Source: an uncultured bacterium
GTDB lineage: Bacteria > Patescibacteriota > Minisyncoccia > Phycocordibacterales > GWA1-40-21
Assembly (NCBI GenBank): GCA_903831305.1
Contig: CAIKXE010000011.1
Location: 12,002-76,001 of the forward strand
DNA: 64,000 nucleotides
Direction: 5' to 3'
Part shown: piece by piece, positions 1-64,000 of the stretch
How positions within the stretch are numbered: the first letter of the stretch is position 1
Layout: every line of letters starts with the position of its first letter
Program-made: the position numbers and the translations under genes
Notes under the pieces: model-generated
Databases searched by the model: none
What the model was told of the DNA's origin: nothing
What the model saw: the letters and a program-made list of their open reading frames with translations, nothing else

Positions 1-237
1 ATCTAAAAATTCTCCATCATTTTTAATTCTGTATAACATTTCTTCCGTCTTGTTTTTTGCTACCTCTTTGTCATTTATATTAAATATTCCTTTCTGTTTC
101 TCAATTTCTTTGTAGTCAAAATTTATGTTAGTAATATGATCTGGTGTAATACCTACGTCGTCTCTTATGTCTATAAGTCTTTGAACAAACCACCGCATTT
201 CTCTTTTTGTAGGTATATTCATGTTGTTTATTATCAT
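1..237 (-). CDS. hypothetical protein, N-terminal 79 codons only (gene runs off window start)
   Basis: Manual minus-strand translation from ATG at 237-235 gives MIINNMNIPTKREMRWFVQRLIDIRDDVG...AKNKTEEMLYRIKNDGEFLD, open to the window edge. No recognisable motif. Confidence 0.3.
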   Translation of the reverse strand, partial: MIINNMNIPTKREMRWFVQRLIDIRDDVGITPDHITNINFDYKEIEKQKGIFNINDKEVAKNKTEEMLYRIKNDGEFLD

Positions 238-291
238 AGCAGAAAAACCGCTTAATTTCACTATTTGTCTGCCTGGGGGTGGAGTATACGG

Positions 292-1188
292 TTAATCGTT
301 TGTGCTGTAGTGTGCCTTAAGATTCTCTACATGCTGGGATGGAGAGATATCCACGGTTTGGCATAGAAGGGATAGTTTTCCTATGATTAACAGGATACTT
401 TCTTCAGTTAGACGTCCTTGCTCGAACTTTTTGAAATATTGGATTAGATCATCTATCTGGAGTACTCCTTCTATTGGTGGTGTTTTTATTTCACAAGCTT
501 CAGTAAAGACAACGATGCTTTCAAAACTATTTTCGGGGATAGCCGGAAACAGCTCCTTTAGCGCCATTATATGGGACCAGTTTTGTCTGATGGGATTTTG
601 AAATTGAAACTTATTTTCTCCACCCGGCAATGACTGTGTCCAGCTCTCTTGGTCTTTGCTACCAAATATCCAACCTTTATAATCCTTGCTTTCAATTACA
701 AAAATTCCAAATTTTGATATAACAAGGTGGTCTATCTGCGAGGAACCATTATTAGTTGCCGGGATGATCAGATTGTTGAAAATATAGTAGTCTTTATAGT
801 TTAAGCCTTCAGCGAGAATATCAGCCACTTCTTGTTCACCCCAGGATAGACCTTTAGTATAACACCGACTTGTGTGCTTTCTATAATTAATTTCGGCAAT
901 ATCTTCCGTCTTTGGATTAGCGGGTATTGATTCTGTATTATATGCGGCGCTCCATCCCAAAATCTTTCTTATGATTTTGACTATTAGGAAAACAATTACA
1001 AATAAAATACCGAGGGAGAAGATAGCACCAATAAATACTCCAGGTGAAGAGGTAAAAAATCCAATCAACAACAAAGAACCGACAAAGACAAATATGGGTT
1101 TTATCATTGAATCATCTCTTGAATTACGATATGCCGATCGGCGTAAATAATATGAACCTCTTTTTCTGTAGTTGTGAAAGTAACCCAT
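292..1188 (-). CDS. NERD-domain (nuclease-related domain) protein with N-terminal membrane anchor
   Basis: Hydrophobic N-terminal helices (IFVFVGSLLLIGFF, LGILFVIVFLIV). The C-terminal region ...IDHLVISKFGIFVIESKDYKGWIFG... resembles NERD-family proteins (family assignment from memory of the fold). Confidence 0.55.
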   Translation of the reverse strand: MGYFHNYRKRGSYYLRRSAYRNSRDDSMIKPIFVFVGSLLLIGFFTSSPGVFIGAIFSLGILFVIVFLIVKIIRKILGWSAAYNTESIPANPKTEDIAEINYRKHTSRCYTKGLSWGEQEVADILAEGLNYKDYYIFNNLIIPATNNGSSQIDHLVISKFGIFVIESKDYKGWIFGSKDQESWTQSLPGGENKFQFQNPIRQNWSHIMALKELFPAIPENSFESIVVFTEACEIKTPPIEGVLQIDDLIQYFKKFEQGRLTEESILLIIGKLSLLCQTVDISPSQHVENLKAHYSTND

Positions 1189-1189
1189 A

Positions 1190-2032
1190 TTAATTACAAT
1201 TTAACGCTTTACGCCAACCGGCATCAGTAGCTTCTTTCTCAGTACAGAACCACCTTTCACCCTTACTTTCATCTATCGTTGTTTTAGCATAGGACCCACA
1301 ACCTATCATATGGTAGATCTTTTCCTTTGTTGAGCCAATATTACCCTTGATGGAGCAGGTACTCGTCCCATTTGTCTGGGTAGCTGCACCGGTAGTGGTG
1401 ACCCCAGCCGTTGAGGTAGCGTTTGGACAAACACTATCTCCCCACAGGCCAGCTTTATTAACCTCAGCCTCTTTTTGCGCTTTCTTGAACTCTGACTGAT
1501 ATTTATAGGGCACATCATAAGTATACTCGTAAGCATAGCCCTCCTTAATCATCAGGAGATTAAAACTGGTCCCATCTTCAAGAAAAACATATCTAAGTAA
1601 CCGGTCGTACTTATCTCTTTCGCCAGAAATTATATCAGCTTCCAAATATACTTTCTGACCACTTAAAAGTTTCTTAGCCTTATCTGAGGCTTCTCGTCCA
1701 AAACACTCTACTGGCTTCCTAGGGTCCACTGTTTCCGGTGTGTTTATTCCTATCAGCCTTACTCTCTCTGTTTTACCATCAAGTGAGACATCAATAGTAT
1801 CGCCGTCCACCACTTTGACTACATCAAGCAACTTCAGATCTGTTGTGAGTGGTTTGACAGAAAGACTTGCTCCAGTACTAGAAGCTATGGACCCTGCTAC
1901 CGTATTTATCTGCTCCTTTTTTGTGTTGGTATCATGACTAGATAGGGAGATAAAAATAATTAATAATACAACTGCTATAATTCCTGTAACATACGCCCTA
2001 TTTTTAAAAATATCTTTTATTTTATTGATCAT
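1190..2032 (-). CDS. secreted/membrane-anchored thermonuclease (staphylococcal nuclease, SNase-like) with Cys-containing C-terminal domain
   Basis: N-terminal TM anchor. SNase motifs [42 protein letters not shown]-terminal ...[14 protein letters not shown]...[19 protein letters not shown]... conserved Cys module. Confidence 0.8.
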
Positions 2033-2152
2033 AATAAGGATAGTGTATAACCAAACGTGATACTTCGCAACTTTCCACGGGGCTAATAGTAGGGTGGTAA
2101 AAAGTCAAAAAACGTGTAATAATAAAGGCTATTATAAATATGATATTAAATT

Positions 2153-3949
2153 ATGCAAAAATATACAGTTAATCAGTATTTTGTAAGCAATATATTAAAT
2201 TGGGTTCAAGAAAAGGAAATAGCGATCCCCGAGATTCAGCGACCATTCGTTTGGGATTCAGTGAAGGTCCGTGATTTAATGGACTCTTTATATAAAGGTT
2301 TTCCTATCGGATATATTATTGCGTGGAAGAACCCTGATGTTCGCTTGAAAGATGGAACTATATCAGGTGGTAAAAAAGTATTAATTGATGGCCAGCAACG
2401 CATTACGGCACTTAGGGCGGCGGTTCTTGGTCAAAATATAGTAAATACTGATTACAAAGAAGGACGTATTTATATTGCCTTCCACCCAATTACCGAAGAG
2501 TTCGCAACACTTACACCGGCTATCGAAAAGGACAAGGCTTGGATTCCAGATATTTCTAAGTTAATGACTAAAGATGGCGGACTCTTTCAGGATGTTACAA
2601 ATTATTGTGAAAAAAATCCTGAAGTAAGCAGAGATCTTATAGAAAGGAATATAGAAAAATTACTTCAGATTAAGAGTAAGCAAGTTGGATTTATTGAACT
2701 TGATTCAAATTTGGACATTGAGACGGTCACAGAAATATTTATTCGCATTAACTCCAAAGGGGTAGTCTTAAGTCAGGCGGATTTTGCCATGTCCAAGATT
2801 GCCTCATATGACAATGAAGATAATTTTGGAGTGAACTTAAGAAAGTGTATTGATTATTTCTGTCACCTTTCTCGTGAACCGCATTTTTATAAATACATAA
2901 GTGAGAACGACCAGGAGTTCAGTAAGACCCAGTATCTTTCCAAGATAGCCTGGCTTAAAGATGAAAATGATGATCTGTATGATCCTGATTACTCAGACGT
3001 ATTAAGAGTTAGTTTTACAAAACAGTTTGAAAGAGGAAAGATGGCTGACCTGGTAGGATTACTTTCGGGAAGGAATTTTGAAACAAGGAGTTTTGAGCAA
3101 TCAATAATGGACGAGTCGTTTCAGAAGTTAAGCATGGCTCTATTGGACTTCGTAAACGAAACATATTTTAAAGATTTTGTGATGGCTATCAAGTCCTCCG
3201 GTTTTATAAGCAAGGATTTGGTCAATTCACAAAATACCTTAAACTTTGCATATATTTTATATCTCAAGCTTAGAGAAAAAGGCGTAAACAGGGATGAGAT
3301 TAAACGATTAGTTTCAAGGTGGTTCGTGATGTCTTTATTGACCGGCAGATATTCTGGTTCACCAGAGAGTAAGTTTGATTTTGACATCAAACAGATTTCA
3401 AAGGATGGCGCTGATAAGGTGTTAAAAGCAATTGAGGATGCGGAGCTATCTGATGCTTATTGGAATTTTGGCTTGGTCCAGGCGCTCGATAAGGCTACTA
3501 TAAATAGCCCCTTTCTGAACCTGTTCTTTGCTGCTCAAATTAAGGCTAATGACAGAGGCTTCTTGTCCACGGACATAACGGTGGGAAGCATGATTGAGCA
3601 CAGAGGTGATATACATCATCTATTCCCAAGGGATTATTTGAAATCTAAAGGCTTAGAGCGCGGTGAATATAATCAAATTGCAAACTTTGTGTATGCTCAG
3701 TCGGAAATTAATATCAATATTGGAAACAAAACACCGAAGGGCTACATGCTAGATGTCATTGAGCAGACAATGGGCGGCAAATCAAAGTATGGAGGAATTG
3801 ATAATAAAGAGATTCTGATTGAAAATCTAAGACAGAACTGTATCCCTGAAGGTTTTGAGAAAATGGAAGTCGGTGATTATGAAAATTTTCTTAAAGATAG
3901 GCGTAAGTTGATGGCAAAGAAGATAGAGGGGTATTATAAGAGTTTGTAA
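2153..3949 (+). CDS. GmrSD-family DUF262/DUF1524 protein (type IV restriction-like; ParB-like NTPase/nuclease N-domain + HNH/His-Me C-domain)
   Basis: N-terminal DUF262 hallmarks IPEIQRPFVW and LIDGQQRITAL. C-terminal DUF1524-like HHLFPRDYL. Confidence 0.8.
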   Translation: MQKYTVNQYFVSNILNWVQEKEIAIPEIQRPFVWDSVKVRDLMDSLYKGFPIGYIIAWKNPDVRLKDGTISGGKKVLIDGQQRITALRAAVLGQNIVNTDYKEGRIYIAFHPITEEFATLTPAIEKDKAWIPDISKLMTKDGGLFQDVTNYCEKNPEVSRDLIERNIEKLLQIKSKQVGFIELDSNLDIETVTEIFIRINSKGVVLSQADFAMSKIASYDNEDNFGVNLRKCIDYFCHLSREPHFYKYISENDQEFSKTQYLSKIAWLKDENDDLYDPDYSDVLRVSFTKQFERGKMADLVGLLSGRNFETRSFEQSIMDESFQKLSMALLDFVNETYFKDFVMAIKSSGFISKDLVNSQNTLNFAYILYLKLREKGVNRDEIKRLVSRWFVMSLLTGRYSGSPESKFDFDIKQISKDGADKVLKAIEDAELSDAYWNFGLVQALDKATINSPFLNLFFAAQIKANDRGFLSTDITVGSMIEHRGDIHHLFPRDYLKSKGLERGEYNQIANFVYAQSEININIGNKTPKGYMLDVIEQTMGGKSKYGGIDNKEILIENLRQNCIPEGFEKMEVGDYENFLKDRRKLMAKKIEGYYKSL

Positions 3950-3957
3950 TTGTAATT

Positions 3958-6900
3958 ATGTCTAAAGAGCCTAGAAAAACAAATAAATCTAACGATATAA
4001 ATGAAACTTTTTCATACGGTGTAGTTTATGTTTATTCTATTCCGGACGAAAAACATAAGGGGCGTTTAAAAATCGGTAGTGCAACTATAACTTCAGCCAA
4101 GTCAACTCAAGATGACGTCAATTTAGCTGCTGAAGAGCGAATACAGCAACAAACAAAAACGGCTGATATTTCTTATGTACTTGAGCATGCAGAGCTCGCT
4201 ATTACAAATGACAACTGTTTTTTCCGTGATCATGATGTTCATGAAGTTCTCAAGCGATCAGGTTATGAACGTAAAACAGAGAATGTTAAAAATGCACACT
4301 CGGAGTGGTTTGAAGTTAGTTTAGACGTTGCAAAGAAAGCAATTCAAGCTGTAAAAGAAGGGCGAACAGCATTAATGACTGGAGAAAAAATTGCTCCCAA
4401 GACTTCTGAATTTTCTTTTCGTCCAAACCAGCGCGAAGCGATTGATAAAACTATCAGAGCCATTAAGAAAAATCGCAAACATTTTCTTTGGAATGCAAAG
4501 ATGCGTTTCGGTAAAACATCAGCGGCTATGCAAGTGGCTAAAGAGAATGAAATGAAAAGAGTCATTATCGTCACTCATCGCCCTAGCGTAAGTGTTGATT
4601 GGTACGATGACTTCAACAAAGTATTTATTGGCACAAACTATGAATACTCTTCAAAAACAAAAGGCTTAAATATAAGTACCCTCATGAAAGGTGACAAACC
4701 TTTTGTTTATTTTGCATCTTTACAAGATTTACGCTTATCAAAACGGGTAGTAGAGGATGGGTCCGCTGGATCTAAGGCTGCAGGATTTGATAAAAATGAT
4801 GAAGTTTTTGATACAACCTGGGACATGCTAATTATTGATGAAGCCCATGAGGGAACACAAAGTAATCTCGGGGATGCTACTTTTTTAAAGATACCAACAA
4901 ACTTTACGCTACAGCTTTCCGGCACACCTTTTAATATTCTACATAAGCACGAAGAAGAAGATATATACACCTGGGACTATGTAATGGAACAGGAAGCAAA
5001 GCTCAATTGGGACGAGCGCAATCCCGGAGTACCAAACCCTTATGCTGAACTACCAGCTCTGAGTATTTTTACTTACGACATAGATACATTTGCTAGCCAT
5101 ATTGGTAAATTAGGCGAAGGTTTTCATGATTCCTTAGACGGTGCTTTTAAATTCCATGAGTTTTTCCGTGTACAAAAAGATAATGAGGGTAATGATACTG
5201 CTGAGTTTGTCCATGAGCCGATGGTTAAGAAGTTCTTAGATTTATTGGCTGATGATAAGTTAAAGACAAAATTCCCATACGCGACAGAAGAATACCGTAA
5301 CTATAACAAGCATTCCCTCTGGTTATTACCGAATCGTGTCAAAGTTATTGAAGCAATGGAGAAATTGCTTAAGGACCACCAGATTTTTGGTTCTAATCAA
5401 TTTGGCGTTGTAAATATTTCTGGAGATAGTCGTGATGATGAAGAAGATAAAGACGCCAAGGATCGCGTTACCAAGGCAATTAAAAATTATGACTATACAA
5501 TAACACTAACAGGTCAACGTCTCACAACTGGGGCATCTGTTCCTGAATGGACAGCAATCTTTATGATGTCTGACACAAACTCTGCCACTACCTACTTACA
5601 GACAGCTTTTAGATGTCAAACTCCAGCAAGAATAGATGGTAAGCTAAAAACACAAGGATATGTATTTGATTTTGCTCCAGATCGTACTTTGAAACTGGTC
5701 GCTGAGGCGATAGAGCTTAACCACAAATCAGGAAAGACTAATTCACCAGAACAGAAAGAAGCGATGAGACAATTTCTTAACTTCTGCCCAATTTTAGCCG
5801 CGGAGGGTGGAACAATGAAGCTATATGATGTGGGGAAAATGCTCGTTCAATTGAAAAAAGCCATTATTGAAAGGGTTAGCCGTAATGGTTTTGATGATCC
5901 TAAATTATACAACGATGAGTTGTTACGACTTGATGAGCTAGATGTAGCTAAGTTTAATGCGCTCAAAGCTATTGTTGGTAAATCTACTAGTGAAAGAATA
6001 AACGAAATTGAGATTAACAGTCTTGGTATGACTGATCTCCAAGCAAAGAAAGCAGAAGAAGCTGAACGTAAGAATAAACAAAAGAAAGAGCTATCAGAAG
6101 AAGAAAAGGAAAATTTGAAAAAATTAAAGGAAGCCCGTGAGCAGAAGCAGACGGCTATTAGTATATTACGCGCTGTGAGTATACGTATGCCGATGTTGGT
6201 ATATGGAGCAAATGTATCAATCCACGATGATATAACTTTGCAAAAGTTTATTGAGCTTGTTGATGAAGAGTCTTGGCAAGAGTTTATGCCGGTGGGACTA
6301 ACAAAAGAAAAGTTTAAGGAATTTACTAAATATTATGATGAGGAAGTATTTAAGGGGGTTGCTCACAGTATTCGGGCCAAAGCTTTTGATTGTGATGACC
6401 TCTTACCGACAGATAGAATACGCACAATTTCTGAAATATTCAGCACTTTTAAGAATCCAGACAAGGAAACCGTCCTAACACCTTGGAATGTGGTGAATAT
6501 GCATCTAACCAAAGCTTTTGGTGGCCATGATTTTTGTAGTGAGGTTATAGATAAAAAAGGAAAACCAGAATGGAAGAGTTATAATGTTGATACTAGTGTA
6601 TGGTCCCAGGACGACACAAAGATCCTTGAAATAAATTCAAAGTCTGGTTTGTATCCCTTGTTAGCATGTTATAATGTATATTCGAGACAGCTTAAGAATA
6701 GTAAAGAGAGAAATAAACTAGAAGAGAAGATATTTAGACAAGTATGGAATAAGGTTTTGGCGGATAATATTTTCGTGCTTTGTAAGAGTCCAATGGCTGT
6801 GAGTATCACAAGACGAACGCTTGCCGGATATAGCGGTGCTAGGACGAATATTATTTATATTAAGGACCTGGTTAATAAACTCCAACAGAAAGGTGGTTTT

Positions 6901-7974
6901 AAGGATTATAATTTAAAGAATGAATTATTAGAAAAGTTTAATTTAAAAGATAAAGATATGAAATTCACAGCCGCCGTAGGAAATCCCCCATATCAAATAC
7001 AAACTAAAGATACGAGTGATAATCCTGTCTACCATCTTTTTATGGATGAGTCTTACAAATTAGCAGATAAGGTTGCATTGATTCATCCAGCTCGTTTTTT
7101 ATTTAATGCCGGAAAGACTCCAAAAGAATGGAATAAAAAGATATTAAATGATAAGCATACTAAAGTCATTTTTTATGAACAGCAGTCGTCCAAGGTTTTC
7201 CCGAACACAGATATTAAAGGAGGGATTGCAATAACCTACCATGATATTAGTAAGGATTTTGGTAAAATTGGTTCATTTACTAGTCATCCTGAACTTAAAA
7301 CGATACAGGAGAAAGTCGAGAACCACGACAATTTTGCACCGCTGAGCGGAATGATATACCTACAGAACAAATTTAATCTTGATGCGTTATATAAAGATAA
7401 TCCATCGTTTAAAAAAATAATTGGAAGTAGTGGCAGAGAGAAACGTTTAACTTCTCCAATATTTGAACAACTTAATGTTTTTGTGGATAATCCAAAGCAC
7501 GATACAGATGTTAGAATTTTTGGTTTGATAAAAAATAATCGAACCTATAAATGGATAGGCAAAAACTATTTAGAAAAACATCCGAACTTAGAGAAGTATA
7601 AAGTCTTAGTTGCTAAGGCTAATGGAAGCGGGGCTCTTGGTGAGGTGCTCTCATCTCCTATTATCTGTGAACCTTTTACAGGTTTTACATTTAGTTTTAT
7701 CTCATTTGGCGCCTTTAATGATGAAGATGAAGCTCAAGCGGTTCTAAAATATATCAAAACAAAGTTTGCGCGAACTATGTTGGGAGTATTAAAAATTACA
7801 CAGGATAATCTTCCTAGGACTTGGTCAAAAGTTCCTCTTCAGAATTTCACTAATAAATCTGATATTGATTGGTCGAAATCTATTCCTGAGATAGATAAAC
7901 AACTGTATGCGAAATATGGTCTTGATAAAAAAGAAATAGACTTCATCGAGACACATGTGAAGCCTATGGTTTAA
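3958..7974 (+). CDS. fused T5orf172 (GIY-YIG-superfamily) domain - SF2/SNF2-like DEAH helicase - gamma-class N6-adenine DNA methyltransferase (Type ISP/IIG-like restriction-modification enzyme) with C-terminal putative target-recognition region
   Basis: N-terminus GVVYVYSIPD...GRLKIGSAT...HEVLKRSGYERK...EWFEV (T5orf172 pattern). Helicase motif I FGKTSAA, motif II LIIDEAHEG, motif III LSGTPF and Q/R motif TGQRLTTGAS. MTase motif X-like VLTPWNVVNM, motif I-like ILEINSKSGLYPLLA and motif IV AVGNPPYQ. About 330 aa follow NPPY. Confidence 0.8.
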   Translation: MSKEPRKTNKSNDINETFSYGVVYVYSIPDEKHKGRLKIGSATITSAKSTQDDVNLAAEERIQQQTKTADISYVLEHAELAITNDNCFFRDHDVHEVLKRSGYERKTENVKNAHSEWFEVSLDVAKKAIQAVKEGRTALMTGEKIAPKTSEFSFRPNQREAIDKTIRAIKKNRKHFLWNAKMRFGKTSAAMQVAKENEMKRVIIVTHRPSVSVDWYDDFNKVFIGTNYEYSSKTKGLNISTLMKGDKPFVYFASLQDLRLSKRVVEDGSAGSKAAGFDKNDEVFDTTWDMLIIDEAHEGTQSNLGDATFLKIPTNFTLQLSGTPFNILHKHEEEDIYTWDYVMEQEAKLNWDERNPGVPNPYAELPALSIFTYDIDTFASHIGKLGEGFHDSLDGAFKFHEFFRVQKDNEGNDTAEFVHEPMVKKFLDLLADDKLKTKFPYATEEYRNYNKHSLWLLPNRVKVIEAMEKLLKDHQIFGSNQFGVVNISGDSRDDEEDKDAKDRVTKAIKNYDYTITLTGQRLTTGASVPEWTAIFMMSDTNSATTYLQTAFRCQTPARIDGKLKTQGYVFDFAPDRTLKLVAEAIELNHKSGKTNSPEQKEAMRQFLNFCPILAAEGGTMKLYDVGKMLVQLKKAIIERVSRNGFDDPKLYNDELLRLDELDVAKFNALKAIVGKSTSERINEIEINSLGMTDLQAKKAEEAERKNKQKKELSEEEKENLKKLKEAREQKQTAISILRAVSIRMPMLVYGANVSIHDDITLQKFIELVDEESWQEFMPVGLTKEKFKEFTKYYDEEVFKGVAHSIRAKAFDCDDLLPTDRIRTISEIFSTFKNPDKETVLTPWNVVNMHLTKAFGGHDFCSEVIDKKGKPEWKSYNVDTSVWSQDDTKILEINSKSGLYPLLACYNVYSRQLKNSKERNKLEEKIFRQVWNKVLADNIFVLCKSPMAVSITRRTLAGYSGARTNIIYIKDLVNKLQQKGGFKDYNLKNELLEKFNLKDKDMKFTAAVGNPPYQIQTKDTSDNPVYHLFMDESYKLADKVALIHPARFLFNAGKTPKEWNKKILNDKHTKVIFYEQQSSKVFPNTDIKGGIAITYHDISKDFGKIGSFTSHPELKTIQEKVENHDNFAPLSGMIYLQNKFNLDALYKDNPSFKKIIGSSGREKRLTSPIFEQLNVFVDNPKHDTDVRIFGLIKNNRTYKWIGKNYLEKHPNLEKYKVLVAKANGSGALGEVLSSPIICEPFTGFTFSFISFGAFNDEDEAQAVLKYIKTKFARTMLGVLKITQDNLPRTWSKVPLQNFTNKSDIDWSKSIPEIDKQLYAKYGLDKKEIDFIETHVKPMV

Positions 7975-7977
7975 ATT

Positions 7978-8910
7978 ATGAAAGTCTCGACGCGTAATAT
8001 TGATATACTCGAAAACACGCTTCGTCGTACCGGTGATTTGCTGGATATTCTTCTATTGGACCGCACCACAAAAAAGAATATCATCTGGGCAACAGATTCA
8101 TATGAAAAACATGGCAGAGATTTTTTAGCTAAAACGAGAATCATGCCAGAATTGGTAACTGGTAAGTGTGGCTTGCTCATACAACCACGCGCTGCTAAAA
8201 GTTTGGATGAACAACGTCTACGCACTAAAGACAAGGCTGAGGTTTTTACACCATTAAAGATTGTAGATCAGATGAATAAAATGATTGAGACTGCTGACCA
8301 CAGTAGTCTGCCTAGTAAAAGTAATTGGCAAGAATACGTTCGTGAATTGAAGATTGAGATTACCTGCGGTGAGGCCCCCTTTATTGTTAGTCGCTATAAT
8401 CCAATTGCAAATACTCGCAAAATTATTAAATTAGATAGTCGCGTTGGTTTTTTAGATAGAAAATTGAAAATAGTATCTAAATATTGTCCTACGAAAAAAG
8501 AGTGGTTGTTTTGGGCAAAAGAAGCTTTTAGGGCAAGTTATGGCTATGAATGGCAGGGGGATAATGTGCTGCTTGCGCGTGAGAACTTGTTGTACACGCT
8601 TATTGACTATTACAAAGCTAAATTTAAAGAGAAACCATCTCTCAAGATACAAGAAGAATTTGCGGAAATTATAAGTTGGAATATATTCCAAATGGACGGC
8701 CTGCGGTACGTTATTCCTATGAGTTGCCATCATGAGAGCAGGGTTATTCCTAGTGTAGCTACGCTTTTTGGTGAAATACCAGGTAAGGTTGAGAAGAATG
8801 AATGTGAAGGCTGTAAGTATAATCGTCCAAATAAACACAACGGAAGACATGTCCAAATTATGGATTGGAGTAAGAATAAGGTAGTAAGGTTCGTGGATTT
8901 AATTAAATAA
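7978..8910 (+). CDS. MTase-like protein carrying HsdM/Eco57I-type motif X and motif I but no NPPY catalytic motif; C-terminal Cys/His cluster (putative Zn site)
   Basis: AEVFTPLKIVDQMNKMI matches the G-E-F-F-T-P-x-x-V motif X of gamma-class N6A MTases. EITCGEAPFIV resembles motif I. No (N/D/S)PP(Y/F) anywhere. C-terminal cluster CHHESR...NECEGCKYNRPNKHNGRH. Confidence 0.45.
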   Translation: MKVSTRNIDILENTLRRTGDLLDILLLDRTTKKNIIWATDSYEKHGRDFLAKTRIMPELVTGKCGLLIQPRAAKSLDEQRLRTKDKAEVFTPLKIVDQMNKMIETADHSSLPSKSNWQEYVRELKIEITCGEAPFIVSRYNPIANTRKIIKLDSRVGFLDRKLKIVSKYCPTKKEWLFWAKEAFRASYGYEWQGDNVLLARENLLYTLIDYYKAKFKEKPSLKIQEEFAEIISWNIFQMDGLRYVIPMSCHHESRVIPSVATLFGEIPGKVEKNECEGCKYNRPNKHNGRHVQIMDWSKNKVVRFVDLIK

Positions 8911-8992
8911 GACTAAAATTAGGGGCGTAATATATAAAGTATCCAGTAGTAGGTAGTTACGGCGGTTTAATGGAAAAAATAAGGAAACAAAT

Positions 8993-11900
8993 ATGAAGAC
9001 ATTTTTTTACAAAAATATTATTTTAAAAATAAAGAGCTTTTTTCAAAAGAAAGAAAGGTCCTTATTAGACATAGCAAATAGAGAAAAAAAGAATAATAAA
9101 GAACTAAAACGTATTGTTAAAAATAAACTTCCACCGCTATGGATGCCATCCGTTTCGTCCTTTCTAAGAATATTTTTTGTAATGATGTTTTTTTGGATAA
9201 TTTCACATCCAAAATATTTAGTAGAGTTAATACTTTCACCGTTACATAGTTTGTTTTTACACACACCATTTCTTAAAACGGTAGTTCCTTACATTATAAA
9301 AATGTTTAGCTTATTACCACATTCAATACCTATTATTAGCGAAGGTGGTAATTTATTAGCAGTTCACGCGGGTGTAGGATCTGTTTTGATTGGGTTAGCC
9401 TTTTTTGTTGCACAAAGTTTAACAGACAAGAGCGATTCTGAAAAATCTAGGGTGCTATTGTATAAAAGTTATTTTTTCCCCTTACTGGTAGCTGAGGTAA
9501 TGGCTTTCTTTTTCTTTATTGGAAAGACCAACGTCTTGGTATATATACCGATTGCAGGAATTGCTTTTTGGACTTTGTATTCTTTGGGTAAGGTAATAGA
9601 TATTCTTGTTAAAGAGTATAAAATGGAAGAAGCGAAAAAGAGAGTTCTTTTAAACGTAACAAAAGAGAATTTTATTAGAATATTAGATAGAGAAACAACA
9701 TATAGAATTGGTAATAATTTTATTTATAAAAAATATGAGAGTAGCGGGATTTTAGATGTCAATCCTTTTGGATTTTCCAGAGATAAAAAGACGGTGGTCA
9801 GAATAAAATCACAAAAAAGTGGTGCAATCGTGGATATTAAAATGAACGAGCTTGAGAGATTAATACTACTATTGAGTCAGGCGGTAAAAGTAGATTTTCC
9901 TATAGGAAATGCTGAGACAACTAACGATAATGGGGTCAAAGTTAAAAGTGAATCACTATGTTGTTTATTAACATTACTAGGTCATAAAATAGAATTAGAG
10001 CAGCCATTATTCGAGATCAAAAAAGAAATCGCTGATAAGATTGGTGTGAAAAGATTAGAAAAAATAATCGAGAGAGTGTTTTTAATAAAAGATGACATCT
10101 CAGAAGTTGAGGCACGTACCGAAGTTTTAAAATTAAAGGATAGGTGTATCCTAGCAATAAACAATCAACAAACAGGAGAATTAGAGAAGATAATAAAATT
10201 GTATGTCGAACTTGTTAATGAATTTTCTAAATATTTTAATTTGTATCATGGCGGATGTTTTTCGTCAGAACAAGCAAGACAGGAAAGAAACTCATTTTTT
10301 GAAAGACTTAAGCCTCTAGACTGGATATCAAAAGATATTAGAGAAATTTTTGATAGAGGGATAAATTCTGAAGATCTAAATATTATCAGAGATGTTGCCT
10401 ACTTGCCCATAATGCTGGTGCAACAAGCTATTGAAAGTAAAGACCATCTTATTTTTCAGGAATTCATACCTTATTCTTTGGTTCTGTACGAAAAAGCCTT
10501 TGATTTCTCAAAAAAAGATAGAGAAAAGGAATCAGAGATAATGTTTGATCGGACTTGGCGATATTTGAAGGAACTATCCGCATATTATCTCGAATCAAAA
10601 TTAAAGGAAGAAGATTACCCTGAGGGTGACTTTAAAGACTATTACATCCAGATACTTAAAATTTTACAGGCACTATTAAAGTCATCATTTGATAAGAAGG
10701 ATTTGACTAATTTTAATAAGTTCTTAAAAGTTACCTCAGATTTATTTAACAGATTAGATAGACCGTACTCAAATTCTTCTTATACTAATACTGAAAAAGT
10801 CTTTAATCTTCTAGACGGTAAACGTCAGGAAATGTTCTTTGGGGTTTCTAGTTGGATTTTATTTATCTTAAAGAACAATAAAGATCTCCAGGTCAGAGAA
10901 TTTTATAATGCAGTACAAAATGAATTACCTTCAGATATCATCGAATTCACAAGGGTGTTTTTACAATCTCATAGTTTTGATACCGAAGATCATTGGGGTT
11001 GGGATTGGTGGGAATCCAGGCCGGATGAGGGCGTACATACGATAAATGTACTTGAAAAACTTGAGCAATTCTTTGTGGTTAGACTATTGATATTATTAGG
11101 ATCAAAAAGTGACCAAGAAATTGAAAAAATTAGTTTACCTCATAATAGGGATTTAGCTTTTCTTGCCGAAGGAACAAGAGACGCAATCAAGATTATAGAT
11201 GATATTGAAAAAAACCCTGGTAATTGGACTTTTATTTTAGATAGCGAATCTGTAAAAAGATGTCTAGCATTACGTAATCTACTTAAAAAAGCACATGATC
11301 AGCAGGAACAAGATGATTTAAGGTGTAAACGTGAAGCTGATATTTCAAGAGATAAAGTTGAAAAATTTAAGAAGTATTTTATTGAAAATTATAAACAGAG
11401 TCATCCAATCAAAGAGATGTTAAAAGACTTTGGTCTTCTTTCAAATAAAACCAATAAAAAAGTTGGAAAAGAGATAAAAAAACTGGGAATTAATACTTTG
11501 TTTGATAAAGGTGCTTTTTTGGGTGATGAGGTCAATTGGTACATTCATTATACGGGAATTAAAGAAGCTTTTGGTTTTGGTAGGAGTATGGTTTATGGTG
11601 AGAATGAATATGTTCTTGGAAAAATCAGAGGTAAAGCTAAAGAAATAACAGAAGATAGGTTTGAAAATACTTTGGCGGGGATCCAATTATCTAACATCGT
11701 CCTTATTGCTACAAACCATGCTGTATGGAAGTTCTTTGAGAGATCAAATAGTAATTGGATACCTAAGTGGCATAGCGAATTTCCTAAAGAGCTCTTCGGT
11801 AATCAAATAATTGAAGGTGTCTACAGATTTAAAGATAAAATCATTCCGGTCTATCAGCTATTTACTTCAGGTTCTAGTAGTTCAGATATCTTTATTTTAG

Positions 11901-12190
11901 ATAAAACTAAAATTGGGAAATTGGTACAATTTTCTCCACTTGAGGATGGTGATAGTACAGATGTATTGTTCGATGTTTTCCTTATAGATGTTCAGGAATT
12001 TATTTTAAACTCTACCTTAATTACCGAATTTATTGATAAGCCTCCACAGTGGCTGTCGGATATTGGTAATAAAGAGAAACAGATTGAACATCTGCAAGAG
12101 TGTGTTTTGATTCATGTCTTTGAAAAAATTCAATTTAAACTTCACAATGAATTTAGTGGGTATATATTACTAACAGATAAGATAAAATAA
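8993..12190 (+). CDS. large (1065 aa) hypothetical protein, N-terminal multi-pass membrane region plus ~850-aa predicted cytoplasmic alpha-rich domain; no recognisable catalytic motif
   Basis: Hydrophobic segments LRIFFVMMFFWIISHP, VLIGLAFFVAQSL, VAEVMAFFFFIG and IPIAGIAFWTLYSLG in the first ~200 aa. The remainder is K/E-rich with no Walker A, HxK or PD-(D/E)xK motif seen. Confidence 0.6.
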   Translation: MKTFFYKNIILKIKSFFQKKERSLLDIANREKKNNKELKRIVKNKLPPLWMPSVSSFLRIFFVMMFFWIISHPKYLVELILSPLHSLFLHTPFLKTVVPYIIKMFSLLPHSIPIISEGGNLLAVHAGVGSVLIGLAFFVAQSLTDKSDSEKSRVLLYKSYFFPLLVAEVMAFFFFIGKTNVLVYIPIAGIAFWTLYSLGKVIDILVKEYKMEEAKKRVLLNVTKENFIRILDRETTYRIGNNFIYKKYESSGILDVNPFGFSRDKKTVVRIKSQKSGAIVDIKMNELERLILLLSQAVKVDFPIGNAETTNDNGVKVKSESLCCLLTLLGHKIELEQPLFEIKKEIADKIGVKRLEKIIERVFLIKDDISEVEARTEVLKLKDRCILAINNQQTGELEKIIKLYVELVNEFSKYFNLYHGGCFSSEQARQERNSFFERLKPLDWISKDIREIFDRGINSEDLNIIRDVAYLPIMLVQQAIESKDHLIFQEFIPYSLVLYEKAFDFSKKDREKESEIMFDRTWRYLKELSAYYLESKLKEEDYPEGDFKDYYIQILKILQALLKSSFDKKDLTNFNKFLKVTSDLFNRLDRPYSNSSYTNTEKVFNLLDGKRQEMFFGVSSWILFILKNNKDLQVREFYNAVQNELPSDIIEFTRVFLQSHSFDTEDHWGWDWWESRPDEGVHTINVLEKLEQFFVVRLLILLGSKSDQEIEKISLPHNRDLAFLAEGTRDAIKIIDDIEKNPGNWTFILDSESVKRCLALRNLLKKAHDQQEQDDLRCKREADISRDKVEKFKKYFIENYKQSHPIKEMLKDFGLLSNKTNKKVGKEIKKLGINTLFDKGAFLGDEVNWYIHYTGIKEAFGFGRSMVYGENEYVLGKIRGKAKEITEDRFENTLAGIQLSNIVLIATNHAVWKFFERSNSNWIPKWHSEFPKELFGNQIIEGVYRFKDKIIPVYQLFTSGSSSSDIFILDKTKIGKLVQFSPLEDGDSTDVLFDVFLIDVQEFILNSTLITEFIDKPPQWLSDIGNKEKQIEHLQECVLIHVFEKIQFKLHNEFSGYILLTDKIK

Positions 12191-12193
12191 TTT

Positions 12194-13696
12194 ATGAAGC
12201 CCATATCCAAATCTCTATTCCTTCAATACTTAATCTGTCCTAAAGACGCGTGGTTTAGGCTGCACCAGCCGGACCTGGAGGAATTTAATGTCTCCTTTTC
12301 GGACCAAAATGTGATGGCCCAGGGTAATGTGGTGGAGGATTGTGCTAAGAAACTTAAGATATTCTCCGGTTTTGTGGAAGTCAAAAGCCGGGCTTTCTCG
12401 GCCAGCAAGGAGATAGACAAGCTGATTGCTGAAGAAGTACCAGCAATCTATCAGCCAACCTTCAGCGTTGATGGTTTTATAATCCGCTGTGACTTTCTGG
12501 TTTGGAATGCCAAAACCAAGAAATGGGACTTATACGAGGTTAAAGGTACAAATTCCAAGAAGGATGACGATGGACCGCGGGACCATATCTCTGATCTAGC
12601 TTTCCAAACAATTGTGCTGGAGCGATACGGTCTTAGCATCGGTAGTAAATATATTGTTCATTTGAACAAAGAATACGTTAGGGGTAAGGAGCTGGATGTT
12701 GAAGAACTCTTTGTTATTAATGATAGCACCGAGCAGGTAGAACTAAAGAAAGCTACTACCGATGCGCAGATGGAGAAAGCTAAGGCGTATTTGAATCAAG
12801 AGGATGAGCCTAAAGACGGCTGTAACTGTCATTTATTAGGTAGAAGTAATCATTGTGAGACATTTAAGAAATCACACCCCGAGATACCGGATTATTCCGT
12901 CCATGATATATCCAGGATAGGTTCAACGCCTGATAAGCTGATTCAACTGGTCAAGAACGGTATCTATCATCTCCACGAAGCGGAAGACATATCTGATTTT
13001 ACCATTCCCCAACAAAACCAGATTCAGGCCCATAAGACAAAGAAAGAGATAATTGTCAGAGAAGAAATTGCTAATATTCTGGACAATTATACCTATCCGC
13101 TGTACTTCTTTGATTATGAGACCTTTGCACCTGCCGTGCCTATCTATGAAGGATTTAGCTCATATCAGCGTATACCAATCCAATTTTCCTTGCATATTAT
13201 TGAAAAGATGGCCGGACCTGTCCGTCATCTGGACTATCTTCACCTAGAGAATACTGACCCTTCAGAAACTGTTGCTAAGATGCTAGGCGAGGTCATAGAT
13301 CCTAAAGGAACAGTCCTGGCCTGGAATGTCTCTTTTGAGAAAGGCGTTACATCGGAGATAGCGGAAAGACTGCCTAAGTATGAGCCGGTGATAACGAGGA
13401 TTTGTGGCCAGATGAGAGACCTTCGGGATATTTTTTCCCAGCAGCATTATGTCCATAAGGATTTTAAAGGGAAAACCTCAATTGAAGCTGTTATGAACGT
13501 GTTATTGCCAGATATGACTTATGATCATTTACCATATACTGGTAGTGATGTGGGTTTTGTCTGGTGGAATGATATAGTCAATCAAGGTAAGGAACCTTCT
13601 GAAAGGGAGGAGAAGATACATCTAATCCGGGAATACTGTAAACAAGATACTTTTGTAATGGTGGAGATTTTTAGAATATTGAATAGTATTATATAA
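12194..13696 (+). CDS. two-domain nuclease: Cas4/RecB-like PD-(D/E)xK domain with Fe-S Cys cluster + DnaQ-like DEDDy 3'-5' exonuclease domain (DUF2779-like architecture)
   Basis: The Cys arrangement C15...CNCHLLGRSNHC (C-x-C-x8-C) matches Cas4/AddB Fe-S clusters. PD-(D/E)xK-like ...DGFIIRCDFLVW...WDLYEVKG. Exo I YFFDYETFAP, Exo II-like AWNVSFEKG and Exo III YCKQDTF. Confidence 0.65.
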   Translation: MKPISKSLFLQYLICPKDAWFRLHQPDLEEFNVSFSDQNVMAQGNVVEDCAKKLKIFSGFVEVKSRAFSASKEIDKLIAEEVPAIYQPTFSVDGFIIRCDFLVWNAKTKKWDLYEVKGTNSKKDDDGPRDHISDLAFQTIVLERYGLSIGSKYIVHLNKEYVRGKELDVEELFVINDSTEQVELKKATTDAQMEKAKAYLNQEDEPKDGCNCHLLGRSNHCETFKKSHPEIPDYSVHDISRIGSTPDKLIQLVKNGIYHLHEAEDISDFTIPQQNQIQAHKTKKEIIVREEIANILDNYTYPLYFFDYETFAPAVPIYEGFSSYQRIPIQFSLHIIEKMAGPVRHLDYLHLENTDPSETVAKMLGEVIDPKGTVLAWNVSFEKGVTSEIAERLPKYEPVITRICGQMRDLRDIFSQQHYVHKDFKGKTSIEAVMNVLLPDMTYDHLPYTGSDVGFVWWNDIVNQGKEPSEREEKIHLIREYCKQDTFVMVEIFRILNSII

Positions 13697-13727
13697 TCAA
13701 TTTAATACAAAAATCTGTAAATAAAAT

Positions 13728-14444
13728 ATGAAAAATAAAAGATATATAATCATAGTGCTTACAGTCCTTTTGTTGCTTATTTTGGGTGCGTATCAATTAT
13801 TTATTCTTAATCAAGAAAAACAACTAGATGTAGTCAATAAAAACACTGTTCGTGTTTGGGATGCAGAAACCGCATCATTCGTAGAATACGCTTCTTATGA
13901 AGAAATGGAGCAAGAATGGGAGAATGAAAGAAAAAGAGAAGTTGAGGAATATGATAAAACCACTAGGGGGACAATTGTGGAGCAAATTCAAAATATAAAT
14001 ATCCCATCAGATGTTGATGAAAGTGAGGTAGCCCAATTACAACAAGGAGAGGTAGAGGTTCGTAGCGAAAAATCGGAGGATTTTCCAGACGGGATTTTCT
14101 CGTGGGGAGCTTACTTAGTTGAAAATATAAAATCTTTCACTATTGGTGATTTTAATAACGACGGACTAGATGATGTTGCCCATATCATTGCATACACAGG
14201 TGGCGGTAGTGGAATGTTTTACAATCTCGTTATCTTTATGAATAATCAAGGCAAATTAAAGTATTTAACTCAAGAAGGGTTGGGTGACAGAGTTATCATC
14301 CAGAGTGTAAAATATGAATCTGGAGAGTTTATTGTTGATATAATTACTCAAGGTGAAGGGGATAATTTTAAAGGGTATTGTTGTCCAAACGTACCAAAGA
14401 CTGTTAAATTTAAGCTAGAAAATAGTAAATTAGTAGAATTTTAA
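13728..14444 (+). CDS. hypothetical membrane-anchored/secreted protein
   Basis: N-terminal anchor IIIVLTVLLLLILGAY and an acidic linker. No known motif. Confidence 0.5.
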   Translation: MKNKRYIIIVLTVLLLLILGAYQLFILNQEKQLDVVNKNTVRVWDAETASFVEYASYEEMEQEWENERKREVEEYDKTTRGTIVEQIQNINIPSDVDESEVAQLQQGEVEVRSEKSEDFPDGIFSWGAYLVENIKSFTIGDFNNDGLDDVAHIIAYTGGGSGMFYNLVIFMNNQGKLKYLTQEGLGDRVIIQSVKYESGEFIVDIITQGEGDNFKGYCCPNVPKTVKFKLENSKLVEF

Positions 14445-14445
14445 A

Positions 14446-14583
14446 ATGGATATGGATGATGAAGTATTTGAAAAAGCAAAAGAGGAGGATTTGACACTAG
14501 ATGAAGCTGAACAGCTTCAGGAGCTTGTCGACGAAACAGGTCTTGATGTTGATGAAGCTGAAGAACTTCGCCAGGAATTATAA
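14446..14583 (+). CDS. small (45 aa) highly acidic peptide, hypothetical
   Basis: Manual translation gives MDMDDEVFEKAKEEDLTLDEAEQLQELVDETGLDVDEAEELRQEL, about 40% D/E. It starts 2 nt after the upstream stop and ends 7 nt before the next ATG. Absent from the ORF track only because it is <60 aa. Confidence 0.4.
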   Translation: MDMDDEVFEKAKEEDLTLDEAEQLQELVDETGLDVDEAEELRQEL

Positions 14584-14590
14584 AAAAGTC

Positions 14591-15127
14591 ATGGGAGAAG
14601 AAAATAAACAAAAGTATATCAAGATATTAAAATTGGACCCAAACCTTGCTAGGACCGGTAGGTATACCAGGTCACTTGAAAAGTATCTTGAAAAGAATAA
14701 CCGGTCATTTAACATAGTAGACGGTAATTACATTGTCTATGTGTCTGATAAAAATGAGGCTATAAGAATAGGTTTTGAATTGAGAAAATATGAAATTGAG
14801 TATTTTGATGGTGTGGAATTATTACCCTTGGAACTTGAACCAAAAAGAATAAAAGGCGAACGAGCAAAAAGAGCGGCGCCAGATTCTTCCTCCGGTAAGA
14901 CAGTGACAGTTAGTCAGTTCATGAAAAAAACCAAACAAGATATCAAGCTAGATTGTTTAGTTAAGGCTGAAATAATCAAAAGGAAATTACTAACAAGAAA
15001 AGAAATGGAGACGGCTATATCTTGGGGGAAGTTAAAGACAATAAAGTTTAGAAATAAGGAGTATTTTGATCGTCAGGAAATATTTGATTACCTGAAAAGT
15101 AATTTTCGTTATGATACTGGAAACTAA
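14591..15127 (+). CDS. hypothetical protein with C-terminal excisionase/MerR-like helix-turn-helix
   Basis: The ORF track start at 14501 overlaps the small acidic ORF. The in-frame ATG at 14591 (MGEENKQ) follows its stop. The C-terminus TVTVSQFMKKTKQDIK...GKLKTIKFRNKEYFDRQEIFDYL resembles excisionase-family HTH (…GKLPxIKIGRRWRIxxxDLDEFL). Confidence 0.45.
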   Translation: MGEENKQKYIKILKLDPNLARTGRYTRSLEKYLEKNNRSFNIVDGNYIVYVSDKNEAIRIGFELRKYEIEYFDGVELLPLELEPKRIKGERAKRAAPDSSSGKTVTVSQFMKKTKQDIKLDCLVKAEIIKRKLLTRKEMETAISWGKLKTIKFRNKEYFDRQEIFDYLKSNFRYDTGN

Positions 15128-15132
15128 TTTTA

Positions 15133-16077
15133 CTACCAGCAAATCACTGGCTCCCCATCAGTAACTTCATTTAGATAGGCTTTAGCTTCTTCAATTCCTC
15201 CTATTTTATCTATCAGGCCTAGTTCCTTAGCTTTCTCTCCTAAGACGGATGAACTATCAGCAAAGCTTTTGACCGCAGCCATGGTGAGTCCACGATTCTC
15301 AGAAACTGACTTGATAAAATTGTTATAAATAATATTTATATCTCTCATAAAAAGAGCCTTTTCACCGGCAGTTAAGGCTTTGTCAGGATTGCCAGAATCT
15401 TTAAACTCCCCAGAAGAAATTTGCTCATAGATCAACCCTTCCTTTTTATTTTTCTCTACATTGCTGACATAAGACATGGTGACGCCAATACTACCCACAT
15501 CAGAATTAGCCGAGGCAAATATTTTATCCGCACTACTTATTGCCCAATAGGCAGATGAAACGCCTAGATCTCGTATAACAGCAATGACTGGTTTTGCACT
15601 AGCTTTTACCGCCTTAGCAATTTCCTCACCGGCTACTGGAGAACCACCACCAGAATCAACTTCTATTAGAATAGCCTTAATGTCTGGATCTAAATTAGCA
15701 TCTTCAATTGACCAGGTGACTTCTTCGCTGGAGGTTTGATCATAATCAAAGAATGAATCACCTTCAGCGTGATTCGGAATATAGGTGACGACTGTGCCAT
15801 GGAGGTTAATACCTATAACAGAACAAGCTTGATCTGAACTAGTCTCTGATTCACTACTATAATCACTCGAAGATAAATCTTCTGAGTTGTAACCAGAAGA
15901 TCCACCAAAAACATAAAAAGAAATAAAGCAACCAATAAAGACACCGGCGGCAATGACAGCTATACCAATAAGCGCTGGCGAAATCTTTTTTAAAAAAGCG
16001 TAGACTTTTTTAACCTGACCTTTTTCTTTTTTTGTTACATTTATTCCTTCCATAAAGTTATAGTGATTATAGCACAA
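15133..16077 (-). CDS. sppA: signal peptide peptidase SppA (S49 family), membrane-anchored
   Basis: KPVIAVIRDLGVSSAYWAISSADKIFASANSDVGSIGV is the S49/ClpP-fold core. N-terminal TM anchor. Confidence 0.75.
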   Translation of the reverse strand: MCYNHYNFMEGINVTKKEKGQVKKVYAFLKKISPALIGIAVIAAGVFIGCFISFYVFGGSSGYNSEDLSSSDYSSESETSSDQACSVIGINLHGTVVTYIPNHAEGDSFFDYDQTSSEEVTWSIEDANLDPDIKAILIEVDSGGGSPVAGEEIAKAVKASAKPVIAVIRDLGVSSAYWAISSADKIFASANSDVGSIGVTMSYVSNVEKNKKEGLIYEQISSGEFKDSGNPDKALTAGEKALFMRDINIIYNNFIKSVSENRGLTMAAVKSFADSSSVLGEKAKELGLIDKIGGIEEAKAYLNEVTDGEPVICW

Positions 16078-16132
16078 GATTGTTTGGTAATCCTATTTTT
16101 CAGTTATTTCTATTTGTGCTATCATCGAATAT

Positions 16133-16630
16133 ATGAAAAGAGAGATTAAATCACTGATGAAAACCCGGCAAATGGGTGTCCTGCCTTATACCTACAGAGA
16201 CTTGGATAGCTTGGAGGAGATAAGAGACCGGAAGATAGATGGTGTTCACGCCTATTGTTTTTATAATGATAAATTGGTTCTGGTTTATTCTGATAAAAAA
16301 GGCTATTGGACCCCAGCCGGCGGAGGAACAGAGAAAGGAGAAAATGTTGAAGAAACAGTTATAAGAGAAGTTAAGGAGGAAACCAATATGAGAGTTTTGA
16401 AGCAGAAAATAATTGGCTATCAGGAAGTCTTTGAACCAGACAGAATCCATGTTCAAACCAGATCAGTTTGTTTGGTAGAACCTTATGGACCTTTTGTTTC
16501 TGATCCCGACGGTGATATTACGGTCATAAAATTAATTGATCCAAAAGATTACAAACAATATTTTGACTGGGGAGAGGTGGGGGATTATATTATGCAGAGA
16601 GCGTTGGAATTATTAAAAGATTTAAAGTAA
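16133..16630 (+). CDS. NUDIX hydrolase
   Basis: Nudix box GGGTEKGENVEETVIREVKEETN. Confidence 0.8.
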   Translation: MKREIKSLMKTRQMGVLPYTYRDLDSLEEIRDRKIDGVHAYCFYNDKLVLVYSDKKGYWTPAGGGTEKGENVEETVIREVKEETNMRVLKQKIIGYQEVFEPDRIHVQTRSVCLVEPYGPFVSDPDGDITVIKLIDPKDYKQYFDWGEVGDYIMQRALELLKDLK

Positions 16631-16631
16631 A

Positions 16632-17702
16632 ATGGAAAAAGGCAGTAATAAAAAAATACACGTCGCCCTCTTGTTCGGCGGAAAATCGGCGGAACATGAA
16701 GTCTCTATAAGATCGGCACAGAGTATTTATAATGTTCTAGACAAGAGTAAATATAAAATCACGCTTGTTGGCATTGATAAGAACGGTACTTGGTTGTCTT
16801 TGAATACTCAGCAATTTCTTTCAAGTAAAGAAATTCTTTTAGACAAACAAATACTACCCTATAGTATTGATAATTTATTCCAGTCAGACAAATCAAAAGT
16901 CGATGTTGTCTTTCCAGTCCTTCACGGTCCTTTTGGTGAAGACGGCACGATTCAAGGTTTGCTAAAATTAGCTAATATCTCTTTTGTCGGGGCGGGTGTC
17001 CTTGGTTCAGCGGTGGGTATGGATAAGGAAGTTGCTAAGAGACTTTTGCGAGATGCTGGATTATCGACCGCTAAGTTTAATGTCTACAGTGAATTTGAAA
17101 GAAAAACTATTTCCTTTGAAAAAGTCAGAAAAAATCTTGGTTTGCCACTCTTCGTTAAGCCAGCGAATCTGGGATCTTCTGTTGGTATTACGAAGGTTCA
17201 TAATAAAGCTGAGTTTATAAAAGCAATTAATTTTGCTTTCCAGTATGACAGCAAAATCCTCATCGAAGAATTCATAAAAGGGAAAGAGATAGAGTGTTCC
17301 GTATTGGGAAATGAAAAGCCTATCGCTTCAGTTTGTGGTGAGATTATACCTCATCACGAGTTTTATTCTTACGAAGCAAAATATTTGGATGATAATGGTG
17401 CAGCTCTTTCCATCCCCGCTAAGATTACAAAACCACTTATGAAAAAGATTCAGACACTAGCCGTAAGAGCATTTAATGTCCTCTGCTGTGAAGGAATGGC
17501 GAGAGTAGATTTTTTCTTAAAGGAAAATGGAGAAATTTATATAAACGAAATAAACACCATTCCGGGTTTTACTTCAATCAGTATGTACCCTAAACTTTGG
17601 GAGGAAAGTGGTATCCCTTATGGAAAACTTATTGATACCTTAATTAAACTAGCAATCAGCAGACACAATAAGGAACAAAAATTAAAAACATCTTTTAAAT
17701 AA
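16632..17702 (+). CDS. ddl: D-alanine--D-alanine ligase
   Basis: HGPFGEDGTIQGLL, ATP-grasp core, EINTIPGFT. Confidence 0.85.
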   Translation: MEKGSNKKIHVALLFGGKSAEHEVSIRSAQSIYNVLDKSKYKITLVGIDKNGTWLSLNTQQFLSSKEILLDKQILPYSIDNLFQSDKSKVDVVFPVLHGPFGEDGTIQGLLKLANISFVGAGVLGSAVGMDKEVAKRLLRDAGLSTAKFNVYSEFERKTISFEKVRKNLGLPLFVKPANLGSSVGITKVHNKAEFIKAINFAFQYDSKILIEEFIKGKEIECSVLGNEKPIASVCGEIIPHHEFYSYEAKYLDDNGAALSIPAKITKPLMKKIQTLAVRAFNVLCCEGMARVDFFLKENGEIYINEINTIPGFTSISMYPKLWEESGIPYGKLIDTLIKLAISRHNKEQKLKTSFK

Positions 17703-17706
17703 AAAT

Positions 17707-18669
17707 ATGACATATAAATATTCATCACAAGTAGAGTCTGAGTATGGTCTCAAAGGACCTCTAGCTTTTGACCAAATCCATAATGGTCCGGATAACGATG
17801 TTTTTATTGTCACTGATTTTAAAAATACTAATTATGTCTTAAGACAGAGCAAAAGACTGGGTAAAAACGCCATGTTTGAAATGGAGGTACTTACCAAACT
17901 TGCTCAAGTTAGTTTTTTATCGCCGGAACCATTACAAACAAAGTCTAAAGCATTTTTAATAAATATTGATAAAATCCAGTTAGTCCTTTTTACTTATATA
18001 AAAGGAACACAAATTCCCCAGCTTGGTACCGAGCATCTGGAAACCGATGTTATAGAGCGTGGTGCTAAAAAGCTTGGTGAATTGCATAGTCTGACCAAAA
18101 ACATAAAAGTTAGTGATATACCTTCGCGGACTATTTTTACCGAGTATGACCGTCTACTCGCGCTTGACATGGAAAAGCTCAAGCCTTTTAAGGATTTTGA
18201 AATTCTTTTGGATCAAGTAAAAGATTTTTATTCAAAGGCGGAATCGAGAATTAAGGGTGGCAAAGAATTATATGGTGTAATCCATAATGATTATGGTATC
18301 CAAAATTTAATTTACATAAAGGACGATTGCTATATTATTGATTTTGACTGGGCGTGTTATGGGCCATTGTTAAAGGATCTTGGATTAGCCGTCGCTATCT
18401 GGCCTCTATATTCAAAAGATGGTGTTCCGTCCAGAACTATAATTGACAGATTTCTTAAGAGTTATAACGAAACAGCGCCTCAAACAGTCGCTTACGATAA
18501 AGATCTGATTTTTTGGGTATGTTTCGCTTGTTTATCTGATACATGTACTTTTATCACCGATACAGTTCAAAATAATTACAAATATGGTGAGAAGGCCATT
18601 AATGATGTGGAACAATGTCGAATGTATAAGAAATTCGAGTATTTTTATAAGGAACTAAAAAATAAATAA
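17707..18669 (+). CDS. phosphotransferase (APH/choline-kinase-like) family protein
   Basis: Brenner motif HNDYGIQNLIY and IIDFDW (DFD). Confidence 0.65.
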   Translation: MTYKYSSQVESEYGLKGPLAFDQIHNGPDNDVFIVTDFKNTNYVLRQSKRLGKNAMFEMEVLTKLAQVSFLSPEPLQTKSKAFLINIDKIQLVLFTYIKGTQIPQLGTEHLETDVIERGAKKLGELHSLTKNIKVSDIPSRTIFTEYDRLLALDMEKLKPFKDFEILLDQVKDFYSKAESRIKGGKELYGVIHNDYGIQNLIYIKDDCYIIDFDWACYGPLLKDLGLAVAIWPLYSKDGVPSRTIIDRFLKSYNETAPQTVAYDKDLIFWVCFACLSDTCTFITDTVQNNYKYGEKAINDVEQCRMYKKFEYFYKELKNK

Positions 18670-18830
18670 AATATTAGAATAATTTAGAAGGATATGAGGA
18701 AAGAATTAAGAAATTTGGTATTTACAGGATTGAGGTGGGGCCAGTTTTGTAGTTCTGATTTTTGTGTTATTATCCTTAATATAAAAGGTATCATGCAAAT
18801 CTAAATGCCGTGTAGTATAGTTATAATTTA

Positions 18831-20324
18831 ATGCAAAATAATCTAAACGAGAAAACTACAGAAAAGAAAATAACAAGTCGAAGCGAGGATTATTCCCAGT
18901 GGTATTTAGATGTTATTGAGGCCGCTGATTTAGCTGATAGCAGTCCAGTTCGTGGTTGCATGATCATTAAGCCTTATGGCTACGCGATTTGGGAGAAAAT
19001 TCATGATATTTTAGACAAGAAGTTCAAACAGCAAGGTGTTCAGAACGCGTATTTTCCACTATTTATACCGCAAAGCTTTTTGACGAAAGAAGCTAAACAT
19101 GTCGAGGGTTTTGCTAAAGAGGTGGCTATAGTAACTCATCACCGGTTAGAAAGTGACGGCCATGGTGGATTAAAACCTGCTGGTGAACTAGCCGAGCCTC
19201 TAATTATACGTCCAACCTCTGAAACCATAATTTATGATACTTTTTCTCGTTGGATCCACTCCTATCGTGATTTACCATTATTAATTAACCAATGGGCAAA
19301 TGTGGTTCGTTGGGAAATGAGAACGCGTCCGTTTCTCCGTACTACGGAATTCCTATGGCAGGAGGGACATACTGCTCACAAAAATAAAGAGGAAGCCGAA
19401 GAAATGACCTTAAAGATGATCAAAGAATATCAAGATTTTTCGGAAACATATATGGCTCTGCCTGTTATCCCGGGATACAAAACTGAGAGTGAAAAATTTG
19501 CCGGCGCAGATTATACCACCTGCATCGAGGCTATGATGCAAGACGGAAAATCTTTACAAGCCGGTACCTCTCATCTGCTAGGTCAAAACTTTGCGAAGGC
19601 TTTTGAGGTTTCTTTTTTAAATGAAAAAGGTGAAAAAGAGTATGTCTGGCAAACAAGCTGGGGCGTCAGTACTCGTCTGATTGGCGCTTTAATTATGGCT
19701 CATAGTGATGATAAAGGATTAGTCTTGCCTCCTAATTTAGCACCTATTCCAGTAGTCATCATTCCTATCGGCCAAGGGAAACCAGATTATGAGCAGGTTC
19801 TAAGTTTTGCCAAGAATCTGTCAGTGAAGATAAGCAAAGAAACTAATTTAACAATTAATCTTGACGATCGAGACCTTCGTCCTGGAGAAAAATTTTTCTA
19901 TTGGGAAAAAAGAGGTGTGCCTATTAGGATTGAAATTGGACCCAAGGATTTGCAAAACAATTCTGTCGTCTTTGCTCGTAGAGACACCGGGGAGAAGGCC
20001 ACCGTCTTAATTCAGGATGTTATTCTTAAAACTCGAGAAACTCTTAACGATATTCAAAAGAGTTTATATCTGAAGGCTGAATCATTCAGAAATGATAACA
20101 CTCATTTCATTGATAATCTGGCTGATTTTAAGAAAATGGTTGATGGTAAAGGAGGATTTATTAATTCTCATTGGTGCGGAAGCTCTGAGTGTGAAGCTAA
20201 GATTAAGGAAACAACTGGGGCGACCATCCGTTGTGTACCTTTTAATCAGAAAGAAGAGGTAGGGAAGTGTATTTTATGTGGAGGTAAATCTAATGGTCGG
20301 GTCATGTTTGCAAAGTCGTACTAA
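18831..20324 (+). CDS. proS: proline--tRNA ligase, archaeal/eukaryote-type with C-terminal Zn-binding domain
   Basis: Class II motifs, ...IVTHHRLE..., and the typical C-terminal ...GKCILCGGKSNGRVMFAKSY. Confidence 0.85.
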   Translation: MQNNLNEKTTEKKITSRSEDYSQWYLDVIEAADLADSSPVRGCMIIKPYGYAIWEKIHDILDKKFKQQGVQNAYFPLFIPQSFLTKEAKHVEGFAKEVAIVTHHRLESDGHGGLKPAGELAEPLIIRPTSETIIYDTFSRWIHSYRDLPLLINQWANVVRWEMRTRPFLRTTEFLWQEGHTAHKNKEEAEEMTLKMIKEYQDFSETYMALPVIPGYKTESEKFAGADYTTCIEAMMQDGKSLQAGTSHLLGQNFAKAFEVSFLNEKGEKEYVWQTSWGVSTRLIGALIMAHSDDKGLVLPPNLAPIPVVIIPIGQGKPDYEQVLSFAKNLSVKISKETNLTINLDDRDLRPGEKFFYWEKRGVPIRIEIGPKDLQNNSVVFARRDTGEKATVLIQDVILKTRETLNDIQKSLYLKAESFRNDNTHFIDNLADFKKMVDGKGGFINSHWCGSSECEAKIKETTGATIRCVPFNQKEEVGKCILCGGKSNGRVMFAKSY

Positions 20325-20404
20325 TTTTTTTAGTCTTAACGACATGAAACAAATTTTATTGCTTAATCTATAAAGGCCACTAAAAAGAGGTAAAAAGCTA
20401 GAAA

Positions 20405-21229
20405 TTGGGTTATAATACCAAGATGAAAGTTGCTTTAGTAAATTTTGCCGAATATGAGAAATTCAATAGCACTGTTTCCTTTAAACAGGACTTGGAATTC
20501 TTAGTGGAAAACAAAATTGACTATGTTGATTATTGTTTTAACTACGATAAGAAGTTAGACCTATTGGCCGGTTTCAGAAAGGCCCTTGCTAATCCTGAGA
20601 TAGATTTGATTTGGTTTGTCTGTGGCGGAAATAAAACAATAAAATTTCTGGACGATATTGATTGGGAGGTCGTCAAAAAAGCTAATAAAATATATGCCGG
20701 GGCGTCTGACTTTACTCATTTCTCATTTAAAGCAGTTCAAAACGGGCAGGTTTGTTATTACGGTACTAGTTTACAAGAAATCAAAAAATATCATCCATCG
20801 CCTAAATCAAGAAAATATCTAGCTGATTTTTTACAGACTGGAAAAATTGAAAAATATAATCATACAAATCTGTATAAAACTGTGAGTAATTTGGATGAGG
20901 AGAAAATCGTAGGTGGACATACTTTCCTGACCACTTTTATGCTTAATGAGGTCAAAATTGATTTAAGAGATAGATTTCTGTTTCTTGAACACCACTATAT
21001 ACCAGGTGAATCCCTAGAGGATCTTGAATATTTTGTTGATCAAATCAAAATGGTCACCAAAGGTAATTTACCAAAGGGCTTTATCTTTGGTCACAGCATG
21101 TTGTTTGGAAAAAAAGGTAAAATTATGAATGTCGCCACGATTAATAAAAAAATGGTTGAATGGCTAAGGGAGTATGATTTGCCTATAGCCTATATTGATC
21201 ATTTTAAACAGATCGTTAAATTTTCTTAA
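20405..21229 (+). CDS. S66-family LD-carboxypeptidase/MccF-like serine peptidase (tentative)
   Basis: GASDFTHF matches the G-x-S-D-x-T nucleophile motif of the S66 family. C-terminal GFIFGHS is a candidate catalytic His region. Confidence 0.5.
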   Translation: MGYNTKMKVALVNFAEYEKFNSTVSFKQDLEFLVENKIDYVDYCFNYDKKLDLLAGFRKALANPEIDLIWFVCGGNKTIKFLDDIDWEVVKKANKIYAGASDFTHFSFKAVQNGQVCYYGTSLQEIKKYHPSPKSRKYLADFLQTGKIEKYNHTNLYKTVSNLDEEKIVGGHTFLTTFMLNEVKIDLRDRFLFLEHHYIPGESLEDLEYFVDQIKMVTKGNLPKGFIFGHSMLFGKKGKIMNVATINKKMVEWLREYDLPIAYIDHFKQIVKFS

Positions 21230-21234
21230 ATATT

Positions 21235-22146
21235 ATGTACAGGAAAGGTGTCTCAGCGCTTATAATCAACAATAAGAACGAGTTTCTTTTAGTTAATTTA
21301 GAATCTTTTGAGGATAAGTATTTTGCAATTCCCGGCGGTGGAGTTGAACTAGGAGAGACTTTAGAAAACGCAGTATATCGAGAGATACATGAAGAGTTGA
21401 GCATAGAGAAAAAATCTCTTCAATTTGTAGGGCAAAGTGATATTCCTGTTAGATTTAAATTCAAGTTAATAAAAATGATTCGTGACGATAAGGATTATGA
21501 AGGGTCAGAACGATATTTTTTTGGATTCTGCTTTGTTGGAGATAATAATGAAATTAAACCGAAAAAAGGAGAGGTTAGATTTTATAAGTGGATACCCCTT
21601 ATACAGTTGAAAGACTATTTACTTTTTGATGGGCAATTAAAAGATACTCAAGAAAAAATAAAAGAAATATTTTCTGACCTGCAACAAATTCAAACAGGAG
21701 ATAAAAAAATGGAAACTGTTCTCCAGTGCGTTATAGATGTATCAGAGAAAACCTTGAAAGAGATGGCGGAAACTTTAGGAATGTCTTGGGTTAATCCACG
21801 AGTTACTGATACATTCTATCCTTTCCGGGATTCGTTCTTAGGAAAGTGGAAGGTTGAAGTGCAAAGACTTCGAAGAAAGGAGAAATTCGAGGAAATTGTA
21901 CGGGCGACCAGAGAAGACAATTGGCAGCCAGCGACTATTTATCACCTTCTAACCCTTCTCACTTCACCAGATAGTAAGCATCTATCTGGGTCATTTATGG
22001 CACCGGGATCCTTGTGTATAGATGACTTTGAATATCCGGGGTGTGTTGTGTTAAGTATAAAGGGTGAGGACAAAAAGATAGGCCTCGGTAATTGGAGAGG
22101 TTCTAAAATTGGTGGTTATGATGTCGTAAGGGTGAAGAGAGAGTAA
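21235..22146 (+). CDS. NUDIX hydrolase fused to C-terminal domain of unknown function
   Basis: Nudix box PGGGVELGETLENAVYREIHEELS. C-terminal ~150 aa unassigned. Confidence 0.7.
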   Translation: MYRKGVSALIINNKNEFLLVNLESFEDKYFAIPGGGVELGETLENAVYREIHEELSIEKKSLQFVGQSDIPVRFKFKLIKMIRDDKDYEGSERYFFGFCFVGDNNEIKPKKGEVRFYKWIPLIQLKDYLLFDGQLKDTQEKIKEIFSDLQQIQTGDKKMETVLQCVIDVSEKTLKEMAETLGMSWVNPRVTDTFYPFRDSFLGKWKVEVQRLRRKEKFEEIVRATREDNWQPATIYHLLTLLTSPDSKHLSGSFMAPGSLCIDDFEYPGCVVLSIKGEDKKIGLGNWRGSKIGGYDVVRVKRE

Positions 22147-22222
22147 GCCGTAATTATAAATGATGGGGAATGGGAGATAACTCCATAATGATTTTTCACC
22201 AGATTTTAATATAAAATATTAT

Positions 22223-22723
22223 ATGAATGATTCATCACACACAATTCTTATACCATATCAACCGTCCTGGAAAGATAAGTTTGAGGTAGAGAAGATAAAA
22301 ATTAAAGATATATTTGGCGATAAAGCTATTGCCGTTGAGCATATCGGTAGTACCTCGATTCCTGGTCTTTCGGCAAAACCAATTATTGATATTGCCGTGA
22401 TGATAGAAAATCATAAAGAAGCCGATGTTTTTACTGGATTATTAGATAAAATAAATTATCGATTTGATTCATTCAGCACCGAGAGACACTTTTATACCAA
22501 AGGTGATCCCATAGAATATCATCTCTCTATTGCCTATAAAGATAAGGGTGGTTTTTGGGAAAGGCAGATTTTATTTAGAGATTATTTAAGAAATCACTCA
22601 GATTTACGGGGTGAATATCAAAAATTAAAAGAAGATTTACTTAAAAATGATCCAACCGGTAAAGACATGTATATTAGTGGTAAAACTGAGTTTATAAAAA
22701 AAATCTTAGACTTGTGTAAATAA
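22223..22723 (+). CDS. GrpB-family (UPF0157) nucleotidyltransferase-fold protein
   Basis: VEHIGSTSIPGLSAKPIIDI is typical of GrpB. Confidence 0.65.
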   Translation: MNDSSHTILIPYQPSWKDKFEVEKIKIKDIFGDKAIAVEHIGSTSIPGLSAKPIIDIAVMIENHKEADVFTGLLDKINYRFDSFSTERHFYTKGDPIEYHLSIAYKDKGGFWERQILFRDYLRNHSDLRGEYQKLKEDLLKNDPTGKDMYISGKTEFIKKILDLCK

Positions 22724-22741
22724 TATGATATCATCCAATAT

Positions 22742-23410
22742 ATGAAGGAATCTTTAATAAATAAATTAATTCTAATCTCTAAGAATCGGCAAGTAAAAAA
22801 TGATCCATCTCATGACTTTCAACATGTTCAGCGAGTATTAAATCTTGCTGTTGAGATTGGTAAAAAAGTTGAAGCAGATCTTGATATTGTCATTCCTGCG
22901 GCCTTATTTCATGATACGGTTGTTTATCGTAAAGACAGTCCGAAGAGTAAATATGAGACCGATGAAAGTGCTGAAGTTGCTGGTCATATTTTAAAAAAGA
23001 TTCGCGAGTATCCAAAAGAAAAAATCGAAAAAGTAAAGATCTGTATTAGACAGTGTTCTTTTTCTAAGGGTATTATTCCTGATATTTTGGAGTCAAAAGT
23101 ATTACAGGATGCTGATATGCTTGAATCTACTGGAGCCATATCAATTATGCGTACTTTTTCGTCCGGTGGACAAATGAATCGTCCATTCTATGATTTAAAT
23201 GATCCTTTTTGCAAAAAAGGTTTATTCGGAGTACACTCAGGATTGTGGTTGTTTTATAAAAGGTTGTTACTTGTTGAAAAAAGAATGCATACAAAATTTG
23301 CTAAAAAGATAGCAAAAAGAAGGACTAATTTTCTGATAACTTTTCTAGATGAATTTAAAAAAGAGCTTATTGAAACCGAAATAATTTATGAAAAAAGAAG
23401 ATCTAGATAA
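22742..23410 (+). CDS. HD-domain phosphohydrolase
   Basis: H...HD signature: HDFQHVQRV, AALFHDT, LQDADMLE. Confidence 0.7.
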   Translation: MKESLINKLILISKNRQVKNDPSHDFQHVQRVLNLAVEIGKKVEADLDIVIPAALFHDTVVYRKDSPKSKYETDESAEVAGHILKKIREYPKEKIEKVKICIRQCSFSKGIIPDILESKVLQDADMLESTGAISIMRTFSSGGQMNRPFYDLNDPFCKKGLFGVHSGLWLFYKRLLLVEKRMHTKFAKKIAKRRTNFLITFLDEFKKELIETEIIYEKRRSR

Positions 23411-24263
23411 CACTGGTAATCTGTGTGATAAATTGGACCTTGTTGGAGAAAACAGACGGCAGGATGCTGAAAAAATTATAAAAATAGTAGAACACGAAAA
23501 GGAATCGTGGAATAATATATTTGAGGAGGAATTAAAAAATATAGATAATGTAAATTATTTATCTTACTGGTGGAGTGATCATTATTGCCAGATTGTAGAA
23601 TATATAGATAAATCCATAAAGTTTAAATGTACACCATCAATTTTGGAAGCTGGGTGTGGCTCTGGTCAATCAACTCTTCAGTTGTCAACAAAAACAAAGT
23701 TGATATCACTTTTGGATATTTCACCAGTTGCACTTGATTTAGCTAAAAAACTTTCAAAAATATACAATAAAAATAATGTCGAATTTATAGAGGGTAATAT
23801 TTTATCTATGCCATTTAAAGACAAGGAATATGATCTTACCTGGAATATTGGCGTTTTGGAGCATTACGATAAAACATTGATTCCTTATTTGCTAAAGGAA
23901 ATGATTAGGGTAACAAAAGATGGTGGTTATATAGCAATAGGAATACCTAATCCAAAGTCTTTGGCTATAAAAAAAGCTAAATTTCTCGCAAACGAGAAGT
24001 TAAAAAATCTTTTAAAATTTATCCCTGGTTATAGACTAGATACTGAAAATTTATATTCAGCTAAAGAGGTAGAAGAGATTCTTTTTGAAGTTAGTAGAAA
24101 AATAGGGCTTAAATTAAGTGAAATAAAAGTAACCCACGTAGGTAGTCCTTTGTTAGTGTGGTCTCCTAAATTTCTTATTAAGTTTTTTAAAATTTTTGAA
24201 AAATTTGAATTTATAAAAAAAAGAAAGTTTCTAATATTGATAATTGCTAAAATTAATTATTAA
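23388..24263 (+). CDS. class I SAM-dependent methyltransferase
   Basis: Motif I ILEAGCGSGQSTLQL followed by LLDISPVALDLA. Confidence 0.75.
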   Translation: MKKEDLDNTGNLCDKLDLVGENRRQDAEKIIKIVEHEKESWNNIFEEELKNIDNVNYLSYWWSDHYCQIVEYIDKSIKFKCTPSILEAGCGSGQSTLQLSTKTKLISLLDISPVALDLAKKLSKIYNKNNVEFIEGNILSMPFKDKEYDLTWNIGVLEHYDKTLIPYLLKEMIRVTKDGGYIAIGIPNPKSLAIKKAKFLANEKLKNLLKFIPGYRLDTENLYSAKEVEEILFEVSRKIGLKLSEIKVTHVGSPLLVWSPKFLIKFFKIFEKFEFIKKRKFLILIIAKINY

Positions 24264-24269
24264 AATATC

Positions 24270-25727
24270 GTGGCAAACTATTTCAACAAATTTATTAAAA
24301 TTGCAGAAATTAATAAAGATAATGTTGCTATTATCTATCCTATTTATAAAGATGGGATAAATAATGGATGTATAAAATATTTATATATAGATATAATCAA
24401 TCATATTCTATCAGCCGGGCCTATTATCTATAAAACAAATATTAAAAAAAATCCTGTTGGCTTATTTATTCCGAACCATCCATTATTTACGTCTGCACTT
24501 ATTAGCGTCTTATCGCAGGATTTTATTGCCGTTCCGATTAATCCAAAATCAACAAAGGAAATAATTTTAAAAATAATATCTGATAATAATTTAGACGTAA
24601 TTATTACTGATAATCATTATTATCAATATTTGATTGGTATCTGTTCCACTAATCAGGTTATTCTAAAAATAGGTGATATAATTTCGACACCTTCTTTTCA
24701 AAAAATCCCTAAAAGTCAGAAAAAATCTGGTGATATTGCAATTATCTCTTACACCAGTGGTACCTCAGGTAACCCCAAAGGGGCATTAATTACAAACAAG
24801 AATATACTATTTGTAACAATGAAATACTGTAGTATCTATCGTCTTGATAAAAACAGCCATGTATTAGCTGCTCTGCCTCTTTGGCATAATTACGGGACAT
24901 TTGATGTTTTGCTGGATACACTCATTAGTGCAGGAACTATTGTCTTAATGGATGATTGGGTAAGTAAAAAAGCGATTGATATAATACATAAGTACAAAAT
25001 TTCTGTATTTCCTGGTTTCCCATTTATGTTTATGGATATTGTTAATGATGATTCCAGAGAATTAGATTTTTCAACTTTAAAAGTTTGCGAGTCAGGCGGA
25101 TCTGGATTACCTCGCAGATATATTGAGCGGTTTAAGAAAAAGACAGGTATAGTTATAACTGAAGGTTACGGTTCAGCAGAAACCACGTCTCTTACACATA
25201 TAAATAATCTAACTGAGACCAGAAGAGCTGGAAGTATTGGTGAAAATATTCCTGAAGCTTTCTGTAAAATACTAGACCAAGGGGGGAGGAGAGTTAAAAC
25301 TGGTGAATGTGGAGTATTGTGGGTTCGTGGTCCAATGGTTTGTAAAGGTTATTCTAATCTTAAGTCAAACAGTTTTAATGGAAAATGGTTTAATACTGGG
25401 GATATTGCTTGTCTTGATTCGAACAATAATTATTGTGTCGTCGGTAGATTAGATAATACTAAAAAGGTTGATACTGATATTGACTCATATTCAACCAGCG
25501 TCGGGGAAATTTTGTACGAATTTGATGGCTTAATTAAATTTAACATTAAAAAAAAGGCAGGAAATAATTTAGATTATTTGTACGTTGTTTTAAAAGATAA
25601 TAGACGAAGAGCTGATTTCAGAGATTTTTTGAAAAGTAAATTTGATAAAGGTAGGTTCTACAAAATAGTTTTTGTAAAAGATATTCCAATCACGGCAACT
25701 GGTAAAATTAAGCATAGTCTTTCTTAA
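24270..25727 (+). CDS. AMP-dependent synthetase/ligase (adenylate-forming enzyme)
   Basis: AMP-binding motifs ISYTSGTSGNPKGA, TEGYGSAETT, NTGDIA and the C-terminal GKIKH lysine. Confidence 0.85.
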   Translation: MANYFNKFIKIAEINKDNVAIIYPIYKDGINNGCIKYLYIDIINHILSAGPIIYKTNIKKNPVGLFIPNHPLFTSALISVLSQDFIAVPINPKSTKEIILKIISDNNLDVIITDNHYYQYLIGICSTNQVILKIGDIISTPSFQKIPKSQKKSGDIAIISYTSGTSGNPKGALITNKNILFVTMKYCSIYRLDKNSHVLAALPLWHNYGTFDVLLDTLISAGTIVLMDDWVSKKAIDIIHKYKISVFPGFPFMFMDIVNDDSRELDFSTLKVCESGGSGLPRRYIERFKKKTGIVITEGYGSAETTSLTHINNLTETRRAGSIGENIPEAFCKILDQGGRRVKTGECGVLWVRGPMVCKGYSNLKSNSFNGKWFNTGDIACLDSNNNYCVVGRLDNTKKVDTDIDSYSTSVGEILYEFDGLIKFNIKKKAGNNLDYLYVVLKDNRRRADFRDFLKSKFDKGRFYKIVFVKDIPITATGKIKHSLS

Positions 25728-25884
25728 ATATTAGCTAATATATAATTGTGGGCTGGTCAGCTTTTTTAAAGAGTAAAATTTAGTGTTTAACTTAAGGACG
25801 CATACTTGTGCGTGTGTGTTGAATAAATATGCATTGTATGTTATATTATAAACTATTAAGTTTAATAGTTTAAATTAGTAAATT

Positions 25885-27357
25885 ATGTATTTAATATCAC
25901 AGACAACAGGTATAACAACGTTATTAATTTTTGGATTAGTAATGATAGTCATTGTTTATTTTCTGACAAGAAAGCAATTTAACTCCAAAGATGCTTTCTT
26001 GGTGGCAAGACGTGAGGTTGGCTGGCTTCGTGGATCCTTAAGTATTGCTGTAAGTTGGATCTGGGCCCCAGCAGTTTTTATCGCTTCAATGCAGGCCTAC
26101 AATCAAGGTATAGCTGGAGCTTTCTGGTTTATTGTACCTAATGTTGTCTGTTTTTTTGTTTTTGCACCTTTGGCGATTAGGTTAAGGAGGTTTTTACCAG
26201 AAGGATATACCTTGCCGCAGTTTATTTTAAAAAGGTATGATAATGATAAAAAAACTCATTTAGCTTTTCTGGTACTATTTTTTGGTTATCAATTAGGTGC
26301 AATTATTATTAACACATTAGCTGCCGGAGTCTTGTTAAATGCTTTGACTGGCATCAGTTTTTATCTTGTCGTCTCATTGATAATGGTTTTGGTATTAATA
26401 TATGCAATAATGAGTGGTTTAGAGGCTTCAATAATTACTGATGTTATTCAAATGGCAATGGTTCTGCTATTTTGTTTTATTCTAGTCCCGTGGGTAATTA
26501 TAAAAGCCGGTGGCTTTTCTGCAGTTACTGGAGGGTTTGGTGGTATAACTGGAATGTTTGGTAATGTGTTTAACCCTTGGATTGCCTATTCCTTTGGTAT
26601 AGCCACAACACTAAGCTTAATCTCTGGTCCAATTGGTGATCAAATGTTTTTTCAGAGAGTTTATGCTTCAAAAAAAGAGCAAATTGTTAAAACTTTTGTC
26701 GCTGGCGGTTTAATTTTTGGATTAGTTCCAACTATCTTGTGTCTCTTAGGTTTTATCGCAGCCAATCCACATTTTAGTTCCCTTATTACCGTTGCAGATC
26801 CTCAAATGGTGGGACCAGTTGTTATTGGTTATTTCTTACCAAAGATAGCATTAGTGGCGTTCCTTTTTATGGCCTTTGCAGCTTTGGCATCCACTATTGA
26901 TAGTGCATATTGTGCGATAAGTTCATTAGGTACAATAGATATTTATAGAAAATATTTTAATCCGGAAGCTAGTGATAGACAATTGCTAAGTATGTCACGT
27001 AAGGTCATGTTGGCTATGGCACTACTTGGTACTGGAATAGCCCTACTTCAACCTAAGCTTTTATGGGTCTTCTTAATTTATGGTGCTTTAGCATCAGCCG
27101 GTTTTTTCCCAACAGTTTTCAGTCTATATTGGAAAAAATTAAACAAACAAGGAGTGTTTTGGGCAGTTACGCTTTCTTTAATTATCGGTTTACCTCTTTC
27201 GATATATGCCAATATTACAGAGAATGTGAACCTTATTGTGTTGGCGTCAATATTAAGTGTGGTTATCGGATTAATTACTTGTTTGATAGCTGGTTTCTTA
27301 AATAAAAAAACTGTATACAACTTTGCAAGTGGTGAAATCGAGGCAGTTGTCGAATAA
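25885..27357 (+). CDS. multi-pass permease, sodium:solute symporter-like (tentative)
   Basis: About 12-13 hydrophobic helices with G/A-rich TM packing. Family assignment is by overall resemblance only. Confidence 0.45.
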   Translation: MYLISQTTGITTLLIFGLVMIVIVYFLTRKQFNSKDAFLVARREVGWLRGSLSIAVSWIWAPAVFIASMQAYNQGIAGAFWFIVPNVVCFFVFAPLAIRLRRFLPEGYTLPQFILKRYDNDKKTHLAFLVLFFGYQLGAIIINTLAAGVLLNALTGISFYLVVSLIMVLVLIYAIMSGLEASIITDVIQMAMVLLFCFILVPWVIIKAGGFSAVTGGFGGITGMFGNVFNPWIAYSFGIATTLSLISGPIGDQMFFQRVYASKKEQIVKTFVAGGLIFGLVPTILCLLGFIAANPHFSSLITVADPQMVGPVVIGYFLPKIALVAFLFMAFAALASTIDSAYCAISSLGTIDIYRKYFNPEASDRQLLSMSRKVMLAMALLGTGIALLQPKLLWVFLIYGALASAGFFPTVFSLYWKKLNKQGVFWAVTLSLIIGLPLSIYANITENVNLIVLASILSVVIGLITCLIAGFLNKKTVYNFASGEIEAVVE

Positions 27358-27358
27358 A

Positions 27359-28336
27359 ATGAAAAAAATTCTTTTGATAGGTCTAGGCGGTACAATAGCT
27401 TGTTCGGCCACTAAAGAAGGTTTAGTCCCGATGTATTCGCCTGAAAGGTTTCTTTCTCAAGAACCCAGACTTTTAACGGTTGCTCATATAAAGACTATTC
27501 AGTTGATGATGAGGACCATTATCTACCCTAAGGACTGGATAACTATTGCCAAATTCATATCAAAGTCCGTTAAAGATTTTGATGGTTTTGTGATAACGAT
27601 GGGAACAGATACTCTAGCTTATACTTCCTCGATGTTGTCTTTTATGCTTAGAAGTATCAATAAACCTGTAATTATAACCGGGGCCATGATTCCGATCGAG
27701 AAGGAAAATTCTGATGCTAGGAAAAATCTGATAGACAGCGTTATATTCGCCTGTGAACCAACCTCAGGAATTTTTGTTGTCTTTAATGGTAACGTTATCA
27801 GGGGGTGCCGAGCGTCCAAAGTGTCTGGAGTAGAAATTGACGCGTTTAAGAGTATTAATTTTCCTTTGATCGCAAAGATTATTAATGGACAAGTCAAATA
27901 TGATTTATCAATAAAAGAAGAAATTAGAGAAAATAATAAACTCTCTTTAGAGGTAAAAATCGATACAAAAGTATTGGATATTAAGCTTACCCCACAGGTA
28001 GAGCCAGATTTATTTGGGAAGCTTTTAGGTTACAAAGGTTTTGTAATTGAAGGGTATGGTGACGGCAATATATCTGATAATTTAATTCCAGTGATTATAA
28101 AACTAATTAAGGGAGGGAAAGTGGTAGTTTTAGCGTCTCAATGTGCTTACGGCCATGTAGAGCATAAATATAGAGGTGGTCTTATGGCGGTGAAGAATGG
28201 TGCAATTTCGGTCAGAGACATGACTAAGGAAAGTGCCCTTACTAAATTGATGTGGTGTATGGGAAAGACGAAGAATGTAAAAACCATAGGTAATATGATG
28301 ACTAGTAATATGTGCGGCGAAATTAAGATAATATAA
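27359..28336 (+). CDS. L-asparaginase (type I-like)
   Basis: ILLIGLGGTIACS (TGGTIAG motif) and VITMGTDTLAYTSS (HGTDT motif). The ATG at 27359 is preferred over the track start at 27323, which overlaps the upstream gene. Confidence 0.8.
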   Translation: MKKILLIGLGGTIACSATKEGLVPMYSPERFLSQEPRLLTVAHIKTIQLMMRTIIYPKDWITIAKFISKSVKDFDGFVITMGTDTLAYTSSMLSFMLRSINKPVIITGAMIPIEKENSDARKNLIDSVIFACEPTSGIFVVFNGNVIRGCRASKVSGVEIDAFKSINFPLIAKIINGQVKYDLSIKEEIRENNKLSLEVKIDTKVLDIKLTPQVEPDLFGKLLGYKGFVIEGYGDGNISDNLIPVIIKLIKGGKVVVLASQCAYGHVEHKYRGGLMAVKNGAISVRDMTKESALTKLMWCMGKTKNVKTIGNMMTSNMCGEIKII

Positions 28337-28340
28337 ATAT

Positions 28341-28982
28341 ATGAGATTGTATTTATCATCATTTAAAATAGGAAATCACCCAGAGAGATTAGCTGATTTA
28401 ACTGATGGTGGTAAGAAAGCGGTCTTTATCGTTAATGCTTTGGATTATAAGTTGGAATCTCGAAATAAATTTTTAGCAAGCGAAATCCAAATGCTTGGTG
28501 AGTTAGGTTATGATGTTGAAGAATTGGATTTGAGGATGTGGTTTGGCAAGAAAGAAAAAGATCTTGAAGAATATCTAAGAACAAAGAATCTCGTTTGGGT
28601 TAATGGAGGGAATTCCTTCTTACTTAGAAGAGCTATGAAACAAAGTGGGTTTGATAAAATTATAACTAAGCTTCTGAAAGAGGACGTGATTGTTTATGCC
28701 GGCTTTAGTGCCGGATGTGCTGTCCTTCATAAGGATTTGCACGGAATTGATATAACTGATGATCCATACATCTTAGCCGAAGGATATCATAAGAATGTTG
28801 AATGGGTGGGTCTCGATATTATTGATTTCAATATTGTGACTCATTTTGATTCTAATCAGAATGAGTCAGACGAGTCCAGAAAGGAGATGAAATTTTATAA
28901 AGATAATAATATACCATTTAAGACATTACGTGACGGTGAGGTCTTAATCGTTAATGGCAAAAATGTAGAAATAATAAAATAA
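28341..28982 (+). CDS. S51-family peptidase (dipeptidase E/cyanophycinase-like)
   Basis: VWVNGGNSFLLRR and VYAGFSAGCAV (Ser nucleophile context). Confidence 0.7.
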   Translation: MRLYLSSFKIGNHPERLADLTDGGKKAVFIVNALDYKLESRNKFLASEIQMLGELGYDVEELDLRMWFGKKEKDLEEYLRTKNLVWVNGGNSFLLRRAMKQSGFDKIITKLLKEDVIVYAGFSAGCAVLHKDLHGIDITDDPYILAEGYHKNVEWVGLDIIDFNIVTHFDSNQNESDESRKEMKFYKDNNIPFKTLRDGEVLIVNGKNVEIIK

Positions 28983-28983
28983 T

Positions 28984-30216
28984 ATGAGATACATAGTTAC
29001 CAAAAATAAACAGATAAAAAAAAGAATGCGCTCTTTTAACGAATATTATTCATTATTAAGAGAGGCAATAGTTAGCGGTAATCTCAAAAGTTCATTAGAC
29101 CGTGGTGCTTTTACGCATCCAAAACAAATCTTAAATCGTGAAATTATAAATTCTCTTGGTCTAAAAAGACATAGGATTTCTTTAGGTTATGGTCAAGAGG
29201 TTGGAGAAGATATCGTCAGAGAAAAGATTGTCGAACGAGAGAATCTTATTCATGGTACAGATTATAATCTAGAAAATGTAACGGTGGTTGCTGGGGCATG
29301 GTTTGGTGTTGAGGTTGTTATTGAGGAAATTACACAAAAATATGCAAATAAGAAACCAAAAATTGCTGTAATTGGCCCCACTCATTATCAGTTGTTCCAA
29401 AGACCAATTGAAGTCCTCGGTTTGGAGGTAATAGGTTTTGACTTCGTAAATTTTAAAGGTAGTACTCCTAAGACAAAGGAAGAAATTGATCAGATATTAA
29501 AATGTAAGCCAAACGTTGTTTTTGTTACTAATCCTAATAATCCAATTGGAGAATATTTTCCATCAAATTTACTTAGGTATCTTATCTCAACATGTAAAAA
29601 GAGGAAAATATTTGTCATTATTGATGAAATGCAGAATTTTTTAGCTACAGATGGTAAAGGAATAAATTATGGAAAATGGATAAAAGCTAAAAATGTTATC
29701 CGTATAGATTCTTTTTCAAAGCATTATGCTTTGGCAGAATATCGCGTTGGATGGGTTATTGCTGATAAAAGTATTATTGGTAGCAGATATACTGGAATCA
29801 CACAACATGTAAGAGGCTTGATGGGTAATGCTCCAAGGGCCGCGAATGATGCCATTGTAAAATTATTAGACTTTGAGATAAACGAGATTAGAAATAAAAT
29901 AGAGCATCCTCTGGGACGAAGAATTAAGCTGTTGTATAAAAAAGAGGATTTTATAATTAAACTTCTTTCTAAGAACCCAAGAATAGAAATAATACATAGA
30001 GATGCCTGTTTTAATTTGACCGTCAGAATAAAAGACTTTCCAAGTGATATAGAAATGTCGAGACGATTGATGAACCGTGGTACTCTAATTATGCCATGCA
30101 CTGGTTATGGGTATCGAACTGAGGACGTGGTTATGAGGATAACTTTTGCGGAAAGATGGAGTAGAATAAAGCATTCCATGGCAGTTCTGACTAGTATATT
30201 GAATGAAAAAAAATGA
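28984..30216 (+). CDS. PLP-dependent aminotransferase, class I/II
   Basis: DSFSKHYALAEYRVGWVIA, the S-x-S-K...R-x-G PLP-lysine motif. Confidence 0.75.
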   Translation: MRYIVTKNKQIKKRMRSFNEYYSLLREAIVSGNLKSSLDRGAFTHPKQILNREIINSLGLKRHRISLGYGQEVGEDIVREKIVERENLIHGTDYNLENVTVVAGAWFGVEVVIEEITQKYANKKPKIAVIGPTHYQLFQRPIEVLGLEVIGFDFVNFKGSTPKTKEEIDQILKCKPNVVFVTNPNNPIGEYFPSNLLRYLISTCKKRKIFVIIDEMQNFLATDGKGINYGKWIKAKNVIRIDSFSKHYALAEYRVGWVIADKSIIGSRYTGITQHVRGLMGNAPRAANDAIVKLLDFEINEIRNKIEHPLGRRIKLLYKKEDFIIKLLSKNPRIEIIHRDACFNLTVRIKDFPSDIEMSRRLMNRGTLIMPCTGYGYRTEDVVMRITFAERWSRIKHSMAVLTSILNEKK

Positions 30217-31607
30217 AAGAAAAAGTTTGGATAAAATTTTATGAAGGAGGTGTCTTAAGGGAAGAATTGACCTTTATACAAGCTGAAGAAAGAATTAAGG
30301 CAAAAGTCGCTGAATTGTCTCAACTTGGTATTGAGAATGGGGATCGTGTTGTAATTAGACTACCTAATTCACCTCTGTGTGTTATAACATATTTGGGAAT
30401 ATACCGTTTGGGTGCCGTAGCTGTTCCCGTCGGTCTATTGGAGGATCAGATTAGGTTGAATTTTATAATCTCTGACTCCGGATCAAAAGCAATAATTGAT
30501 AATTCTGGTATTAAGATCTTACCTTTAAAATCTTTGAATAATAAAATAAAGAGTGTCTGTACGATAATTTATACTTCTGGGACGACTGGTACGCCTAAGG
30601 GTGTATGTTTAAATTGGAATAACTGGGTGAAGAATGCAGAGTCGTTAATTAAGCACCATCATATTAATGAAAATACGGTTTTTGCGAGTCCTCTTTTTTT
30701 GTCGCATTGTAACGCTCATGGTTTGGCAATGATCACTACATATATCTCGAAATGTACGTGGATATTGTTTGATAAAAGTCCGAAAAATATCTTGGAAATA
30801 ATTTCAAAAGAAAAAGTACGTATTCTTAGTGTGGTCCCGTCCATTTTATATGATATTTATAATTCAAATAAAAATTGGAAGCCAAATAAAGAACTTCGGT
30901 ATATCATAACCGCGGCTGCGCCACTGAGCCCCGATCTGTTACAAAGCGTTATGGATACTTGGAAGACTAGGGTAATTCAAGGTTATGGTCTCTCAGAAAG
31001 TACTAATTTTTCATGTACTATGCCGACCAATCTAAGTGAAAAGGTATATAAACAGGTAATGTTTCCATGGCCATCTATTGGTGTGGCATTAAGTGGAGTT
31101 AAAATAAAGATAGGTCGTAAAAATAAAGAGGAAGAATTGGGGGAATTATTTATATCATCAAAATCAAACTTTAGTGGATATTGGAATAAAGATAAGATCA
31201 AACTAAGGCCGACTATTCATACGGGCGATTGGGGTTATTACAAAACTATAGCACGAAAAAGATACTTTTATTTTAAGGGAAGAATTAAGGAAATAATAAA
31301 TAGGGGTGGTGAAAAAATTAGTCCAATTGAATTGGAATATGAGTTAAGAAAAAATGGCTTGAAGGGAGAATTCGCTATAATATCATTGCGTAGTGAAAAA
31401 TATGGTGAAGAAGTTGGCCTTGCAGTTTGCAAACATTTTGATCTGTCGTTAATCGAGAAGATACCAAGATATCGTAGACCAAAACAGGTATTTCTTCTAA
31501 AGACTCTCTTTTATACACCGAATGGTAAATTACAAAGGAGGAAAATTTCAGAATTTTGTTGTAATAGTAAAGCTGAAATACTAATTAACCCGGATCCATT
31601 GACTTAA
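30213..31607 (+). CDS. AMP-dependent synthetase/ligase (second adenylate-forming enzyme)
   Basis: IIYTSGTTGTPKGV, QGYGLSEST, HTGDWGY, PNGKLQRR. Confidence 0.85.
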   Translation: MKEKVWIKFYEGGVLREELTFIQAEERIKAKVAELSQLGIENGDRVVIRLPNSPLCVITYLGIYRLGAVAVPVGLLEDQIRLNFIISDSGSKAIIDNSGIKILPLKSLNNKIKSVCTIIYTSGTTGTPKGVCLNWNNWVKNAESLIKHHHINENTVFASPLFLSHCNAHGLAMITTYISKCTWILFDKSPKNILEIISKEKVRILSVVPSILYDIYNSNKNWKPNKELRYIITAAAPLSPDLLQSVMDTWKTRVIQGYGLSESTNFSCTMPTNLSEKVYKQVMFPWPSIGVALSGVKIKIGRKNKEEELGELFISSKSNFSGYWNKDKIKLRPTIHTGDWGYYKTIARKRYFYFKGRIKEIINRGGEKISPIELEYELRKNGLKGEFAIISLRSEKYGEEVGLAVCKHFDLSLIEKIPRYRRPKQVFLLKTLFYTPNGKLQRRKISEFCCNSKAEILINPDPLT

Positions 31608-31654
31608 TCTCCTTGAGATGGTAAACTTGGTTTAGATTTTGTTTATAGGTAAGA

Positions 31655-32980
31655 ATGTACATTAACAAGCCACCCATAACGGTGGCAGAAAGGGAGTGTT
31701 ATATGTGGCAGATAAAGGTTCTTCTTGAGAAGTTCGTGTCGTTACTTGGTGTCGAAGTCAAGGTACGTGGACGGATCATCTCGATTCGTCGAATGAAGAG
31801 ATCAGTATTCGCTGATCTTTTTTCCATCGACTCGAAAGTACAATGTCGCTTTGATCCGGCAGGCGGTCTCTGCCCGAACAATGGCGACTTGGTTGAGGTC
31901 GTTGGGAAATGTGTTGTGTCAAAGAGTGGTGAATCGACGATTGACGTCTCAAGCGTAGTGGTTGTGGGCAAATGGTCTGCTAACATCGACTTTAAGGAAG
32001 TGTCGAATGGCGGATCTAGTCCACTTCTGGCTTTCATGCCAGGGGCGTATGGTCGCTTCCACTACTCACAGGTCGCTAGAAACCAAGTGAGGACATTCTT
32101 GACTTCCGAGGGTTATTTCGAGGTTCAGACCCCAATTCTTGGAAGGAATTACAACGGAGGTAGATCCTTTCCTGTATCGAGCTTTTGTTCTGGTAACAGG
32201 ATTGGTTTCAACAGAACGACGGTGGAAGATCGCATGCAAGCATTGATTGCAATGGGGTACGAAAGAGTTTTCCAGGTCGGTAGTGTGTTTCGTAGCGGAA
32301 AGGAATTAACCTTCCTCGAAGGGTACGAAGCATTCACTGAATGGGAAGCCGGCAAATGTCGTATCAAGCAGTTGCTTGCATCTGTAGTAGAAAAGCTCAT
32401 TCAAAGCGGAATCGGGAGTCCAAATGACACATCCGACCACCTGATTGGTTGTGATTGGTTAGAAGTGGATTTCCTTGACAGTGTGAGTGAGTCGACTAAG
32501 GTGTCGTCACAGCAGATAATGGAGGTAGACAGTACTCTTGCTGGATTTCTCAGAGATAGAGGGGTCATTAAGGAGGAAGAAGTATCGCCAGAAACCATCG
32601 CCGACGAACTGGCTAATCTTGTCGCCGAGGCGACGGGTGTGCCAACGATAGTCAATGGTTTTCCGGTCTGGTCATCTCCGTTGTATGCATTAAGTGAGGA
32701 TGGTGGTGAACGACTCGTTCGTAGTCGCATGTACATTCCAGGTCAAAAGGGTGGGTTTGAAATAGGTATGCAGGAAAACAATTACGAGAGATTTACTGAA
32801 AGGATTTCCCGACAGCGAAAGATGTGGAATTTGGCTACTGATGACGACCGAGTGAGAGAGTCGGATCTCTCTACGGTTATATCAGGTGGCTTACCACCAA
32901 CCTTTGGCTACGGGCTCAGTCCAGACAGACTCGTAAAGATATGGCGTCAGGATTGCAGTAATGACCCATATCGTGAGTAG
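31655..32980 (+). CDS. class IIb aminoacyl-tRNA synthetase paralog (AsnRS/AspRS/LysRS-like) with N-terminal OB-fold and apparently shortened motif-2 loop; GC-rich, compositionally foreign
   Basis: OB-like VEVKVRGRIISIRRMKRSVFADL. Motif 1 GYFEVQTPIL. Motif 2 core VFQVGSVFRSG-KELTFLEGYEAF lacks the ~8-aa ...RH..EF... loop. Motif 3 GGLPPTFGYGLSPDRLV. GC is visibly far above the flanks. Confidence 0.65.
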   Translation: MYINKPPITVAERECYMWQIKVLLEKFVSLLGVEVKVRGRIISIRRMKRSVFADLFSIDSKVQCRFDPAGGLCPNNGDLVEVVGKCVVSKSGESTIDVSSVVVVGKWSANIDFKEVSNGGSSPLLAFMPGAYGRFHYSQVARNQVRTFLTSEGYFEVQTPILGRNYNGGRSFPVSSFCSGNRIGFNRTTVEDRMQALIAMGYERVFQVGSVFRSGKELTFLEGYEAFTEWEAGKCRIKQLLASVVEKLIQSGIGSPNDTSDHLIGCDWLEVDFLDSVSESTKVSSQQIMEVDSTLAGFLRDRGVIKEEEVSPETIADELANLVAEATGVPTIVNGFPVWSSPLYALSEDGGERLVRSRMYIPGQKGGFEIGMQENNYERFTERISRQRKMWNLATDDDRVRESDLSTVISGGLPPTFGYGLSPDRLVKIWRQDCSNDPYRE

Positions 32981-33102
32981 GTGTTTCTCGAAGGTTTGAG
33001 AACCCATCCATGAAGCCGCCGAGGTTACACTCGGCGGCTCTTTCATCATTTATAAATATTTTTTCGCTTTCTTTTTATGTTTTTTTATGTTTAGATAGTT
33101 GT

Positions 33103-33507
33103 ATGTTGAACGATATTTTAACTATTTCAATCTCAGAGAAGTATATCGGTAGTAGTGGGTGTGTGAATCGCACTCATTATCTGAACTTACTTATGGAAGC
33201 ACAAAATATTTCTTTGATTAAGCACAAAATAAGTTTTGATGATATTGAGAAAAAAAATAATATACATTTTGTTCAAAGAGCATTTTCTATTGAATTTATT
33301 AAGCCTTTATTTCTGAATGATGAGGTCGTTATAAAAATATCAATACCCACACTTGGTTTGTCCAGTTTTGTATTAAAACAAGAGATTACAAAAAATAATC
33401 AAATTGTAACAACTGCCCAGACCGTGTATGTTGCCGTTGACAACTCAAAGAATAAAATATTATTACCTGATAGTATTCGAACTTTATTTTCATTAAAAAA
33501 GGGGTAA
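33103..33507 (+). CDS. hotdog-fold acyl-CoA thioesterase-like protein (tentative)
   Basis: From the internal ATG at 33103 (MLNDIL...). VNRTHYLNLLMEA resembles 4HBT/YbgC thioesterases. The upstream part of the track ORF (33010-33102) is hydrophobic junk adjoining the GC-rich gene. Confidence 0.45.
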   Translation: MLNDILTISISEKYIGSSGCVNRTHYLNLLMEAQNISLIKHKISFDDIEKKNNIHFVQRAFSIEFIKPLFLNDEVVIKISIPTLGLSSFVLKQEITKNNQIVTTAQTVYVAVDNSKNKILLPDSIRTLFSLKKG

Positions 33508-33520
33508 TTATATAAATAAT

Positions 33521-34006
33521 ATGAAACTTACGCCTAAAATTGCAAAATTAACAGCTGAAAAGTATTTTAGAAAGCATAAAGATAAGGAGGAACGGGACTT
33601 TGCTAGGGTTCATACTGCGGCCGTAGTTGAAATAGCAGTAATTCTTGCAAAAAAGTTTAAAACGGATGTTTCTACAGTAGAAATATCTGGCTGGCTTCAT
33701 GATATCGGTTCTATCGTAGAGAGATCTGATCACGCTAAATACAGCCTTGATTTATTGAACAAAGAAGGATTTGAAGTCAGTCCGTTGATTAAGGATTGTA
33801 TTCTTAATCACGGGACAGATGGCAAACCGGAATCTAAAGAGGCTAAAATACTACAGATAGCGGACAAGCTCAGTATTTTGAGTATTCCTGTACTTAAACT
33901 CTTATTTAAACAAAAAAGCATCACCCCGTATGATATTGAATTTGTTGATAAAATGACAACAGGAGCGGTAGCTTACCTGAAAGAATTAAGCACAAAAGGA
34001 ATATAA
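33521..34006 (+). CDS. HD-domain protein
   Basis: RVHTAA, SGWLHDIGS, NHGTDG. Confidence 0.6.
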   Translation: MKLTPKIAKLTAEKYFRKHKDKEERDFARVHTAAVVEIAVILAKKFKTDVSTVEISGWLHDIGSIVERSDHAKYSLDLLNKEGFEVSPLIKDCILNHGTDGKPESKEAKILQIADKLSILSIPVLKLLFKQKSITPYDIEFVDKMTTGAVAYLKELSTKGI

Positions 34007-34617
34007 TGCTTCACGATATTACTTTCATAGCAATTGGCGTCATAGTTCTAGGAATAATCATCTTTCTCATCTCCAAAAACCTAAAACGAACCGCCCAAGT
34101 GATGTCCGGCTGGGGGATATACGAGGCGTATAATTTCTCTGTCGATTATGTTCTCTGGCCGGTCTTGCAGTCCCTCTACGGACTGTATGGTATTTTGATT
34201 TTAATTGTCATGGCCTTGATCAACAACTTTATCATCCTACTCTGGTATCACCGGAAGAAAGTTGACTGGTTGGGAGTCAGTGAAGTGGAGAATTTGAAGG
34301 CCAAGGGTCACTTATGGGTCCATCAGGTCAGTAATCATGAGAACTTGGTAAGAAGATTCAGTCTGTACCTCCCAGCCAAGTTCCTGCAATTTATGATTTG
34401 GATTCTTAATAAGAATGATATCTTTGCTTTCGTAACCCTTTCCGTCTGGCAGGATTCTTTTATTACTACCATTTTTCTCCGACACGGCTCCTTTGAAAAG
34501 TTAGATAAGCGTGATTACTTTATCTTTATTTTTAGCACCATTTTTGGCTGTTTGGGTTGGAGTTTGCTTATGCAGGTCATAATTACCGCCATCAGAGCTA
34601 TTTTAGGTTTTTTCTGA
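34006..34617 (+). CDS. hypothetical integral membrane protein
   Basis: About 5 hydrophobic helices. No motif. Confidence 0.5.
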   Translation: MLHDITFIAIGVIVLGIIIFLISKNLKRTAQVMSGWGIYEAYNFSVDYVLWPVLQSLYGLYGILILIVMALINNFIILLWYHRKKVDWLGVSEVENLKAKGHLWVHQVSNHENLVRRFSLYLPAKFLQFMIWILNKNDIFAFVTLSVWQDSFITTIFLRHGSFEKLDKRDYFIFIFSTIFGCLGWSLLMQVIITAIRAILGFF

Positions 34618-34621
34618 TATA

Positions 34622-35008
34622 ATGTCTGACATGGATCGGAAATCTAAAATCCTGCTGACAGTTTTCCTTTTGCTTTTGATTGGCACTATTGCTGTGACGG
34701 TTTATAAGTATGGAATCAAGAAGGATTATCTAATTGCCGGGCAAGCTCCTTGTGATATTCAAACGGAGGCCTGTTTTTATTTTCCTTGTGAAGAAGGTGA
34801 TGCAACCTGTGATCTGGCCGAAATAGAATATTACAAAAAAGTCGAAAAGAAAGCCTACAACATTACCTTATGTGACCCAGCGGTGGAAGGTTGTAACCCT
34901 CTGGTTTGTACAGAAGGGGAAAATGATTGCACTGTCACCTATTGCTCCTCTGATACGCTGGATGAAGGAGAAGAATGTTCAACCGCTACACCCGCAATAC
35001 AAGAATAA
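34622..35008 (+). CDS. small Cys-rich (10 Cys) membrane-anchored/secreted protein
   Basis: Signal anchor LLTVFLLLLIGTIAV. The Cys spacing suggests a disulfide-rich extracytoplasmic domain. Confidence 0.5.
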   Translation: MSDMDRKSKILLTVFLLLLIGTIAVTVYKYGIKKDYLIAGQAPCDIQTEACFYFPCEEGDATCDLAEIEYYKKVEKKAYNITLCDPAVEGCNPLVCTEGENDCTVTYCSSDTLDEGEECSTATPAIQE

Positions 35009-35017
35009 TATACTGTT

Positions 35018-35770
35018 ATGAACCTAGACGAAATCTACACACCGCTCGAAGAAGCGAAGGAAGAAATACAGAGAAGATGGGAAGACAAGGAGCTGAAGAA
35101 AAAAGTGGATGAGTTTTTAGGTGGCGATATTCCGGATTTTCTGCTGGATAGTCCCAAGGCATATTTGGCTAGGCACGTGGCTAGCCCTAATTTTGAATTT
35201 TTCCGGTTTTTGGAGCAAGCTCACAATACAAATATGGATTATATTGTCCCCGAATATTTAAATGATAAATTTCATCCGGCCAATTCAATGAAATATCACC
35301 TGGGAAGAATCTTTATTTATAACGGAAAGAACAAAAACGGCGGTCATAATATTGAGTCTGAAACTATTATTGATTTTAATAAATCAAATGGAAAGAAGTT
35401 TACTGAAATGGTAACCATGTGGGATGAAAATTTTGTCGATTTTCACCATCGTATTTTAAAAGATAAGGTTTGCGATTCCCATCTAAAGGTTTGTAATATG
35501 TCAGATTGGATAAAAAAAATGGGGGATACCCCGGAAAAGTTTTATGTGTATTTTTTAGCCCTATTCATTAGAAATGGAATTTTATTTGAAAACTTTTTAA
35601 ACAACAATGAAGAAAGGATGTTTACCCTGGAAAATGTTATCCCTAGCTTAAAAATTTTACTTAAAAAGTTTGGTGTTAAACCTTTAATTGTTAGGCTTGT
35701 ACCCAAAGAAACAGAGGAAGATATTTATTGGTTATGTTATAATAATAGTGTTAAAGATCATTTAAAATAA
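35018..35770 (+). CDS. hypothetical protein
   Basis: 250-aa ORF tightly packed in the operon. No motif recognised. Confidence 0.45.
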   Translation: MNLDEIYTPLEEAKEEIQRRWEDKELKKKVDEFLGGDIPDFLLDSPKAYLARHVASPNFEFFRFLEQAHNTNMDYIVPEYLNDKFHPANSMKYHLGRIFIYNGKNKNGGHNIESETIIDFNKSNGKKFTEMVTMWDENFVDFHHRILKDKVCDSHLKVCNMSDWIKKMGDTPEKFYVYFLALFIRNGILFENFLNNNEERMFTLENVIPSLKILLKKFGVKPLIVRLVPKETEEDIYWLCYNNSVKDHLK

Positions 35771-35772
35771 TT

Positions 35773-37404
35773 ATGTCATTTGATTTAATAAAGAATATTG
35801 AGATATGCTTTGCCTATAGATCTGAAGCTCCTCTAGCTTTGATTTACTATTCTCACCTTTCCACGGTTTGTATTGCAATTATTGTGGGTATCTTTGTTTT
35901 TGTAAAGGACAAAAATTCTCTATTAAGTATGCTCCTTTTGACGCTTTCTGCCTCCTTTTCTTCTTGGGTATTGTTGGATTATATTATATGGAATTGGGGG
36001 TATAACAGTATTTTGACAATGGTGGCCTGGTCGCTACTCGGAATTATGGCTGGTTTGATCTCAGTTTCATCCTTCTATTTTTTCTATGTTTTTTCTTTTA
36101 AAAAGGACTTGAGTTTTTCTAGTAAGAGTCTGTTGTTTGCACTATTACTGCCGATATTGTTTTTTACGCCTACAGTATTCAATCTTACCCATTTTGATTT
36201 AATTAACTGTGAAGCAACTGAAAACTTTTATTTTACTAATTATTACTATGCTCTTGGAGGACTTGCTATGGTTGGGATTTTACTTTTGGCCATTTTTGGC
36301 TGGAAAAGAGCTGAAAAGACCTTTAAAAAAGAAATAGCATTAATGGCTACGGGGTTAGAATTATTCTTATTTTCATTTTTCTCACTGGGATTTATTTCAA
36401 GCTATTTTGATAATTATAGTATTGAGTTTTATGGTTTAGTCGGCATTGCTATATTTATGGCCTTCCTCGCTTATCTCATTGTTAAATTTAAGACTTTTAA
36501 TATCAAATTAATTGGAACACAAGCCCTGGTCTGGGCGTCGGCGATTCTGATTGGGTCCCAATTCTTCTTTATTCAGACGAATGTAAATCGAGTTCTGACT
36601 GGCATTACTTTAATTGTCTTTTCCTTTGTCGGCTGGATGATTGTCCGTAGTGTCAAGAAGGAAATCAGACAGAAGCAGGAGATTGAGCATTTGTTAAAGA
36701 TCAAGTCAGAGTTTATAGATATTGTGTCTCATCAGTTACGAACCCCGGTGTCCGTGATAAAAGGAATGGCCTCAATGTTGAAAGAAGGGGATTTAGATGA
36801 TGCCCCTAAAGAGCAAAAGGACCAATTCATTGCCGGTATTTATGAGAAGTCGGAAAAGTTGGCAGATATTTTGAACGACATTTTGAAAGCAGCGGAATTG
36901 GATATGGACAATTTTACTTTTGCCCCTGGTAGCGTCAAACCGGTTAATTTGGTTTTGCTGGTAAAAGGAATATTTACTGACCTCACTAGTCTGGCGGAAA
37001 CCAAAAAGCTTAATTATCAAATTAAAATCAGCCCAGAAGTCAGTGATTTAAATTTACTGACCGACGAGTCATTCTTAAAACATGCCTTTCAAAATACCAT
37101 AGACAATGCCATTAAATATTCCCGAGAAGGTGGTTTTGTAACTGTGGACATAAGTAAAGAAGGCAACTATTTTCTGTGCAAGATTATTGATAGTGGAATC
37201 GGCATACCGGCGGATCAGGCTAGCCGATTATTTGAAAAGTTCTTCCGGGCCAAGAATGCGGTTGACGCCCACGCTTATGGTACCGGCCTAGGTTTGTTTA
37301 TTACCAGGAAGATTTTTGAAGCTCATGCCGGAGGGAAAATCTGGTTTGAGTCGGTTGTAGATAAGGGCACCACTTTTTACATAAAGTTACCAATAGTCAA
37401 ATAG
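35773..37404 (+). CDS. sensor histidine kinase with polytopic N-terminal membrane domain
   Basis: H-box SHQLRTPVSVIKGM. N-box and G2 box GTGLGLFITRKIFEAHAGGKIWFES. About 8 TM helices N-terminally. Confidence 0.85.
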   Translation: MSFDLIKNIEICFAYRSEAPLALIYYSHLSTVCIAIIVGIFVFVKDKNSLLSMLLLTLSASFSSWVLLDYIIWNWGYNSILTMVAWSLLGIMAGLISVSSFYFFYVFSFKKDLSFSSKSLLFALLLPILFFTPTVFNLTHFDLINCEATENFYFTNYYYALGGLAMVGILLLAIFGWKRAEKTFKKEIALMATGLELFLFSFFSLGFISSYFDNYSIEFYGLVGIAIFMAFLAYLIVKFKTFNIKLIGTQALVWASAILIGSQFFFIQTNVNRVLTGITLIVFSFVGWMIVRSVKKEIRQKQEIEHLLKIKSEFIDIVSHQLRTPVSVIKGMASMLKEGDLDDAPKEQKDQFIAGIYEKSEKLADILNDILKAAELDMDNFTFAPGSVKPVNLVLLVKGIFTDLTSLAETKKLNYQIKISPEVSDLNLLTDESFLKHAFQNTIDNAIKYSREGGFVTVDISKEGNYFLCKIIDSGIGIPADQASRLFEKFFRAKNAVDAHAYGTGLGLFITRKIFEAHAGGKIWFESVVDKGTTFYIKLPIVK

Positions 37405-37431
37405 GTATTTAGTAGTATAATTAAGATAAAT

Positions 37432-37809
37432 ATGAAAAAACTATTATACATTGATGATGATCAAGAACAATTAGACCTCTATAAAATGTCTTTTGCTATT
37501 AACGCCCCGCAAATTGATTTCTACACGGAAAGTGATCCGTTTAAGTCTATTAAAAGGATTAGAGAAATAAAACCAGATGTTGTGCTTTTGGATTTGGTAA
37601 TGTCCGCGGAAATGAGTGGAATCGATGTTCTTAAGCTTATTCGCAAGCAGGAAGATATCAAGGATATTTTGATAATTGCCTTTACTAATTCTATGCTTAC
37701 TAGTGTAGTCTCTGAGCTGAATAGTCTGGAAGTAACGGAAATCTGGGAGAAGATAAAGGGTACACCGAAGAGCTTTGCGCTGAAGATAAATAAGATTTTA
37801 AATTTGTAG
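37432..37809 (+). CDS. stand-alone response-regulator receiver domain (CheY-like, no output domain)
   Basis: Receiver fold DVVLLDLVMS. 125 aa only. Confidence 0.75.
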   Translation: MKKLLYIDDDQEQLDLYKMSFAINAPQIDFYTESDPFKSIKRIREIKPDVVLLDLVMSAEMSGIDVLKLIRKQEDIKDILIIAFTNSMLTSVVSELNSLEVTEIWEKIKGTPKSFALKINKILNL

Positions 37810-37834
37810 TCTATTCAATCCTGATAGAGTGACA

Positions 37835-37885
37835 TAAAAAAACGGCAGGACCCAATTAATTAAGGATCCCGCCGTTATTTTATTT
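37835..37885. terminator. bidirectional intrinsic terminator between convergent genes
   Basis: aaaaaaACGGCAGGACCC-aattaattaa-GGATCCCGCCGT-tattttattt. The GC stem is flanked by an A-run and a T-run. Confidence 0.6.
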
Positions 37886-37892
37886 ATGCTTT

Positions 37893-38135
37893 CTACCCCA
37901 AACGAGAGGTTTCAAAAATATAGTCATCTGCTTCACTTTGTGTAAGCTCGTTCAAGGCATCGATTTTTTCTTCTTTTTCCTCTTCGCTCTCATTTCCAGA
38001 AGCTAGGATATAGGCTGTGAGCTGACGCTTCTGTTTCTCGGTGATCATTTCTGTACTTCTGCAATCTTCATAATCAGGGAAGAAGTACCCCTTCCTAGGG
38101 CCAAACATACCACACTTTACTTTTGCTGTTGTCAT
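37893..38135 (-). CDS. small hypothetical protein (acidic C-terminus)
   Basis: The track ORF 37893-38225 overlaps the upstream gene out of frame. The internal ATG at 38135 (MTTAKVKCGMFGP...) removes the overlap. Confidence 0.4.
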   Translation of the reverse strand: MTTAKVKCGMFGPRKGYFFPDYEDCRSTEMITEKQKRQLTAYILASGNESEEEKEEKIDALNELTQSEADDYIFETSRLG

Positions 38136-38152
38136 AATATTTTGATAAATAA

Positions 38153-38770
38153 TTAAGCTGGTAATAAACTTGAAATCAACTCTGACGCTTGAAAACTGCT
38201 CAAGTAAGGTTCGTTCAACTGGCAAAGATATTCTTTCTTCGACTCTTCGTCACATTTAGTCTCAATCAAATTTTGCAAAAAAGTTCTTTGCTTTTGACTG
38301 GCAATTTTCAATGTCCCATCATCAGAAAAGGAACAGGTGCGATCTCGACCCTCAAGGTCTGGCTCATCTTTTACTGGAAATGCCCCAGCCGTGGCTACTA
38401 CATCAGGAGAATCAATTTTCAAGGCATCTATCATCTTACAGGCCATCATTATTGAATTGATTATGGCCGTATTCCGGGCAAAAGCTAAACCACGCTCAAT
38501 CCAACGGTTCTCTTGATTAAGAAGTACACTACCATGACCCAAACCCACGATCTCTGATTCTCGGCGTAAGGTAGCCACAAAACTAACCAAACCGGGCCTC
38601 TTGAATTGGTTCATGAGTTGAGTATCTTCTGTAATTTTCAAGGATAAATTGATTTCACCGGTATTTTTGATAATCAGCTTATTAACCGGATGTCGTTTAT
38701 CATGAATATCAGCCTTTTCTTTAAGCACCGAATAAGGTGATTTAACGCTTGTTGGTTTATAATTGTTCAT
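38153..38770 (-). CDS. hypothetical protein (205 aa)
   Basis: Complete ORF in a co-directional four-gene cluster. No motif recognised. Confidence 0.45.
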   Translation of the reverse strand: MNNYKPTSVKSPYSVLKEKADIHDKRHPVNKLIIKNTGEINLSLKITEDTQLMNQFKRPGLVSFVATLRRESEIVGLGHGSVLLNQENRWIERGLAFARNTAIINSIMMACKMIDALKIDSPDVVATAGAFPVKDEPDLEGRDRTCSFSDDGTLKIASQKQRTFLQNLIETKCDEESKKEYLCQLNEPYLSSFQASELISSLLPA

Positions 38771-38964
38771 AATTTGTAACTTAGATTAGACTTCTTGATA
38801 ATAATTTCTCCGAATGAATAACAAACGGTCACTCTCTCGTTAATATCAAAGCCGGAGATATTTTTGATATGATGATTGGCTAAAGAAATATAGGGGACGG
38901 GTGGCAAGTCATGATGGGATCCTTCACGGTTCTGGTAGCCCACCTTTTGTTCACGTTCTAACAT
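38767..38964 (-). CDS. small hypothetical protein (65 aa)
   Basis: 4-nt start/stop overlaps with both neighbours suggest translational coupling. Confidence 0.35.
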   Translation of the reverse strand: MLEREQKVGYQNREGSHHDLPPVPYISLANHHIKNISGFDINERVTVCYSFGEIIIKKSNLSYKL

Positions 38965-39290
38965 GACTTTTTATCTTTTAACGGTTCCACACTGCGATAG
39001 TAGAAGAGATTGATGGTTCGTGGATAACGGCTGATAACATTACCTTGAGCATCCTTCTTTTCAATAATTGTGATACTCTTCAAAGCTTTTGAGCCCTTCC
39101 TCGGGGCGTAACCCAGACTCAACCATTTACTAAACGGAAGAGCTGACCTCTCGGGAGAATAGTTCTTTAGTTCTGCTTTTCCCCAGATTTTTTCCACCTG
39201 CGCGGCAACGGCGTCTCTCGTTTTCTTGGAATCGTGCCAATTGGAAACCTTGGGTCCAGCCAAGATCTCGGCAATACTTAATACTGTCAT
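38958..39290 (-). CDS. hypothetical protein (110 aa)
   Basis: First gene of the minus-strand cluster. No motif. Confidence 0.4.
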   Translation of the reverse strand: MTVLSIAEILAGPKVSNWHDSKKTRDAVAAQVEKIWGKAELKNYSPERSALPFSKWLSLGYAPRKGSKALKSITIIEKKDAQGNVISRYPRTINLFYYRSVEPLKDKKSC

Positions 39291-39670
39291 TTGATTTATA
39301 GATTAATAATAAATTTACACGAGGGACTAACTCGTGTGCTATGAGGATCTATATCGACCTGATTCTCATTGATATAGTTTTAAATGGTTTGTGGTGATAA
39401 TTTAAAAGGGGGTATGGGGGGGGCTGTCTGATTTGTTCCATGGCCGGTAGCGGGTGGATAGGGGGAAACGACCCTATTTGTGTCCTGGGCTACTATTTTA
39501 AAAAAGGTGGGGGGTTGTTTCAAAAGTGTGTCTCCATAAAATTTCTGCCGGAATTTTTGGAAAAGGACGTTTGCCTTATTTTGACTTTGGAGCTATGATT
39601 ATGGAGTCGGAAAAATTGAATAAATAGTAATCTAAATCAGAGAGTAAAATCTCTGACATGATGAAAAAAT

Positions 39671-39777
39671 CTGCAACAGTTTAAAGAACCCAGCATATGG
39701 GGCTACTGTTGCAGTCATATCGGGAAACCGGTATGGAGGGCCACAAGCTCTCACCTATGTGCTGGGCTTTTTGCGTC
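39671..39777 (+). ncRNA. structured RNA candidate (leader/riboregulator or sRNA) ending in intrinsic terminator
   Basis: Perfect 10-bp stem ctgcaacagt/actgttgcag. A 7-bp GAAA-tetraloop hairpin atatcgg-gaaa-ccggtat. Long-range cccagcatatg/tatgtgctggg pairing followed by ctttttg. Confidence 0.4.
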
Positions 39778-39790
39778 TAAAAATTAAAAC

Positions 39791-41803
39791 ATGCAAACAT
39801 TAAATCTTGATAATATTGAGACAATAATCGGCCACTGGGGAGAATTTAAAACAAATGCTCTGGAGCTTTTGGACAGGATGTTAGAATCATACCCAAATAA
39901 TGTAATTTTGTTACAGAATAGAGGATCCGTCTTAAATGACCGTGGTGAATTTCAAGAAGCAATAAATAATTCCGATAAATTGCTAGAGATTGATAGTCAA
40001 AATATAACGGCATTAAATAGTTTGGGGTATGCGCTGAGAAAGCTTGATAGGAATCAAGATGCAATTAGGATTCTTGATGAAGCACTTAAAATAGACCCTC
40101 AGAATTTAAATGCTCTAAACAATAAAGGTGTTGCTCTCAGTAATATGAATAAAAATCAGGAGGCTATCGAATTATATAATGAGATTCTAAAAATTGACCC
40201 GAGTTTTGAATATGCACTAAATAATAGAGAATATGCTCAAAAAAGTCTAAAAAAAGATAGCATTTTTTTAGGGAGTGATTTTGAGAATGCTATAAATCTA
40301 ATGAATGAAACGAACGGTAATCTATTTTTAACGGGTAGTGCTGGTACTGGAAAATCTACAGCAATTGAGTATTTTAGAAAAAAAACAAAGAAAAAAATTG
40401 TGATTCTAGCACCGACAGGTGTCGCCGCTTTAAATGTCGGGGGTGAAACGATCCATTCATTTTTTCATTTTGGCATCGATATTACCCCAGATTCTGTTAA
40501 AAAAAATGATTTGCTAAACCAAGGTAACGATATTTACAGGAATATAGACACAATAGTAATAGATGAAATATCAATGGTCAGGGCTGATTTGATGGATTGT
40601 GTAGATAAATTCATGAGGCTTAATGGTAAGGATGCTAATAAACCTTTTGGCGGTGTGCAGATTATACTTGTTGGTGATCCGTACCAGCTTCCACCAGTTG
40701 TCACAAAAGATGAAGAAGAACTATTCACTTCATATTATAAAAGCCCATATTTTTTTGATTCAAAAGTTTTTAGTCAAGCAGCATTCTTGTTTGTTGAGCT
40801 TAAAAAAATATATCGACAAAATGATTTGAAATTTATACAAACATTGGAAGCTTTTCGTCTTGGTCAATTTACTGGGAGTCATTTAGAATTGATAAATACG
40901 AGGTATTCAAGCCAGGCCTTATCTGAGCACGATTTACATATTAATCTTGTATCAACCAATGCTGTGGCAGATGCAATTAATAATAAAAGGCTTTCTAAGT
41001 TATCAACTAAACAATACATATCCACAGCTATGGTAACTGGAAGGTTTGATAGGAATCCACCAGCAAATAAAGAGCTACTTATTAAGGAGGGGTCAAAAAT
41101 AATGTTGTTAAAAAATGATCCGGGTGATAGGTGGGTTAATGGTGATCTTGGTGAAATAGTCAGTATTAAAGAAGAAAATAGTCAGATAAAAGAAATTGTA
41201 ATAAAGCTTGATGATAAATCGGAACATATTATCAATCGTATAACTTGGGAAAAAATCAAATTTTTTTACAACAGAAATACTAAATCGATTGAAACAGAGG
41301 TTATAGGCACCTTTACTCAATTTCCTATAAAATTAGCCTGGGCGGTTACGATCCATAAAGGTCAAGGTAAAACATACAAAAATATGGTTGTGAATTTTGG
41401 AAGAAGAACTTTTGCTCATGGGCAAGCATACGTAGCAATAAGTAGGTGTCAAAGCTTAGGTGGCTTATTTCTCACTACTCCATTAAGAAAGGATGATGTT
41501 TTAATTGACAAAAGAGTGTGCGAATTCATGGAAAGTAATATCTGTTCTGAAAAAGTAAACTCTAAGTCTCCAGAAAATGAACTAATGGGTCTCGTAGAAA
41601 GACAGGGGCAAGAATTAGGAGAATTTAGAAAGTTTTTTTCTGACATCGCACCACTCCTAGATAAACTAGATAAGAGTCCTGAAATTGTACAGGCGATTAT
41701 GAATGGAAGAATAACAACAGACATAGCTAAAGCTCTCACTGAAGATAATTTAAATCCTAAAGAAGCCCCAGAAAAAATTAATCCCAATGACATTCCGTTT
41801 TAA
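39791..41803 (+). CDS. TPR-repeat domain fused to PIF1/RecD-like SF1 helicase
   Basis: N-terminal TPR-like repeats (NLNALNNKGVAL...). Walker A LTGSAGTGKST. Walker B IVIDEISMV. ILVGDPYQLPPV, AVTIHKGQGKTY, YVAISRCQS. Confidence 0.8.
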   Translation: MQTLNLDNIETIIGHWGEFKTNALELLDRMLESYPNNVILLQNRGSVLNDRGEFQEAINNSDKLLEIDSQNITALNSLGYALRKLDRNQDAIRILDEALKIDPQNLNALNNKGVALSNMNKNQEAIELYNEILKIDPSFEYALNNREYAQKSLKKDSIFLGSDFENAINLMNETNGNLFLTGSAGTGKSTAIEYFRKKTKKKIVILAPTGVAALNVGGETIHSFFHFGIDITPDSVKKNDLLNQGNDIYRNIDTIVIDEISMVRADLMDCVDKFMRLNGKDANKPFGGVQIILVGDPYQLPPVVTKDEEELFTSYYKSPYFFDSKVFSQAAFLFVELKKIYRQNDLKFIQTLEAFRLGQFTGSHLELINTRYSSQALSEHDLHINLVSTNAVADAINNKRLSKLSTKQYISTAMVTGRFDRNPPANKELLIKEGSKIMLLKNDPGDRWVNGDLGEIVSIKEENSQIKEIVIKLDDKSEHIINRITWEKIKFFYNRNTKSIETEVIGTFTQFPIKLAWAVTIHKGQGKTYKNMVVNFGRRTFAHGQAYVAISRCQSLGGLFLTTPLRKDDVLIDKRVCEFMESNICSEKVNSKSPENELMGLVERQGQELGEFRKFFSDIAPLLDKLDKSPEIVQAIMNGRITTDIAKALTEDNLNPKEAPEKINPNDIPF

Positions 41804-41819
41804 TTATTATTATCAACGA

Positions 41820-42596
41820 ATGACAAAACTCACCCCTAAAACAATAATCTCTATCCTCCTACCAATAATGGTTATTCTTCTTGTCGTTAATTTTTTTCTT
41901 TATTATCACCCTAAATCAAAACCTATTCACCAGAAATGCCCTGACGAATACAGCACTGATGCCGCCGGAACAGCGGAATCCAATACCGCCTTTTATAAAT
42001 GGACTAATGATTTTTATGACAACTACCCACAAGCCACCGTGGCGGACTGGTCTAAGGCCAGAGTTCAGTTTTGGGTAGATAATGACTGTAAAGCCGCCCT
42101 ACAGAGATACAAAGAAGCAAAGGATGGCACAGTGGATACTGCCAAAATGAACGCTATAAAAATTATGGTGTCGGAAATGGTAGTTAATTCTAAATACGTC
42201 AGCGAACTGGGTTTCTCCTTTAATCTCCCAAACGGTATGTCGGTTATGGCCGATCCTGATGCCCCTCGCTTATTTATAATTCTGGATTCCTGGGATGCTA
42301 AGGGAGACCAAGACCCCGTAGCCGTGATAATAACCGCAACGCCAAATGATCCCTCACAAACACCTTTACAATGGCTTAATGGACCGAATTCTGGTGCTGA
42401 TATGTCAAAGGGATATACGACGATAAAGATCGACGGACAGGAAGCTATATCATTGAGGGAAGGGACTTGGGTTACCGTTAACACGCCGGACAGCAAAAGA
42501 CAGTTGAGTATTGCCACTCTTCCGTCCCTGGACCCTAGTTCAGAATTGATAGCGAAGATGAAATCTATCATAGATTCTCTTGTTTTTACTAGATAA
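41820..42596 (+). CDS. hypothetical membrane-anchored protein
   Basis: The ATG at 41820 (MTKLTPKTIISILLPIMVILLVV) avoids overlap with the helicase gene. N-terminal TM anchor. Confidence 0.5.
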   Translation: MTKLTPKTIISILLPIMVILLVVNFFLYYHPKSKPIHQKCPDEYSTDAAGTAESNTAFYKWTNDFYDNYPQATVADWSKARVQFWVDNDCKAALQRYKEAKDGTVDTAKMNAIKIMVSEMVVNSKYVSELGFSFNLPNGMSVMADPDAPRLFIILDSWDAKGDQDPVAVIITATPNDPSQTPLQWLNGPNSGADMSKGYTTIKIDGQEAISLREGTWVTVNTPDSKRQLSIATLPSLDPSSELIAKMKSIIDSLVFTR

Positions 42597-42605
42597 TAAT
42601 TAATT

Positions 42606-43394
42606 ATGAATAAAATATTCAATAAGTTCACCATTGCTTCGTACGTTCTAGGTTTGATCACTATCTGTGGCCTTGGTTACTATCTTATATATCTAGATGA
42701 CGTTTCTTGCGATGGTAATAATGTGGGGGTAATTGACATAATTGGAGATATTGATATTTTAGAAGATTCAGAATACATCAGTGTGTCGTCGATAAACGTT
42801 GTTCAACAAATTCAAGATCTGGAAGATAACCCAGATATCAAAGGAATAGTGTTAGATATTGACTCTAGTGGCGGCCGATTAGAACCAGGAGAGGAGATAA
42901 TGCTGGCTATACAAAAAGTTTCCAAGCCAACGATAGCGGTGATTCGTGACACTGGTGCCTCAGCGGCCTACTTAATTGCCAGTGGTGCGGATAGAATTTT
43001 TGCTAGTCGTTTATCTAGTGTGGGCTCAATTGGAGTTACGACCGACTTCTTAGACACCAGTGAAAGAGATAGGAGAAATGGTGTTATTTTCTATGACCTG
43101 TCATCCGGTATTCATAAGGGGGCCATGAAAGAGAATAGTCAACTTACTTCTGCCCAAAAGCAAGTGATTATGGGAGATATAATGAAACTTTATGAGGTCT
43201 TTGTTGAATATGTAGCTAAAAATCGAAATTTATCGGTAGAGAAGGTAAAAAACCTGGCAGATGGGCGTGTCTACGTGGGTGACGATGCTTTAAAATTTGA
43301 ACTTATAGATCAAATAGGAGGTATGCCAGAAGCGACGGAATGGCTGGAAAATAAGATAGGAGAGGAAGTGAGTTATTGCTATTTGGGAGAGTAG
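42606..43394 (+). CDS. sppA: signal peptide peptidase SppA paralog (S49 family)
   Basis: KPTIAVIRDTGASAAYLIASGADRIFASRLSSVGSIGV. Clear paralog of 15133-16077. Confidence 0.75.
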   Translation: MNKIFNKFTIASYVLGLITICGLGYYLIYLDDVSCDGNNVGVIDIIGDIDILEDSEYISVSSINVVQQIQDLEDNPDIKGIVLDIDSSGGRLEPGEEIMLAIQKVSKPTIAVIRDTGASAAYLIASGADRIFASRLSSVGSIGVTTDFLDTSERDRRNGVIFYDLSSGIHKGAMKENSQLTSAQKQVIMGDIMKLYEVFVEYVAKNRNLSVEKVKNLADGRVYVGDDALKFELIDQIGGMPEATEWLENKIGEEVSYCYLGE

Positions 43395-43417
43395 TAGGAC
43401 TAGTGTATCATGTAAGT

Positions 43418-43978
43418 ATGGCTGAATTAATTGAATATTGCTTTGCTATAACCACTAAAAGGTTCAGACAGGACCTGCAGCGAGTAAAGGAGCAAGGAAA
43501 GAGTGTAAGTGGCTATATTGATATAAAACACGGGAATAAGACATCTGTGGCTGATTATACTGTGGAATATGGCACTGAATATGACTATTTAGTGATCCAT
43601 AATGCCGGAGTGGAGCAAAGAATCAGGCTTGTGGACGGTCAACTAAAGTTGGGGGTCAGAATCTGGTTTTTGTGTGAGTGCGGGGCACATATGGCCAAAC
43701 TATACCTACCACCCGGCGGTAAGGAGTTTAAATGCCGAAAATGTCACCATTTGGTATACCAAAGATCCAGTATTAATAAGAACAGTAAACATGGGGCTTT
43801 TATTTATAAAAATAGTCTTATATTAAAGATTATGGCGATGAGGGAAAACTTGGGACGTATATTCTACTGTTCAAAATACACCAAGCGCTTCAAACGTTGG
43901 CTTGATTTGTGTGATAAGGCCGGACTGACAGACGAGAGGGTGAACGCAAATAATCTTATGAGCGGTATTAATCGTTGA
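43418..43978 (+). CDS. hypothetical protein with Cys4 zinc-ribbon
   Basis: CECGAHM...CRKCHH. The start is uncertain (track 43376 overlaps the upstream gene). Confidence 0.4.
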   Translation: MAELIEYCFAITTKRFRQDLQRVKEQGKSVSGYIDIKHGNKTSVADYTVEYGTEYDYLVIHNAGVEQRIRLVDGQLKLGVRIWFLCECGAHMAKLYLPPGGKEFKCRKCHHLVYQRSSINKNSKHGAFIYKNSLILKIMAMRENLGRIFYCSKYTKRFKRWLDLCDKAGLTDERVNANNLMSGINR

Positions 43979-44100
43979 TATCAGTAGATTTAGATAATCA
44001 CAGTGGATTTAGTGTGTTTGGAGCTTTAATAGCCATTAGTGGGTATATACAGGGGGCGGAAAAATCCGTAATTATCTTAGAAGTTACGTGTGGCCAGATT

Positions 44101-44134
44101 AAAAACACACCGCTTGTTTTACGGCGTGTTTTTT
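44101..44134 (+). terminator. intrinsic terminator-like hairpin
   Basis: aaaaacacACCGcttgttttaCGGcGTGTTTTTTg. A-run and T-run flank an imperfect GC stem. Confidence 0.4.
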
Positions 44135-44214
44135 GTTAATAGGTATGCTATATTTTACCTATGTTAATAAGGGTGGGGAACTGTTCCTATCTTAATAACA
44201 CCTCAAACATTGTC

Positions 44215-45717
44215 ATGGAAAATAAATACAAAGCGACAATAGGGCTGGAAATACATGCGGAGATGAAGACCAAAACAAAGATGTTTTGTGCTTGTAAAAA
44301 CAATCCGGATGAGGATAAACCCAATGTAAATATCTGCCCCATCTGTACCGGTCAGCCGGGGACCTTGCCGGTGATAAATAAGCAGGCGGTAAAGAATGTG
44401 CTGAAAATGGGAGTGGCGCTAGGGGCTAAATTGGCGGATTTTACGGAGTGGGATCGGAAGAATTACTTTTATCCAGATATTCCAAAAGGGTATCAGATCA
44501 GTCAGTATAAATATCCGCTTATCACCGGCGGTAGACTAAATGGTATAAATATCACTCGGGTGCATTTGGAGGAGGACACGGCTAAGTCCAGTCATGATCA
44601 AGGGGAGTTTTCACTAGTGGATTTTAACCGAGCTGGGGTGCCTTTGATGGAGCTCGTGACTGAGCCAGAGCTACATAGTGGTAAGGAGACGGCGGATTTT
44701 GCGCGTGAGCTTCAGTTGCTTTTACAATATTTAGGCGTGGGCGATGCGAATATGGAGAAAGGTGAGATGCGTATTGAAGCCAATATCTCCGTCAGTACCA
44801 CGGACAAGCTGGGTACTAAAGTGGAAGTAAAAAATATAAACTCTTTCAAGGCGGTGGAAAAGGCGGTGGCTTATGAAATCGACCGCCATATTCAGGTACT
44901 TGAAGGTGGTGGTAAAATAGTGCAGGAGACCAGGGGTTGGAATGAAGATAAACAAATCACTTTTACCCAGCGTCTAAAGGAGGATTCTCATGATTACCGC
45001 TATTTCCCTGATCCGGATTTGCCAAAGATGAAGATTTCCGAGATGACTGAATTTTCTGCAGAGAATTTGAGTAAAGAACTGCCAGAATTACCTTGGCAGA
45101 AGCGGGAGCGCTATGAAAAGGATTATGGTATAAAGGCGGTGGATGTAGAGATATTTGTTCGTCCCGGAATTATCAGTTCCTTCTTTGAAAAAGTGTGTGC
45201 GGATTTTGCGGGTGATACCCGTCCGACCGAGTCATCCGGGCGGGAAAACTTAATTAAATTAGCTTCAAACTACATTATTTCAGACTTGTTAGGTTTGATG
45301 AAAAATGTATCAGAAAAAGTCGGGGAGAATCCTCTCCGCTTAACGGAGTACCTAATCGCTCCGAGGAATCTCCCCGGCTTTTTAACAGATAAAGATTTTG
45401 CTAATCTGATAAAGATGGTAGCAGAGGCCAAGATTTCTTCTCGTGGCGCCAAGGATATTTTAAAGATTATGTTTGAACAGGGTGGAAGTCCGGCTGAGAT
45501 TGCGGAGAAAGAGGGTTTACTTCAAAAGAGTGATTTAGGTGAATTAGAAAAGATTGCGGAGAAGATTATTACAGATAATCCCAAAGTAGTGGCAGATTAT
45601 AAGGCCGGTAAGGAAGCCGCTCTGATGTCACTTGTTGGCCAGGGGATGAAGGCCACTAAAGGCTCTGGTAATCCGGTGGTTTTGAAGGAATTGTTTTTGA
45701 AATTGTTGGTCAAATAG
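44215..45717 (+). CDS. gatB: Asp-tRNA(Asn)/Glu-tRNA(Gln) amidotransferase subunit B
   Basis: MENKYKATIGLEIHAEMKTKTKMFC is the canonical GatB N-terminus. The C-terminal YqeY-like tail is present. Start set at the internal ATG 44215. Confidence 0.85.
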   Translation: MENKYKATIGLEIHAEMKTKTKMFCACKNNPDEDKPNVNICPICTGQPGTLPVINKQAVKNVLKMGVALGAKLADFTEWDRKNYFYPDIPKGYQISQYKYPLITGGRLNGINITRVHLEEDTAKSSHDQGEFSLVDFNRAGVPLMELVTEPELHSGKETADFARELQLLLQYLGVGDANMEKGEMRIEANISVSTTDKLGTKVEVKNINSFKAVEKAVAYEIDRHIQVLEGGGKIVQETRGWNEDKQITFTQRLKEDSHDYRYFPDPDLPKMKISEMTEFSAENLSKELPELPWQKRERYEKDYGIKAVDVEIFVRPGIISSFFEKVCADFAGDTRPTESSGRENLIKLASNYIISDLLGLMKNVSEKVGENPLRLTEYLIAPRNLPGFLTDKDFANLIKMVAEAKISSRGAKDILKIMFEQGGSPAEIAEKEGLLQKSDLGELEKIAEKIITDNPKVVADYKAGKEAALMSLVGQGMKATKGSGNPVVLKELFLKLLVK

Positions 45718-45881
45718 TGTATTATTAGAGAGTGCCTAGTAAGATTAAGATTAATTCTTTTTTCTTTGCACGATAATAATTTTGTCGTCACAAAATTATT
45801 TCTCTACTCCCTCACTTTTTTGCTAAAAAGTTCAGTCCGTAAGGCACGAAAAAGTATTAATTATAATCTTATAAAAAAGTA

Positions 45882-46394
45882 ATGGTGTCATCCAAAACAA
45901 AAAAAGAAATAGTGCATATTGGGGCGGATCATGCCGGCTATTATTTGAAGGAAGCACTGGTAGATTATTTGAAAAAACTCCATTATGAAGTGGTGGATCA
46001 TGGCGCACACTTTTTTGATGAATATGATGATTATCCGGATTTTGTTGGTCCGGTGGGTAAGGCGGTGTCAGACCGGCCGAGTGTGGTAAAGGGGATTGTG
46101 ATCGGTGGGTCTGGCCAGGGTGAGGCCATGGTGGCTAATCAGTTTCCGGGCGTCCGAGCGGTAGTCTTTTACGGTAATAAATTTTTAAAAGGTTCGGATA
46201 TTATCAAATTATCACGCGAGCATAATGATGCCAATGTGTTGTCCTTGGGGGCCAGGTTTTTAACAACCGGGGAGGCCAAGCGAGCAGTGAAAACCTGGCT
46301 TACCACTCCTTTTTCTGGTGAATATAAACACCTCCGCCGAATTAAAAAGATTGAAAAGGTTTTACGTGAGGTACGTTTAAAGAAGAATTTTTAA
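45882..46394 (+). CDS. rpiB: ribose-5-phosphate isomerase B
   Basis: IGADHAGYYLKE, GIVIGGSGQGEAMVANQFPGVRA. Confidence 0.8.
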   Translation: MVSSKTKKEIVHIGADHAGYYLKEALVDYLKKLHYEVVDHGAHFFDEYDDYPDFVGPVGKAVSDRPSVVKGIVIGGSGQGEAMVANQFPGVRAVVFYGNKFLKGSDIIKLSREHNDANVLSLGARFLTTGEAKRAVKTWLTTPFSGEYKHLRRIKKIEKVLREVRLKKNF

Positions 46395-46441
46395 TAGCAC
46401 ATAAAAATATAAATATCAAAATTTTGTGCAGAACATTTTTC

Positions 46442-46476
46442 CAGCGAAAAATCTTCTTATTCCTCGCTGATTTTTT
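46442..46476 (+). terminator. intrinsic terminator after rpiB
   Basis: cagcga-16 nt-tcgctg followed by atttttt. Confidence 0.5.
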
Positions 46477-46557
46477 CGTCTCAGAAGCCGAAACCAAGCA
46501 AAATCAGCTGCGGCACCCAAAATTTTAATATTCTTATTTTTATGTTAGAATAGTGTT

Positions 46558-47286
46558 ATGATAGAAATAATACCCGCCATATTACCAAAAGATTTAGAAG
46601 ACTTGAGAGACAAGATGGCTCAAGTGAGTGGTCTGGCGCCTTTGGTGCAGATAGACATTTGTGATGGTAAATTTGTTCCGAGTAAGACCTGGCCTTATGT
46701 GAAAGGTGGTATGGCCGAGTTTGAGGGAATTATCACCGAGGATGAAGGTTTCCCTTTTTGGGATTCTCTGGATTTGGAGATTGATCTCATGGTCAGAAAT
46801 CCTGGGGATGTGGTGGATGGTTGGATCAAGGCCGGGGCAAAACGGCTAGTTTTACATTGGGAGTCCGCGCCAAATATTTTAGAGATTGTGGAAAAACTGC
46901 GCGCCGAATATGGTACCGCTAGAGAGGAGGCCTTTGGCCTGGAGATTGGTGTAGCCCTAGACATCCGGACGCCCAATGAGGAGATCTATGAAGTGTTGGA
47001 TCTGATAGATGATGAAGGTAATTGCATTATTGATTTTGTGCAGTTTATGGGAATAGACAATGTGGGTTACCAAGGTCAGGAATTTGATGATTTGGTTTTA
47101 GAAAAAATTAGTGATTTGCGTGACCTGTATCCCAATATTCCGATCAGTGTGGATGGCGGTGTAGGCTTTGATAATGCGGCGGATCTGATTTCCGCTGGGG
47201 CTACCAAACTCATTTCTGGTTCAGCTATTTTTGACAGTGGTGACATTGCCGAGGCTATCCATAATCTGGCTAATTCGGGAGAATAA
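46558..47286 (+). CDS. rpe: ribulose-phosphate 3-epimerase-like TIM-barrel protein
   Basis: IIPAILPKD...VQIDICDGKFVP and the C-terminal VDGGV region fit the RPE family. Confidence 0.65.
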   Translation: MIEIIPAILPKDLEDLRDKMAQVSGLAPLVQIDICDGKFVPSKTWPYVKGGMAEFEGIITEDEGFPFWDSLDLEIDLMVRNPGDVVDGWIKAGAKRLVLHWESAPNILEIVEKLRAEYGTAREEAFGLEIGVALDIRTPNEEIYEVLDLIDDEGNCIIDFVQFMGIDNVGYQGQEFDDLVLEKISDLRDLYPNIPISVDGGVGFDNAADLISAGATKLISGSAIFDSGDIAEAIHNLANSGE

Positions 47287-47302
47287 ATGTTATAATTAAA
47301 AT

Positions 47303-48172
47303 ATGAAGACTTTAAAACAATATATTTTAGAAGCGGAGAAAAAGGGGATAGCGATCGGACATTTTAATATCTCTAACCTGGAGACTTTGAAAGGCATCTT
47401 TGAAGCCGCTCGGAAGCTGGACTTGCCGGTGATTATTGGTACCGCGGAGGGAGAGAGAAATTATATTGGTGTTAAGCAAGCCGTGGCACTCGTAAAAAGT
47501 CTACGGGAGGAGTTTGATTACCCTATTTTTCTAAATGCTGATCATACTTACTCCTTTGATAAAGTAAAAGAAGCCGTGGATGCTGGTTATGATGCGGTGA
47601 TCTTTGATGCTACCAGCCTACCCTTTGAGGAAAATATTAAAATTACCAAGCAGTGTGTGGAGTATGCTAGAAGTGTGAATCCGGATATTATCGTGGAAGC
47701 GGAGCTTGGTTTTATTGGTAGCTCATCTAAGGTGCTGGATGGTATTCCGGAAGGAGTAAAAATTACAGAAGAATATTTGACCAAGCCTGAAGAAGCCAAA
47801 AAGTTTGTGGTGGAAACTGGGGTGGATATGCTGGCCCCAGCAGTCGGTAATATTCACGGGATGCTCAAAGGTGGTAAGGACCCAGCCTTAAATATCAAGC
47901 GTATCAAGGAGATTAAGAAAGCCGTGGGTATCCCTATGGTTCTACATGGGGCTTCGGGTAACTCGGCTTCAGATGTAAAAGAAGCTATTTTAGCTGGAAT
48001 GTCTGTGGTCCATGTCAGTACGGAAATTCGCGTGGCTTTCCGCAAGGCCTTGGTTAAGTCTCTCCAGGATAATCCTGACGAAGTGGCGCCATATAAATAC
48101 CTCAAGGAAGCCGTTATGGCGGTGGAACAAGTAGTGGAGCAAAAACTCAGCCTTTTTAGTAATTTGGATTAG
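47303..48172 (+). CDS. fba: class II fructose-bisphosphate aldolase
   Basis: GIAIGHFNISNLE, NADHTYSFD, VLHGASG. Confidence 0.8.
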   Translation: MKTLKQYILEAEKKGIAIGHFNISNLETLKGIFEAARKLDLPVIIGTAEGERNYIGVKQAVALVKSLREEFDYPIFLNADHTYSFDKVKEAVDAGYDAVIFDATSLPFEENIKITKQCVEYARSVNPDIIVEAELGFIGSSSKVLDGIPEGVKITEEYLTKPEEAKKFVVETGVDMLAPAVGNIHGMLKGGKDPALNIKRIKEIKKAVGIPMVLHGASGNSASDVKEAILAGMSVVHVSTEIRVAFRKALVKSLQDNPDEVAPYKYLKEAVMAVEQVVEQKLSLFSNLD

Positions 48173-50088
48173 ACACCGATAATCACCGGGATCACCATCG
48201 GTTTTTTAGCCGTCTTTTGGAAGAGGTATTTACTGATGGCATCGGTGACGGCATTTTTTACATAGTCAAAATCAATCGGCTTCATGCCAGCTGCGGTAGT
48301 CTCAATAGTTTTCTTAATGATAAACCGAGTTTCAGTCAAAAGTTCTTGGGACTCACGTAAGTAGACAAACCCGCGTGAAATAATATCTGGGGATTTTTTG
48401 AGCTTACAAGTAGTGGTGTTGATACTAGCAATGATGACAAACATCCCGTCTTGAGCCAGCATTTGACGGTCTCTGATTACCACTTCCTGGACATCACCAA
48501 TGGAGAAACCATCCACCATCACTAGTCCGGATGGTGCCTTTTCTTTCAGGATTTGAATTTTCTCGCCATCACGGATTTCAATAATACTACCATTGTCTGG
48601 TACCACAATATTTTCTCGGGGGGTGCCGAGGGAAGCGGAGAGGTCCGCATTCATCTTGAGCATATAGTGATGTCCGTGCACGGGCATAAAAAACTTGTGT
48701 GGAATCTGTTTTTGGATCCAGGCTAGTTCTTCACGTTTGCCGTGTCCACCAGCATGCACATCCGTATCAGAATAAGTGATAATCCGGGCATCATGGCGGT
48801 AGAGGTTATCCTTTAGACCAGTGATAGCACGTTCGTTGCCAGGAATTACGGAGGAAGAAAGGATGATAGTATCAGTTTTATTCAGTTTGATTTGTTTATG
48901 ATTATTGTTAGCCATACGCATGAGCGCTGCAAACTCTTCACCCTGGGCACCAGTAGCAAGGATCATGAGCTTGTGTGGAGGATAATCTGCAATATCTTCC
49001 ACGGCAATAATGTGCTCCACGTCAGCTAGTTTGAGGAATTTGATTACTTCCACATTGTTCTTCATACTGCGACCTTCAATCACTAGTTTCTTGCCATACT
49101 TTTTGGCCATATTGATAAAGTGGATAATGCGCTCAACCTGCGAGGCAAAGGTGGCAATCACAATCCGTCCGGTCACCTCACTCACTATCTTATCAATGGT
49201 TTTAATCACTTGATTTTCGGAGATGGTCCAACCCGGTTTTTCAATACCGGTGGAGTCCATGGTCAAAAGCAGGACTTTGCGGTCTTTGAAAAATTTGTAT
49301 TGCTCAAATTCTTTTGGGGCCACTACTCCGTTTTCATTTTCCACGCGAACATCACCGGTGTTTACAATGTCACCAAGTGGAGTTTCAATGATGATACCAG
49401 TAGAATCAGGAATAGAGTGGGTAAGGCCAAAAAATTTTAGTTTTAAATCAGGGGTGAGTGGTAAAAAGCCATCATCTTTACCCACTATCTTAATATTTAA
49501 TTCTGGCAGATGAGGAAATTCGGTTTGCCTCTTTTTGATAAGTAAGGCGCCAAATTCTCTGGTGTAAATAGGTGGGTTACCAAGCTTTTCAATGAGATAG
49601 GGAATACCACCGATATGGTCCAAGTGGCCGTGGGTAATCACTAGAGCGCGAATCTTACCCCGCCTTTCCTCAAGATATTTAGTGTTAGGTAAAATGTAGT
49701 CAATACCAGGGGTTTCTTCGGTTTTAAATTGAATACCAGCATCTATCACAATGATGTCATTCTTGTACTCAATGGCGATCATGTTTTTACCCACCTCTTC
49801 CACTCCACCCAAAGGGATTACTCGGAGGGTCTTTTCTTTTAATAGGGGTACCACATCCTCAAACTTTTTGTGAGTACTTGGGCCGGTTCTTTTTTGAGGA
49901 GTAGGCCTCCGAGTATTTTTTAATTGCCTTTTGGCATTATGTTGAAGTCCAATCATAGAAGATAGGTGACCATCATGTTTTGGTACCTGCACATTTTTAA
50001 AGATAGAGCTATCGGCATGAAAAGGAGTAGAACGGCGTCTTTCGCCACCGGGGGTGTTTACGTTGCTAGTAGTGTTGTTTGTAATCAT
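48169..50088 (-). CDS. rnj: ribonuclease J (beta-CASP metallo-beta-lactamase)
   Basis: THGHLDHIGG zinc motif plus beta-CASP region. 639 aa. Confidence 0.8.
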   Translation of the reverse strand: MITNNTTSNVNTPGGERRRSTPFHADSSIFKNVQVPKHDGHLSSMIGLQHNAKRQLKNTRRPTPQKRTGPSTHKKFEDVVPLLKEKTLRVIPLGGVEEVGKNMIAIEYKNDIIVIDAGIQFKTEETPGIDYILPNTKYLEERRGKIRALVITHGHLDHIGGIPYLIEKLGNPPIYTREFGALLIKKRQTEFPHLPELNIKIVGKDDGFLPLTPDLKLKFFGLTHSIPDSTGIIIETPLGDIVNTGDVRVENENGVVAPKEFEQYKFFKDRKVLLLTMDSTGIEKPGWTISENQVIKTIDKIVSEVTGRIVIATFASQVERIIHFINMAKKYGKKLVIEGRSMKNNVEVIKFLKLADVEHIIAVEDIADYPPHKLMILATGAQGEEFAALMRMANNNHKQIKLNKTDTIILSSSVIPGNERAITGLKDNLYRHDARIITYSDTDVHAGGHGKREELAWIQKQIPHKFFMPVHGHHYMLKMNADLSASLGTPRENIVVPDNGSIIEIRDGEKIQILKEKAPSGLVMVDGFSIGDVQEVVIRDRQMLAQDGMFVIIASINTTTCKLKKSPDIISRGFVYLRESQELLTETRFIIKKTIETTAAGMKPIDFDYVKNAVTDAISKYLFQKTAKKPMVIPVIIGV

Positions 50089-50097
50089 TATTGTTAA

Positions 50098-51837
50098 TTA
50101 TTTTAATAAAAAGTTCCAAATCTGGTCCGTTTCGATATACCATTTATAGACCTCGTCAAACCGCTCCGAGCGGTTGTTCACTAGTCCGGATTTAAAGCCT
50201 TGGATTCTGGCTGGTAAAACATAAATAAATTTTGGGGAATAAATGAAAATGGCTGGAATATCGTTTTTAATTTCTGTTTCAAAAAGAGTATACTTTTTTA
50301 AGCGGGTAGCTTTGTCTGATATTTGTCTAGCATCTTCTAATAATTTATCAGCCTTGCTGTTAGTATACATGGCTATGTTATAGCCAGTATTTCTTTGTGA
50401 GGAGTGCCAAAAAGCAAAAAGGTCTAAACTCCGGTTGATAATTTCCCCAAAAAGCAAGGCGTCATATTTTCTAGGTCCGATGACACTTTGATTCAGGTCA
50501 CTGGGATCAAAGGTCTCAATTTCCACTTGTACACCAAGTAAAGCCCAGTCTTCTTTTAAAATATCCGCCACTTTTTTAAGTTCAACGGCGTTAGAAGTAG
50601 AAATAGAAAAAGCTAATTTTAAGGTTTCGGTCTTGCTTATCTTTTTTTCCCAAACACTGCCAGTTTCGTTAAATTTCCAGCCGCCTTTGGTTAGTATTTC
50701 CTTGGCTGTGGTTATGGCTTTTTCTTTATTATAGGAATTTGGTTTGCTTTCATTATTATCTAGAACCCCGTTGGGAAGGGGACCGTCTATCATTTCTCCA
50801 TAACCACCAAGCGCCTCGTTCACAATCCGGTTTTTATCCACCGTTATATCTAGAGCTTGTCTGACTTCCTTATTTAAAAATATTTTAGCTTGATTCTGAT
50901 TAAAGAATAAACCAAAGACTCGTGGTAAGGAAATCTCTTCGGTATTTGCGTTATCGTTCTTTTTAAGACTTTCCAAGCCCTGTAGTGATAGGGCATTGGT
51001 GCCATCTATCTCTCCTCTTAAATAGCCATTTAATAAATCTTTTTCGTTTAAATAAAAAATAAATTTTAAATCAGTAATATATGGTTTGCCTAGGGTGTAT
51101 TTATCAAAAGATTTTAAATCATAACTTGCAGGGATACCCAAATTATTCCGACTGACTTTACTGATGAGGTATGGTCCGGAACCAATAGGCTCAATGTTAT
51201 ATAGGCTTTGAGAAAACTGATTAGTCGTTGCGGTGCCCCAGATATGTTTTGGTAAAATACCCAAAGTGGTGTTTTCTAAAAAGGGTGAGTACGGTTGATT
51301 AAGCTTGAAGGTGACTTCTGTCTCGCTCATTTTTTTTGTTTCTACACCAACCCAGTTATTTCTCTTGGGACTGCGGAGGTTCATATCTTGGGTCATCTCA
51401 ACTGTATAGATAATATCATCAGCTGTAACCTTTACTCCGTCATGAAAATAAGCATTTGGGCGTAATTTAAAAGTATAGGTTAGTCCATCTTCAGAGACCG
51501 TATAACTCTCAGCCAAGTCTGGTATCAAATCACCACTGGCGGTGGCCCGCATCAGTCCAGAATAAATAAGGTAAGTTAAATCTCGGTCAGAATCTGATAA
51601 TTCTAGTAGGGGGTTTATAAACTGGGCTCCACCGATCAAGCCTTCAGTAAATGAACCACCATAAGCTGGTACACTGGTAACAAAGTTTAGGTTCATTTTC
51701 CAGAGTAATGATAAGCTGGATATCATGAGGACTATAGTCAAAGTTATAAAAAGAGCTTTTTCCGTCAAGCCAAAAGATTTGGCAATTTTTTCCAAATAGT
51801 TAATCCTGGTCCGATATATATTTTTGATATTTAACAT
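50098..51837 (-). CDS. ABC transporter substrate-binding protein, family 5 (peptide/nickel)
   Basis: N-terminal anchor. Overall OppA/DppA-like domain order. Confidence 0.65.
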   Translation of the reverse strand: MLNIKNIYRTRINYLEKIAKSFGLTEKALFITLTIVLMISSLSLLWKMNLNFVTSVPAYGGSFTEGLIGGAQFINPLLELSDSDRDLTYLIYSGLMRATASGDLIPDLAESYTVSEDGLTYTFKLRPNAYFHDGVKVTADDIIYTVEMTQDMNLRSPKRNNWVGVETKKMSETEVTFKLNQPYSPFLENTTLGILPKHIWGTATTNQFSQSLYNIEPIGSGPYLISKVSRNNLGIPASYDLKSFDKYTLGKPYITDLKFIFYLNEKDLLNGYLRGEIDGTNALSLQGLESLKKNDNANTEEISLPRVFGLFFNQNQAKIFLNKEVRQALDITVDKNRIVNEALGGYGEMIDGPLPNGVLDNNESKPNSYNKEKAITTAKEILTKGGWKFNETGSVWEKKISKTETLKLAFSISTSNAVELKKVADILKEDWALLGVQVEIETFDPSDLNQSVIGPRKYDALLFGEIINRSLDLFAFWHSSQRNTGYNIAMYTNSKADKLLEDARQISDKATRLKKYTLFETEIKNDIPAIFIYSPKFIYVLPARIQGFKSGLVNNRSERFDEVYKWYIETDQIWNFLLK

Positions 51838-51906
51838 AAATAAAGAATAAAGAGATTTAGCTTGGGCAAGCTAAGAAAATGACTTTTAATAAATAAAAAT
51901 AAATGA

Positions 51907-52152
51907 TTATTTTATAATCAGGGCTAGTAGGGAAGAAACCACAAACAGGACGGCACAGGCGATGGTGAAGTAAAATAATTTTTGTTCAAAACCTCGTCTG
52001 GTGTGAAAACCGGCGTTAAAATTGTCACCCCCGCCGAAAGAACCGCCGACGCCAGCTTCTGACTTTTGTATTAAAACAGCCACCACTAAAAGGACAGACA
52101 AGGCTATTTGGATGTATGGCAATATGCCGGCTAAACTGGTCATTCGTGCCAT
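51907..52152 (-). CDS. secG: preprotein translocase subunit SecG
   Basis: 81 aa with two TM segments and the G-rich loop GGSFGGGDNFNAG. Confidence 0.6.
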   Translation of the reverse strand: MARMTSLAGILPYIQIALSVLLVVAVLIQKSEAGVGGSFGGGDNFNAGFHTRRGFEQKLFYFTIACAVLFVVSSLLALIIK

Positions 52153-52276
52153 TATAGCATAGGGGTATATTATTGCAACCTCTTGGAACCATTTTACTGG
52201 TGGATATTTATCCGATTATATGGTATACTTTTGAGCAGTCGGTTTAATAGCTTAGCAATTATTTAATTAAAATTTT

Positions 52277-52831
52277 ATGACCATTATTTATGTTTTGATT
52301 GGAATTATCATTATTTTAGCCGTTTGGGTTATCTTTGCCTATAATCATTTTATTTCTCTGATTAACAATGCCAAGGAAGCTTGGTCTGATATTGATGTCC
52401 AGCTCAAGAGGCGTTATGATTTGATTCCAAACTTGGTTAATACGGTAAAAGGGTATGCTACTCACGAAAGTAGTGCCTTTGAAAAGGTGACTCAGGCCCG
52501 CACTGCGGCTATGGGTGCCGGTAATGTGGCTGACAAGGGTAAGGCTGAGAATATGCTGACCGGAGCCTTAAAATCTGTTTTTGCTATCGCTGAGGCTTAT
52601 CCGGATCTTAAAGCTAATCAGAATTTCCTCAGTTTGCAGACCGAGCTATCAGATACTGAAAATAAAATTCAGGCTTCCCGCCGTTTTTATAATGGTAATG
52701 TCCGTGATCTAAATATTGCTATTGAGGCCTTTCCGGGCAATTTGATTGCTGGCCGTTTTCACTTTGCTAAGATGGAGCTTTTTACTCTGGAAGAAGAGGC
52801 TGCCAAGCAACCAGTTGAGGTCAAGTTCTAA
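52277..52831 (+). CDS. LemA family protein
   Basis: N-terminal TM segment. YNGNVRDLNIAIEAFPGN matches the LemA signature. Confidence 0.75.
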   Translation: MTIIYVLIGIIIILAVWVIFAYNHFISLINNAKEAWSDIDVQLKRRYDLIPNLVNTVKGYATHESSAFEKVTQARTAAMGAGNVADKGKAENMLTGALKSVFAIAEAYPDLKANQNFLSLQTELSDTENKIQASRRFYNGNVRDLNIAIEAFPGNLIAGRFHFAKMELFTLEEEAAKQPVEVKF

Positions 52832-53749
52832 ATGTCCACACTGTATACTGAACAATCTAAGAATGTCCGAAATACTTGGTTTTTGATGACCATGTTTTTG
52901 GTCGTGATTGTCGCCCTTGGCTACTTTATTAGTTACTACTACAGCAGTCCGGTAATTTTGTATGGGGCAATTATTTTTAGCTTGCTGATGAATATTTTAA
53001 GCTATTGGTATTCGGATAAAATAGTGCTTACTATGGCCGGGGCCAAGGAAGCGGATCATGATACTTATACAGATTTATATCATACGGTGGAGAATCTCTC
53101 TCTTACGGCCGGTTTGCCCATGCCCCGGGTTTACCTTATAAAGGACGGTTCACCAAATGCTTTTGCGACCGGGCGGGATAAGGAGCACGCGGTGGTAGCG
53201 GTAACTACCGGACTGTTACAGATTTTAAATAAGACCGAGCTTGAAGGTGTGATTGCTCATGAGTTATCACATATCGGCAATAGAGATATTTTACTTCAAA
53301 CCGTGATTGTGGTCTTGGTGGGCTTTGTGTCTATCCTGGCTAATATTTTTATGCGGGGTGGTATGAGGCGAGGGGATAGGGATAATGATAAGGGCGGGGG
53401 AATCCTTATGGTGGCGGGTATTGTTTTAGTTATTTTATCACCACTTTTTGCTAAATTGATTCAACTGGCTATTTCACGAAAGAGAGAATTTCTGGCCGAT
53501 GCCTCCGGGGTTCTCCTCACTCGGTATCCGGAAGGTCTTGCTTCTGCTTTGCAGAAGATTTCTCAGGCCAATATTCCTCTGCGTAATCCTAATCAGGCTA
53601 CTGCTCATCTGTTTATTGCTAATCCTTTCCCTCAAGTAAACTTGGGACAAGTTAGTAATTTAGGTAATAAGTTCTCTAGCTTATTTAGTACACATCCGCC
53701 GGTAACTGAACGTATAAAAGCTATTTTAGGAGAAAGAAAAGTAGAATAG
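52832..53749 (+). CDS. htpX: M48-family zinc metalloprotease (HtpX-like)
   Basis: HELSHIGNRD (HExxH) and 4 TM segments. A LemA-HtpX pair is common. Confidence 0.75.
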   Translation: MSTLYTEQSKNVRNTWFLMTMFLVVIVALGYFISYYYSSPVILYGAIIFSLLMNILSYWYSDKIVLTMAGAKEADHDTYTDLYHTVENLSLTAGLPMPRVYLIKDGSPNAFATGRDKEHAVVAVTTGLLQILNKTELEGVIAHELSHIGNRDILLQTVIVVLVGFVSILANIFMRGGMRRGDRDNDKGGGILMVAGIVLVILSPLFAKLIQLAISRKREFLADASGVLLTRYPEGLASALQKISQANIPLRNPNQATAHLFIANPFPQVNLGQVSNLGNKFSSLFSTHPPVTERIKAILGERKVE

Positions 53750-53753
53750 GATA

Positions 53754-54419
53754 ATGAATAAAACTAAGCTTAAAAAAATAGAGGAGAAAATAAATAACCG
53801 GATTGAAGATAAAATCCTATCCCTGAAGATTTTTGATGAGCCACGCCCAAATTATATTTCTGATGTCACTATTATTGATCGGGTTTTAGAGAAGACTGTT
53901 TTGAAACTGTTCCCGCTCTTTATTCGCCCAAACTTTTTAACTATTTTTAGGTTTATTTCTATTCCTTTCATTGTTTTACTTTTGTTATCAGAAAATTATG
54001 TGTTTGGTTTTTGGTTGTTTATTGTGTCAGCTTTTACAGATGCTTTAGACGGGGCCATGGCCAGAACCAGGAATCAGATCACCGACTGGGGAATAGTTTT
54101 TGATCCTTTTGCTGATAAACTTTTAATTAGCAGTGTTTCTTTAATTGTGATTTCTAAATTCATTAGTCCGGTTTTGGCGGGGATAATAGTAGCCATAGAA
54201 GCTTTTTTGATAATTTCTTCTTATATTCGCTTCAAAGGGGAAGTGGTACCAGCCAAAACTGCGGGCAAGATAAAAATGATTTTACAATCTGTGGGAGTGG
54301 GGTTTTTATTATTATCAATTATGCTTAATCTGCCAGTCCTTATTATTGTTTCTACCTATATTTTGTATTTAGCTATCATCTTTGCTCTCCTTAGCTTGTT
54401 TGTCTATCGGTCTATTTAG
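53754..54419 (+). CDS. CDP-alcohol phosphatidyltransferase family protein
   Basis: DALDGAMAR-x8-G-x3-D-x3-D (DALDGAMARTRNQITDWGIVFDPFADK). Confidence 0.8.
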   Translation: MNKTKLKKIEEKINNRIEDKILSLKIFDEPRPNYISDVTIIDRVLEKTVLKLFPLFIRPNFLTIFRFISIPFIVLLLLSENYVFGFWLFIVSAFTDALDGAMARTRNQITDWGIVFDPFADKLLISSVSLIVISKFISPVLAGIIVAIEAFLIISSYIRFKGEVVPAKTAGKIKMILQSVGVGFLLLSIMLNLPVLIIVSTYILYLAIIFALLSLFVYRSI

Positions 54420-54503
54420 TACTTGACAAAACGTATTTAATTGTCTATTCTATTTTTAGATTGTTTGAGCACCTAGATTCTATGTAGAGAGAAAGGGGTA
54501 GCT

Positions 54504-55088
54504 ATGGCCACGAAGTTTGTGTACCTGCAAGGGGAGGATAGAGAGTTTTTGACTGATCTGTGCCAAGGGATGTATCTGGACGGTTCCTGCTACATCTTTG
54601 CCTTGGCCATGCATCGTGCCCTGGGCTGGCCGATCATCGGTCTCATGGAGGGACGCACTATCCGGCATGCTCTAGTGAGGCACCCCGGTGGTAAGCTCTG
54701 GGATGTCCGTGGGCCGGTGCCGGAGGAGATGGCGGTTGCCCCGTTTGGTCTCGCCACCTATGACTTCTCAGAAGTGGCCGAGGCCGAGCTCGTTACCCTC
54801 TGTCATGGTGAGGAGCACGTGGAGTACAAGGTAGAAATGGCCGAGAGGATGGCCCAGTCCCTGTGGCCGAACTTGCCCTGGAAGTCCAGTCAAAAGGAAC
54901 GTCTTCAGGAGTTTGCGGATGGGCTGGAGGAGTTGTCCAGGCGGACAGGGGTTTGGATTCGCAGTCCGGTGCCTGGTTGCCCGCCTGTTCTCGCCCCTGG
55001 TCTGGGGGATGAGGGCGGCTACCGGCTGAGTCAGATGCCCGTCCCCCAAGGCTACACAATAGACCGGTACTTCCCGGCCTTGATGTAA
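54504..55088 (+). CDS. hypothetical protein encoded in GC-rich foreign segment
   Basis: 194-aa ORF in a ~0.6-kb stretch that is far more GC-rich than the window. Codon usage is unlike its neighbours. No motif. Confidence 0.45.
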   Translation: MATKFVYLQGEDREFLTDLCQGMYLDGSCYIFALAMHRALGWPIIGLMEGRTIRHALVRHPGGKLWDVRGPVPEEMAVAPFGLATYDFSEVAEAELVTLCHGEEHVEYKVEMAERMAQSLWPNLPWKSSQKERLQEFADGLEELSRRTGVWIRSPVPGCPPVLAPGLGDEGGYRLSQMPVPQGYTIDRYFPALM

Positions 55089-55194
55089 AAAAAGGAAAGC
55101 ACAAATATCACTCGAGAAGGTCACCCGACCGCTCGGGTGATTTTCTTTTTAGGCTGTAAAATTATCCTTTTATATGTTAGGATACTTTTTAGAT

Positions 55195-55279
55195 GGAGAG
55201 ATGCGAGAGTGGTTTAATCGACAGACCTGGAAAGTCTGCGTGGGGCAACCCACCAAGGGTTCGAATCCCTTTCTCTCCG
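55195..55279 (+). tRNA. tRNA-Ser (anticodon GGA)
   Basis: Acceptor ggagaga/tctctcc. 3-bp D stem. Anticodon stem cagac/gtctg with loop cuGGAaa. Long variable arm. T arm aaggg-ttcgaat-ccctt. No CCA encoded. Confidence 0.8.
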
Positions 55280-55305
55280 CAATTTTTAGTGATATTATGT
55301 AGGTT

Positions 55306-55743
55306 ATGAAATCTAAGATATTAATAACCAGCATAATAATTTTAGTGGTGGTTTTTGTTTTAGTGGCGTTTTCCGCAAGGAAAAGTCCCCAAATAACCAT
55401 TGCCGGTAATACTTGGGTAGTGGAGCTAGCTGATACGGAGGATAAACAGACTTTGGGTTTGTCCAGCCGAGCCAGCTTGGTGGAAAAAACTGGTTTACTT
55501 TTTACTTTTCCAAGATTAGATAAACAATATTTCTGGATGAAGGACATGCTTTTCCCGATTGATATGATTTTTCTTGATGATAAGTGGAAAATTGTTTTAA
55601 TTGAATCAAATGTTGGGCCAGAAACTTTTCCCACAACTTTTGGTGGGCAAATTTTGGCTAAATACGTATTAGAAGTGAATGCAGGAGAAGCCAAGAAGGC
55701 AGATTTGAAAGTGGGGGACACGGCCGTTTTTCAAATTAACTAA
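55306..55743 (+). CDS. DUF192 family protein (membrane-anchored)
   Basis: YFWMKDMLFPIDMIFLD is the DUF192/COG1430 signature. Confidence 0.65.
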   Translation: MKSKILITSIIILVVVFVLVAFSARKSPQITIAGNTWVVELADTEDKQTLGLSSRASLVEKTGLLFTFPRLDKQYFWMKDMLFPIDMIFLDDKWKIVLIESNVGPETFPTTFGGQILAKYVLEVNAGEAKKADLKVGDTAVFQIN

Positions 55744-55942
55744 TTTTTCCTAAAATTTAGGTCCTTTTTGTCTTGTATTATAAGTAAATTTTTCTGACTG
55801 GCTTTACACCTCCTTTTTTTTGACTCAGACTGTGGATTTTTAGACTTTTCCTATTCTTTTGTGTTTGGAATTAGTGTAAAATTAGCAGACCTTAAAAATA
55901 TTTTAAGAAAATTTTATTAGTCAGGATAATTTAATAAGAAAA

Positions 55943-58225
55943 ATGGTAAAGAACACTGTCGGCGGTAAAAAAGAAGTGATGTTGGTCAAGAGCATTCAGA
56001 AAAGAGACGGCACTATCGTTCCTTTTGATTTAGCCAAGATTGTTTCCGCTATTCATAAAGGGATGCTCGTGGTCAATGAGGGTTCTTTAGAGGAGGCGGA
56101 GCTTGTAGCTACTAAAGTTTTTGCTGATTTGGTCCGAATTACCAAAAAATATCCGAATTTTGTGCCGACGGTGGAGGGGATACAGGACTCCGTGGAAAAG
56201 GAACTGATCCTAAGTGAATATGTGAAGACCGCCAAGGAATATATTCTCTATCGTCAGGAGCGGGCCAGATTGCGCGAGCAAGGGGTGAGTGTTCCACCTA
56301 AAGTGCGTAAACTAACCGCTGAAAGTAAAAAATATTTTCGTAACTCTTTGGGTGAGTTGGTTTATTACCGTTCTTATTCCAAATGGATTGAGGAGGAGTC
56401 TAGACGTGAGACCTGGATTGAGACAGTGGATAGGTATATGGATTATATGAAAAGCAAAATGGGTGCCAAATTAAAAACGGCTGAGTATGCGGAGCTCCGG
56501 GAGTCTATCCTCAAACAAGAAGTGATGCCGTCTATGCGTATGTTTCAGTTTGCGGGTCGGGCAGTGGAGAAGACAAACGTCTGTGCTTATAACTGTTCCT
56601 TTATTGCCCCATCTTGTTTACAAGACTTTGGGGAGATCATGTATCTATCCATGTGTGGAACCGGGGTGGGCTTCTCGGTGGAGAGTAAAAATATTCAGTC
56701 CTTACCACAGATAAAAATACAGACCAAGAAAAAGCTACCCACTTTTGTGATACCTGATACTAAGGAAGGTTGGGCTGATGCTCTGGTCTTTGGGATGAAG
56801 ACCTGGTATGACGGTCATGATGTGGATTTTGATTTTTCTAAGATCCGTCCCTCAGGTGCTAGACTAAAAATTATGGGTGGTCGTGCTTCTGGTCCGGATC
56901 CATTGATTCGCCTCTTGAAATTAGTGGGGGAGAAAGTCATGAAGAAGCAGGGTCGCCGTCTGTCAAACTTGGATGCTCATGACATTATCTGCTCTATCGG
57001 TGACTGTGTAGTGTCCGGTGGGGTGCGCCGTAGTGCTCTGATTTCACTTTCTGATTTAGATGATGAAACTATGCGTGATGCCAAGAAAGGTCAGTTTTAT
57101 CTCACTGATCCACAAAGAAGTATTGCTAATAACTCTGCCGTCTATATGCAGAAGCCTAGCAGTGTAGAGTTTATGGATGAGTGGGTGGCCTTGATGAAAA
57201 GTGGTTCCGGTGAGCGAGGAATATTTAACCGTGGGTCTTTAGCTAAGATGCTTCCCGAGAGAAGGATCAAAGCCCTTAAGGGTCATATTGAAGACTTAGG
57301 AACTAATCCTTGTGGTGAAATAATTTTACCTTCTAAGAGTTTTTGTAACTTGTCTGAAGTGGTGGCTCGTTTTGAAGATGATGAAAAGACCCTTTTAAAG
57401 AAAGCCAGACTCGCCACCATCCTCGGCACCTATCAGAGCACTTTGACAAACTTTGGTTATTTATCTAAAGAGTGGAAGGAAAATTGTGAGCGGGAGAGAC
57501 TCATCGGCGTGTCTATCACTGGTCAGTGGGATTGTCCGGCTATTAGGAATGAAGAGATGCTCCGCAAGATGAGGAAGGAAGTGTTAAAAGTAAATGAGAT
57601 CTATGCCAAACGTTTTGGTATTAATGCCTCTACTTGTACCACTTGTGTGAAGCCATCTGGTACTGTATCCCAGACGGTGGACTGCTCTTCCGGTATGCAC
57701 ACCAGACACGCACCGTATTATATCCGCCGCGTGCGCATTTCCGCTACGGATTCTTTATTTAAAATGCTCAAGGATCAAGGCGTACCATATTTTCCAGAAG
57801 TCGGTCAGTCCAAAGAAAGTGCCACCACCTTTGTTTTGGAGTTTCCTATCAAGGCTCCCAAGGCCGCAGTGTATAAGGACAGCTTGACCGCTATTGAACA
57901 GCTAGAATTTTGGAAGATGGTTAAAATAAATTATACCGAGCATAATCCTTCTATCACTATCTCAGTGGGGGAGAATGAGTGGATTTTGGTGGCTAACTGG
58001 GTGTATGAAAATTGGGATATTGTGGGTGGACTTTCTTTCTTGCCTCGTAGTGAGCATGTCTATCAGCTGGCCCCTTATGAGGAGATAGATGAGAAGAGAT
58101 ATAACGAGCTGTCTGAGAAAATGCGCAATATTGATTTCTCCAAGATCATTACTTATGAAAAGCATGATGAGACCGAGGCTAAAAAGGAGTTAGCTTGCAG
58201 CGGTGGAACTTGTGAAGTAGTGTAA
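55943..58225 (+). CDS. nrdJ: class II (adenosylcobalamin-dependent) ribonucleotide reductase with N-terminal ATP-cone
   Basis: ATP-cone VKSIQKRDGTIVPFDLAKIVSAI. Large RNR catalytic barrel. C-terminal redox Cys pair CSGGTCEVV. Confidence 0.8.
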   Translation: MVKNTVGGKKEVMLVKSIQKRDGTIVPFDLAKIVSAIHKGMLVVNEGSLEEAELVATKVFADLVRITKKYPNFVPTVEGIQDSVEKELILSEYVKTAKEYILYRQERARLREQGVSVPPKVRKLTAESKKYFRNSLGELVYYRSYSKWIEEESRRETWIETVDRYMDYMKSKMGAKLKTAEYAELRESILKQEVMPSMRMFQFAGRAVEKTNVCAYNCSFIAPSCLQDFGEIMYLSMCGTGVGFSVESKNIQSLPQIKIQTKKKLPTFVIPDTKEGWADALVFGMKTWYDGHDVDFDFSKIRPSGARLKIMGGRASGPDPLIRLLKLVGEKVMKKQGRRLSNLDAHDIICSIGDCVVSGGVRRSALISLSDLDDETMRDAKKGQFYLTDPQRSIANNSAVYMQKPSSVEFMDEWVALMKSGSGERGIFNRGSLAKMLPERRIKALKGHIEDLGTNPCGEIILPSKSFCNLSEVVARFEDDEKTLLKKARLATILGTYQSTLTNFGYLSKEWKENCERERLIGVSITGQWDCPAIRNEEMLRKMRKEVLKVNEIYAKRFGINASTCTTCVKPSGTVSQTVDCSSGMHTRHAPYYIRRVRISATDSLFKMLKDQGVPYFPEVGQSKESATTFVLEFPIKAPKAAVYKDSLTAIEQLEFWKMVKINYTEHNPSITISVGENEWILVANWVYENWDIVGGLSFLPRSEHVYQLAPYEEIDEKRYNELSEKMRNIDFSKIITYEKHDETEAKKELACSGGTCEVV

Positions 58226-58341
58226 ATTAAAAAGATTAGGAAATTTTCTCGTAGCGATTAGTCCTGACGTTAAGCGAAGAGAATTTTTCCTAATCTTTTT
58301 ATGTTGTTGCATTTATAATAAATATGTGTTATTATTATAAA

Positions 58342-58704
58342 GCTTCCGTATTGGACGATTGCTGGATATTAGCAATAGTATCTGGAGGAAAGTCCGAACA
58401 CAGCCAGGTGTTAGCAATAATATTTGGAGACAGGTAGTGGGTAACGCCCACCGTCCGCAAGGATAGAGGTGACCACAGTGACGTCAAAGGCGAAAGCCAG
58501 CGACTCCCTTCGGGGAGAATCCTACCGGAAGGTAGGAGTGCAACGAGCAAATCCTTACCCCTGTGCAAGGTCGTGTCCCGCAAAGCATTATGCGAAGTGG
58601 GAAGTGCCGCTTGATCCGCCGAGTAATCGGCGAGACAGATAAATGATCGTCCATCCTGCGATTTTTTCAAGGGAGGACAGAATTCGGCTTATAGGTACGA
58701 AAGC
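58342..58704 (+). ncRNA. rnpB: RNase P RNA (bacterial type A)
   Basis: Universally conserved GGAGGAAAGTCCG, P11/12 aggtagtgggtaacgcccacc and the P4 3' strand ACAGAAttCGGCTTA. Ends are approximate. Confidence 0.85.
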
Positions 58705-58713
58705 ATTATGCAA

Positions 58714-58740
58714 GATCGCTCCCCGAAGGGGCGATTTTGC
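58714..58740 (+). terminator. hairpin + short T-run downstream of rnpB
   Basis: atcgctcccc-gaag-gggcgat followed by tttt. Confidence 0.4.
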
Positions 58741-58820
58741 ATTTACAGTGGTACGGTAATACGAGGTTGTTTTTGGTTTCCAAAAATATAAAAATTCCTG
58801 TATAATGACAAGTATTAGCA

Positions 58821-60497
58821 ATGGTTAAAAAGTTTTTCAATTTTTTTAATAAAGAAATTAGTGGCCTGCATGAGGCCGCATATTTACTTGGGTTTTTTGC
58901 TTTTATGTCACAGCTTTTGGCCTTGTTTCGGGATCGAATATTGGCAGCCACCTTTGGCGCTGGGCATGAGCTGGATTTATATTATTCGGCTTTTCGAATT
59001 CCCGATTTTATTTTTGTGACGGTGGCTTCACTCGTGGCTATATCTGTGCTTGTACCGTTTATTATTGAAAAAGTAAGCGTTAGTCCAGAAGAAAGTAAAA
59101 AATTTATTAATAATATCTTTTCTTTTTTCTTTCTACTGATCATCGCTGTCTGCCTGGTCACTTTTTTCTTGATACCGTATTTGGTACCAATTATTTTTAA
59201 AGGCTTTTCTACCGCGGATTTTTCTGAGCTGATAATCCTCACTCGGATTCTTCTCTTGTCACCGATCCTGCTTGGCCTTTCTAACTTTTTTGGTAGTATT
59301 ACTCAAGTCTATAAACGCTTCCTTATCTATTCTATTAGCCCGTTATTTTATAATCTTGGTATCATCTTGGGTATTTTGGTTCTATATCCGATATTAGGAA
59401 TTAAAGGCTTGGTCTACGGGGTAGTTTTGGGAGCAATTTTACATTTGGCAATCCAAGTTCCGTTTGTTATCAAACAGGGGATGTTTCCTAAATTCAGTTT
59501 CCGTTTTGATTTTAAAGAGATAAAAAAAGTCATGGTTTTGTCTGTCCCTAGAACCTTTACCTTAGGTCTCACCCAGATCACCACTATTTTCTTGATTGCT
59601 ATGGCTACTTATATGCAAGAGGGCTCAGTGGCGATTTTTAACTTTTCTTTGAATCTGCAGTCTGTCCCACTATCAATCATCGGTGTCAGTTATTCTATTG
59701 CGGCTTTCCCTGCGCTGGCTAGCTATTTTGCTAATAAGCAGAAGGAAAAGTTTTTGGCTGAAATAGTCACTTCCGCTCGACATATTATATTTTGGTCAAT
59801 ACCCATTTCCATTTTGTTTATTGTTTTACGGGCACAAGTGGTTCGAACCATTTTAGGAGCAGGGGAATTTAGCTGGTCAAACACCAGGCTCACGGCGGCA
59901 GCTCTCGCTCTCTTTTCGCTTTCGGCCATGGCTCAGGGTCTGATTTTGCTTTTTGTGCGCGGTTATTATGCTATGAATAATACTAAAAAGCCCCTCCTGA
60001 TCGGTACTATTTCTGGTATTCTGATTATTGTTTTGTCATATTCTTTTACCAAGCTTTTTGCTGGTAGCCTCCTCTTCCAATATTTTATTGAAGCACTCTT
60101 CCGGGTGAGTGATATTCCTGGTACTACGGTCTTAATGCTACCGCTTGGTTATACCCTGGCCGTCTTTATGAACTGTTTGCTCTTGTGGGTTTATTTTGAT
60201 CGGGAGTTTAAGGGTTTTACTAAGTCACTACTAGGCACACTCTTTCATAGTTTTTCCGCTTCAGTGATTATGGGGGCGGTTTCTTATCTCTGTCTAAATA
60301 TCTTTGACAATATCTTTAATATTAATAAGGTGTTTGGCATCTTTATGCAGGGTTTCCTGTCTGGTATTATTGGGATTCTGGCGGGGATCATAATTCTTAA
60401 AATATTAAAAAATAAGGAGCTAGAGGAAATCTGGCGTACGCTACACCACAAGATTTGGAAGGCTAAACCATTACCGGTGGATATTGTGGAGATTTAA
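58821..60497 (+). CDS. murJ: lipid II flippase MurJ (MviN)
   Basis: About 14 TM helices. N-terminal ...AAYLLGFFAFMSQLLALFRDRILAATFGAGHELDLYYSAFRIPDF is typical of MurJ. Confidence 0.8.
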   Translation: MVKKFFNFFNKEISGLHEAAYLLGFFAFMSQLLALFRDRILAATFGAGHELDLYYSAFRIPDFIFVTVASLVAISVLVPFIIEKVSVSPEESKKFINNIFSFFFLLIIAVCLVTFFLIPYLVPIIFKGFSTADFSELIILTRILLLSPILLGLSNFFGSITQVYKRFLIYSISPLFYNLGIILGILVLYPILGIKGLVYGVVLGAILHLAIQVPFVIKQGMFPKFSFRFDFKEIKKVMVLSVPRTFTLGLTQITTIFLIAMATYMQEGSVAIFNFSLNLQSVPLSIIGVSYSIAAFPALASYFANKQKEKFLAEIVTSARHIIFWSIPISILFIVLRAQVVRTILGAGEFSWSNTRLTAAALALFSLSAMAQGLILLFVRGYYAMNNTKKPLLIGTISGILIIVLSYSFTKLFAGSLLFQYFIEALFRVSDIPGTTVLMLPLGYTLAVFMNCLLLWVYFDREFKGFTKSLLGTLFHSFSASVIMGAVSYLCLNIFDNIFNINKVFGIFMQGFLSGIIGILAGIIILKILKNKELEEIWRTLHHKIWKAKPLPVDIVEI

Positions 60498-60649
60498 AAA
60501 GACACACCGCCCCGTCATCAGAATGCCACCCCGCCTTGACTAAGGCGGGGAAAGGGAACACTAGAAAAGTTAGGGTCTGCTTTCTCCTCCTTAGTCAAGG
60601 AGGAGTGGCGAGGCTTGGCGAGCCGAGGTGGTTGTGTTAATATCTCATA

Positions 60650-62446
60650 ATGGATTTAAAGCATATCAGGAATTTCAGCATTATTGCCCATATTGATCAC
60701 GGTAAGTCCACCTTGGCTGACCGTATGCTTGAGATGACCCATACCATAGAAAAGCGTAAAATGATGGAGCAGGTGCTGGATAGTATGGAGCTCGAGCGTG
60801 AGCGGGGTATCACTATTAAAATGACCCCGGTTTGCATGAATTACAAATTAGATGGGGTGGATTATAAACTAAACTTGATTGATACGCCTGGGCATATAGA
60901 CTTCTCTTATGAGGTCTCTCGGGCTCTAAAGGCCGTGGAAGGCTCAATTCTGCTTGTAGACGCTACCCAAGGCGTTCAAGCTCAGACTCTCACTACCTTA
61001 AATATGGCTAGGGAATCAGGCCTTAAAATCATCCCAGTTGTCAGCAAGATAGACTCACCTTTGGCCCGGGTAGATGATGTCAAAATGGAAATTATCTCTC
61101 TTTTAGGGGTGGAGCCGGATGAGATTTTAGAAGTATCTGGTCGGACGGGTGAGGGAGTGGCAAATTTGTTAGCTGAAGTTATAAAGAGGGTGCCACCACC
61201 ACATGATGAATATCCCGGGGACAATACTTTCCGCTCTTTAGTTTTTGATTTTCAATATTCTAATCATCGTGGAGTGATTGTCTATATTCGGGTGCTTAAC
61301 GGCGAGGTGACAAAAAATACCCCACTTTTATTTAAAGTGGCCGATGAAAAGTTTTCTGCTCTTGAGGTCGGTATCTTTTCTCCTGGTGAAGTGCCAGTGG
61401 AGAAATTAACTTCCGGGGACATTGGTTATATTGTGACCGGAATCAAACAACCGGGCATTGCCTCAGTGGGAGACACTGTTTCTTCATTGAAGGACGCTAA
61501 TCCACCCTTGCATGGTTATATGACGCCAAATCCAGTGGTGTGGGCCTCAGTCTATCCAGAAAGTGCGGATGATTTTGATTTTTTGAAGCAAGCGCTCGGT
61601 CGGCTTCGATTATCTGACTCATCGTTTGTCCATGAGGAGGAATCCTCAGGAACTTTGGGGCGGGGCTTCCGTTGTGGTTTCTTGGGGATGCTTCATTTGG
61701 AAATAATCATGGAGAGGCTCAAGCGGGAGTTTAATTTAAATTTAGTGGTGACTAATCCGAGCATCACTTATAAAATTATTTATAAAAATGGCAAGGAAGA
61801 GATGATCTATTCACCGTCACTTTTCCCTGAGGATCATACCGTGGAGCAAGTGCTCGAACCTTGGGTCAATGTAAAAATTATTACACCAGCTAAATATTTG
61901 GGTGAAATAATGCAGAGTCTTTATGATCATGAAGCGGTGGTGGGGGACTCAGAAGTGTTTGGTGATACTAGGACTTCAGTCAGTTTGTCTATGCCACTGC
62001 GCGAGCTTATGCGTAATTATTTTAACGAGCTCAAAAGTCTGACTTCTGGTTATGCTTCTATTTCTTATGAGATTGGAGAGATGAAACTAGCTGATGTGGT
62101 CCGGTTAGATGTTTTAGTAGCGGATGAAATAGTCCCGGCTTTTTCTCGGGTAGTGTCTAGACGCCGAGCGGACATTGAGGCTGAGGATGCGGTGGAAAAA
62201 CTGCACAAGATATTACCTCGTCAGCTTTTTAATTTTAAAATTCAAGGTAAGGCTATGGGGCGGATTATTTCTTCCCGGAGTCTGTCTGGTATGAAGAAAA
62301 ATGTGACCGCCCATATGTACGGTGGTGATATTACTCGTAAAATGAAATTACGGGAAAGGCAAAAAGAGGGTAAGAAAAGAATGCAAGACCGGGGAGTGGT
62401 AAATATTCCCCAGGATGTGTTTCTCAAGATGATTCAGAATGATTAA
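60650..62446 (+). CDS. lepA: translation elongation factor 4 (LepA)
   Basis: G domain IAHIDHGKSTLADR, DTPGHIDF, and the LepA-specific C-terminal domain. Confidence 0.9.
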   Translation: MDLKHIRNFSIIAHIDHGKSTLADRMLEMTHTIEKRKMMEQVLDSMELERERGITIKMTPVCMNYKLDGVDYKLNLIDTPGHIDFSYEVSRALKAVEGSILLVDATQGVQAQTLTTLNMARESGLKIIPVVSKIDSPLARVDDVKMEIISLLGVEPDEILEVSGRTGEGVANLLAEVIKRVPPPHDEYPGDNTFRSLVFDFQYSNHRGVIVYIRVLNGEVTKNTPLLFKVADEKFSALEVGIFSPGEVPVEKLTSGDIGYIVTGIKQPGIASVGDTVSSLKDANPPLHGYMTPNPVVWASVYPESADDFDFLKQALGRLRLSDSSFVHEEESSGTLGRGFRCGFLGMLHLEIIMERLKREFNLNLVVTNPSITYKIIYKNGKEEMIYSPSLFPEDHTVEQVLEPWVNVKIITPAKYLGEIMQSLYDHEAVVGDSEVFGDTRTSVSLSMPLRELMRNYFNELKSLTSGYASISYEIGEMKLADVVRLDVLVADEIVPAFSRVVSRRRADIEAEDAVEKLHKILPRQLFNFKIQGKAMGRIISSRSLSGMKKNVTAHMYGGDITRKMKLRERQKEGKKRMQDRGVVNIPQDVFLKMIQND

Positions 62447-62665
62447 AGACACACCACCTCGTCATCAGAATGCCACTCCTCCTTAGAAAAGGAGGAGATG
62501 CCGCCCGGGGACTAGGACCAGAGAATAGGGATATACAAGGCAATCATACTAACAGCTACTAAAATACAAACAATCGCCCAAACTACACTGACCTTCTTTT
62601 TGTGTTTTTGATCAAATAACATACGTTTGTTTTTAAATTATTAAGAGTTATACTATACTCTATAA

Positions 62666-63043
62666 ATGCTCGAATTTCAAGAAAAAAGAAGGTTAAAGCG
62701 GTTTATGTATTCAAGGGTCACTCTGGCTATTTTACTTATCATTGTTCTTTTTCTTTTTAATTCTGTTTGGAAAGTTTATCAAAAGCAGGATATGGCCAGG
62801 GATAATTTGACCAAGACCGCCGTCAGTTTGGCTAGTTTGCAGGCCCGAGAGAAAATGCTATCATCAGAAGTTGAGAGGTTAAAAACTGAGGCTGGCAAGG
62901 AAGAGGAGATCAGAGAAAAGTTTGGTCTGGTCAAGCCCGGAGAAGAAGTGATAGTGGTAGTGGATAAGGCTGACGGCCGGGGTCAAATTACCGCTACCTC
63001 ATCCCCGAGCTTCTGGGGAAAAATAGTAAATTGGTTTAGGTAA
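62666..63043 (+). CDS. septum formation initiator (FtsB/DivIC-like) family protein
   Basis: TM anchor, coiled coil and conserved GLVKPGEEVIVV. Confidence 0.6.
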   Translation: MLEFQEKRRLKRFMYSRVTLAILLIIVLFLFNSVWKVYQKQDMARDNLTKTAVSLASLQAREKMLSSEVERLKTEAGKEEEIREKFGLVKPGEEVIVVVDKADGRGQITATSSPSFWGKIVNWFR

Positions 63044-63047
63044 AACT

Positions 63048-63121
63048 TGGTGCGGGTAGCGAGAATCGAACTCGCGTCTCAACCTTGGGAAGGTCGCATT
63101 CTGCCACTGTACCATACCCGC
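63048..63121 (-). tRNA. tRNA-Gly (anticodon CCC)
   Basis: The reverse complement gives GCGGGTA...cgacc-uuCCCaa-gguug...T-loop TTCGATT...TACCCGC-A-CCA, with CCA encoded. Confidence 0.8.
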
Positions 63122-63188
63122 GCTGGTACTTATCTTAGCAGATATGGTAGAATATTCCAGTGTTTATTAACAGTTAATAAAAAAAGAT

Positions 63189-63422
63189 ATGAAAAAAGTA
63201 GTTATATATTCCACCCCCACTTGTCATTATTGTCATTTAGCTAAGGGTTTCTTTGACGCTAAAGGTGTTAAGTATGAAGATTTTAACGTGGGTACTGACT
63301 TGGCTAAGAGGAAGGAGATGGTGGACAAGAGCGGTCAGATGGGGGTTCCGGTGATAGATATTGGCGGAGAAATCGTCGTTGGTTTTGACGAGGCTACCGT
63401 GTCACACCTGCTCGGTCTGTAG
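63189..63422 (+). CDS. glutaredoxin/NrdH-like thioredoxin-fold protein
   Basis: VVIYSTPTCHYCHLAKGFF (CxxC) and GVPVIDIGGEIV. Confidence 0.75.
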   Translation: MKKVVIYSTPTCHYCHLAKGFFDAKGVKYEDFNVGTDLAKRKEMVDKSGQMGVPVIDIGGEIVVGFDEATVSHLLGL

Positions 63423-63461
63423 TTTTAAATTTTTGGTTATTTGTGCTATATTGGGCACCAG

Positions 63462-63536
63462 GCCCTCATAGCTCAACGGATAGAGCAATCCCGTCCTAAG
63501 GGAGAGATGTAAGTTCAATTCCTACTGGGGGCACCA
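63462..63536 (+). tRNA. tRNA-Arg (anticodon CCU), tentative
   Basis: Acceptor GCCCUCA/UGGGGGC (one G-U). D arm GCUC-AACGGAUA-GAGC. Anticodon loop gUCCUaa. T loop TTCAATT. CCA encoded. Single mismatches in the anticodon and T stems. Confidence 0.6.
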
Positions 63537-63638
63537 AAAGACTGGAAATTAATTATAAAATAGTGTAATATCTTTTGTATACCAAACGCTGAGATATGCT
63601 GTTTTGGTAGATAACATCCTTTAGAAGAAAATACCAAT

Positions 63639-63711
63639 GCCGAGATAGCTCAGTTGGTAGAGCATTCCCCTGAAGAGGGAAGGGTCCCCAGTTCGAGCCT
63701 GGGTCTCGGCA
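63639..63711 (+). tRNA. tRNA-Phe (anticodon GAA)
   Basis: GCCGAGA-TA-GCTCAGTTGGTAGAGC-a-TTCCC-cuGAAga-GGGAA-ggtcc-CCAGG-TTCGAGC-CCTGG-TCTCGGC-A. Confidence 0.85.
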
Positions 63712-63720
63712 CACAAAAAT

Positions 63721-63981
63721 CTACTGTTTTCCACCCATCCAAGTAGGGAGAGCGGGGAGCTTGTCTGTGATGGTTTTTATACTGTTTACACTATCACGCA
63801 TGCCGTTGTAGCTTTTTATCAAGGGGTCAATAAACGGTTGTATGGCGTAGTAAGCACCAAAAGTAGCTCCAATAATGATGACCCAATACAAGATCCGGAG
63901 GATAGTAGAGATCCGGGCACTACGGCGCATACCGCGTAACATTTTATTGTTTTCTTCAGCCAGCTCTATGGATTTGGTCAA
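63721..63981 (-). CDS. hypothetical small membrane protein
   Basis: 86-aa ORF with one TM segment (ILYWVIIIGATFGAYYAI). Confidence 0.35.
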   Translation of the reverse strand: MTKSIELAEENNKMLRGMRRSARISTILRILYWVIIIGATFGAYYAIQPFIDPLIKSYNGMRDSVNSIKTITDKLPALPTWMGGKQ

Positions 63982-64000
63982 TAACTCTCTTTCTTCTGGT

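What the first reader, a model, noticed from the sequence alone, without database searches (positions are those of the whole stretch)
2153..13696. Five-gene restriction-like operon: GmrSD-like + T5orf172-helicase-MTase fusion + catalytically incomplete MTase-like + 1065-aa membrane protein + Cas4/DEDD nuclease (candidate undescribed defense module)
Seen in sequence: five + strand genes are packed with 3-83-nt gaps (3949/3958, 7974/7978, 8910/8993, 12190/12194). That spacing indicates one transcription unit. The first two genes look like known immunity components: a DGQQR/HNH GmrSD-type enzyme and a Type ISP-like helicase-MTase single-chain enzyme. The last three genes do not fit any described system I can name. 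They are a 310-aa protein keeping the SAM-MTase motifs X and I but lacking motif IV, a 1065-aa protein with an N-terminal membrane domain and no catalytic motif, and a fused Cas4-like Fe-S PD-(D/E)xK + DnaQ-like exonuclease. The combination of helicase, MTase, degenerate MTase, large membrane protein and dual nuclease in one operon, facing a NERD + SNase nuclease pair, is a plausible new composite anti-phage system. One scenario is an R-M core with an abortive-infection-type membrane effector and a DNA-end-processing nuclease. This is inference and the biochemical roles are unknown.
Basis: partly seen in the sequence, partly recalled or inferred. Interest (0 to 1): 0.85.

Follow-up and report, generated by a model that had tools for sequence, protein, structure and literature searches.

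The report
Mosaic defence island, not one system
The five tightly packed genes are separate anti-phage modules sitting side by side: a common but uncharacterised two-gene restriction enzyme with a split methyltransferase, and a very rare membrane protein that rides behind restriction operons and is predicted to end in a phage-capsid-like fold.

Summary
They are not one five-gene system.

- **Core pair.** Only the helicase-methyltransferase (3958-7974, "HelMT") and the 310-aa protein (7978-8910, "p310") travel together. HelMT lies upstream of p310 in 55 of 58 related loci.
- **p310.** It is the detached N-terminal, SAM-binding-type half of an Eco57I-like methyltransferase. Single-chain relatives equal p310 plus HelMT residues 995-1338.
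- **GmrSD and DUF2779.** GmrSD is a facultative neighbour. DUF2779 (Cas4-like plus exonuclease) is a conserved chromosomal neighbour with variable restriction cargo upstream.

Tight spacing is the norm here (median gap 9 nt), so it does not show a functional unit. All functions are inferred; nothing was tested experimentally.

The parts
292..1188 (-). NERD-domain protein (298 aa), left flank. Not shown to belong to any module.
   Evidence: Pfam NERD E=9e-32. Only weak partial matches to the PglW and MAD6 N-terminal regions.
1190..2032 (-). Staphylococcal-nuclease homologue with a C-terminal 'sunset' domain (280 aa), left flank. Probably a resident gene of this lineage.
   Evidence: Pfam SNase E=3e-25, NCBIfam sunset domain, PADLOC SNc+LTD E=9e-50. 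A 55%-identical homologue lies 2 kb from DUF2779 in L095.
2153..3949 (+). GmrSD/BrxU-like Type IV (modification-dependent) restriction enzyme, 598 aa. The DUF262 domain with DGQQR spans aa 17-215. An HNH-like motif 'DIHHLFP..N..N' lies near the C-terminus.
   Evidence: Pfam GmrSD_N E=7.5e-32. PADLOC HEC-05 E=1.4e-26. Motifs read. DGQQR-bearing genes lie within 1.5 kb of the HelMT-p310 pair in 8 of 80 loci and directly after the pair on E. faecium plasmids.
3958..7974 (+). HelMT, a 1338-aa Type ISP-like single-chain enzyme. T5orf172 (GIY-YIG-clan) nuclease domain: aa 24-132, nt 4027-4353. SF2 helicase-like motor: aa ~150-655, with GKT, DEAH and SGTP motifs. Linker and motif X/I-like region: aa ~737-1000. 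Catalytic MTase half starting at GNPPY: aa 1008-1012, nt 6979-6993. Variable target-recognition region: aa ~1100-1290. Conserved C-terminal tail: aa 1293-1338.
   Evidence: Pfam T5orf172, ResIII and Eco57I. PADLOC REase_MTase_IIG E=5e-50. Motif conservation across 51 full-length homologues, with aa 1100-1290 unconserved.
7978..8910 (+). p310, the detached N-terminal half of an Eco57I-like gamma-class N6-adenine MTase and obligate partner of HelMT. Motif X 'EVFTP': aa 88-92, nt 8239-8253. Motif I 'EITCGEAPF': aa 127-135, nt 8356-8382. Motif II-like 'YGYEWQGDNVLLARENL': aa 188-204. Cys/His-rich beta insertion: aa ~243-296. Motif III-like 'RFVDLI': aa 303-308. There is no motif IV.
   Evidence: PADLOC MTase_II PDLC03390 E=7e-92. 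More than 7580 homologues at 55-91% identity across phyla. HelMT lies upstream in 55 of 58 loci. Single-chain relatives equal p310 plus HelMT 995-1338.
8993..12190 (+). p1065, an independent single-gene passenger of restriction operons. Conserved 4-5 TM helices: aa ~49-199, nt 9137-9589. Small alpha/beta domain: aa ~250-366. Alpha-solenoid: aa ~370-800. Predicted HK97/encapsulin-like domain: aa ~810-1065, nt ~11420-12187.
12194..13696 (+). DUF2779 protein (500 aa): Cas4-like PD-(D/E)xK domain with a Cys cluster at the N-terminus, plus a DnaQ-like 3'-5' exonuclease (DUF2779, aa 304-429). Conserved chromosomal neighbour at the right edge of the island.
   Evidence: Pfam DUF2779 E=1.4e-35, weak Cas4 hits. 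Literature: PMC3985635 and PMC13621843. Synteny with p238 (L158, 92% identity) and with SppA (L092). Variable restriction cargo upstream in relatives.

Best explanation
The region is a mosaic defence island made of independently inherited modules that are co-oriented in a gene-dense genome.

(1) 2153-3949 is a GmrSD/BrxU-like Type IV enzyme that targets modified DNA. It is a facultative neighbour.

(2) 3958-8910 is one two-gene restriction-modification enzyme.
- HelMT carries a T5orf172/GIY-YIG-type nuclease, an SF2 translocase, the catalytic half of an Eco57I-like adenine methyltransferase (motifs IV-VIII), a variable target-recognition region and a conserved C-terminal tail.
- p310 is the matching N-terminal half (motifs X, I, II, III, the SAM-binding-type part), made as a separate polypeptide.
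- Inferred mechanism: p310 docks on the C-terminal methyltransferase module of HelMT. The complex methylates host sites. On unmethylated DNA it translocates using ATP and cuts with the T5orf172 domain, as Type ISP enzymes do.

(3) 8993-12190 (p1065) is a separate single-gene element that lodges at the 3' end of restriction operons of many types.
- Its conserved polar transmembrane bundle is the likely effector.
- Its solenoid and capsid-like C-terminal domain are the likely sensor or decoy.
- Most likely it is a late-acting back-up defence that responds to, or interferes with, phage head assembly when restriction fails.

(4) 12194-13696 (DUF2779) is a resident dual nuclease that flanks a variable restriction-cargo site. 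It is not a specific component.

What is shown: the linkage patterns, motif content, fusion proteins and predicted fold. What is inferred: complex formation, methylation and cleavage, a defence role for p1065 and any link to capsids.
For: Modularity:
- tblastn of the window proteins against 80 genome loci that carry a p310 homologue finds p1065 in 0 of 80, DUF2779 in 5 of 80 and GmrSD in 3 of 80.
- Clustering of all ORFs in those loci finds only HelMT and p310 conserved, in 68 and 80 loci. No other family is in more than 10 loci.
- HelMT lies upstream on the same strand in 55 of 58 loci with at least 4.5 kb of upstream DNA, and within 60 nt in 39.
- Among 80 DUF2779 loci, one has a HelMT-like gene and none has p310 or p1065.

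Split methyltransferase:
- An exhaustive HMM search gives 1974 representatives.
- Among the best 150, 100 are short and 92 of those lack (N/D)PP(Y/F/W). 35 are longer than 600 aa, and 32 of those carry NPPY about 170-220 aa after motif I.
- The long relatives have Pfam Eco57I directly after the p310-like part.
- P0191 (711 aa) equals p310 (41% identity, residues 22-355) plus HelMT 995-1338 (49% identity, residues 362-711). P0258 and P0246 fuse the p310 N-part to HelMT segments.
- GKT, DEAH, SGTP, KSG and GNPPY are invariant in 51 HelMT homologues, and aa 1100-1290 are variable.
- On E. faecium conjugative plasmids the order is HTH, p310-like, HelMT-like, DUF262.

p1065:
- In 9 of 13 contexts it lies at most 83 nt after, or overlaps, the last gene of a restriction or Type IV operon. 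These are Type I (P0003, P0004, P0016, P0019, P0028), AlwI (P0005), Type III (P0011), EcoRI-methylase plus GmrSD_N-HNH (P0009) and this window.
- Others lie in defence or mobile islands or alone.
- The transmembrane region is among the best conserved parts and has invariant polar residues.
- A distant 1021-aa Pseudanabaena plasmid homologue has the same TM, helical and C-terminal layout.

Compositional mosaic: p1065 GC 31.3%, DUF2779 41.5%, window 37.8%.
Against: - No experiment of any kind supports these roles.
- HelMT has its own motif X/I/III-like strings upstream of NPPY ('VLTP', 'ILEINSKSG', 'YIKDLV'). Its methyltransferase may therefore be complete without p310.
- p310 is far more conserved than HelMT (78% against 25-31% identity in L010, L012 and L013). 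That is odd for a co-evolving interface.
- The p310 structure model is poor (pLDDT 59.8) and matched nothing.
- The capsid-like fold of p1065 rests on one AF2 model built from 33 sequences. There is no sequence-level support, and Foldseek E-values are 0.02 or worse.
- Four of 13 p1065 contexts lack an adjacent restriction system.
- The GC deviation of p1065 is only about 2 SD and is not the window minimum.
- DUF2779 follows varied restriction cargo with 0-4 nt gaps in several relatives, so it could itself be an accessory gene.
Confidence: 0.72

Rival explanations
1. One reading: the five genes, or at least the last three, form one composite anti-phage system. It would have a restriction-modification core, a degenerate MTase regulator, a membrane abortive-infection effector and an end-processing nuclease.
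For: The genes are co-oriented with 3-82 nt gaps and no predicted terminator between them. All have defence-like domains or contexts.
Against: p1065 is in 0 of 80 p310 loci and 0 of 80 DUF2779 loci. DUF2779 is in 5 of 80 p310 loci. p1065 sits behind at least five unrelated kinds of restriction system. Tight spacing is the genome-wide norm. GC content differs by 10 points between p1065 and DUF2779.
Confidence: 0.04
2. p310 is not a catalytic half. It would be a non-catalytic pseudo-methyltransferase partner of a HelMT whose own methyltransferase domain is complete. In this view it acts as an adaptor, a SAM sensor or an allosteric activator, analogous in logic to METTL14 or DNMT3L (analogy recalled from general knowledge).
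For: HelMT has contiguous motif X/I/III/IV-like strings with normal spacing. Pfam Eco57I covers aa 937-1081 at profile positions 2-171. P0258 contains both the p310 N-part and the HelMT 626-1337 region in one chain, so the two are not redundant. p310 is much more conserved than the HelMT C-half. The best-conserved HelMT segment is its C-terminal tail, which could be the docking site.
Against: In the 630-717 aa single-chain relatives the p310-like part is the only segment N-terminal to NPPY, and p310-type motifs X and I lie within it. HelMT motif I is atypical ('SKSG'), and the motif II acidic residue is not evident. hhalign finds only a 19-column motif X match between p310 and HelMT 700-1338.
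Confidence: 0.35
3. p1065 is not a defence protein and its capsid-like domain is a prediction artefact or a convergent fold. It would be a membrane protein of mobile elements with another role, such as exclusion, maintenance or transport, that merely accumulates in the same genomic sinks as restriction systems.
For: No sequence-level similarity to capsid or encapsulin families. Foldseek E-values are weak. Two contexts lie among housekeeping genes. Serine recombinases or relaxases are nearby in several loci. No PADLOC hit.
Confidence: 0.3
4. DUF2779 is itself a restriction-associated accessory nuclease, for example one that processes cleaved foreign DNA ends, and not a resident flank gene.
For: In relatives at 49-71% identity it directly follows varied restriction or Type IV cargo, often with 0-4 nt gaps: L094 (Type III-like), L095 (Dcm plus NOV_C), L098 (T5orf172-helicase plus GmrSD) and L023 (HelMT-p310). 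Its Cas4-like plus exonuclease architecture suits end processing.
Against: Downstream synteny with p238 and SppA is kept while the upstream cargo changes. Relatives at 46% identity sit after dnaG-rpoD. The family is quasi-essential in minimal Mycoplasma (PMC13621843). Most of the 80 loci show no linked window-type defence gene.
Confidence: 0.25

Closest known systems
Type ISP restriction-modification enzymes (LlaGI, LlaBIII)
   Same: One polypeptide with the order nuclease, SF2 helicase-like motor, gamma-class adenine MTase, target-recognition domain. Helicase and NPPY motifs are conserved and the C-terminal recognition region is variable. The Type ISP literature anticipated relatives that use GIY-YIG nucleases (PMC3553950).
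   Different: The nuclease is T5orf172/GIY-YIG-clan, not Mrr-type PD-(D/E)xK. A second, highly conserved polypeptide (p310) is almost always encoded alongside. Type ISP enzymes act alone. Cleavage mechanism and methylation pattern are untested.
DnmA(YeeA)-YeeB-YeeC clusters (MmeI-like MTase, SF2 helicase, T5orf172 protein)
   Same: The same three activities are combined in one locus. The cluster is described as conserved and as protective in Vibrio (PMC9973331).
   Different: There the three activities are separate genes with a complete MTase. Here nuclease, helicase and the catalytic MTase half are fused, and the N-terminal MTase half is split off.
GmrSD/BrxU (PADLOC HEC-05) Type IV enzymes embedded in or next to methylation-based systems
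   Same: DUF262 with DGQQR plus an HNH-like C-terminus. Adjacent to a methylating system, as reported for BrxU in BREX, Hma and Type I loci.
   Different: No Pfam GmrSD_C hit. Association with HelMT-p310 is facultative: 8 of 80 loci plus the E. faecium plasmids.
PrrC-type back-up defences embedded in restriction operons ('guilt by embedding')
   Same: p1065 is co-oriented with, and immediately next to or overlapping, genes of restriction operons of several types. This is the pattern used to predict new defences.
   Different: There is no ABC-ATPase or anticodon-nuclease domain and no match to any HEC or PDC model. It sits at the 3' end and not between system genes. A link to inactivation of restriction is pure conjecture.
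Encapsulin shell proteins and HK97-fold major capsid proteins
   Different: No sequence similarity. The domain is fused behind ~800 aa of transmembrane and solenoid sequence. There is no cargo or phage genes nearby, and the family is absent from viral collections. Shell formation is unknown.
Two-polypeptide DNA methyltransferases (for example M.AquI alpha/beta; recalled from memory, not checked here)
   Same: The conserved MTase motifs are distributed over two polypeptides encoded side by side.
   Different: Those are C5-cytosine enzymes without helicase or nuclease fusions. Here the gene order (IV-VIII and recognition region, then X-I-III) mimics a beta-class permutation.

Membership tests
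Type ISP restriction-modification enzyme | Single chain with the order nuclease, SF2 ATPase, gamma-class N6A MTase, target-recognition domain | tested here: met
   Pfam T5orf172 24-132, ResIII 152-325, Eco57I 937-1081. Variable aa 1100-1290.
Type ISP restriction-modification enzyme | N-terminal Mrr-family PD-(D/E)xK nuclease | tested here: not met
   The N-terminal domain is T5orf172/MUG113 (GIY-YIG clan). No Mrr_cat hit.
Type ISP restriction-modification enzyme | Acts as a single polypeptide without accessory subunits | tested here: not met
   A p310 gene accompanies HelMT in 55 of 58 loci, and fusion proteins exist. Physical interaction was not tested.
Type ISP restriction-modification enzyme | ATP-driven translocation with collision-dependent cleavage; methylation of one strand of an asymmetric site | not testable with these tools
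   Needs biochemistry or a methylome.
DnmA-YeeB-YeeC type cluster | Complete MmeI-like MTase, helicase and T5orf172 protein encoded as three separate genes | tested here: not met
   The domains are present but fused in one ORF, and the MTase is split differently.
Gamma-class N6-adenine DNA methyltransferase (for p310) | Motifs X and I (SAM binding) | tested here: met
   'EVFTP' and 'EITCGEAPF' are invariant in 35 homologues. This is a motif-level result only.
Gamma-class N6-adenine DNA methyltransferase (for p310) | Catalytic motif IV (N/D)PP(Y/F/W) | tested here: not met
   Absent in p310 and in 92 of 100 short relatives. Present in 32 of 35 long relatives, downstream of the p310-like part.
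Gamma-class N6-adenine DNA methyltransferase (for p310) | Rossmann-type methyltransferase fold | tested here: inconclusive
   AF2 pLDDT 59.8. Foldseek against PDB gives no hit at E<=0.001. No Pfam or PDB sequence hit.
GmrSD/BrxU Type IV restriction enzyme | DUF262 domain with the DGQQR motif | tested here: met
   GmrSD_N E=7.5e-32. 'IDGQQRITAL' is present.
GmrSD/BrxU Type IV restriction enzyme | DUF1524 His-Me/HNH nuclease domain | tested here: inconclusive
   No GmrSD_C Pfam hit at E<=0.01. A 'DIHHLFP...N...N' motif is seen by eye.
Encapsulin / HK97-fold capsid protein (for the p1065 C-terminus) | HK97 fold | tested here: met
Encapsulin / HK97-fold capsid protein (for the p1065 C-terminus) | Sequence membership in a capsid or encapsulin family | tested here: not met
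   No Pfam hit at E<=10 and no capsid or encapsulin family among the PHROGs hits at E<=1. The PDB profile search gave one unrelated hit.
Encapsulin / HK97-fold capsid protein (for the p1065 C-terminus) | Viral or cargo-gene context; self-assembly into shells | tested here: not met
   No phage or cargo genes adjacent in 13 contexts. No relatives in IMG/VR or INPHARED. Assembly is not testable here.
Known or candidate defence systems in PADLOC-DB v2 (for p1065) | Match to any system or candidate HMM | tested here: not met
   0 families at E<=0.01.
DUF2779 (PF11074) Cas4-like plus exonuclease family | PF11074 domain preceded by a Cas4/RecB-like nuclease region | tested here: met
   DUF2779 E=1.4e-35, above the cut-off. 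Cas4 models at E 1.7e-6 to 5e-3, below the TIGR00372 cut-off. The architecture matches PMC3985635 and PMC13621843.

The most novel reading that the evidence does not exclude
p1065 founds a new class of cellular HK97-fold protein. It would be a membrane-anchored capsid-protein mimic that is neither a virus capsid nor an encapsulin. It rides at the 3' end of restriction-modification operons as a late-acting second line of defence. It would either co-assemble with and poison phage procapsids, or use the capsid-like domain as bait for head-assembly factors and trigger its conserved transmembrane bundle. Separately, HelMT plus p310 would be a widespread helicase-nuclease restriction enzyme whose methyltransferase is assembled from two polypeptides.
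Probability: 0.3. Interest if true: 0.9.

Novelty: new variant of a known kind. Interest (0 to 1): 0.64.

Why it matters
- **HelMT-p310.** This pair is abundant: more than 7,500 protein clusters, 319 confirmed matches among GTDB species-representative genomes, strong representation in Patescibacteria and Bacteroidota, and presence on Enterococcus faecium conjugative plasmids. I found no description of it as a two-subunit enzyme in the papers searched. Pipelines label p310 'restriction endonuclease' or 'subunit M'. Showing a split methyltransferase coupled to a translocating GIY-YIG-type nuclease would add a new architecture to restriction-modification classification and would correct that annotation.
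- **p1065.** If it is a defence protein with a true HK97 fold, it would extend that fold beyond capsids and encapsulins. It would also give a directly testable example of a host using a capsid-like module against phages, and a clean case of a back-up defence hitch-hiking on restriction operons of many types.
- **Method.** The case shows that tight gene packing in compact genomes should not be read as a functional operon.

Tried and rejected
- **p310 structure and library searches.** PDB sequence and profile searches gave nothing. Pfam at E<=10 gave nothing. PHROGs gave only a 28-residue motif X match at E=0.27. The AF2 model was poor and Foldseek against PDB was uninformative.
- **p310 as a paralogue of the HelMT N-half.** hhalign of p310 against HelMT 700-1338 aligned only 19 columns around motif X. 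A clear paralogue relationship could not be shown.
- **p1065 sequence searches.** The profile search added no members. The PDB profile search gave only a spurious thymidine kinase hit at E=0.18. Pfam at E<=10 gave nothing, and PHROGs gave only two weak unknown-function matches (E 0.035 and 0.054) for the C-terminal segment. No relatives were found in IMG/VR or in phage genomes.
- **Unavailable library.** The AlphaFold-database fold library could not be searched.
- **Signals and repeats.** Promoter and terminator scans were not above shuffled controls. The repeat search found no att-like or cassette repeats flanking p1065.
- **Small downstream membrane gene.** The ~166-aa membrane gene that follows p1065 in three related loci is absent from the window.
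- **Ideas rejected.** p1065 as phage-derived cargo was rejected because no phage genes are adjacent. The five genes as one operon-encoded machine was rejected on the linkage data.

Full report
**1. Observation**

The ORF table reproduces the five + strand genes at the stated coordinates: 2153-3949, 3958-7974, 7978-8910, 8993-12190 and 12194-13696. NERD (292-1188) and SNase (1190-2032) genes lie on the - strand upstream. The library scans give the following.
- First gene: GmrSD_N.
- 1338-aa protein ("HelMT"): T5orf172, ResIII and Eco57I.
- 500-aa protein: DUF2779 plus weak Cas4 hits.
- 310-aa protein ("p310"): nothing in Pfam or NCBIfam, but PADLOC's REBASE-derived model MTase_II PDLC03390 at E=7e-92.
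- 1065-aa protein ("p1065"): nothing in Pfam, NCBIfam or PADLOC.

The inference drawn from spacing is weak. Across the window the median same-strand gap is 9 nt, 76% of pairs outside the island are at most 83 nt apart, and 92% of the sequence is coding. Promoter and terminator scans do not exceed shuffled controls. Genes from 16 kb onward are housekeeping, for example Ddl and ProRS.

**2. Which genes travel together**

I fetched 80 genome loci that carry a p310 homologue. These are mostly Patescibacteria, Bacteroidota and gammaproteobacterial MAGs. I then searched them with all the window proteins.
- A HelMT homologue lies upstream on the same strand in 55 of 58 loci with enough upstream DNA, and within 60 nt in 39.
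- p1065 is in 0 of 80 loci, DUF2779 in 5 of 80 and GmrSD in 3 of 80.
- Clustering all ORFs of these loci finds no third family in more than 10 loci.
- Where HelMT and p310 are separated, the inserts are RhuM-, YhcG/DUF1016- and Bro-like genes. This assignment is by eye from representative sequences and was not run against Pfam. It is the kind of cargo known to embed in Type I loci.

The reverse test used 80 metagenomic loci that carry a DUF2779 homologue. One has a T5orf172-helicase nearby, and none has p310 or p1065.

**3. The HelMT-p310 pair**

Across 51 full-length HelMT homologues, GKT, DEAH, SGTP, 'KSG' and GNPPY are invariant. Residues ~1100-1290 are unconserved, as expected for a target-recognition region. 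The last ~45 residues are conserved. HelMT therefore looks like a Type ISP-style enzyme with a T5orf172/GIY-YIG-clan nuclease in place of the Mrr-type nuclease. The Type ISP literature anticipated such variants (PMC3553950). The variant is related in content to the DnmA-YeeB-YeeC clusters (PMC9973331).

p310 belongs to a very large family, with more than 7580 hits. It is 55-91% identical across phyla, and sources name it 'restriction endonuclease (subunit M)'. An exhaustive HMM search found 1974 representatives at 50% identity. Among the best 150:
- 100 are short, and 92 of those lack (N/D)PP(Y/F/W);
- 35 are longer than 600 aa, and 32 of those have NPPY about 170-220 residues after the p310-type motif I.

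The long relatives carry Pfam Eco57I directly after the p310-like part. BLASTP makes the relationship explicit.
- P0191 (711 aa) equals p310 (41% identity, residues 22-355) followed by HelMT 995-1338 (49% identity, residues 362-711).
- P0258 equals p310(4-223) plus HelMT(626-1337).
- P0246 equals p310(20-249) plus HelMT(26-860).

p310 ends with 'RFVDLI'. This aligns with the motif III-like 'FKDML' that lies 15-25 residues before NPPY in the single-chain enzymes. p310 is therefore the N-terminal, SAM-binding-type half (motifs X, I, II, III, with a helical and Cys/His-rich insertion) of an Eco57I-like methyltransferase. The cognate catalytic half is fused to the helicase. On E. faecium conjugative plasmids the same pair occurs in the order HTH, p310-like, HelMT-like, DUF262.

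Several points remain unresolved.
- HelMT has its own motif X/I/III-like strings.
- hhalign aligns p310 to HelMT only around motif X.
- p310 is much better conserved than HelMT (78% against 25-31% identity in L010).
- The p310 AF2 model is poor.

I therefore hold 'catalytic half supplied in trans' and 'non-catalytic adaptor or sensor' as two live versions of the same conclusion. In both versions p310 is a subunit of the restriction enzyme.

**4. The 1065-aa protein**

The family is rare. There are 33 clusters among 5.8 billion, all about 1050 aa, and the profile search adds none. Thirteen contexts were read.
- Type I: directly after HsdR-YgjP (P0003, P0004), after HsdR (P0028), after HsdM-S (P0016, overlapping) and after HsdS (P0019).
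- Type IIS: directly after the AlwI endonuclease (P0005).
- Type III: directly after Res (P0011).
- After EcoRI-methylase plus GmrSD_N-HNH (P0009), and after p310 in this window.
- In defence or mobile islands (P0022, P0030).
- Alone (P0010, P0031).

Nine of 13 contexts are thus immediately 3' of a restriction or Type IV gene on the same strand, and the systems are of unrelated types. That argues against a specific protein partner. It argues for a self-contained passenger that exploits restriction operons, in the 'guilt by embedding' sense of Payne et al. (bioRxiv 10.1101/2024.01.29.577857). No PADLOC candidate model matches it.

p1065 GC content is 31.3%, against 41.5% for the next gene and 37.8% for the window.

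The AF2 model is confident (pLDDT 84). It shows the following.
- Hydrophobic helices at ~49-199. These are among the best conserved segments and contain invariant polar residues.
- A small alpha/beta domain.
- A long alpha-solenoid.
- A C-terminal alpha/beta domain.

A 1021-aa protein on a Pseudanabaena plasmid shares the C-terminal ~360 residues (E=2e-15) and the overall layout of 4 TM helices, a helical region and the C-terminal domain. The superfamily is therefore wider than the word-indexed search suggested.

The placement of the HK97-like part at aa ~810-1065 is my inference from the secondary-structure order. The tools do not report aligned ranges.

**5. GmrSD and DUF2779**

The GmrSD gene matches BrxU-like HEC-05. 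DGQQR-bearing genes lie within 1.5 kb of the HelMT-p310 pair in 8 of 80 loci, and one follows the pair on the Enterococcus plasmids. This is a recurrent but optional companion, as reported for other methylation-based systems.

DUF2779 is a Cas4-like plus DnaQ-like exonuclease fusion. In relatives at 49-71% identity the upstream cargo changes: DpnII RM, Type III-like, Dcm plus NOV_C, GmrSD-HNH, T5orf172-helicase plus GmrSD, and helicase/GmrSD_N/FRG. Downstream synteny with p238 and SppA is kept. I read it as a resident gene that borders a variable cargo site. An accessory role is not excluded.

**6. Mechanism (inferred)**

- The restriction pair recognises an asymmetric site through the variable C-terminal region. 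It methylates with NPPY supplied by HelMT, with p310 contributing or controlling SAM binding. On unmodified DNA it translocates and cuts with the T5orf172 domain.
- GmrSD covers phages with modified DNA.
- p1065 is expressed from the same transcript. It most plausibly acts late, with its capsid-like domain and solenoid engaging head-assembly proteins and its transmembrane bundle acting as effector.

Only the architecture and the linkage are shown. Every functional step is inference.

**7. Verdict**

The single-system interpretation is not supported. The locus is a mosaic island.
- The HelMT-p310 enzyme is a new variant of a known kind: Type ISP-like, with a GIY-YIG-clan nuclease and a split methyltransferase.
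- p1065 is the truly unusual element, and it is the reason the finding keeps a fairly high interest score.

The window's own proteins are already in public collections. p310, p1065 and GmrSD are labelled 'hypothetical protein'. [quoted passage not shown]

Noticed in passing
L010, L012, L013 (p310 at 10001-10921; HelMT at ~6000-9950): p310 is 76-78% identical to the window copy while the adjacent HelMT is only 24-31% identical. The small subunit is far more conserved than its partner. That is unexpected for a co-evolving interface.
   Followed up: partly
L059:9434-9568, L087:5428-5568, L080:10934-11047, L071:483-605: Extra stand-alone copies of the conserved HelMT C-terminal tail (aa ~1293-1337, 49-71% identity). 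In L059 and L087 they lie next to the RhuM-, YhcG- and Bro-like genes inserted between HelMT and p310. They may be scars of cassette insertion or alternative recognition-domain cassettes.
   Followed up: no
L089:13191-13700, L090:7012-7512 (and the P0005 locus): In the closest p1065 relatives (65-70% identity) a ~166-aa multi-pass membrane protein follows p1065 directly (86% identical between the two loci). It is absent from the window.
   Followed up: partly
L174:5874-8939 (Pseudanabaena galeata plasmid pPg_05): A distant 1021-aa homologue of p1065 with the same layout (4 TM helices, a helical region and a homologous C-terminal ~360 aa). It lies downstream of a PIN_12 protein and an 802-aa protein with no Pfam hit, near a relaxase.
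   Followed up: partly
L175:7609-15090 (Enterococcus faecium conjugative plasmid pK195-6b-A and 7 similar plasmids): HTH regulator, p310-like gene (annotated 'restriction endonuclease'), 1412-aa helicase-Eco57I protein, DUF262 protein and a 269-aa gene. The same restriction pair occurs in the opposite gene order on E. faecium plasmids from cattle faeces, human faeces, human urine and pet food.
   Followed up: partly
L007:13221-13952: In the P0028 locus an RNase_T/ExoX-like DEDD exonuclease directly follows p1065. This echoes the exonuclease-containing DUF2779 gene that follows p1065 in the window. It is a single case.
   Followed up: no
window 1190-2032; L095:11506-12303; L172:7653-8714: SNase homologues recur near DUF2779 (L095, 55% identity) and near a p1065 homologue (L172). 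The window copy carries a C-terminal 'sunset' domain. It is probably a resident secreted nuclease of these small-genome bacteria and not a defence partner.
   Followed up: no
window ~22600-25800: The lowest-GC 3.2-kb stretch of the window (30.2%) lies here, over the GrpB, HD, methyltransferase and AMP-binding genes. It is not in the defence island.
   Followed up: no
window 13728-14444 (p238): A 238-aa protein with a weak XAC2610-related domain. Its C-terminal ~100 aa resemble part of a Gmad2-domain protein in L006 and genes 6 kb from DUF2779 in L105-L107. L158 keeps the DUF2779-p238 adjacency, and there its p238 is 92% identical to the window copy.
   Followed up: partly

Follow-up and report, generated by a model that had tools for sequence, protein, structure and literature searches.

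The locus raises the question of whether a long ORF, in which a nuclease, a helicase, a methyltransferase (MTase), and a target-recognition domain (TRD) are fused, works as a restriction-modification (R-M) enzyme on its own or together with a neighbour. The original prediction had described it as a single-chain enzyme and as an unusual nuclease swap on a Type ISP enzyme. The features discussed below lie in the window, i.e., the whole stretch of 64,000 nucleotides from an uncultured bacterium analysed here; aa positions are those of the fusion ORF.

2153..3949, + strand: GmrSD_N/DUF262 protein, 598 aa, separated by 8 nt from the fusion that follows (Pfam, 111.5 bits)
3958..7974, + strand: fusion ORF, 1338 aa, ATG start, with GIY-YIG-type nuclease, SF2 helicase, linker, gamma-class N6-adenine MTase, and TRD
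4006..4362 (aa17-135), + strand: T5orf172/GIY-YIG-type nuclease head (PF10544 match, fold model)
4411..5907 (aa152-650), + strand: SF2 helicase-like motor (ResIII match, invariant motifs)
5908..6453 (aa651-832), + strand: conserved linker, including a charged Lys/Glu-rich stretch at ~aa690-735
6454..6957 (aa833-1000), + strand: pre-NPPY "R-type" MTase lobe (motifs given below, partial Eco57I match)
6958..7242 (aa1001-1095), + strand: MTase catalytic lobe with motif IV NPPY at aa1009-1012 (Eco57I Pfam match)
7243..7722 (aa~1096-1255), + strand: hypervariable TRD (conservation drop)
7723..7974 (aa1256-1338), + strand: C-terminal segment after the TRD (conserved)
7978..8910, + strand: partner gene, 310 aa, beginning 3 nt past the fusion stop codon (MTase N-terminal lobe, PADLOC match)

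The domain content and order first proposed (T5orf172, SF2 helicase, NPPY MTase, TRD) stand. All the motifs quoted at that time are found in the fusion ORF, 325 aa remaining C-terminal of AVGNPPYQ (aa1006-1013), and the three Pfam matches are all above threshold, namely T5orf172 (PF10544; aa24-132, 32.7 bits for a cut-off of 20), ResIII (PF04851; aa152-325, 60.6 bits), and Eco57I (PF07669; aa937-1081, 80.6 bits). Conservation was evaluated on 74 divergent relatives, which show 38-71% identity and represent at least 10 phyla; in this set, Y24, K38, G40, R61, D91, E116, Walker A, DEAH, SGT, Q548, R552, and NPPY are invariant.

The head carries the motifs GVVYVYS (aa21-27), KIGSAT (aa38-43), and EWF (aa116-118), the “YIG” motif being replaced by K38-I-G. 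Its structure model has a confident GIY-YIG/T5orf172 alpha/beta fold which, with the PF10544 match, bears out the GIY-YIG-type head of the original prediction; a Foldseek search with this model against the PDB gave no match, and neither NCBIfam nor PHROGs matched the head. As to the retention of catalytic residues, H95 is found in 71 of the 74 relatives and Y24, R61, and E116 in all of them; these four are candidate catalytic residues, with roles assigned from their position in the model, such as Y24 for the catalytic Tyr of strand 1, R61 for the Arg of helix 1, and E116 for the Glu that binds metal. One has to keep in mind that T5orf172 domains of phage ICP1 are proven nucleases (PMC8263062).

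The motor displays SF2 motifs I (GKT, aa185-187), II (DEAH, aa294-297), III (SGT, aa321-323, within SGTP, aa321-324), V (TTG, aa523-525), and VI (Q548..R552), all invariant in the relatives. The linker that follows reaches a conservation of 0.77-0.92 among close relatives and possibly couples the motor to the MTase.

The MTase is less straightforward. Its motifs X (841), I (891-899), and IV (1009) do come in the predicted gamma-class order, but motif I (ILEINSKSGLYP, aa889-900) is atypical, with K895 at the usual first Gly of GxG, and C942/K943 occupy the motif II position, where the usual acidic residue is replaced; as motifs I and II are both atypical (K895, C942), SAM binding in cis by the fusion is not assured. 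The R-type lobe concerned contains motif X DKETVLTPW (VLTPWNVVNM, aa839-848), the atypical motif I LEINSKSGLYP, and a beta2-like IFVLCKSP, residues that are invariant across relatives; aa937-1011 alone match Eco57I with 33.1 bits. In the catalytic lobe, NPPY is kept in 74/74 relatives.

Conservation then collapses at aa~1100-1250, in agreement with the C-terminal TRD proposed earlier: column conservation is 0.13-0.43 there versus 0.55-0.75 elsewhere in the fusion (74 relatives). In enzyme pairs that are 94% identical in the body, TRD identity is 35%; the TRD is exchanged between these otherwise near-identical enzymes.

The qualifier “unusual” did not survive the database searches. The fusion has more than 8000 homologues, the best 120 of which are near full-length, so that its architecture is far beyond chance; relatives are present in at least 578 species genomes from many phyla. 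The family is already labelled in databases, where the PADLOC model REase_MTase_IIG matches the fusion with 168 bits and the NCBI name is Eco57I-domain protein, and the class had been foreseen in papers from 2009 and 2013 (PMC2731913, PMC3553950). We found no characterised member in the literature; in the lactococcal papers and their supplements, the plasmid relatives with ~45% identity are not characterised either. This is, thus, a very common R-M family, spread across phyla, yet uncharacterised. Its members are particularly frequent among gut Bacteroidota and Bacillota, in CPR bacteria, and on plasmids of lactic acid bacteria.

Neither does the fusion seem to be a single-chain enzyme, as the 310-aa partner gene adjoins it on the same strand in 72 of the 80 genome loci, most misses being contig ends; the side on which it lies, downstream or upstream, flips between clades. 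The partner displays motifs X (EVFTP, aa88-92 of the partner), I (LEITCGEAPFI, aa126-136), II (VGFLD, aa156-160), and III (NIFQMDG, aa235-241), as well as an invariant Cys/His cluster (C250, H252, C276, C279, and H287), and it matches the PADLOC model “MTase_II” (PDLC03390) with 306 bits; it has no match in NCBIfam or PHROGs. It ends ~7 residues short of the start of beta4-NPPY in full-length relatives, without a (D/N/S)PP(Y/F/W) motif, a TRD, or a Pfam MTase match, and is, therefore, an incomplete MTase alone. Among divergent members of the partner family, 35 of 61 run on into NPPY and Eco57I. The partner is the N-terminal half of an Eco57I-type MTase, a lobe that retains motifs X, I, II, and III. 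Homology between this lobe and that of the fusion is undemonstrated beyond motif level, as motif X was all that hhalign could align between the partner family and fusion aa820-1005 or aa700-1100 (E 0.05-0.18, not significant). An AF2 model of the partner with 25 close homologues was unusable (pLDDT 53). A possible Rosetta-stone fusion, P0345, has partner-like aa30-269 running in frame into fusion residue ~26; it was given no weight, since it is a single sequence, deletion-like, with a truncated C-terminus.

True homologues of the pair, and its nearest relatives, are uncharacterised two-gene systems, composed of an M protein (~670 aa) and an R protein (~1120 aa), found in three contexts (L013, L095, and L097; Clostridia/Christensenellales). 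R has the same GIY-YIG head and helicase (35% identity with fusion aa22-645), and its tail matches fusion aa725-972, the linker being homologous to it from ~aa725 onward and the R-type lobe aligning to it with an hhalign Prob of 96.5 (E 7e-10). M has the counterpart of the partner as its N-half, whereas its C-half is 35% identical to fusion aa985-1337, the catalytic lobe having been compared with M protein P0249. The difference lies in the NPPY+TRD lobe, which is joined to the partner-type lobe in M and not to the R-type lobe; split R consequently ends in an orphan MTase lobe.

The fusion and its partner are part of a defence island that also contains NERD, SNase, GmrSD, and Cas4-like genes. 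The GmrSD_N/DUF262 gene was considered as a third core component, being beside the fusion in five of the seven contexts inspected by hand, yet it is adjacent in only 2 of the 80 genome loci (tblastn and HMM); it was rejected as such and is a recurrent island neighbour, not a core gene. Only the gaps of 8 and 3 nt point to an operon; promoter and terminator scans at the locus gave no excess over shuffles. Membership in DISARM, BREX, or Hma was also rejected, the PADLOC matches being solely to Type IIG and MTase_II models. On the 10-kb Pediococcus plasmid pRS5, the fusion-partner pair is the sole cargo not devoted to replication or toxin-antitoxin (TA) functions.

We consider it probable that two genes, the fusion (3958..7974) and its partner (7978..8910), together make up an ATP-dependent R-M system working as follows. 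The TRD and the Eco57I-type MTase would recognise a particular DNA sequence and mark host DNA by methylating an adenine (NPPY); at an unmodified site, the SF2 motor would hydrolyse ATP and communicate along DNA, and the N-terminal GIY-YIG-type nuclease would cut at a distance from the site. The partner, with an MTase N-lobe and no catalytic lobe, would bind the fusion as an obligatory subunit and complete or regulate the methylase, for instance by serving as a SAM-dependent licence. What the sequences show is which domains are present and how they are conserved, how the TRD has diversified, that the two genes are linked, and that they are homologous to split M+R systems; from these we infer the enzymatic activities, complex formation, translocation, the location of cleavage, and the role of the partner.

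More tentatively, the MTase might be modular and effectively split, one NPPY+TRD lobe being served by two alternative SAM-binding lobes, with the partner acting in trans and the assembly deciding between methylation and restriction; we regard this as possible, if rather doubtful. The two lobes would be, just as tentatively, the R-type, in which the nuclease-helicase ends, and the M-type, which carries the Cys/His cluster, and it is no less speculative that evolution attached the catalytic lobe to the R-type lobe in the fusion family or to the M-type lobe in the split family. The free 310-aa M-type lobe would then complement the catalytic lobe or compete with the degenerate cis lobe. If true, this would represent a new control logic for R-M enzymes.

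The initial view, i.e., a self-sufficient single-chain Type ISP enzyme of the LlaGI/LlaBIII lineage whose Mrr nuclease has been replaced by T5orf172, with unidirectional translocation and head-on collision, now looks quite unlikely. Searches of all PDB chains, which we take to include LlaBIII/LlaGI (Kulkarni 2016 being cited in support), retrieved neither these nor any other chain at E<=0.1, whether with the single sequence (phmmer) or with the family profile (hmmsearch), the sole match being to Snf2 motif II-III (E = 0.12). As a sequence relation to the solved structures is undetectable, the fusion does not appear to be a LlaGI/LlaBIII chassis with a swapped nuclease; moreover, the partner gene is near-obligatory, and a GIY-YIG head is already present in the closest relatives, which are two-gene M+R systems. 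What speaks for this lineage is the order of the functional modules, which is the same as in LlaGI, namely nuclease, helicase, MTase, and TRD (PMC3553950).

A system that does not cleave or does not defend, such as an epigenetic/orphan methylase or a BREX-like block without cutting, would make T5orf172 a mere DNA-binding domain. This is how the domain was first described and how several BFVD matches are named, and the loosely analogous dnmA-yeeB-yeeC of B. subtilis showed neither restriction nor phage defence, DnmA being an orphan MTase (PMC9973331). Pure binding, however, leaves unexplained why the candidate catalytic residues are kept across at least 10 phyla, and TRD swapping together with a defence-island and plasmid context is typical of restriction systems; we, thus, hold it to be unlikely. 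Finally, the partner could be an independent second MTase for the other strand, as M.Eco57I is to Eco57I, a reading favoured by the PADLOC MTase_II match (7e-92), by the NCBI names, and by the retention of motifs X, I, II, and III, but made very improbable by the absence of motif IV, of a TRD, and of a Pfam MTase match in a protein that stops before beta4-NPPY.

Characterisation of the family would correct the annotation of the partner (“MTase_II”, “restriction endonuclease subunit M”), which names a methyltransferase or a restriction endonuclease, the protein being neither on its own. To our knowledge, every ATP-dependent R-M enzyme studied to date (Types I, ISP, and III) has a PD-(D/E)xK nuclease; the fusion family appears to couple a motor to a GIY-YIG nuclease, and its characterisation would give R-M biology a further mechanistic class and test the control of an MTase by spreading two lobes over two polypeptides. 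Cultured hosts exist, such as Alistipes putredinis DSM 17216, Parabacteroides massiliensis SN4, and Thomasclavelia saccharogumia DSM 17460, along with the Pediococcus plasmid pRS5, which makes the question directly testable.

Among known systems, the Type ISP enzymes LlaGI and LlaBIII of Lactococcus plasmids likewise combine a nuclease, an SF2 ATPase, a gamma N6A MTase, and a TRD in one chain and in the same order, as a defence borne on a plasmid or island, and site recognition followed by ATP-driven communication along DNA is probably similar in the fusion. Type ISP enzymes translocate unidirectionally, cleave upon head-on collision, and methylate one strand; their nuclease is an Mrr-type PD-(D/E)xK whereas the fusion head is T5orf172/GIY-YIG, and they work alone whereas the fusion family has a conserved partner subunit, presumably needed given the gene linkage. 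The DnmA(YeeA)-YeeB-YeeC clusters (B. subtilis; Vibrio crassostreae), for which defence islands are a frequent location, also bring together a gamma-type adenine MTase with a TRD, an SF2 helicase, and T5orf172/GIY-YIG, a likeness of activities; they differ by having three separate proteins and an MmeI-like, not Eco57I-like, MTase, and no MmeI-family Pfam match was found on the fusion at E<=0.01. Type IIG enzymes of the Eco57I family likewise join a nuclease to an Eco57I-family MTase with a TRD at the C-terminus; the classical ones, however, are devoid of a helicase motor and cleave a short, fixed distance away, whereas the fusion has an invariant SF2 motor of ~500 aa. As for Type III (Mod/Res), the split relatives resemble it in having a mod-like gene directly followed by a helicase-nuclease gene, and the Mod dimer, with its unlike protomer roles, loosely recalls the asymmetric pair of MTase lobes. 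In Type III, however, Res carries its nuclease, a PD-(D/E)xK domain, at the C-terminus and Mod belongs to the beta-class MTases, whereas the fusion family has a GIY-YIG nuclease at the N-terminus and its MTase motifs in gamma-class order.

The interval 3958–7974 (+) is occupied by one uninterrupted ORF of 1338 codons, called here the fusion, and all the motifs quoted for it in the original prediction were found, each at its expected position. NCBIfam gave no match for the fusion, and its sole PADLOC matches were to the models “REase_MTase_IIG” and “MTase_II” (aa ~962–1337). The window is bacterial chromosome (Ddl, ProRS, GatB, RNR, LepA, and tRNA genes), and its first ~15 kb form a defence island that runs from a NERD gene to a DUF2779/Cas4-like gene and includes the fusion and the 310-aa ORF that follows it, called here the partner. 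Pfam domains of the fusion and other features of the window are as follows:

Fusion aa 24–132: T5orf172 (PF10544), 32.7 bits for a Pfam cut-off of 20
Fusion aa 152–325: ResIII (PF04851), 60.6 bits, above the curated Pfam threshold
Fusion aa 937–1081: Eco57I (PF07669), 80.6 bits, above the curated Pfam threshold
292–1188 (−): NERD protein, defence-island neighbour
1190–2032 (−): SNase-domain protein of the island, PADLOC “SNc+LTD” match
2153–3949 (+): GmrSD_N/DUF262 protein of the island, PADLOC HEC-05 match, 8 nt upstream of the fusion
7978–8910 (+): partner, 310 aa, beginning 3 nt past the fusion stop codon
8993–12190 (+): 1065-aa ORF of the island, 82 nt downstream of the partner
12194–13696 (+): DUF2779/Cas4-like protein, defence-island neighbour
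39791–41803 (+): 670-aa protein with N-terminal TPR repeats and a PIF1-like helicase

The DUF262/GmrSD protein was rejected as a component of the system, since it adjoins the fusion in just 2 of 80 loci, and is regarded as an island neighbour. The 1065-aa ORF, without match in Pfam, NCBIfam, PADLOC, or PHROGs, accompanies the system only in two contigs nearly identical to the window (L003 and L004) and is absent from the other contexts.

The finding is real, and our best reading of the fusion and its partner is an R-M system of two components that depends on ATP and has a GIY-YIG nuclease, every enzymatic step being predicted. A same-strand partner homologue adjoins the fusion in 72 of 80 species-representative genomes, which speaks against the single-chain enzyme originally proposed; in 6 or 7 of the 8 partner-less loci, the relevant flank is lost at a contig end. 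A homologue of 306–315 aa lies just downstream of the fusion, after a gap of a few nt, in five metagenomic or genomic contexts independent of one another; in Firmicutes plasmids (~40% identity), it is found upstream instead, and in pRS5, a 10-kb Pediococcus plasmid, the pair makes up all the cargo besides genes for replication, toxin-antitoxin, and integrase. L052 alone has adequate flanks yet no partner match; strong fusion-like matches run there across 1213–9903, more than twice the length of a single gene, a DUF262 ORF lies at the contig edge, and the locus may be a duplicated or rearranged copy.

The system is no one-off oddity, and the “unusual” of the original prediction does not hold: among more than 8000 fusion homologues, the best 120 listed are near full-length, and relatives occur in at least 578 of 185,579 species genomes, from phyla including, among the matches listed, Patescibacteria, Bacteroidota, Bacillota, Spirochaetota, Verrucomicrobiota, Planctomycetota, Synergistota, and Pseudomonadota. 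Homologues of the fusion (P0002–P0120) and of the partner (P0121–P0240) each share 67–91% identity between Patescibacteria, Saprospiraceae, Parabacteroides, and Planctomycetes MAGs, far above expectation for such distant hosts, which suggests that the two-gene module has been transferred horizontally, recently and often.

T5orf172 domains of phage ICP1 are proven nucleases (PMC8263062). The AlphaFold model of fusion aa 1–150, built from a two-clade alignment (pLDDT 81.9, mostly >85 over aa 20–140), has a beta-beta-alpha-beta-alpha-alpha topology and not the non-nuclease fold that would have spoken against the original prediction. Foldseek retrieved mainly proteins named T5orf172 or GIY-YIG nucleases among predicted viral structures (probability ~1.0) and no match in the PDB, so that structural support for a putative GIY-YIG-type head, in agreement with Pfam, is consistent but modest. 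Across 120 close homologues and 74 divergent relatives from at least 10 phyla, Y24 (strand 1), K38-I-G40 (strand 2), R61 (helix 1), and E116 never vary, whereas H95 (helix 2) is nearly invariant.

No variation occurs in helicase motifs I, II, III, V, and VI or in the NPPY motif across the 74 divergent relatives. Column conservation in this set drops to 0.13–0.43 over aa 1100–1250, compared with 0.55–0.75 elsewhere, and there are pairs of fusion homologues (P0007 and P0010) that share 94% identity over aa 150–1090, yet 35% in that segment; this bears out the proposed C-terminal TRD and is the signature of a TRD that diversifies its specificity through swapping, as R-M systems do. The fusion has an atypical motif I (LEINSKSGLYP) and atypical residues at the motif II position (C942/K943); its pre-NPPY segment is probably a true MTase domain, since aa 937–1011 by themselves match Eco57I (33.1 bits).

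The greatest interest lies, in our opinion, in the role of the apparent half-MTase partner and in the permutation of lobes. The partner has no Pfam match, its structure model (pLDDT 53) is unusable, and databases label it “MTase_II”, “restriction endonuclease subunit M”, or “restriction endonuclease”. It carries motifs X (EVFTP), I (EITCGEAPF), II (VGFLD), and III (NIFQMDG) and an invariant Cys/His cluster (C250, H252, C276, C279, and H287), the catalytic lobe being absent. Clustering at 50% identity divides its family into 1630 clusters, and 35 of 61 divergent members are ~630–720 aa long, running on, from ~7 residues past the partner's end point, into KFDxxIGNPPYQ, Pfam Eco57I, and a TRD. 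This argues that the partner is equivalent to the N-terminal lobe of a gamma MTase of the Eco57I type and, judging from its sequence, could not by itself be a complete MTase.

Other arrangements were observed. PADLOC model PDLC03375 (“MTase_II”, 348 positions) matches solely fusion aa 999–1337, that is, the NPPY lobe and TRD, which implies the existence of free-standing catalytic-lobe ORFs as well, a third distribution of lobes. In P0345, a single metagenomic protein of 1125 aa, partner-like residues 30–269 run in frame into fusion residue ~26 (…MDGLKFVVPNS-HKGLLKIG…), deleting the Cys/His cluster and nuclease strand 1; it may be a deletion fusion that arose naturally, or else an artefact of assembly. 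Lactococcal plasmid relatives, ~45% identical to the fusion (L001 1970–7049, pUC047G; L002 1396–6462, pUCCL635C), have ~120 extra N-terminal aa with a weak DUF4145 match, and their partner, just 230–234 aa with weak N6_Mtase/MmeI_Mtase matches, appears from its shorter length to lack the C-terminal Cys/His cluster.

P0249 (670 aa), a full-length relative of the partner, is followed by a 1116-aa ResIII protein (R) with overlapping stop and start codons, and this pairing of M (666–675 aa) and R (1120 aa) was found again in two further contexts; members of the R family are abundant and vary very little in length. Fusion aa 22–645 match R (35% identity, E 4e-94), and aa 985–1337 match P0249 aa 306–669 (35% identity, E 5e-54). 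By hhalign (Prob 96.5, E 7e-10), the tail of R is homologous to fusion aa 725–972, a region that takes in motif X and the KSGLY loop, and R ends at the equivalent of fusion aa ~997, just ahead of beta4-NPPY. It follows that fusion and split systems alike contain two distinct pre-NPPY lobes and one NPPY+TRD lobe, and that they differ in the lobe to which the catalytic part is covalently joined; hhalign demonstrated no homology between the two pre-NPPY lobe types past motif X. Serine resolvase/recombinase genes adjoin split M+R pairs (L013 4707–5297; L095 2099–2692 and 9153–10088), so that the M gene might be subject to mobility or DNA inversion.

Neither the fusion sequence nor its family profile found LlaGI/LlaBIII, MmeI, or any other solved chain among PDB chains (best match, Snf2 motif II–III, E 0.12), which argues that the fusion, although like Type ISP enzymes in the outline of its predicted working, lies outside that lineage. 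A Type ISP enzyme with a swapped nuclease, as first proposed, is thus not supported: of the features defining the lineage, Mrr nuclease, sequence homology, and self-sufficiency all fail, the last given the partner. We found no characterisation of the fusion family or partner in the literature, and the enzyme class was already anticipated there: Morgan et al. 2009 (PMC2731913) described uncharacterised “large single polypeptides” that combine endonuclease, helicase, MTase, and TRD, as well as MmeI-like MTases with GIY-YIG/helicase partners, and Sisakova et al. 2013 (PMC3553950) mentioned relatives carrying helicase domains and GIY-YIG nucleases. The dnmA(yeeA)-yeeB-yeeC clusters have their parts list in common with the fusion system, but their MTase is MmeI-like, whereas that of the fusion is Eco57I-like.

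Follow-up and report, generated by a model that had tools for sequence, protein, structure and literature searches.

What is the role of a protein that resembles one half of a DNA methyltransferase (MTase) and is encoded directly behind an MTase gene? The question is raised by a 310-amino-acid (aa) open reading frame (7978..8910, + strand) in the window, the whole 64-kb stretch of DNA analysed here. The original prediction had pointed to its resemblance to MTase motifs X and I, to a missing catalytic motif IV and to its start 3 nt after an upstream MTase gene, and had proposed a SAM-sensing regulatory subunit, a second-specificity adaptor or a split or permuted MTase remnant.

Domain content and conservation of the small protein

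The open reading frame is real, and the peptides that had suggested motifs X and I were located in it. The N-terminal domain (aa 1–85; 7978..8232, +), delimited with alignments A1, A3 and A4, is kept in fused MTases of 650 aa and missing from minimal partners of 230 aa. Motif X follows as AEVFTPLKIVDQMNKMI (aa 87–103; 8236..8286, +), in which E88 and T91 are invariant and AEVFTP (aa 87–92) aligns with motif X of the large protein encoded upstream and of an N6_Mtase-positive partner. The segment containing beta1 and motif I, LKIEITCGEAPFIV (aa 124–137; 8347..8388, +), has invariant E127, C130, G131, E132 and P134. Within it, EITCGEAPFIV (residues 127–137) is a variant of (D/E)xxxGxGxF whose last (second) Gly is Ala in the window lineage (CGEAP); the motif aligns with FLEPAAGDGNFL of a minimal partner (LEITCGEAPF against LEPAAGDGNF), with beta1 predicted at 125–128. 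Motifs II and III were assigned by alignment together with the predicted model. The beta2 and motif II region, SYGYEWQGDNVLLAREN (aa 187–203; 8536..8586, +), is defined by a DSSP strand at 187–191 and by conservation; E191, at the end of the strand (SYGYE), is the candidate ribose-binding acid, and G194 and D195 are invariant. The segment containing beta3 and motif III, SWNIFQMDGL (aa 233–242; 8674..8703, +; strand 236–238), contains invariant N235, Q238 and M239, and D240 (IFQMDG) is conserved in ≥90%. R155, G157, K162, R201 and P247 are also invariant, and all of these invariances hold in stand-alone and fused relatives.

Beyond beta3 lies a beta-rich Cys/His insertion (aa 249–291; 8722..8850, +), modelled as strands 253–274 and a helix at 277–281. 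Its cluster (residues 250–291) comprises C250-x-H252 and C276-x2-C279, the latter at the start of this short helix, and is conserved in close homologues as a candidate treble-clef-like or zinc-ribbon-like site. The C-terminal cluster noticed at the outset is thus present; it is an optional insertion after beta3 rather than a defining feature, being retained without its Cys ligands in the Enterococcus faecium and Pediococcus pRS5 partners (282–306 aa) and missing entirely from the 230-aa partners. The chain terminates after this insertion, with no motifs V–VIII (beta5–beta7) or TRD found in it. A search for motif IV, (N/D/S)PP(Y/F/W/H), likewise found none in the 310 aa, as had been read from the sequence at first sight, and none in full-length stand-alone representatives; in fused relatives NPPY starts ~15–60 aa beyond the point where the 310-aa protein terminates. 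Given that the NPPY catalytic half and TRD are missing, the small protein is unable to methylate DNA alone.

Structure prediction, which had been proposed as a check for a SAM-binding-type fold, produced a confident AF2 model (pLDDT 93.3, pTM 0.91) from a diverse 91-sequence alignment (A3); 33 close homologues yielded a pLDDT of only 54.7. The model runs from an N-terminal helical region through the motif X helix, beta1, helices, beta2, two long helices and beta3 to a beta-rich C-terminal sub-domain. It matches the Type ISP enzyme LlaBIII best (168 residues aligned; match score 9.9), followed by three Type I HsdM chains (8.4–8.8), CamA (7.7), DrdV (7.2), BsaXI (6.8), PglX (6.7), MmeI (6.2) and BpuSI (5.7). 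Every one of these listed matches is a gamma-class adenine MTase and therefore, judging from the model, the small protein is a stand-alone SAM-binding N-terminal half (here the 'module') of an Eco57I/HsdM-type (gamma-class) N6-adenine DNA MTase, and the likeness to MTase motifs pointed out originally is genuine. Scanning the small protein against Pfam and NCBIfam yielded no match, Eco57I and N6_Mtase included, and the PADLOC REBASE-derived profile PDLC03390 ('MTase_II') matched it with E 7e-92. PDB sequence searches with the small protein, the C-terminal 571 aa of the large protein and the fused protein P0129 found no match, nor did a PDB profile search with the fused-MTase alignment A2.

The small-protein family is large. 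More than 7,500 clusters at 90% identity were scored, of which the best 120 (CPR bacteria, Planctomycetes and Saprospiraceae) are 73–91% identical, 303–326 aa long and free of Pfam domains; at 50% identity, searching the representatives exhaustively with HMMER gave 1,630 clusters. Members from the candidate phyla radiation (CPR), Gammaproteobacteria and Bacteroidota share ~75% identity. Purifying selection on the gene is strong (dN/dS 0.05–0.13), and length is uniform (305–360 aa) across hundreds of species, with no frameshifts. NCBI/RefSeq names a few homologues 'restriction endonuclease' or 'restriction endonuclease subunit M'.

The large partner protein and gene linkage

The upstream gene (3958..7974, +) encodes a 1,338-aa protein (Pfam T5orf172, ResIII and Eco57I; PADLOC REase_MTase_IIG) that consists, in order, of a T5orf172 nuclease-like domain, an SF2 helicase, a coupler, its own MTase N-half, an NPPY half, a TRD and a tail. 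The T5orf172 domain (GIY-YIG-like; 4027..4353, +; PF10544, E 1.1e-7) is the presumed nuclease; no Mrr-family nuclease domain of the LlaGI type was found, the N terminus matching T5orf172/MUG113 instead. The helicase (ResIII, E 2e-16) has the Walker A sequence 'RFGKT' (4504..4518, +; KMRFGKTSAAM, aa 181–191), and the MTase region matches Eco57I (PF07669, E 1.8e-22). The MTase N-half of the large protein, which we call NHALF2 (6448..6951, +), carries KETVLTPWNVVNMHL (motif X), KILEINSKSGLYPLL (motif I), NIFVLCKSPMA at the motif II position, without an acid, and NIIYIKDL (motif III). It runs through a canonical alphaC and a ~4-residue linker into beta4 and motif IV, MKFTAAVGNPPYQ (6958..6996, +), where the catalytic half starts at the sole GNPPYQ coding site in the window. 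Aligning the module family with NHALF2 by hhalign recovered motif X alone (19 columns, probability 64%, 65 sequences) and nothing with 5 sequences; with the match limited to motif X, the two are at best very distant paralogues. The 348-aa stand-alone PADLOC profile PDLC03375 ('MTase_II') matches aa 999–1337. Between loci, large proteins share ~75% identity outside the hypervariable residues ~1100–1250, which correspond to the TRD (aa 1101–1254; 7258..7719, +; defined by column identity across 4 loci): 16–28% of TRD columns are identical across the 4 loci, against 56–90% in most other parts.

These features—a large polypeptide with helicase motifs, a gamma MTase and a TRD—are those of Type ISP-like restriction–modification (RM) enzymes, and its sequence places the 1,338-aa protein in their uncharacterised RFGKT subgroup. 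The grouping derives from a list of LlaGI-like helicase-containing single-polypeptide RM enzymes, selected as REBASE Type IIG entries of >150 kDa and divided by GTGKT or RFGKT (Table 1 of Smith 2009, PMC2790903). LlaGI and LlaBIII are in the GTGKT group, and the 'RFGKT subgroup' has 14 members, among them PpeRS5ORF3P and Lbr367ORF22P; treatment of the RFGKT group was deferred in the companion paper. PpeRS5ORF3P and Lbr367ORF22P are the pRS5 and L. brevis homologues of our large protein, both with small partners. The searchable literature containing 'RFGKT' mentions no partner for these enzymes. Of 65 related large proteins, 63 have RFGK(T/S), as do 57 of 57 helicase subunits from the sister architecture described below.

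The two genes of the window are joined by TAA-ATT-ATG (7972..7980, +), confirming the 3-nt spacer noted originally; 3–4-nt spacing or overlap is found in most related loci, which suggests translational coupling. A GTDB scan with one genome per species gave at least 581 small-protein matches. Among the best 80 of these, at least 70 have a large gene next to the small one and in the same orientation, upholding the link between the two, and the genes are mostly a few nucleotides apart or overlapping. The loci were collected through the small gene, so the counts describe small-gene-bearing loci. The large gene comes first in 24 loci, the more similar ones (CPR, Gammaproteobacteria and Bacteroidota), and the small gene in 46 (gut Clostridia, Bacteroidales, Treponema and others). 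Eight of the ten loci without a detected large gene are short of flanking sequence, leaving only L023 and L036 as informative exceptions with ample flank. The pair is retained down to 41–43% identity, and linkage spans 41–91%. The small gene lies directly behind a gene for a 1,320–1,345-aa T5orf172/ResIII/Eco57I protein in the window, in a Saprospiraceae genome, on a metagenome scaffold and in another MAG; these four contexts are unrelated, and the remaining neighbours differ. Pairing also recurs in metagenome loci and isolate plasmids, and two proteins are fusions of the pair: P0225 joins the module to residues 26–860 of the large protein, and P0230 joins it to the coupler–MTase–TRD part. Since the small gene is nearly always beside the large one, this 'single-polypeptide' branch probably has a second subunit, and the conserved partner gene argues against the single-polypeptide sufficiency of RFGKT enzymes.

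The window is a low-GC chromosomal region, where the pair sits in a ~15-kb defence island (NERD, SNase, GmrSD, the small/large pair, a 1,065-aa unknown and DUF2779) followed by housekeeping genes. GmrSD was rejected as a component of the system, being adjacent in just 6 of ~85 loci from the genome scan and first look and in 0 of 81 fused-MTase loci. The downstream 1,065-aa and DUF2779 genes were rejected likewise, as they are not conserved beside the pair. A DUF262 gene lies beside the pair on the E. faecium plasmid.

Fused, three-gene and minimal relatives

Many representatives of 630–717 aa contain the whole module, often with the Cys/His insertion, followed by an NPPY half. FDxVIGNPPYQ lies within ~15–60 residues of the module, and is succeeded by the rest of the Eco57I-type catalytic domain, a TRD and the C-terminal tail of the window's large protein (residues 324–665 of P0146 are 46.5% identical to large-protein residues 1001–1337). 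A metagenome scan seeded with fused MTases, with loci classified by home-made HMMs, recovered ~56 complete loci in which the gene directly behind that of a Mod-like fused MTase encodes a ~1,100-aa T5orf172–helicase protein. The fused module–NPPY protein is the only complete MTase in these loci; the helicase subunit has an orphan NHALF2 at its extreme C terminus (signature xxIFTPxxVV, (F)xDLYMKSGLY, VYGLAPT and FD(A/S)L), its chain stopping where beta4 would begin. In fused and orphan NHALF2 alike, TP (100%), D/E (100%), Lys (97–98%), Gly (98–100%) and the motif III Asp (75–98%) are conserved, and no variant has an acidic residue at the motif II position.

Six genuine three-gene loci (L107, L109, L110, L113, L119 and L128) encode, in order, the module, an NPPY half with TRD (333–360 aa) and a helicase–NHALF2 protein. 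The split falls exactly before beta4, with a stop codon, an SD-like sequence and an ATG (or an ATGA overlap), and the separate NPPY/TRD halves start at 'M..KFD.VIGNPPYQ'. The existence of a separate 348-aa PADLOC profile agrees with a separately encoded NPPY half, and a Bifidobacterium longum plasmid has the same three genes with IS256 inserted. From the fused, sister and three-gene forms, each system thus has two non-identical SAM-binding halves and one catalytic/TRD half, the single catalytic/TRD half being joined to either N-half or standing alone. As the NPPY/TRD half is a separate polypeptide in the three-gene loci, assembly of N-half and C-half in trans occurs in the family. The alphaC–beta4 linker is ~4–5 aa in both the large protein and fused MTases such as P0129, so the covalently attached N-half probably forms the catalytic fold, which would make the other N-half the orphan in every architecture.

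Plasmids of lactic-acid bacteria carry further reduced partners. A tblastn search of PLSDB found the small module in 17 records and a relative of the large protein in 88; in two unmatched records that were inspected, the partner is an N-6 DNA methylase too diverged for tblastn. On Lactococcus cremoris pUC047G and L. brevis ATCC 367 plasmid 2, a 230–236-aa 'N-6 DNA methylase' replaces the small gene. It matches only positions ~20–103 of Pfam N6_Mtase, above the gathering score, and aligns to module residues 80–244 (hhalign probability 98.5%, E 2.6e-15). These partners begin at motif X and carry a canonical motif I (FLEPAAGDGNFL or FLEPSAGEGAFL), YGIE (II) and G(N/D)TL (III); the N-terminal domain, the Cys/His insertion and NPPY are all missing. 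The SAM-binding half is exactly what all partners share, and the conserved core is therefore the putative SAM site.

Function of the proposed second subunit and comparison with known systems

On balance, we lean towards the small protein being an obligate, non-catalytic, SAM-binding second subunit of the adjacent 1,338-aa ATP-dependent RM protein. The reading draws on fold and homology, purifying selection, gene linkage in both orders, fusion proteins and sister architectures, from which we infer physical complex formation, SAM binding and a regulatory role. The small subunit would be co-translated with the large one and bind it, most likely at the MTase/TRD end; it would then bind SAM through the conserved pocket of motifs X, I, II and III and serve as a second 'M-like' protomer in a pseudo-dimeric MTase core, by analogy with the M2 and Mod2 cores of Type I and Type III enzymes. 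In that position it may tie SAM occupancy, DNA clamping or both to the choice between methylation on the one hand and translocation and cleavage on the other. The SAM-sensing regulatory subunit proposed originally is thus the version we favour, with SAM binding and regulation as its predicted elements. A non-catalytic protomer is favoured because the covalently attached N-half, here NHALF2, probably forms the catalytic fold. Points that speak against this reading are the Ala in place of the last motif I Gly in the window lineage, the less canonical NHALF2, the three-gene loci, the smaller number of PLSDB records with the module than with a relative of the large protein, and the loci L023 and L036.

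The arrangement could instead be a trans-complementing split MTase, the main rival though rather unlikely, in which the SAM half of the small protein packs, permanently or in a single functional state, on the large protein's NPPY/TRD half and NHALF2 is a degenerate structural or docking domain. Assembly of this kind is what the ~56 related loci would resemble, with the module fused straight to an NPPY half and an orphan NHALF2 left on the helicase subunit; the six three-gene loci with a separate NPPY/TRD half and the separate stand-alone PADLOC profiles for each half point the same way. SAM residues are also more canonical in the small protein and its minimal relatives than in NHALF2, whose motif I loop carries a conserved Lys and whose motif II position is without an acid. 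Against this, alphaC and a ~4-aa linker join NHALF2 to beta4 with no obvious room for a second N-half, and the TP, D/E, G and D of NHALF2 are 75–100% conserved whether it is fused or orphan, which is what a working SAM site would show. M.TaqI likewise lacks the first Gly of motif I.

More speculatively, and with a small chance of being right, one NPPY/TRD 'cassette' might engage either SAM-binding half (helicase-tethered or free and Mod-like), with the choice of partner switching between a methylating state and a restriction-licensing or SAM-sensing state; the GNPPYQ beta4 boundary would then be a cassette-swap recombination point, comparable to the Prevotella inverton. No inverton or second NPPY cassette was found in the 64-kb window.

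Two further readings fare poorly. That the small protein is a restriction endonuclease, or a DNA-binding or specificity subunit, would suit the RefSeq product names and a Cys/His cluster that could bind DNA; we consider it very improbable, as the protein has no recognisable nuclease fold or motif and, contrary to the proposed second-specificity adaptor, no hypervariable segment was found in it, the hypervariable TRD sitting in the large protein. A decaying remnant of an M.Eco57I-like companion MTase, with the catalytic half lost and no present function, would fit both a domain content equal to the N-terminal half of 650-aa fused MTases and the Eco57I system, in which an RM fusion is accompanied by a separate MTase (M.Eco57I), but is effectively refuted by the selection data (dN/dS 0.05–0.13), a uniform length of 305–360 aa without frameshifts, invariant SAM-site residues, ~75% identity across phyla and linkage retained in two gene orders at 41–91% identity. 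What stands of the 'split MTase remnant' is therefore the split, in evolutionary terms, as documented by relatives with fused or separate NPPY halves.

With the small protein read as a second subunit, the system resembles several known ones in part. It shares with Eco57I-type Type IIG systems an Eco57I domain and a second MTase-like gene beside an RM fusion; unlike in those systems, the companion has no catalytic half or TRD and the large enzyme is ATP-dependent and helicase-containing. Compared with Type I HsdM and Type III Mod2 cores, the second 'protomer' is a SAM-binding half alone and the two N-halves are non-identical paralogues; moreover, the MTase is gamma-class, in contrast to the beta-class MTase of Type III Mod. 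M.AquI alpha/beta and M.EcoHK31I alpha/beta are naturally split C5-cytosine MTases with one copy of each part. As in these, two polypeptides share the parts of an MTase fold (in the three-gene relatives, the split lies exactly at the alphaC/beta4 boundary), whereas the present system has two alternative N-halves for one C-half within a helicase–nuclease system. LlaGI functions as one polypeptide (PMC2790903) and differs in Walker A (RFGK(T/S) in the window), in its Mrr nuclease (T5orf172-like here), in that motifs I and II of the window's large-protein MTase are atypical, and in having no counterpart to the extra conserved half-MTase subunit, which was previously unreported. DnmA–YeeB–YeeC (PMC9973331) similarly combines a gamma MTase, an SF2 helicase and T5orf172 in a conserved cluster, but there the proteins are separate and full-length, the MTase is a complete MmeI-type enzyme and a half-MTase subunit is missing. 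Neither it nor MANTIS/Gao_RL identifies the present system, both being different systems according to the literature.

The components are of known kinds (a Type ISP-like RM enzyme and a gamma MTase), and REBASE evidently lists these pieces as putative MTases. The orphan half-MTase subunit and the arrangement of two N-halves with one C-half were not found in the searched literature, beside which unpublished or subscription-only accounts may exist. Names assigned by annotation pipelines—'restriction endonuclease', 'subunit M' and 'Type II methyltransferase'—are all misleading for these proteins.

The RFGKT branch was set aside in 2009, and the searchable literature holds no later characterisation of it. 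On the present evidence it is very widespread, with representatives in CPR bacteria, Bacteroidota, Clostridia, Gammaproteobacteria and dairy and enterococcal plasmids. The sequence data indicate that this branch is not single-polypeptide and carries an extra half-methyltransferase; expression of an RFGKT enzyme without its small gene may therefore fail. If the half-subunit senses SAM or completes a catalytic site in trans, it would represent a new form of coupling between modification and restriction and, in addition, a natural example of a Rossmann-fold MTase built from interchangeable parts.

Putative SAM site of the large protein

The 1338-aa large protein, which joins T5orf172, helicase, methyltransferase (MTase) and target-recognition (TRD) domains, carries its own motif I loop at aa 888–902 (window 6619–6663), in which the Lys of (S/M)KSG is approximately 98% conserved. 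At the motif II position of the same N-half (aa 937–947; window 6766–6798), the acidic residue is absent from every variant. Given the motif I Lys and the acid-free motif II, SAM binding by the large protein could be altered or absent.

Genes flanking the pair

Upstream of the pair (the large gene and the small gene, which encodes the 310-aa half-MTase predicted to bind SAM), a GmrSD (DUF262-type) Type IV restriction gene (window 2153–3949, + strand) stops 8 nt short of the large gene and lies back to back with NERD-domain and staphylococcal-nuclease-domain genes (window 292–1188 and 1190–2032, both − strand). GmrSD/DUF262 relatives also flank the pair at five related loci (L001, L031, L048, L050 and L085) and on an E. 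faecium plasmid; this neighbour is missing from most loci of the pair. Downstream lies a 1065-aa ORF (window 8993–12190, + strand) for which Pfam, NCBIfam and PADLOC gave no match; after a gap of 3 nt comes a gene for a 500-aa DUF2779/Cas4-like nuclease protein (window 12194–13696, + strand). The adjacency of these two genes to the pair is not kept at other loci, and they possibly form an independent two-gene defence module. Further downstream, an unannotated 208-aa ORF (window 14501–15127) contains both copies of a 26-nt direct repeat (85%; window 14798–14823 and 15059–15084, 261 nt apart).

Possibly mobile or rearranged relatives

The fold of the half-MTase was matched in BFVD by A0A8S5M309 and A0A8S5TY28 (E = 2.8e-11; TM 0.84 on the target), phage-encoded ‘N-6 DNA methylase’ proteins of 173–199 aa that are either fragments or half-MTases borne by phages. 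On Bifidobacterium longum plasmid p1, from a cultured isolate, the order half-MTase gene, IS256 transposase, NPPY-half (catalytic half) gene and helicase subunit (L181:5860–12675) is a three-gene or disrupted version of the system.

In a Prevotella metagenome-assembled genome (L063), one arm of a 44-nt inverted repeat (84%; L063:6926–6969 and 8973–9016) coincides exactly with the IGNPPYQ codons of the large gene, and the other sits 2 kb downstream on an inverted, promoterless NPPY-half and TRD cassette. This arrangement looks like an inverton through which specificity cassettes are exchanged at motif IV. No counterpart of the repeat exists in the window. Where the small gene precedes the large gene, a tyrosine recombinase (Phage_integrase) gene of approximately 200 aa was found immediately 5′ of the small gene (L010:2511–3125, L011:1120–1734, L012:3269–3868 and L013:1009–1623), and this recombinase may serve in phase variation of the system.

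Follow-up and report, generated by a model that had tools for sequence, protein, structure and literature searches.

A mobile family of membrane proteins with a predicted HK97-like domain at the 3' end of restriction-modification operons: candidate anti-phage proteins

The 64-kb stretch of DNA analysed here (the window) carries a long open reading frame for a membrane protein (the target) among genes for restriction-modification (R-M), which raises the question of what such a protein does at such a place. The same-strand block around the target is composed as follows.

2153-3949, plus strand: DUF262/GmrSD_N protein of 598 aa, first gene of the block (Pfam GmrSD_N, 7.5e-32; PADLOC HEC-05, 1.4e-26)
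3958-7974, plus strand: T5orf172, SF2 helicase (ResIII) and Eco57I-type methyltransferase (MTase) in one protein of 1338 aa (Pfam; PADLOC REase_MTase_IIG, 5e-50)
7978-8910, plus strand: type II DNA MTase of 310 aa, 82 nt upstream of the target (PADLOC MTase_II, 7.1e-92)
8993-12190, plus strand: the target, a complete frame of 1065 aa and stop with an ATG start, member of an unnamed family
12194-13696, plus strand: Cas4-like and DUF2779 nuclease-type protein of 500 aa (Pfam DUF2779, 1.4e-35; PADLOC Cas4, 1.7e-6)

The 1338-aa protein is a single-chain type IIG/ISP-like R-M enzyme and belongs to a very large family, and the Cas4-like/DUF2779 gene starts 3 nt past the stop codon of the target. The PADLOC and Pfam matches bear out the neighbours named in the preliminary description, an MTase-like gene upstream and a dual nuclease gene downstream, and the ORF check returned the same 1065-aa frame at exactly 8993-12190. 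The target is a genuine gene: a ribosome-binding site (AAGGA) lies 8 nt ahead of its start codon, and the chance of an open frame of 1065 codons is about 1e-36 by our own arithmetic, because about 7.5% of random codons are stops at about 33% GC. Nine metagenome contigs encode a protein identical to the target in the same gene context. Scans for promoters and terminators remained at background level.

The target protein had no match in Pfam, PADLOC, NCBIfam or the PDB sequences. No MTase, nuclease or helicase domain was detected with Pfam, NCBIfam or PADLOC, and regular expressions found neither Walker A nor the PLD-type HxK(x)4D, while loose patterns for PD-(D/E)xK and HNH matched at low specificity only; the absence of all four motifs had been described before and is confirmed. 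The target was therefore rejected as an R-M subunit (MTase, REase, specificity subunit or helicase), since no such domain or motif matched.

The layout predicted for the protein comprises a basic tail, about four transmembrane (TM) helices, a stalk helix, a variable alpha/beta insert, an alpha-solenoid and an alpha/beta C-terminal domain of 250 aa.

8993-9145, plus strand: basic N-terminal tail, aa 1-51, probably cytoplasmic
9146-9346, plus strand: TM1 (aa 52-72) and the weakly hydrophobic, poorly conserved aa 73-118 (hydropathy, AF2, charge)
9347-9592, plus strand: TM2-TM4 bundle, aa 119-200 (hydrophobic windows, conserved columns)
9593-9742, plus strand: long stalk helix leaving the membrane, aa 201-250 (AF2 helix 208-248)
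9743-10090, plus strand: variable alpha/beta insert, aa 251-366, whose loop 301-318 is disordered (AF2 secondary structure, pLDDT)
10091-11422, plus strand: predicted alpha-solenoid of ARM/HEAT-like helical repeats, aa 367-810
11423-12187, plus strand: C-terminal alpha/beta domain with a predicted HK97 (capsid/encapsulin) fold, aa 811-1065

The hydrophobic N-terminus described earlier was recovered both by Kyte-Doolittle windows of at least 1.5 (residues 49-72, 119-144 and 154-199) and by AlphaFold helices (54-71, 73-87, 92-110, 121-144, 149-174 and 181-206). In 29 homologues, the N-terminal tail contained on average 13.1 K+R versus 4.5 D+E, which suggests by the positive-inside rule that it is cytoplasmic, and the stalk helix is likewise basic (K+R 10.9 versus D+E 7.8) and likely lies on the same side. 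Residues 73-118 may form an extracytoplasmic loop or amphipathic helices. TM1 together with this stretch ranked lowest in conservation (mean top-residue frequency 0.37 in alignment A1 and 0.22 in alignment A2), and the alignment columns of the alpha/beta insert also showed low conservation. In contrast to TM1, the TM2-TM4 bundle, with a small-residue face of G127, G129 and G134 as well as S159, P163, E168 and N180, showed the highest conservation of all regions (0.73 (A1) and 0.54 (A2)), which would not be expected if it were merely a passive anchor; the TM region matched none of the known families of pores or channels. The large body had been characterised as K/E-rich and alpha-helical, of which the composition holds (K 10.3%, E 9.1%), whereas strands in residues 251-366 and the alpha/beta domain at 811-1065 show that it is not helical throughout.

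A Foldseek search of the full model against PDB gave generic ARM/HEAT repeat matches only (E>=2e-3), and it says little on the C-terminal domain because the solenoid dominates. This domain is predicted, on the basis of its model, to share the HK97 fold of phage capsids and encapsulin shells, the fold that is recognised by an E-loop hairpin, a P-domain spine helix and an A-domain. The predicted capsid fold was the main feature overlooked by the preliminary description. Sequence comparison returned no capsid relationship: Pfam Phage_capsid and Linocin_M18 had no match in 40 diverse members of the family, the C-terminal domain matched no capsid family in PHROGs (scattered single-member noise only), a PDB profile search found no capsid or encapsulin, PDB sequence and profile searches gave noise only (SipD, K2P channel and thymidine kinase, E>=0.007), and a profile search of a large protein database with the C-terminal domain alone yielded 2 fragments and no new architectures. 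The conserved residues of the domain are D838, K839, E870, N871, Q979, W1020 and E1044. Among them, the polar K839, E870, Q979 and E1044 point to a specific site that may be catalytic or bind a ligand, and a purely structural oligomerisation role leaves them unexplained. The N-terminus faces the interior in shells built from the HK97 fold, so that a membrane-anchored N-terminal extension of 810 aa argues against a closed shell. Such a shell is sterically and topologically implausible for the target, and an open, membrane-apposed capsomer or lattice appears the better candidate.

One explanation that takes the predicted fold literally is that the target is a capsid mimic, whose HK97-like domain would engage the major capsid protein, scaffold or protease of a phage and either poison procapsid assembly by membrane tethering or trigger the membrane effector upon contact. 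The HK97 fold is given only for tailed-phage capsids and encapsulins and is otherwise known only from such capsid-type shells (review PMC8987985), and the major capsid protein is known to trigger bacterial immunity (10.1101/2022.05.30.493996); a sensor of such a late product would also complement R-M, which acts early. However, the domain has no sequence similarity to capsid families in PHROGs, Pfam or PDB, and capsomer interfaces are lineage-specific, making broad co-assembly unlikely. In addition, it is moderately conserved with invariant polar residues, although a surface contacting phage would be expected to evolve fast. We consider this explanation unlikely. The same degree of doubt applies to the wider proposal that bacteria use a capsid-fold domain on a membrane effector against phages, the first HK97-fold protein outside a shell, working as a capsomer-like switch of assembly or, as a capsid mimic, sensing or poisoning the assembly of phage heads. 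If true, prokaryotes would have an equivalent of Fv1 and other restriction factors derived from capsids, and the HK97 fold would have a cellular lineage outside capsids, which would bear on the origin of the fold, a question that is called unresolved in the review (PMC8987985). A large cellular family with the HK97 fold behind a membrane anchor and outside any shell context would widen the known uses of the fold; in the literature we found no report of a membrane-anchored, non-shell or defence-linked HK97-fold protein.

At 50% identity, the family of the target falls into about 1,300 clusters (1325 representatives with E<=1e-3, nearly all full length), including 33 close homologous clusters of about 1040-1120 aa, and is conserved over the full length down to 22% identity. 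It occurs mostly in Patescibacteria, whose immunity is little studied, and is also scattered in at least eight other lineages. In a split variant, a separate gene for four TM helices (about 185 aa) is translationally coupled to that for a soluble protein (about 790 aa). Pfam gave no significant match in 40 diverse members, the single SPO22 match being at chance level (E 0.0011). The family is absent from PADLOC (2023) and had accordingly escaped earlier screens. Since neither IMG/VR viral contigs nor INPHARED phages yielded a homologue of the target, we rejected the possibility that it is a structural gene of a phage or an anti-defence gene carried by one.

Of 36 independent loci, at least 24 had the homologue directly downstream of an R-M operon and on the same strand, irrespective of whether the R-M system was of type I, II, IIG or III. 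The systems upstream of the homologues were as follows.

Loci L005, L038 and L014/L048-like: type I R-M
Loci L009 and L047: type II and IIS (AlwI) R-M
Locus L012: C-protein-controlled type II R-M
The window and locus L056: type IIG R-M
Loci L010, L023 and L046: type III R-M
Loci L018, L019 and L028: EcoRI-MTase and GmrSD-HNH
Loci L015, L051 and L053: C5 MTase

MTase-like ORFs amounted to 24/93 within 0-4 kb upstream (26%) versus 4/84 within 0-4 kb downstream, and to 12% at 4-7 kb upstream and 1/66 beyond 7 kb on either side; their share was 0-5% in the bins downstream and beyond 7 kb. The upstream neighbour was on the strand of the homologue in 30/33 cases, with a median gap of 33.5 nt. About one third of the loci had no adjacent defence gene, and no R-M was present at L011, L017, L029, L031, L033 and L037. 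Clustering of the seven neighbours on either side across loci revealed no conserved partner gene beyond R-M components; the Cas4-like/DUF2779 gene was not kept beside homologues elsewhere, and no gene cluster at the first downstream position was common to the loci. A small gene for 165-169 aa lies downstream at L005 and L009 and is not general.

Relatives of the pair formed by the 1338-aa enzyme and the MTase of the window (76-77% identity) lack the target gene, and its position is filled by DUF5677 or by GmrSD and DUF2130. Thus, the target is not integral to the restriction operon, as it had been taken to be. Its absence from close R-M relatives, an outcome that the preliminary description had named as refuting its reading, argues for an exchangeable, self-contained cassette and not against a defence role. 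The expectation that no housekeeping role would explain the gene is supported by genomic context only, since no housekeeping homologue was found and the gene is an accessory one tied to defence loci in at least 24/36 cases.

These arrangements bear on a further explanation, that the target is an accessory of R-M which physically holds the neighbouring restriction enzyme at the membrane or regulates it there, for instance by concentrating restriction at the site of foreign-DNA entry. The 3'-terminal, same-strand and tight placement fits this, nuclease neighbours are frequent (HsdR, Res, AlwI, GmrSD-HNH, SNase, Cas4-like/DUF2779, RNase_T-like), and a membrane-localised nuclease defence exists in SNIPE (10.1101/2025.11.03.685801). 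On the other hand, the partner systems are of unrelated types with no subunit in common, R-M is absent at about one third of loci, and the gene is missing from the close relatives of the R-M pair of the window, all of which makes such an accessory role quite improbable.

Signs of horizontal mobility were also found, in that homologues lie near serine recombinases, an ICE relaxase and T4CP, or on a mobilisation plasmid, and are spread over many phyla. A role in mobile elements that is unrelated to phage defence (entry exclusion, anti-conjugation or stabilisation of the element, for example) would suit the homologue in the ICE-like region with relaxase and T4CP, those beside serine recombinases and the one on a plasmid with MobC and relaxase, and conjugation is also among the events to which the membrane defence complex Kiwa responds (PMC11785009). 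We regard such a role as very unlikely, however, considering that R-M operons, and not transfer genes, are what most loci contain and that the target has no similarity to known exclusion proteins. That the target is simply a housekeeping protein of the membrane, the remnant of a prophage capsid gene or the shell protein of an encapsulin, as the membrane anchor and the predicted fold might suggest, can practically be dismissed in view of the patchy cross-phylum distribution with variable flanking genes, the lack of portal, protease, terminase, scaffold and cargo genes nearby in the loci examined, the lack of matches in IMG/VR or INPHARED, the full-length conservation at 22% identity and the 810-aa N-terminal extension, which seems incompatible with a closed shell.

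The reading that we prefer, to which we give a little less than an even chance, is that the target is a self-contained, horizontally mobile candidate anti-phage protein in an exchangeable 3' slot of R-M operons, probably serving as a second line of defence. The defence role is suggested by gene neighbourhood, the one source from which we derive it, and the target could be an abortive-infection effector or sensor. With both termini inside and about four TM helices, the solenoid and the HK97-like domain would face the cytoplasm. The latter might form capsomer-like pentamers or hexamers, as the fold does elsewhere, which would bring five to six copies of the TM2-4 bundle together as a ring. Infection may be sensed by the parts that evolve fast (the external loop at 73-118 and the insert at 251-366), activation might cause the ring to permeabilise or depolarise the membrane, and this damage would abort infections that have escaped restriction. 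We see the family as a clean candidate for a novel single-gene defence system, with a preference for the tail of R-M operons of whatever type, and homologues in the cultured organisms Clostridium oceanicum JCM 1407 and Exiguobacterium profundum and on a Pseudanabaena galeata plasmid make the idea open to direct test.

Among known systems, abortive-infection genes of the PrrC/RloC type sit embedded in R-M loci. The target resembles them as an accessory gene in or next to R-M operons that is plausibly a back-up when restriction fails, and physical linkage to R-M of this kind was found at no fewer than 24/36 non-redundant loci. It differs in having neither an ABC-type ATPase (no Walker A) nor an anticodon-nuclease domain, in being membrane-anchored, and in being linked to all R-M types and not type I alone. 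As for the C-terminal domain, its closest known counterparts are encapsulins and HK97-fold major capsid proteins (among them, with PDB entries, the family 1 encapsulins of Brevibacterium, linocin M18, 7bcv, and of T. maritima, 7k5w; HK97 gp5, 3qpr/1ohg; T4 gp24, 1yue), from which it differs in lacking sequence similarity to capsid families, in being fused behind 810 residues including a membrane anchor, and in occurring outside viral collections and away from morphogenesis or cargo genes. With SNIPE (10.1101/2025.11.03.685801) the target shares the concept of a constitutively membrane-localised single-protein defence, and the window has a nuclease-type gene 3 nt downstream; unlike SNIPE, the target itself has no nuclease domain, and the downstream nuclease is not kept at other loci. 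Kiwa (KwaA/KwaB) is a membrane-embedded defence supercomplex (PMC11785009), and its likeness to the target is a functional analogy only, since neither the fused protein nor either gene of the split variant matched KwaA or KwaB (DUF4868) profiles in PADLOC, and Pfam gave no match. In both, a small multi-TM component is coupled to a cytoplasmic soluble one, and the split variant of the family (about 185 aa with four TM helices and about 790 aa soluble) echoes the two-gene layout of Kiwa, whereas the soluble part of the target is far larger and carries the solenoid and the HK97-like domain.

The open reading frame at 8993-12190 on the plus strand starts with ATG and contains 1065 codons, as had been read from the sequence, and is preceded at a distance of 8 nt by an AAGGA ribosome-binding site. 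At the GC content around the gene (~33%) stops make up ~7.5% of random codons, and by our own arithmetic a 1065-codon frame would stay open by luck with a probability of ~1e-36. The hydrophobic N-terminus (~200 aa) of the preliminary description was reproduced by Kyte-Doolittle windows of ≥1.5 at 49-72, 119-144 and 154-199, and regular-expression searches likewise detected neither Walker A nor PLD HxK(x)4D in the protein. The sequence downstream of the first 200 residues is rich in K, E, L and I; its description as a K/E-rich alpha-helical body held for the composition but only partly for the fold, which is predicted to be alpha/beta at 251-366 and 811-1065. The target matched nothing in Pfam, PADLOC or NCBIfam, searches that annotated its neighbours well. 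Features of the window around it include:

292-1188, minus strand: NERD-domain gene, divergent, flanking the island
1190-2032, minus strand: SNase/thermonuclease gene with a C-terminal 'sunset' domain, divergent, flanking the island
2153-3949, plus strand: GmrSD_N/DUF262
3958-7974, plus strand: T5orf172 + ResIII helicase + Eco57I MTase, type IIG/ISP-like, 1338 aa
7978-8910, plus strand: type II MTase
12194-13696, plus strand: Cas4-like + DUF2779, 500 aa
55195-55280: tRNA-Ser(gga)
63048-63712: tRNA-Gly(ccc), tRNA-Arg(cct) and tRNA-Phe(gaa) cluster

The same-strand block from 2153 to ~13.7 kb is a defence island, since the genes from ~16.1 kb onward are housekeeping genes (NUDIX, Ddl, ProRS and others). 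The remainder of the window, which also encodes an AMP-binding enzyme, resembles ordinary chromosome. On a longer contig (L076, 1-8075), a large serine recombinase lies ~5.5 kb past the NERD gene, which puts it roughly 7 kb ahead of the island's first gene (window 2153), so the island may be part of an integrated element. The single-chain helicase-MTase restriction enzyme bears its T5orf172 (GIY-YIG-related) domain at the N-terminus, where type ISP enzymes have an Mrr/PD-(D/E)xK nuclease; its parts are separate genes in L027, another locus with the family gene (MTase 13643-15151, T5orf172 protein 15164-17644). The Cas4-like/DUF2779 gene, whose start lies 3 nt past the target stop and whose product weakly matches the NCBIfam UU173 family, was not found beside target homologues at other loci. 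An RNase_T/ExoX-like gene holds its position in L038, and an SNase gene lies just upstream of the family gene in L055.

An AlphaFold2 model of the target (29-sequence alignment, mean pLDDT 83.2) predicted the following architecture:

aa 1-51: basic tail
aa 52-72: TM1
aa 73-118: weakly hydrophobic, poorly conserved segment
aa 119-200: TM2-4, three strongly hydrophobic helices
aa 208-248: long stalk helix
aa 251-366: alpha/beta insert with a disordered loop at 301-318
aa 367-810: alpha-solenoid
aa 811-1065: alpha/beta domain

Family-wide counts of K+R versus D+E were 13.1 versus 4.5 before TM1, 2.8 versus 2.9 in loop 145-153 and 10.9 versus 7.8 after TM4, and loops 113-118 and 178-180 were acidic or neutral. 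Under the positive-inside rule, these counts fit an N-in, 4-TM, C-in topology, which would place the large domain in the cytoplasm. TM2-4 is the best-conserved region (mean top-residue frequency 0.73 in close and 0.54 in distant members), and since the highest conservation would not be expected in a passive anchor, this bundle is likely a working module. Conservation was lowest in TM1 with the external segment and in the 251-366 insert, fast-evolving parts that are candidate sensing surfaces.

All 60 of the structure matches listed for the C-terminal domain were HK97-fold shell proteins, including dozens of phage capsid proteins as well as lambda gpE, capsids of a cf-PICI and a GTA, and the floor domains of herpesvirus major capsid proteins, with typical alignments of 180-205 residues at 3-5 Å and 6-14% identity. 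The secondary-structure elements also follow one another as in this fold: first a hairpin (816-838), next a spine helix of 26 residues (856-881), then an A-domain of mixed alpha/beta character and finally a long strand near the C-terminus (1037-1050; full-length numbering). We assign aa 811-1065 to the HK97 fold on these predictions, the likeness being structural only; no capsid or encapsulin appeared at a useful E-value in PHROGs, Pfam or PDB profile searches, and Foldseek with the whole model returned nothing beyond ARM/HEAT repeats of a generic kind, matched by the solenoid. The HK97 fold usually has little sequence conservation. Here K839 is invariant and E870, Q979 and E1044 are near-invariant, hinting at a specific site; with D838 and N871, they make up the invariant or near-invariant polar residues of the domain (window 11423-12187), which may loosely recall the HK97 Lys-Asn-Glu isopeptide crosslink triad K169/N356/E363.

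A divergent branch of the family (L034, L035, L065, L066, L068 and L071-L073) has a split form, in which the stop of a ~185-aa multi-TM protein (4 TM by inspection) overlaps the start of a ~790-aa soluble protein (L034:7999-10885, L035:8110-11074, L065:6065-8834). The family profile aligns with the soluble protein solely in its C-terminal, HK97-like 300 residues (E ~1e-96); the middle part of this protein is unlike that of the fused form, and neither gene matches PADLOC or Pfam. Since the membrane component is retained in the split form, in a gene coupled to that of the soluble protein, this form supports a required membrane function.

The best explanation, which we put forward tentatively at slightly below even confidence, is that the target is a stand-alone, second-line anti-phage module with a capsomer-like platform and a membrane-damaging ring. 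The HK97-like domain would act as an oligomerisation platform on the cytoplasmic face and draw the conserved TM2-4 bundles together into a ring, which would damage membrane integrity when the variable regions sense infection. The N-terminus lies on the inner face in HK97-fold shells, and the 810-aa membrane-anchored N-terminal extension of the target therefore argues for an open, membrane-apposed assembly rather than a closed shell. This explanation leaves the conservation of K839, E870, Q979 and E1044 unaccounted for. The shell-protein likeness could instead belong to a capsid mimic by which the assembly of phage heads is sensed or poisoned, a reading that we consider unlikely.

Around 55 non-redundant loci were gathered, 36 of which had a full-length (or 5′-end) family gene and ≥2.8 kb of upstream sequence. 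A same-strand R-M operon was directly upstream of the family gene (downstream in L027) in at least 24 of these 36, and the R-M types were diverse:

Type I hsdMSR: L005, L038
Type I/IIG-like MTase-S fusions: L014, L048
AlwI-type IIS with two MTases: L009, L047
C-protein-controlled type II: L012
D12 MTases: L013
N6_N4 MTases: L050
Type III Mod/Res: L010, L023, L046
Type IIG Eco57I-like: window, L056, L027, and L034 (split form, outside the 36)
EcoRI-methylase + GmrSD_N-HNH: L018, L019, L028
C5 MTases: L015, L051, L053

This association is directional: MTase-like ORFs accounted for 24/93 ORFs within 0-4 kb and 7/58 at 4-7 kb upstream, versus 4/84 within 0-4 kb downstream and 1/66 beyond 7 kb on either side. 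The upstream neighbour was co-oriented with the family gene in 30/33 cases (median gap 33.5 nt). About one third of the loci had no R-M nearby (L011, L017, L029, L031, L033, L037) and no further neighbour family recurred across loci, indicating that the family gene needs no specific partner. In L013, the 1.8 kb that separate a pair of D12 MTases from the family gene (4643-6431) contain no ATG-started ORF; this stretch may be a pseudogene, or a restriction gene that uses an alternative start. L049 has a further large unannotated gene in a defence-like position directly upstream of the family gene (4114-7977, 1287 aa, no Pfam/PADLOC match), the last stop base of which is, per ORF call, the first base of the family start codon.

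Nine contigs encode a protein identical to that of the window, each time in the same context. The 1338-aa enzyme family is very large (8000/8000 scored candidates at E≤1e-20, versus 33 target clusters in the same database), and the target is missing from two close relatives of the enzyme and MTase pair, which share 76-77% identity with it. The MTase is followed by DUF5677 in L079/L080 (L079:13021-14727) and by full GmrSD + DUF2130 in L081/L082 (L081:13006-17360), at the position occupied in the window by the target and then DUF2779 (7978-12190 compared), so that this position is a slot in which accessory defence genes are exchanged. This makes the target a cassette and not an integral R-M subunit. 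Absence of the gene from otherwise conserved operons had been named in the preliminary description as a refuting result; here it speaks for an exchangeable cassette and not against a role in defence. Proximity to R-M operons would suit a tether or regulator of the adjacent restriction nucleases, a role that is decidedly unlikely given the loci lacking R-M. An S49 peptidase gene immediately precedes the R-M core in L081, and one is found ~1.4 kb downstream of the island in the window (15133-16077), a hint that the two loci share an integration hotspot.

Searching 5.8 billion proteins by a word index gave 33 target-family clusters, all ~1040-1120 aa with full-length coverage at 29-70% identity. 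When 1.84 billion representatives were scanned in full with a HMMER profile, 1325 proteins scored at E≤1e-3 (630 at E≤1e-30), nearly all with the same length and collinear coverage. Among 40 members, down to 22% identity, no Pfam match was significant (a single chance-level SPO22, E 0.0011), and the family profile gave only noise against PDB sequences; the family appears new in kind. Patescibacteria MAGs predominate among the hosts, which also include Spirochaetes, Gamma- and Alphaproteobacteria, Fusobacteriales, Haloplasmataceae, Acidobacteriota, Clostridium oceanicum and Exiguobacterium profundum. A distant full-length member (1021 aa, 4 TM; profile E 4e-59 across the C-terminal half) is encoded on a plasmid of Pseudanabaena galeata CCNP1313, a cultured host suited to experiments (L083:6874-9939 = NZ_CP112879.1 116719-119784), and adjoins two PIN-domain genes and MobC/relaxase.

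Mobility genes (serine recombinases, relaxase/T4CP, MobC) were found at many loci. Together with the location at the tail of R-M operons, this supports the original interpretation in part, for a defence-linked accessory gene outside housekeeping; an abortive-infection effector or sensor would be a candidate function. Mobility would also suit a mobile-element exclusion or stability function, although with so many R-M operons upstream we consider this improbable. A housekeeping protein, prophage relic or encapsulin is scarcely credible: the predicted fold is that of shell proteins, but the family was absent from both phage collections searched, IMG/VR and INPHARED.

As for known systems, family 1 encapsulins and HK97-type capsid proteins are structurally nearest to the target, which has their predicted fold but neither their sequence membership nor their gene context. 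In the literature searched, we found no membrane-anchored or defence-linked HK97-fold protein, which is not proof of absence. PrrC and RloC, back-up genes inside R-M loci, are among the nearest analogies for the function proposed for the target, which lacks their defining domains. The same kind of analogy, again with the defining domains absent from the target, extends to Kiwa, which combines a membrane component with a soluble component (PMC11785009), and to SNIPE, a membrane-resident single-protein defence (10.1101/2025.11.03.685801).
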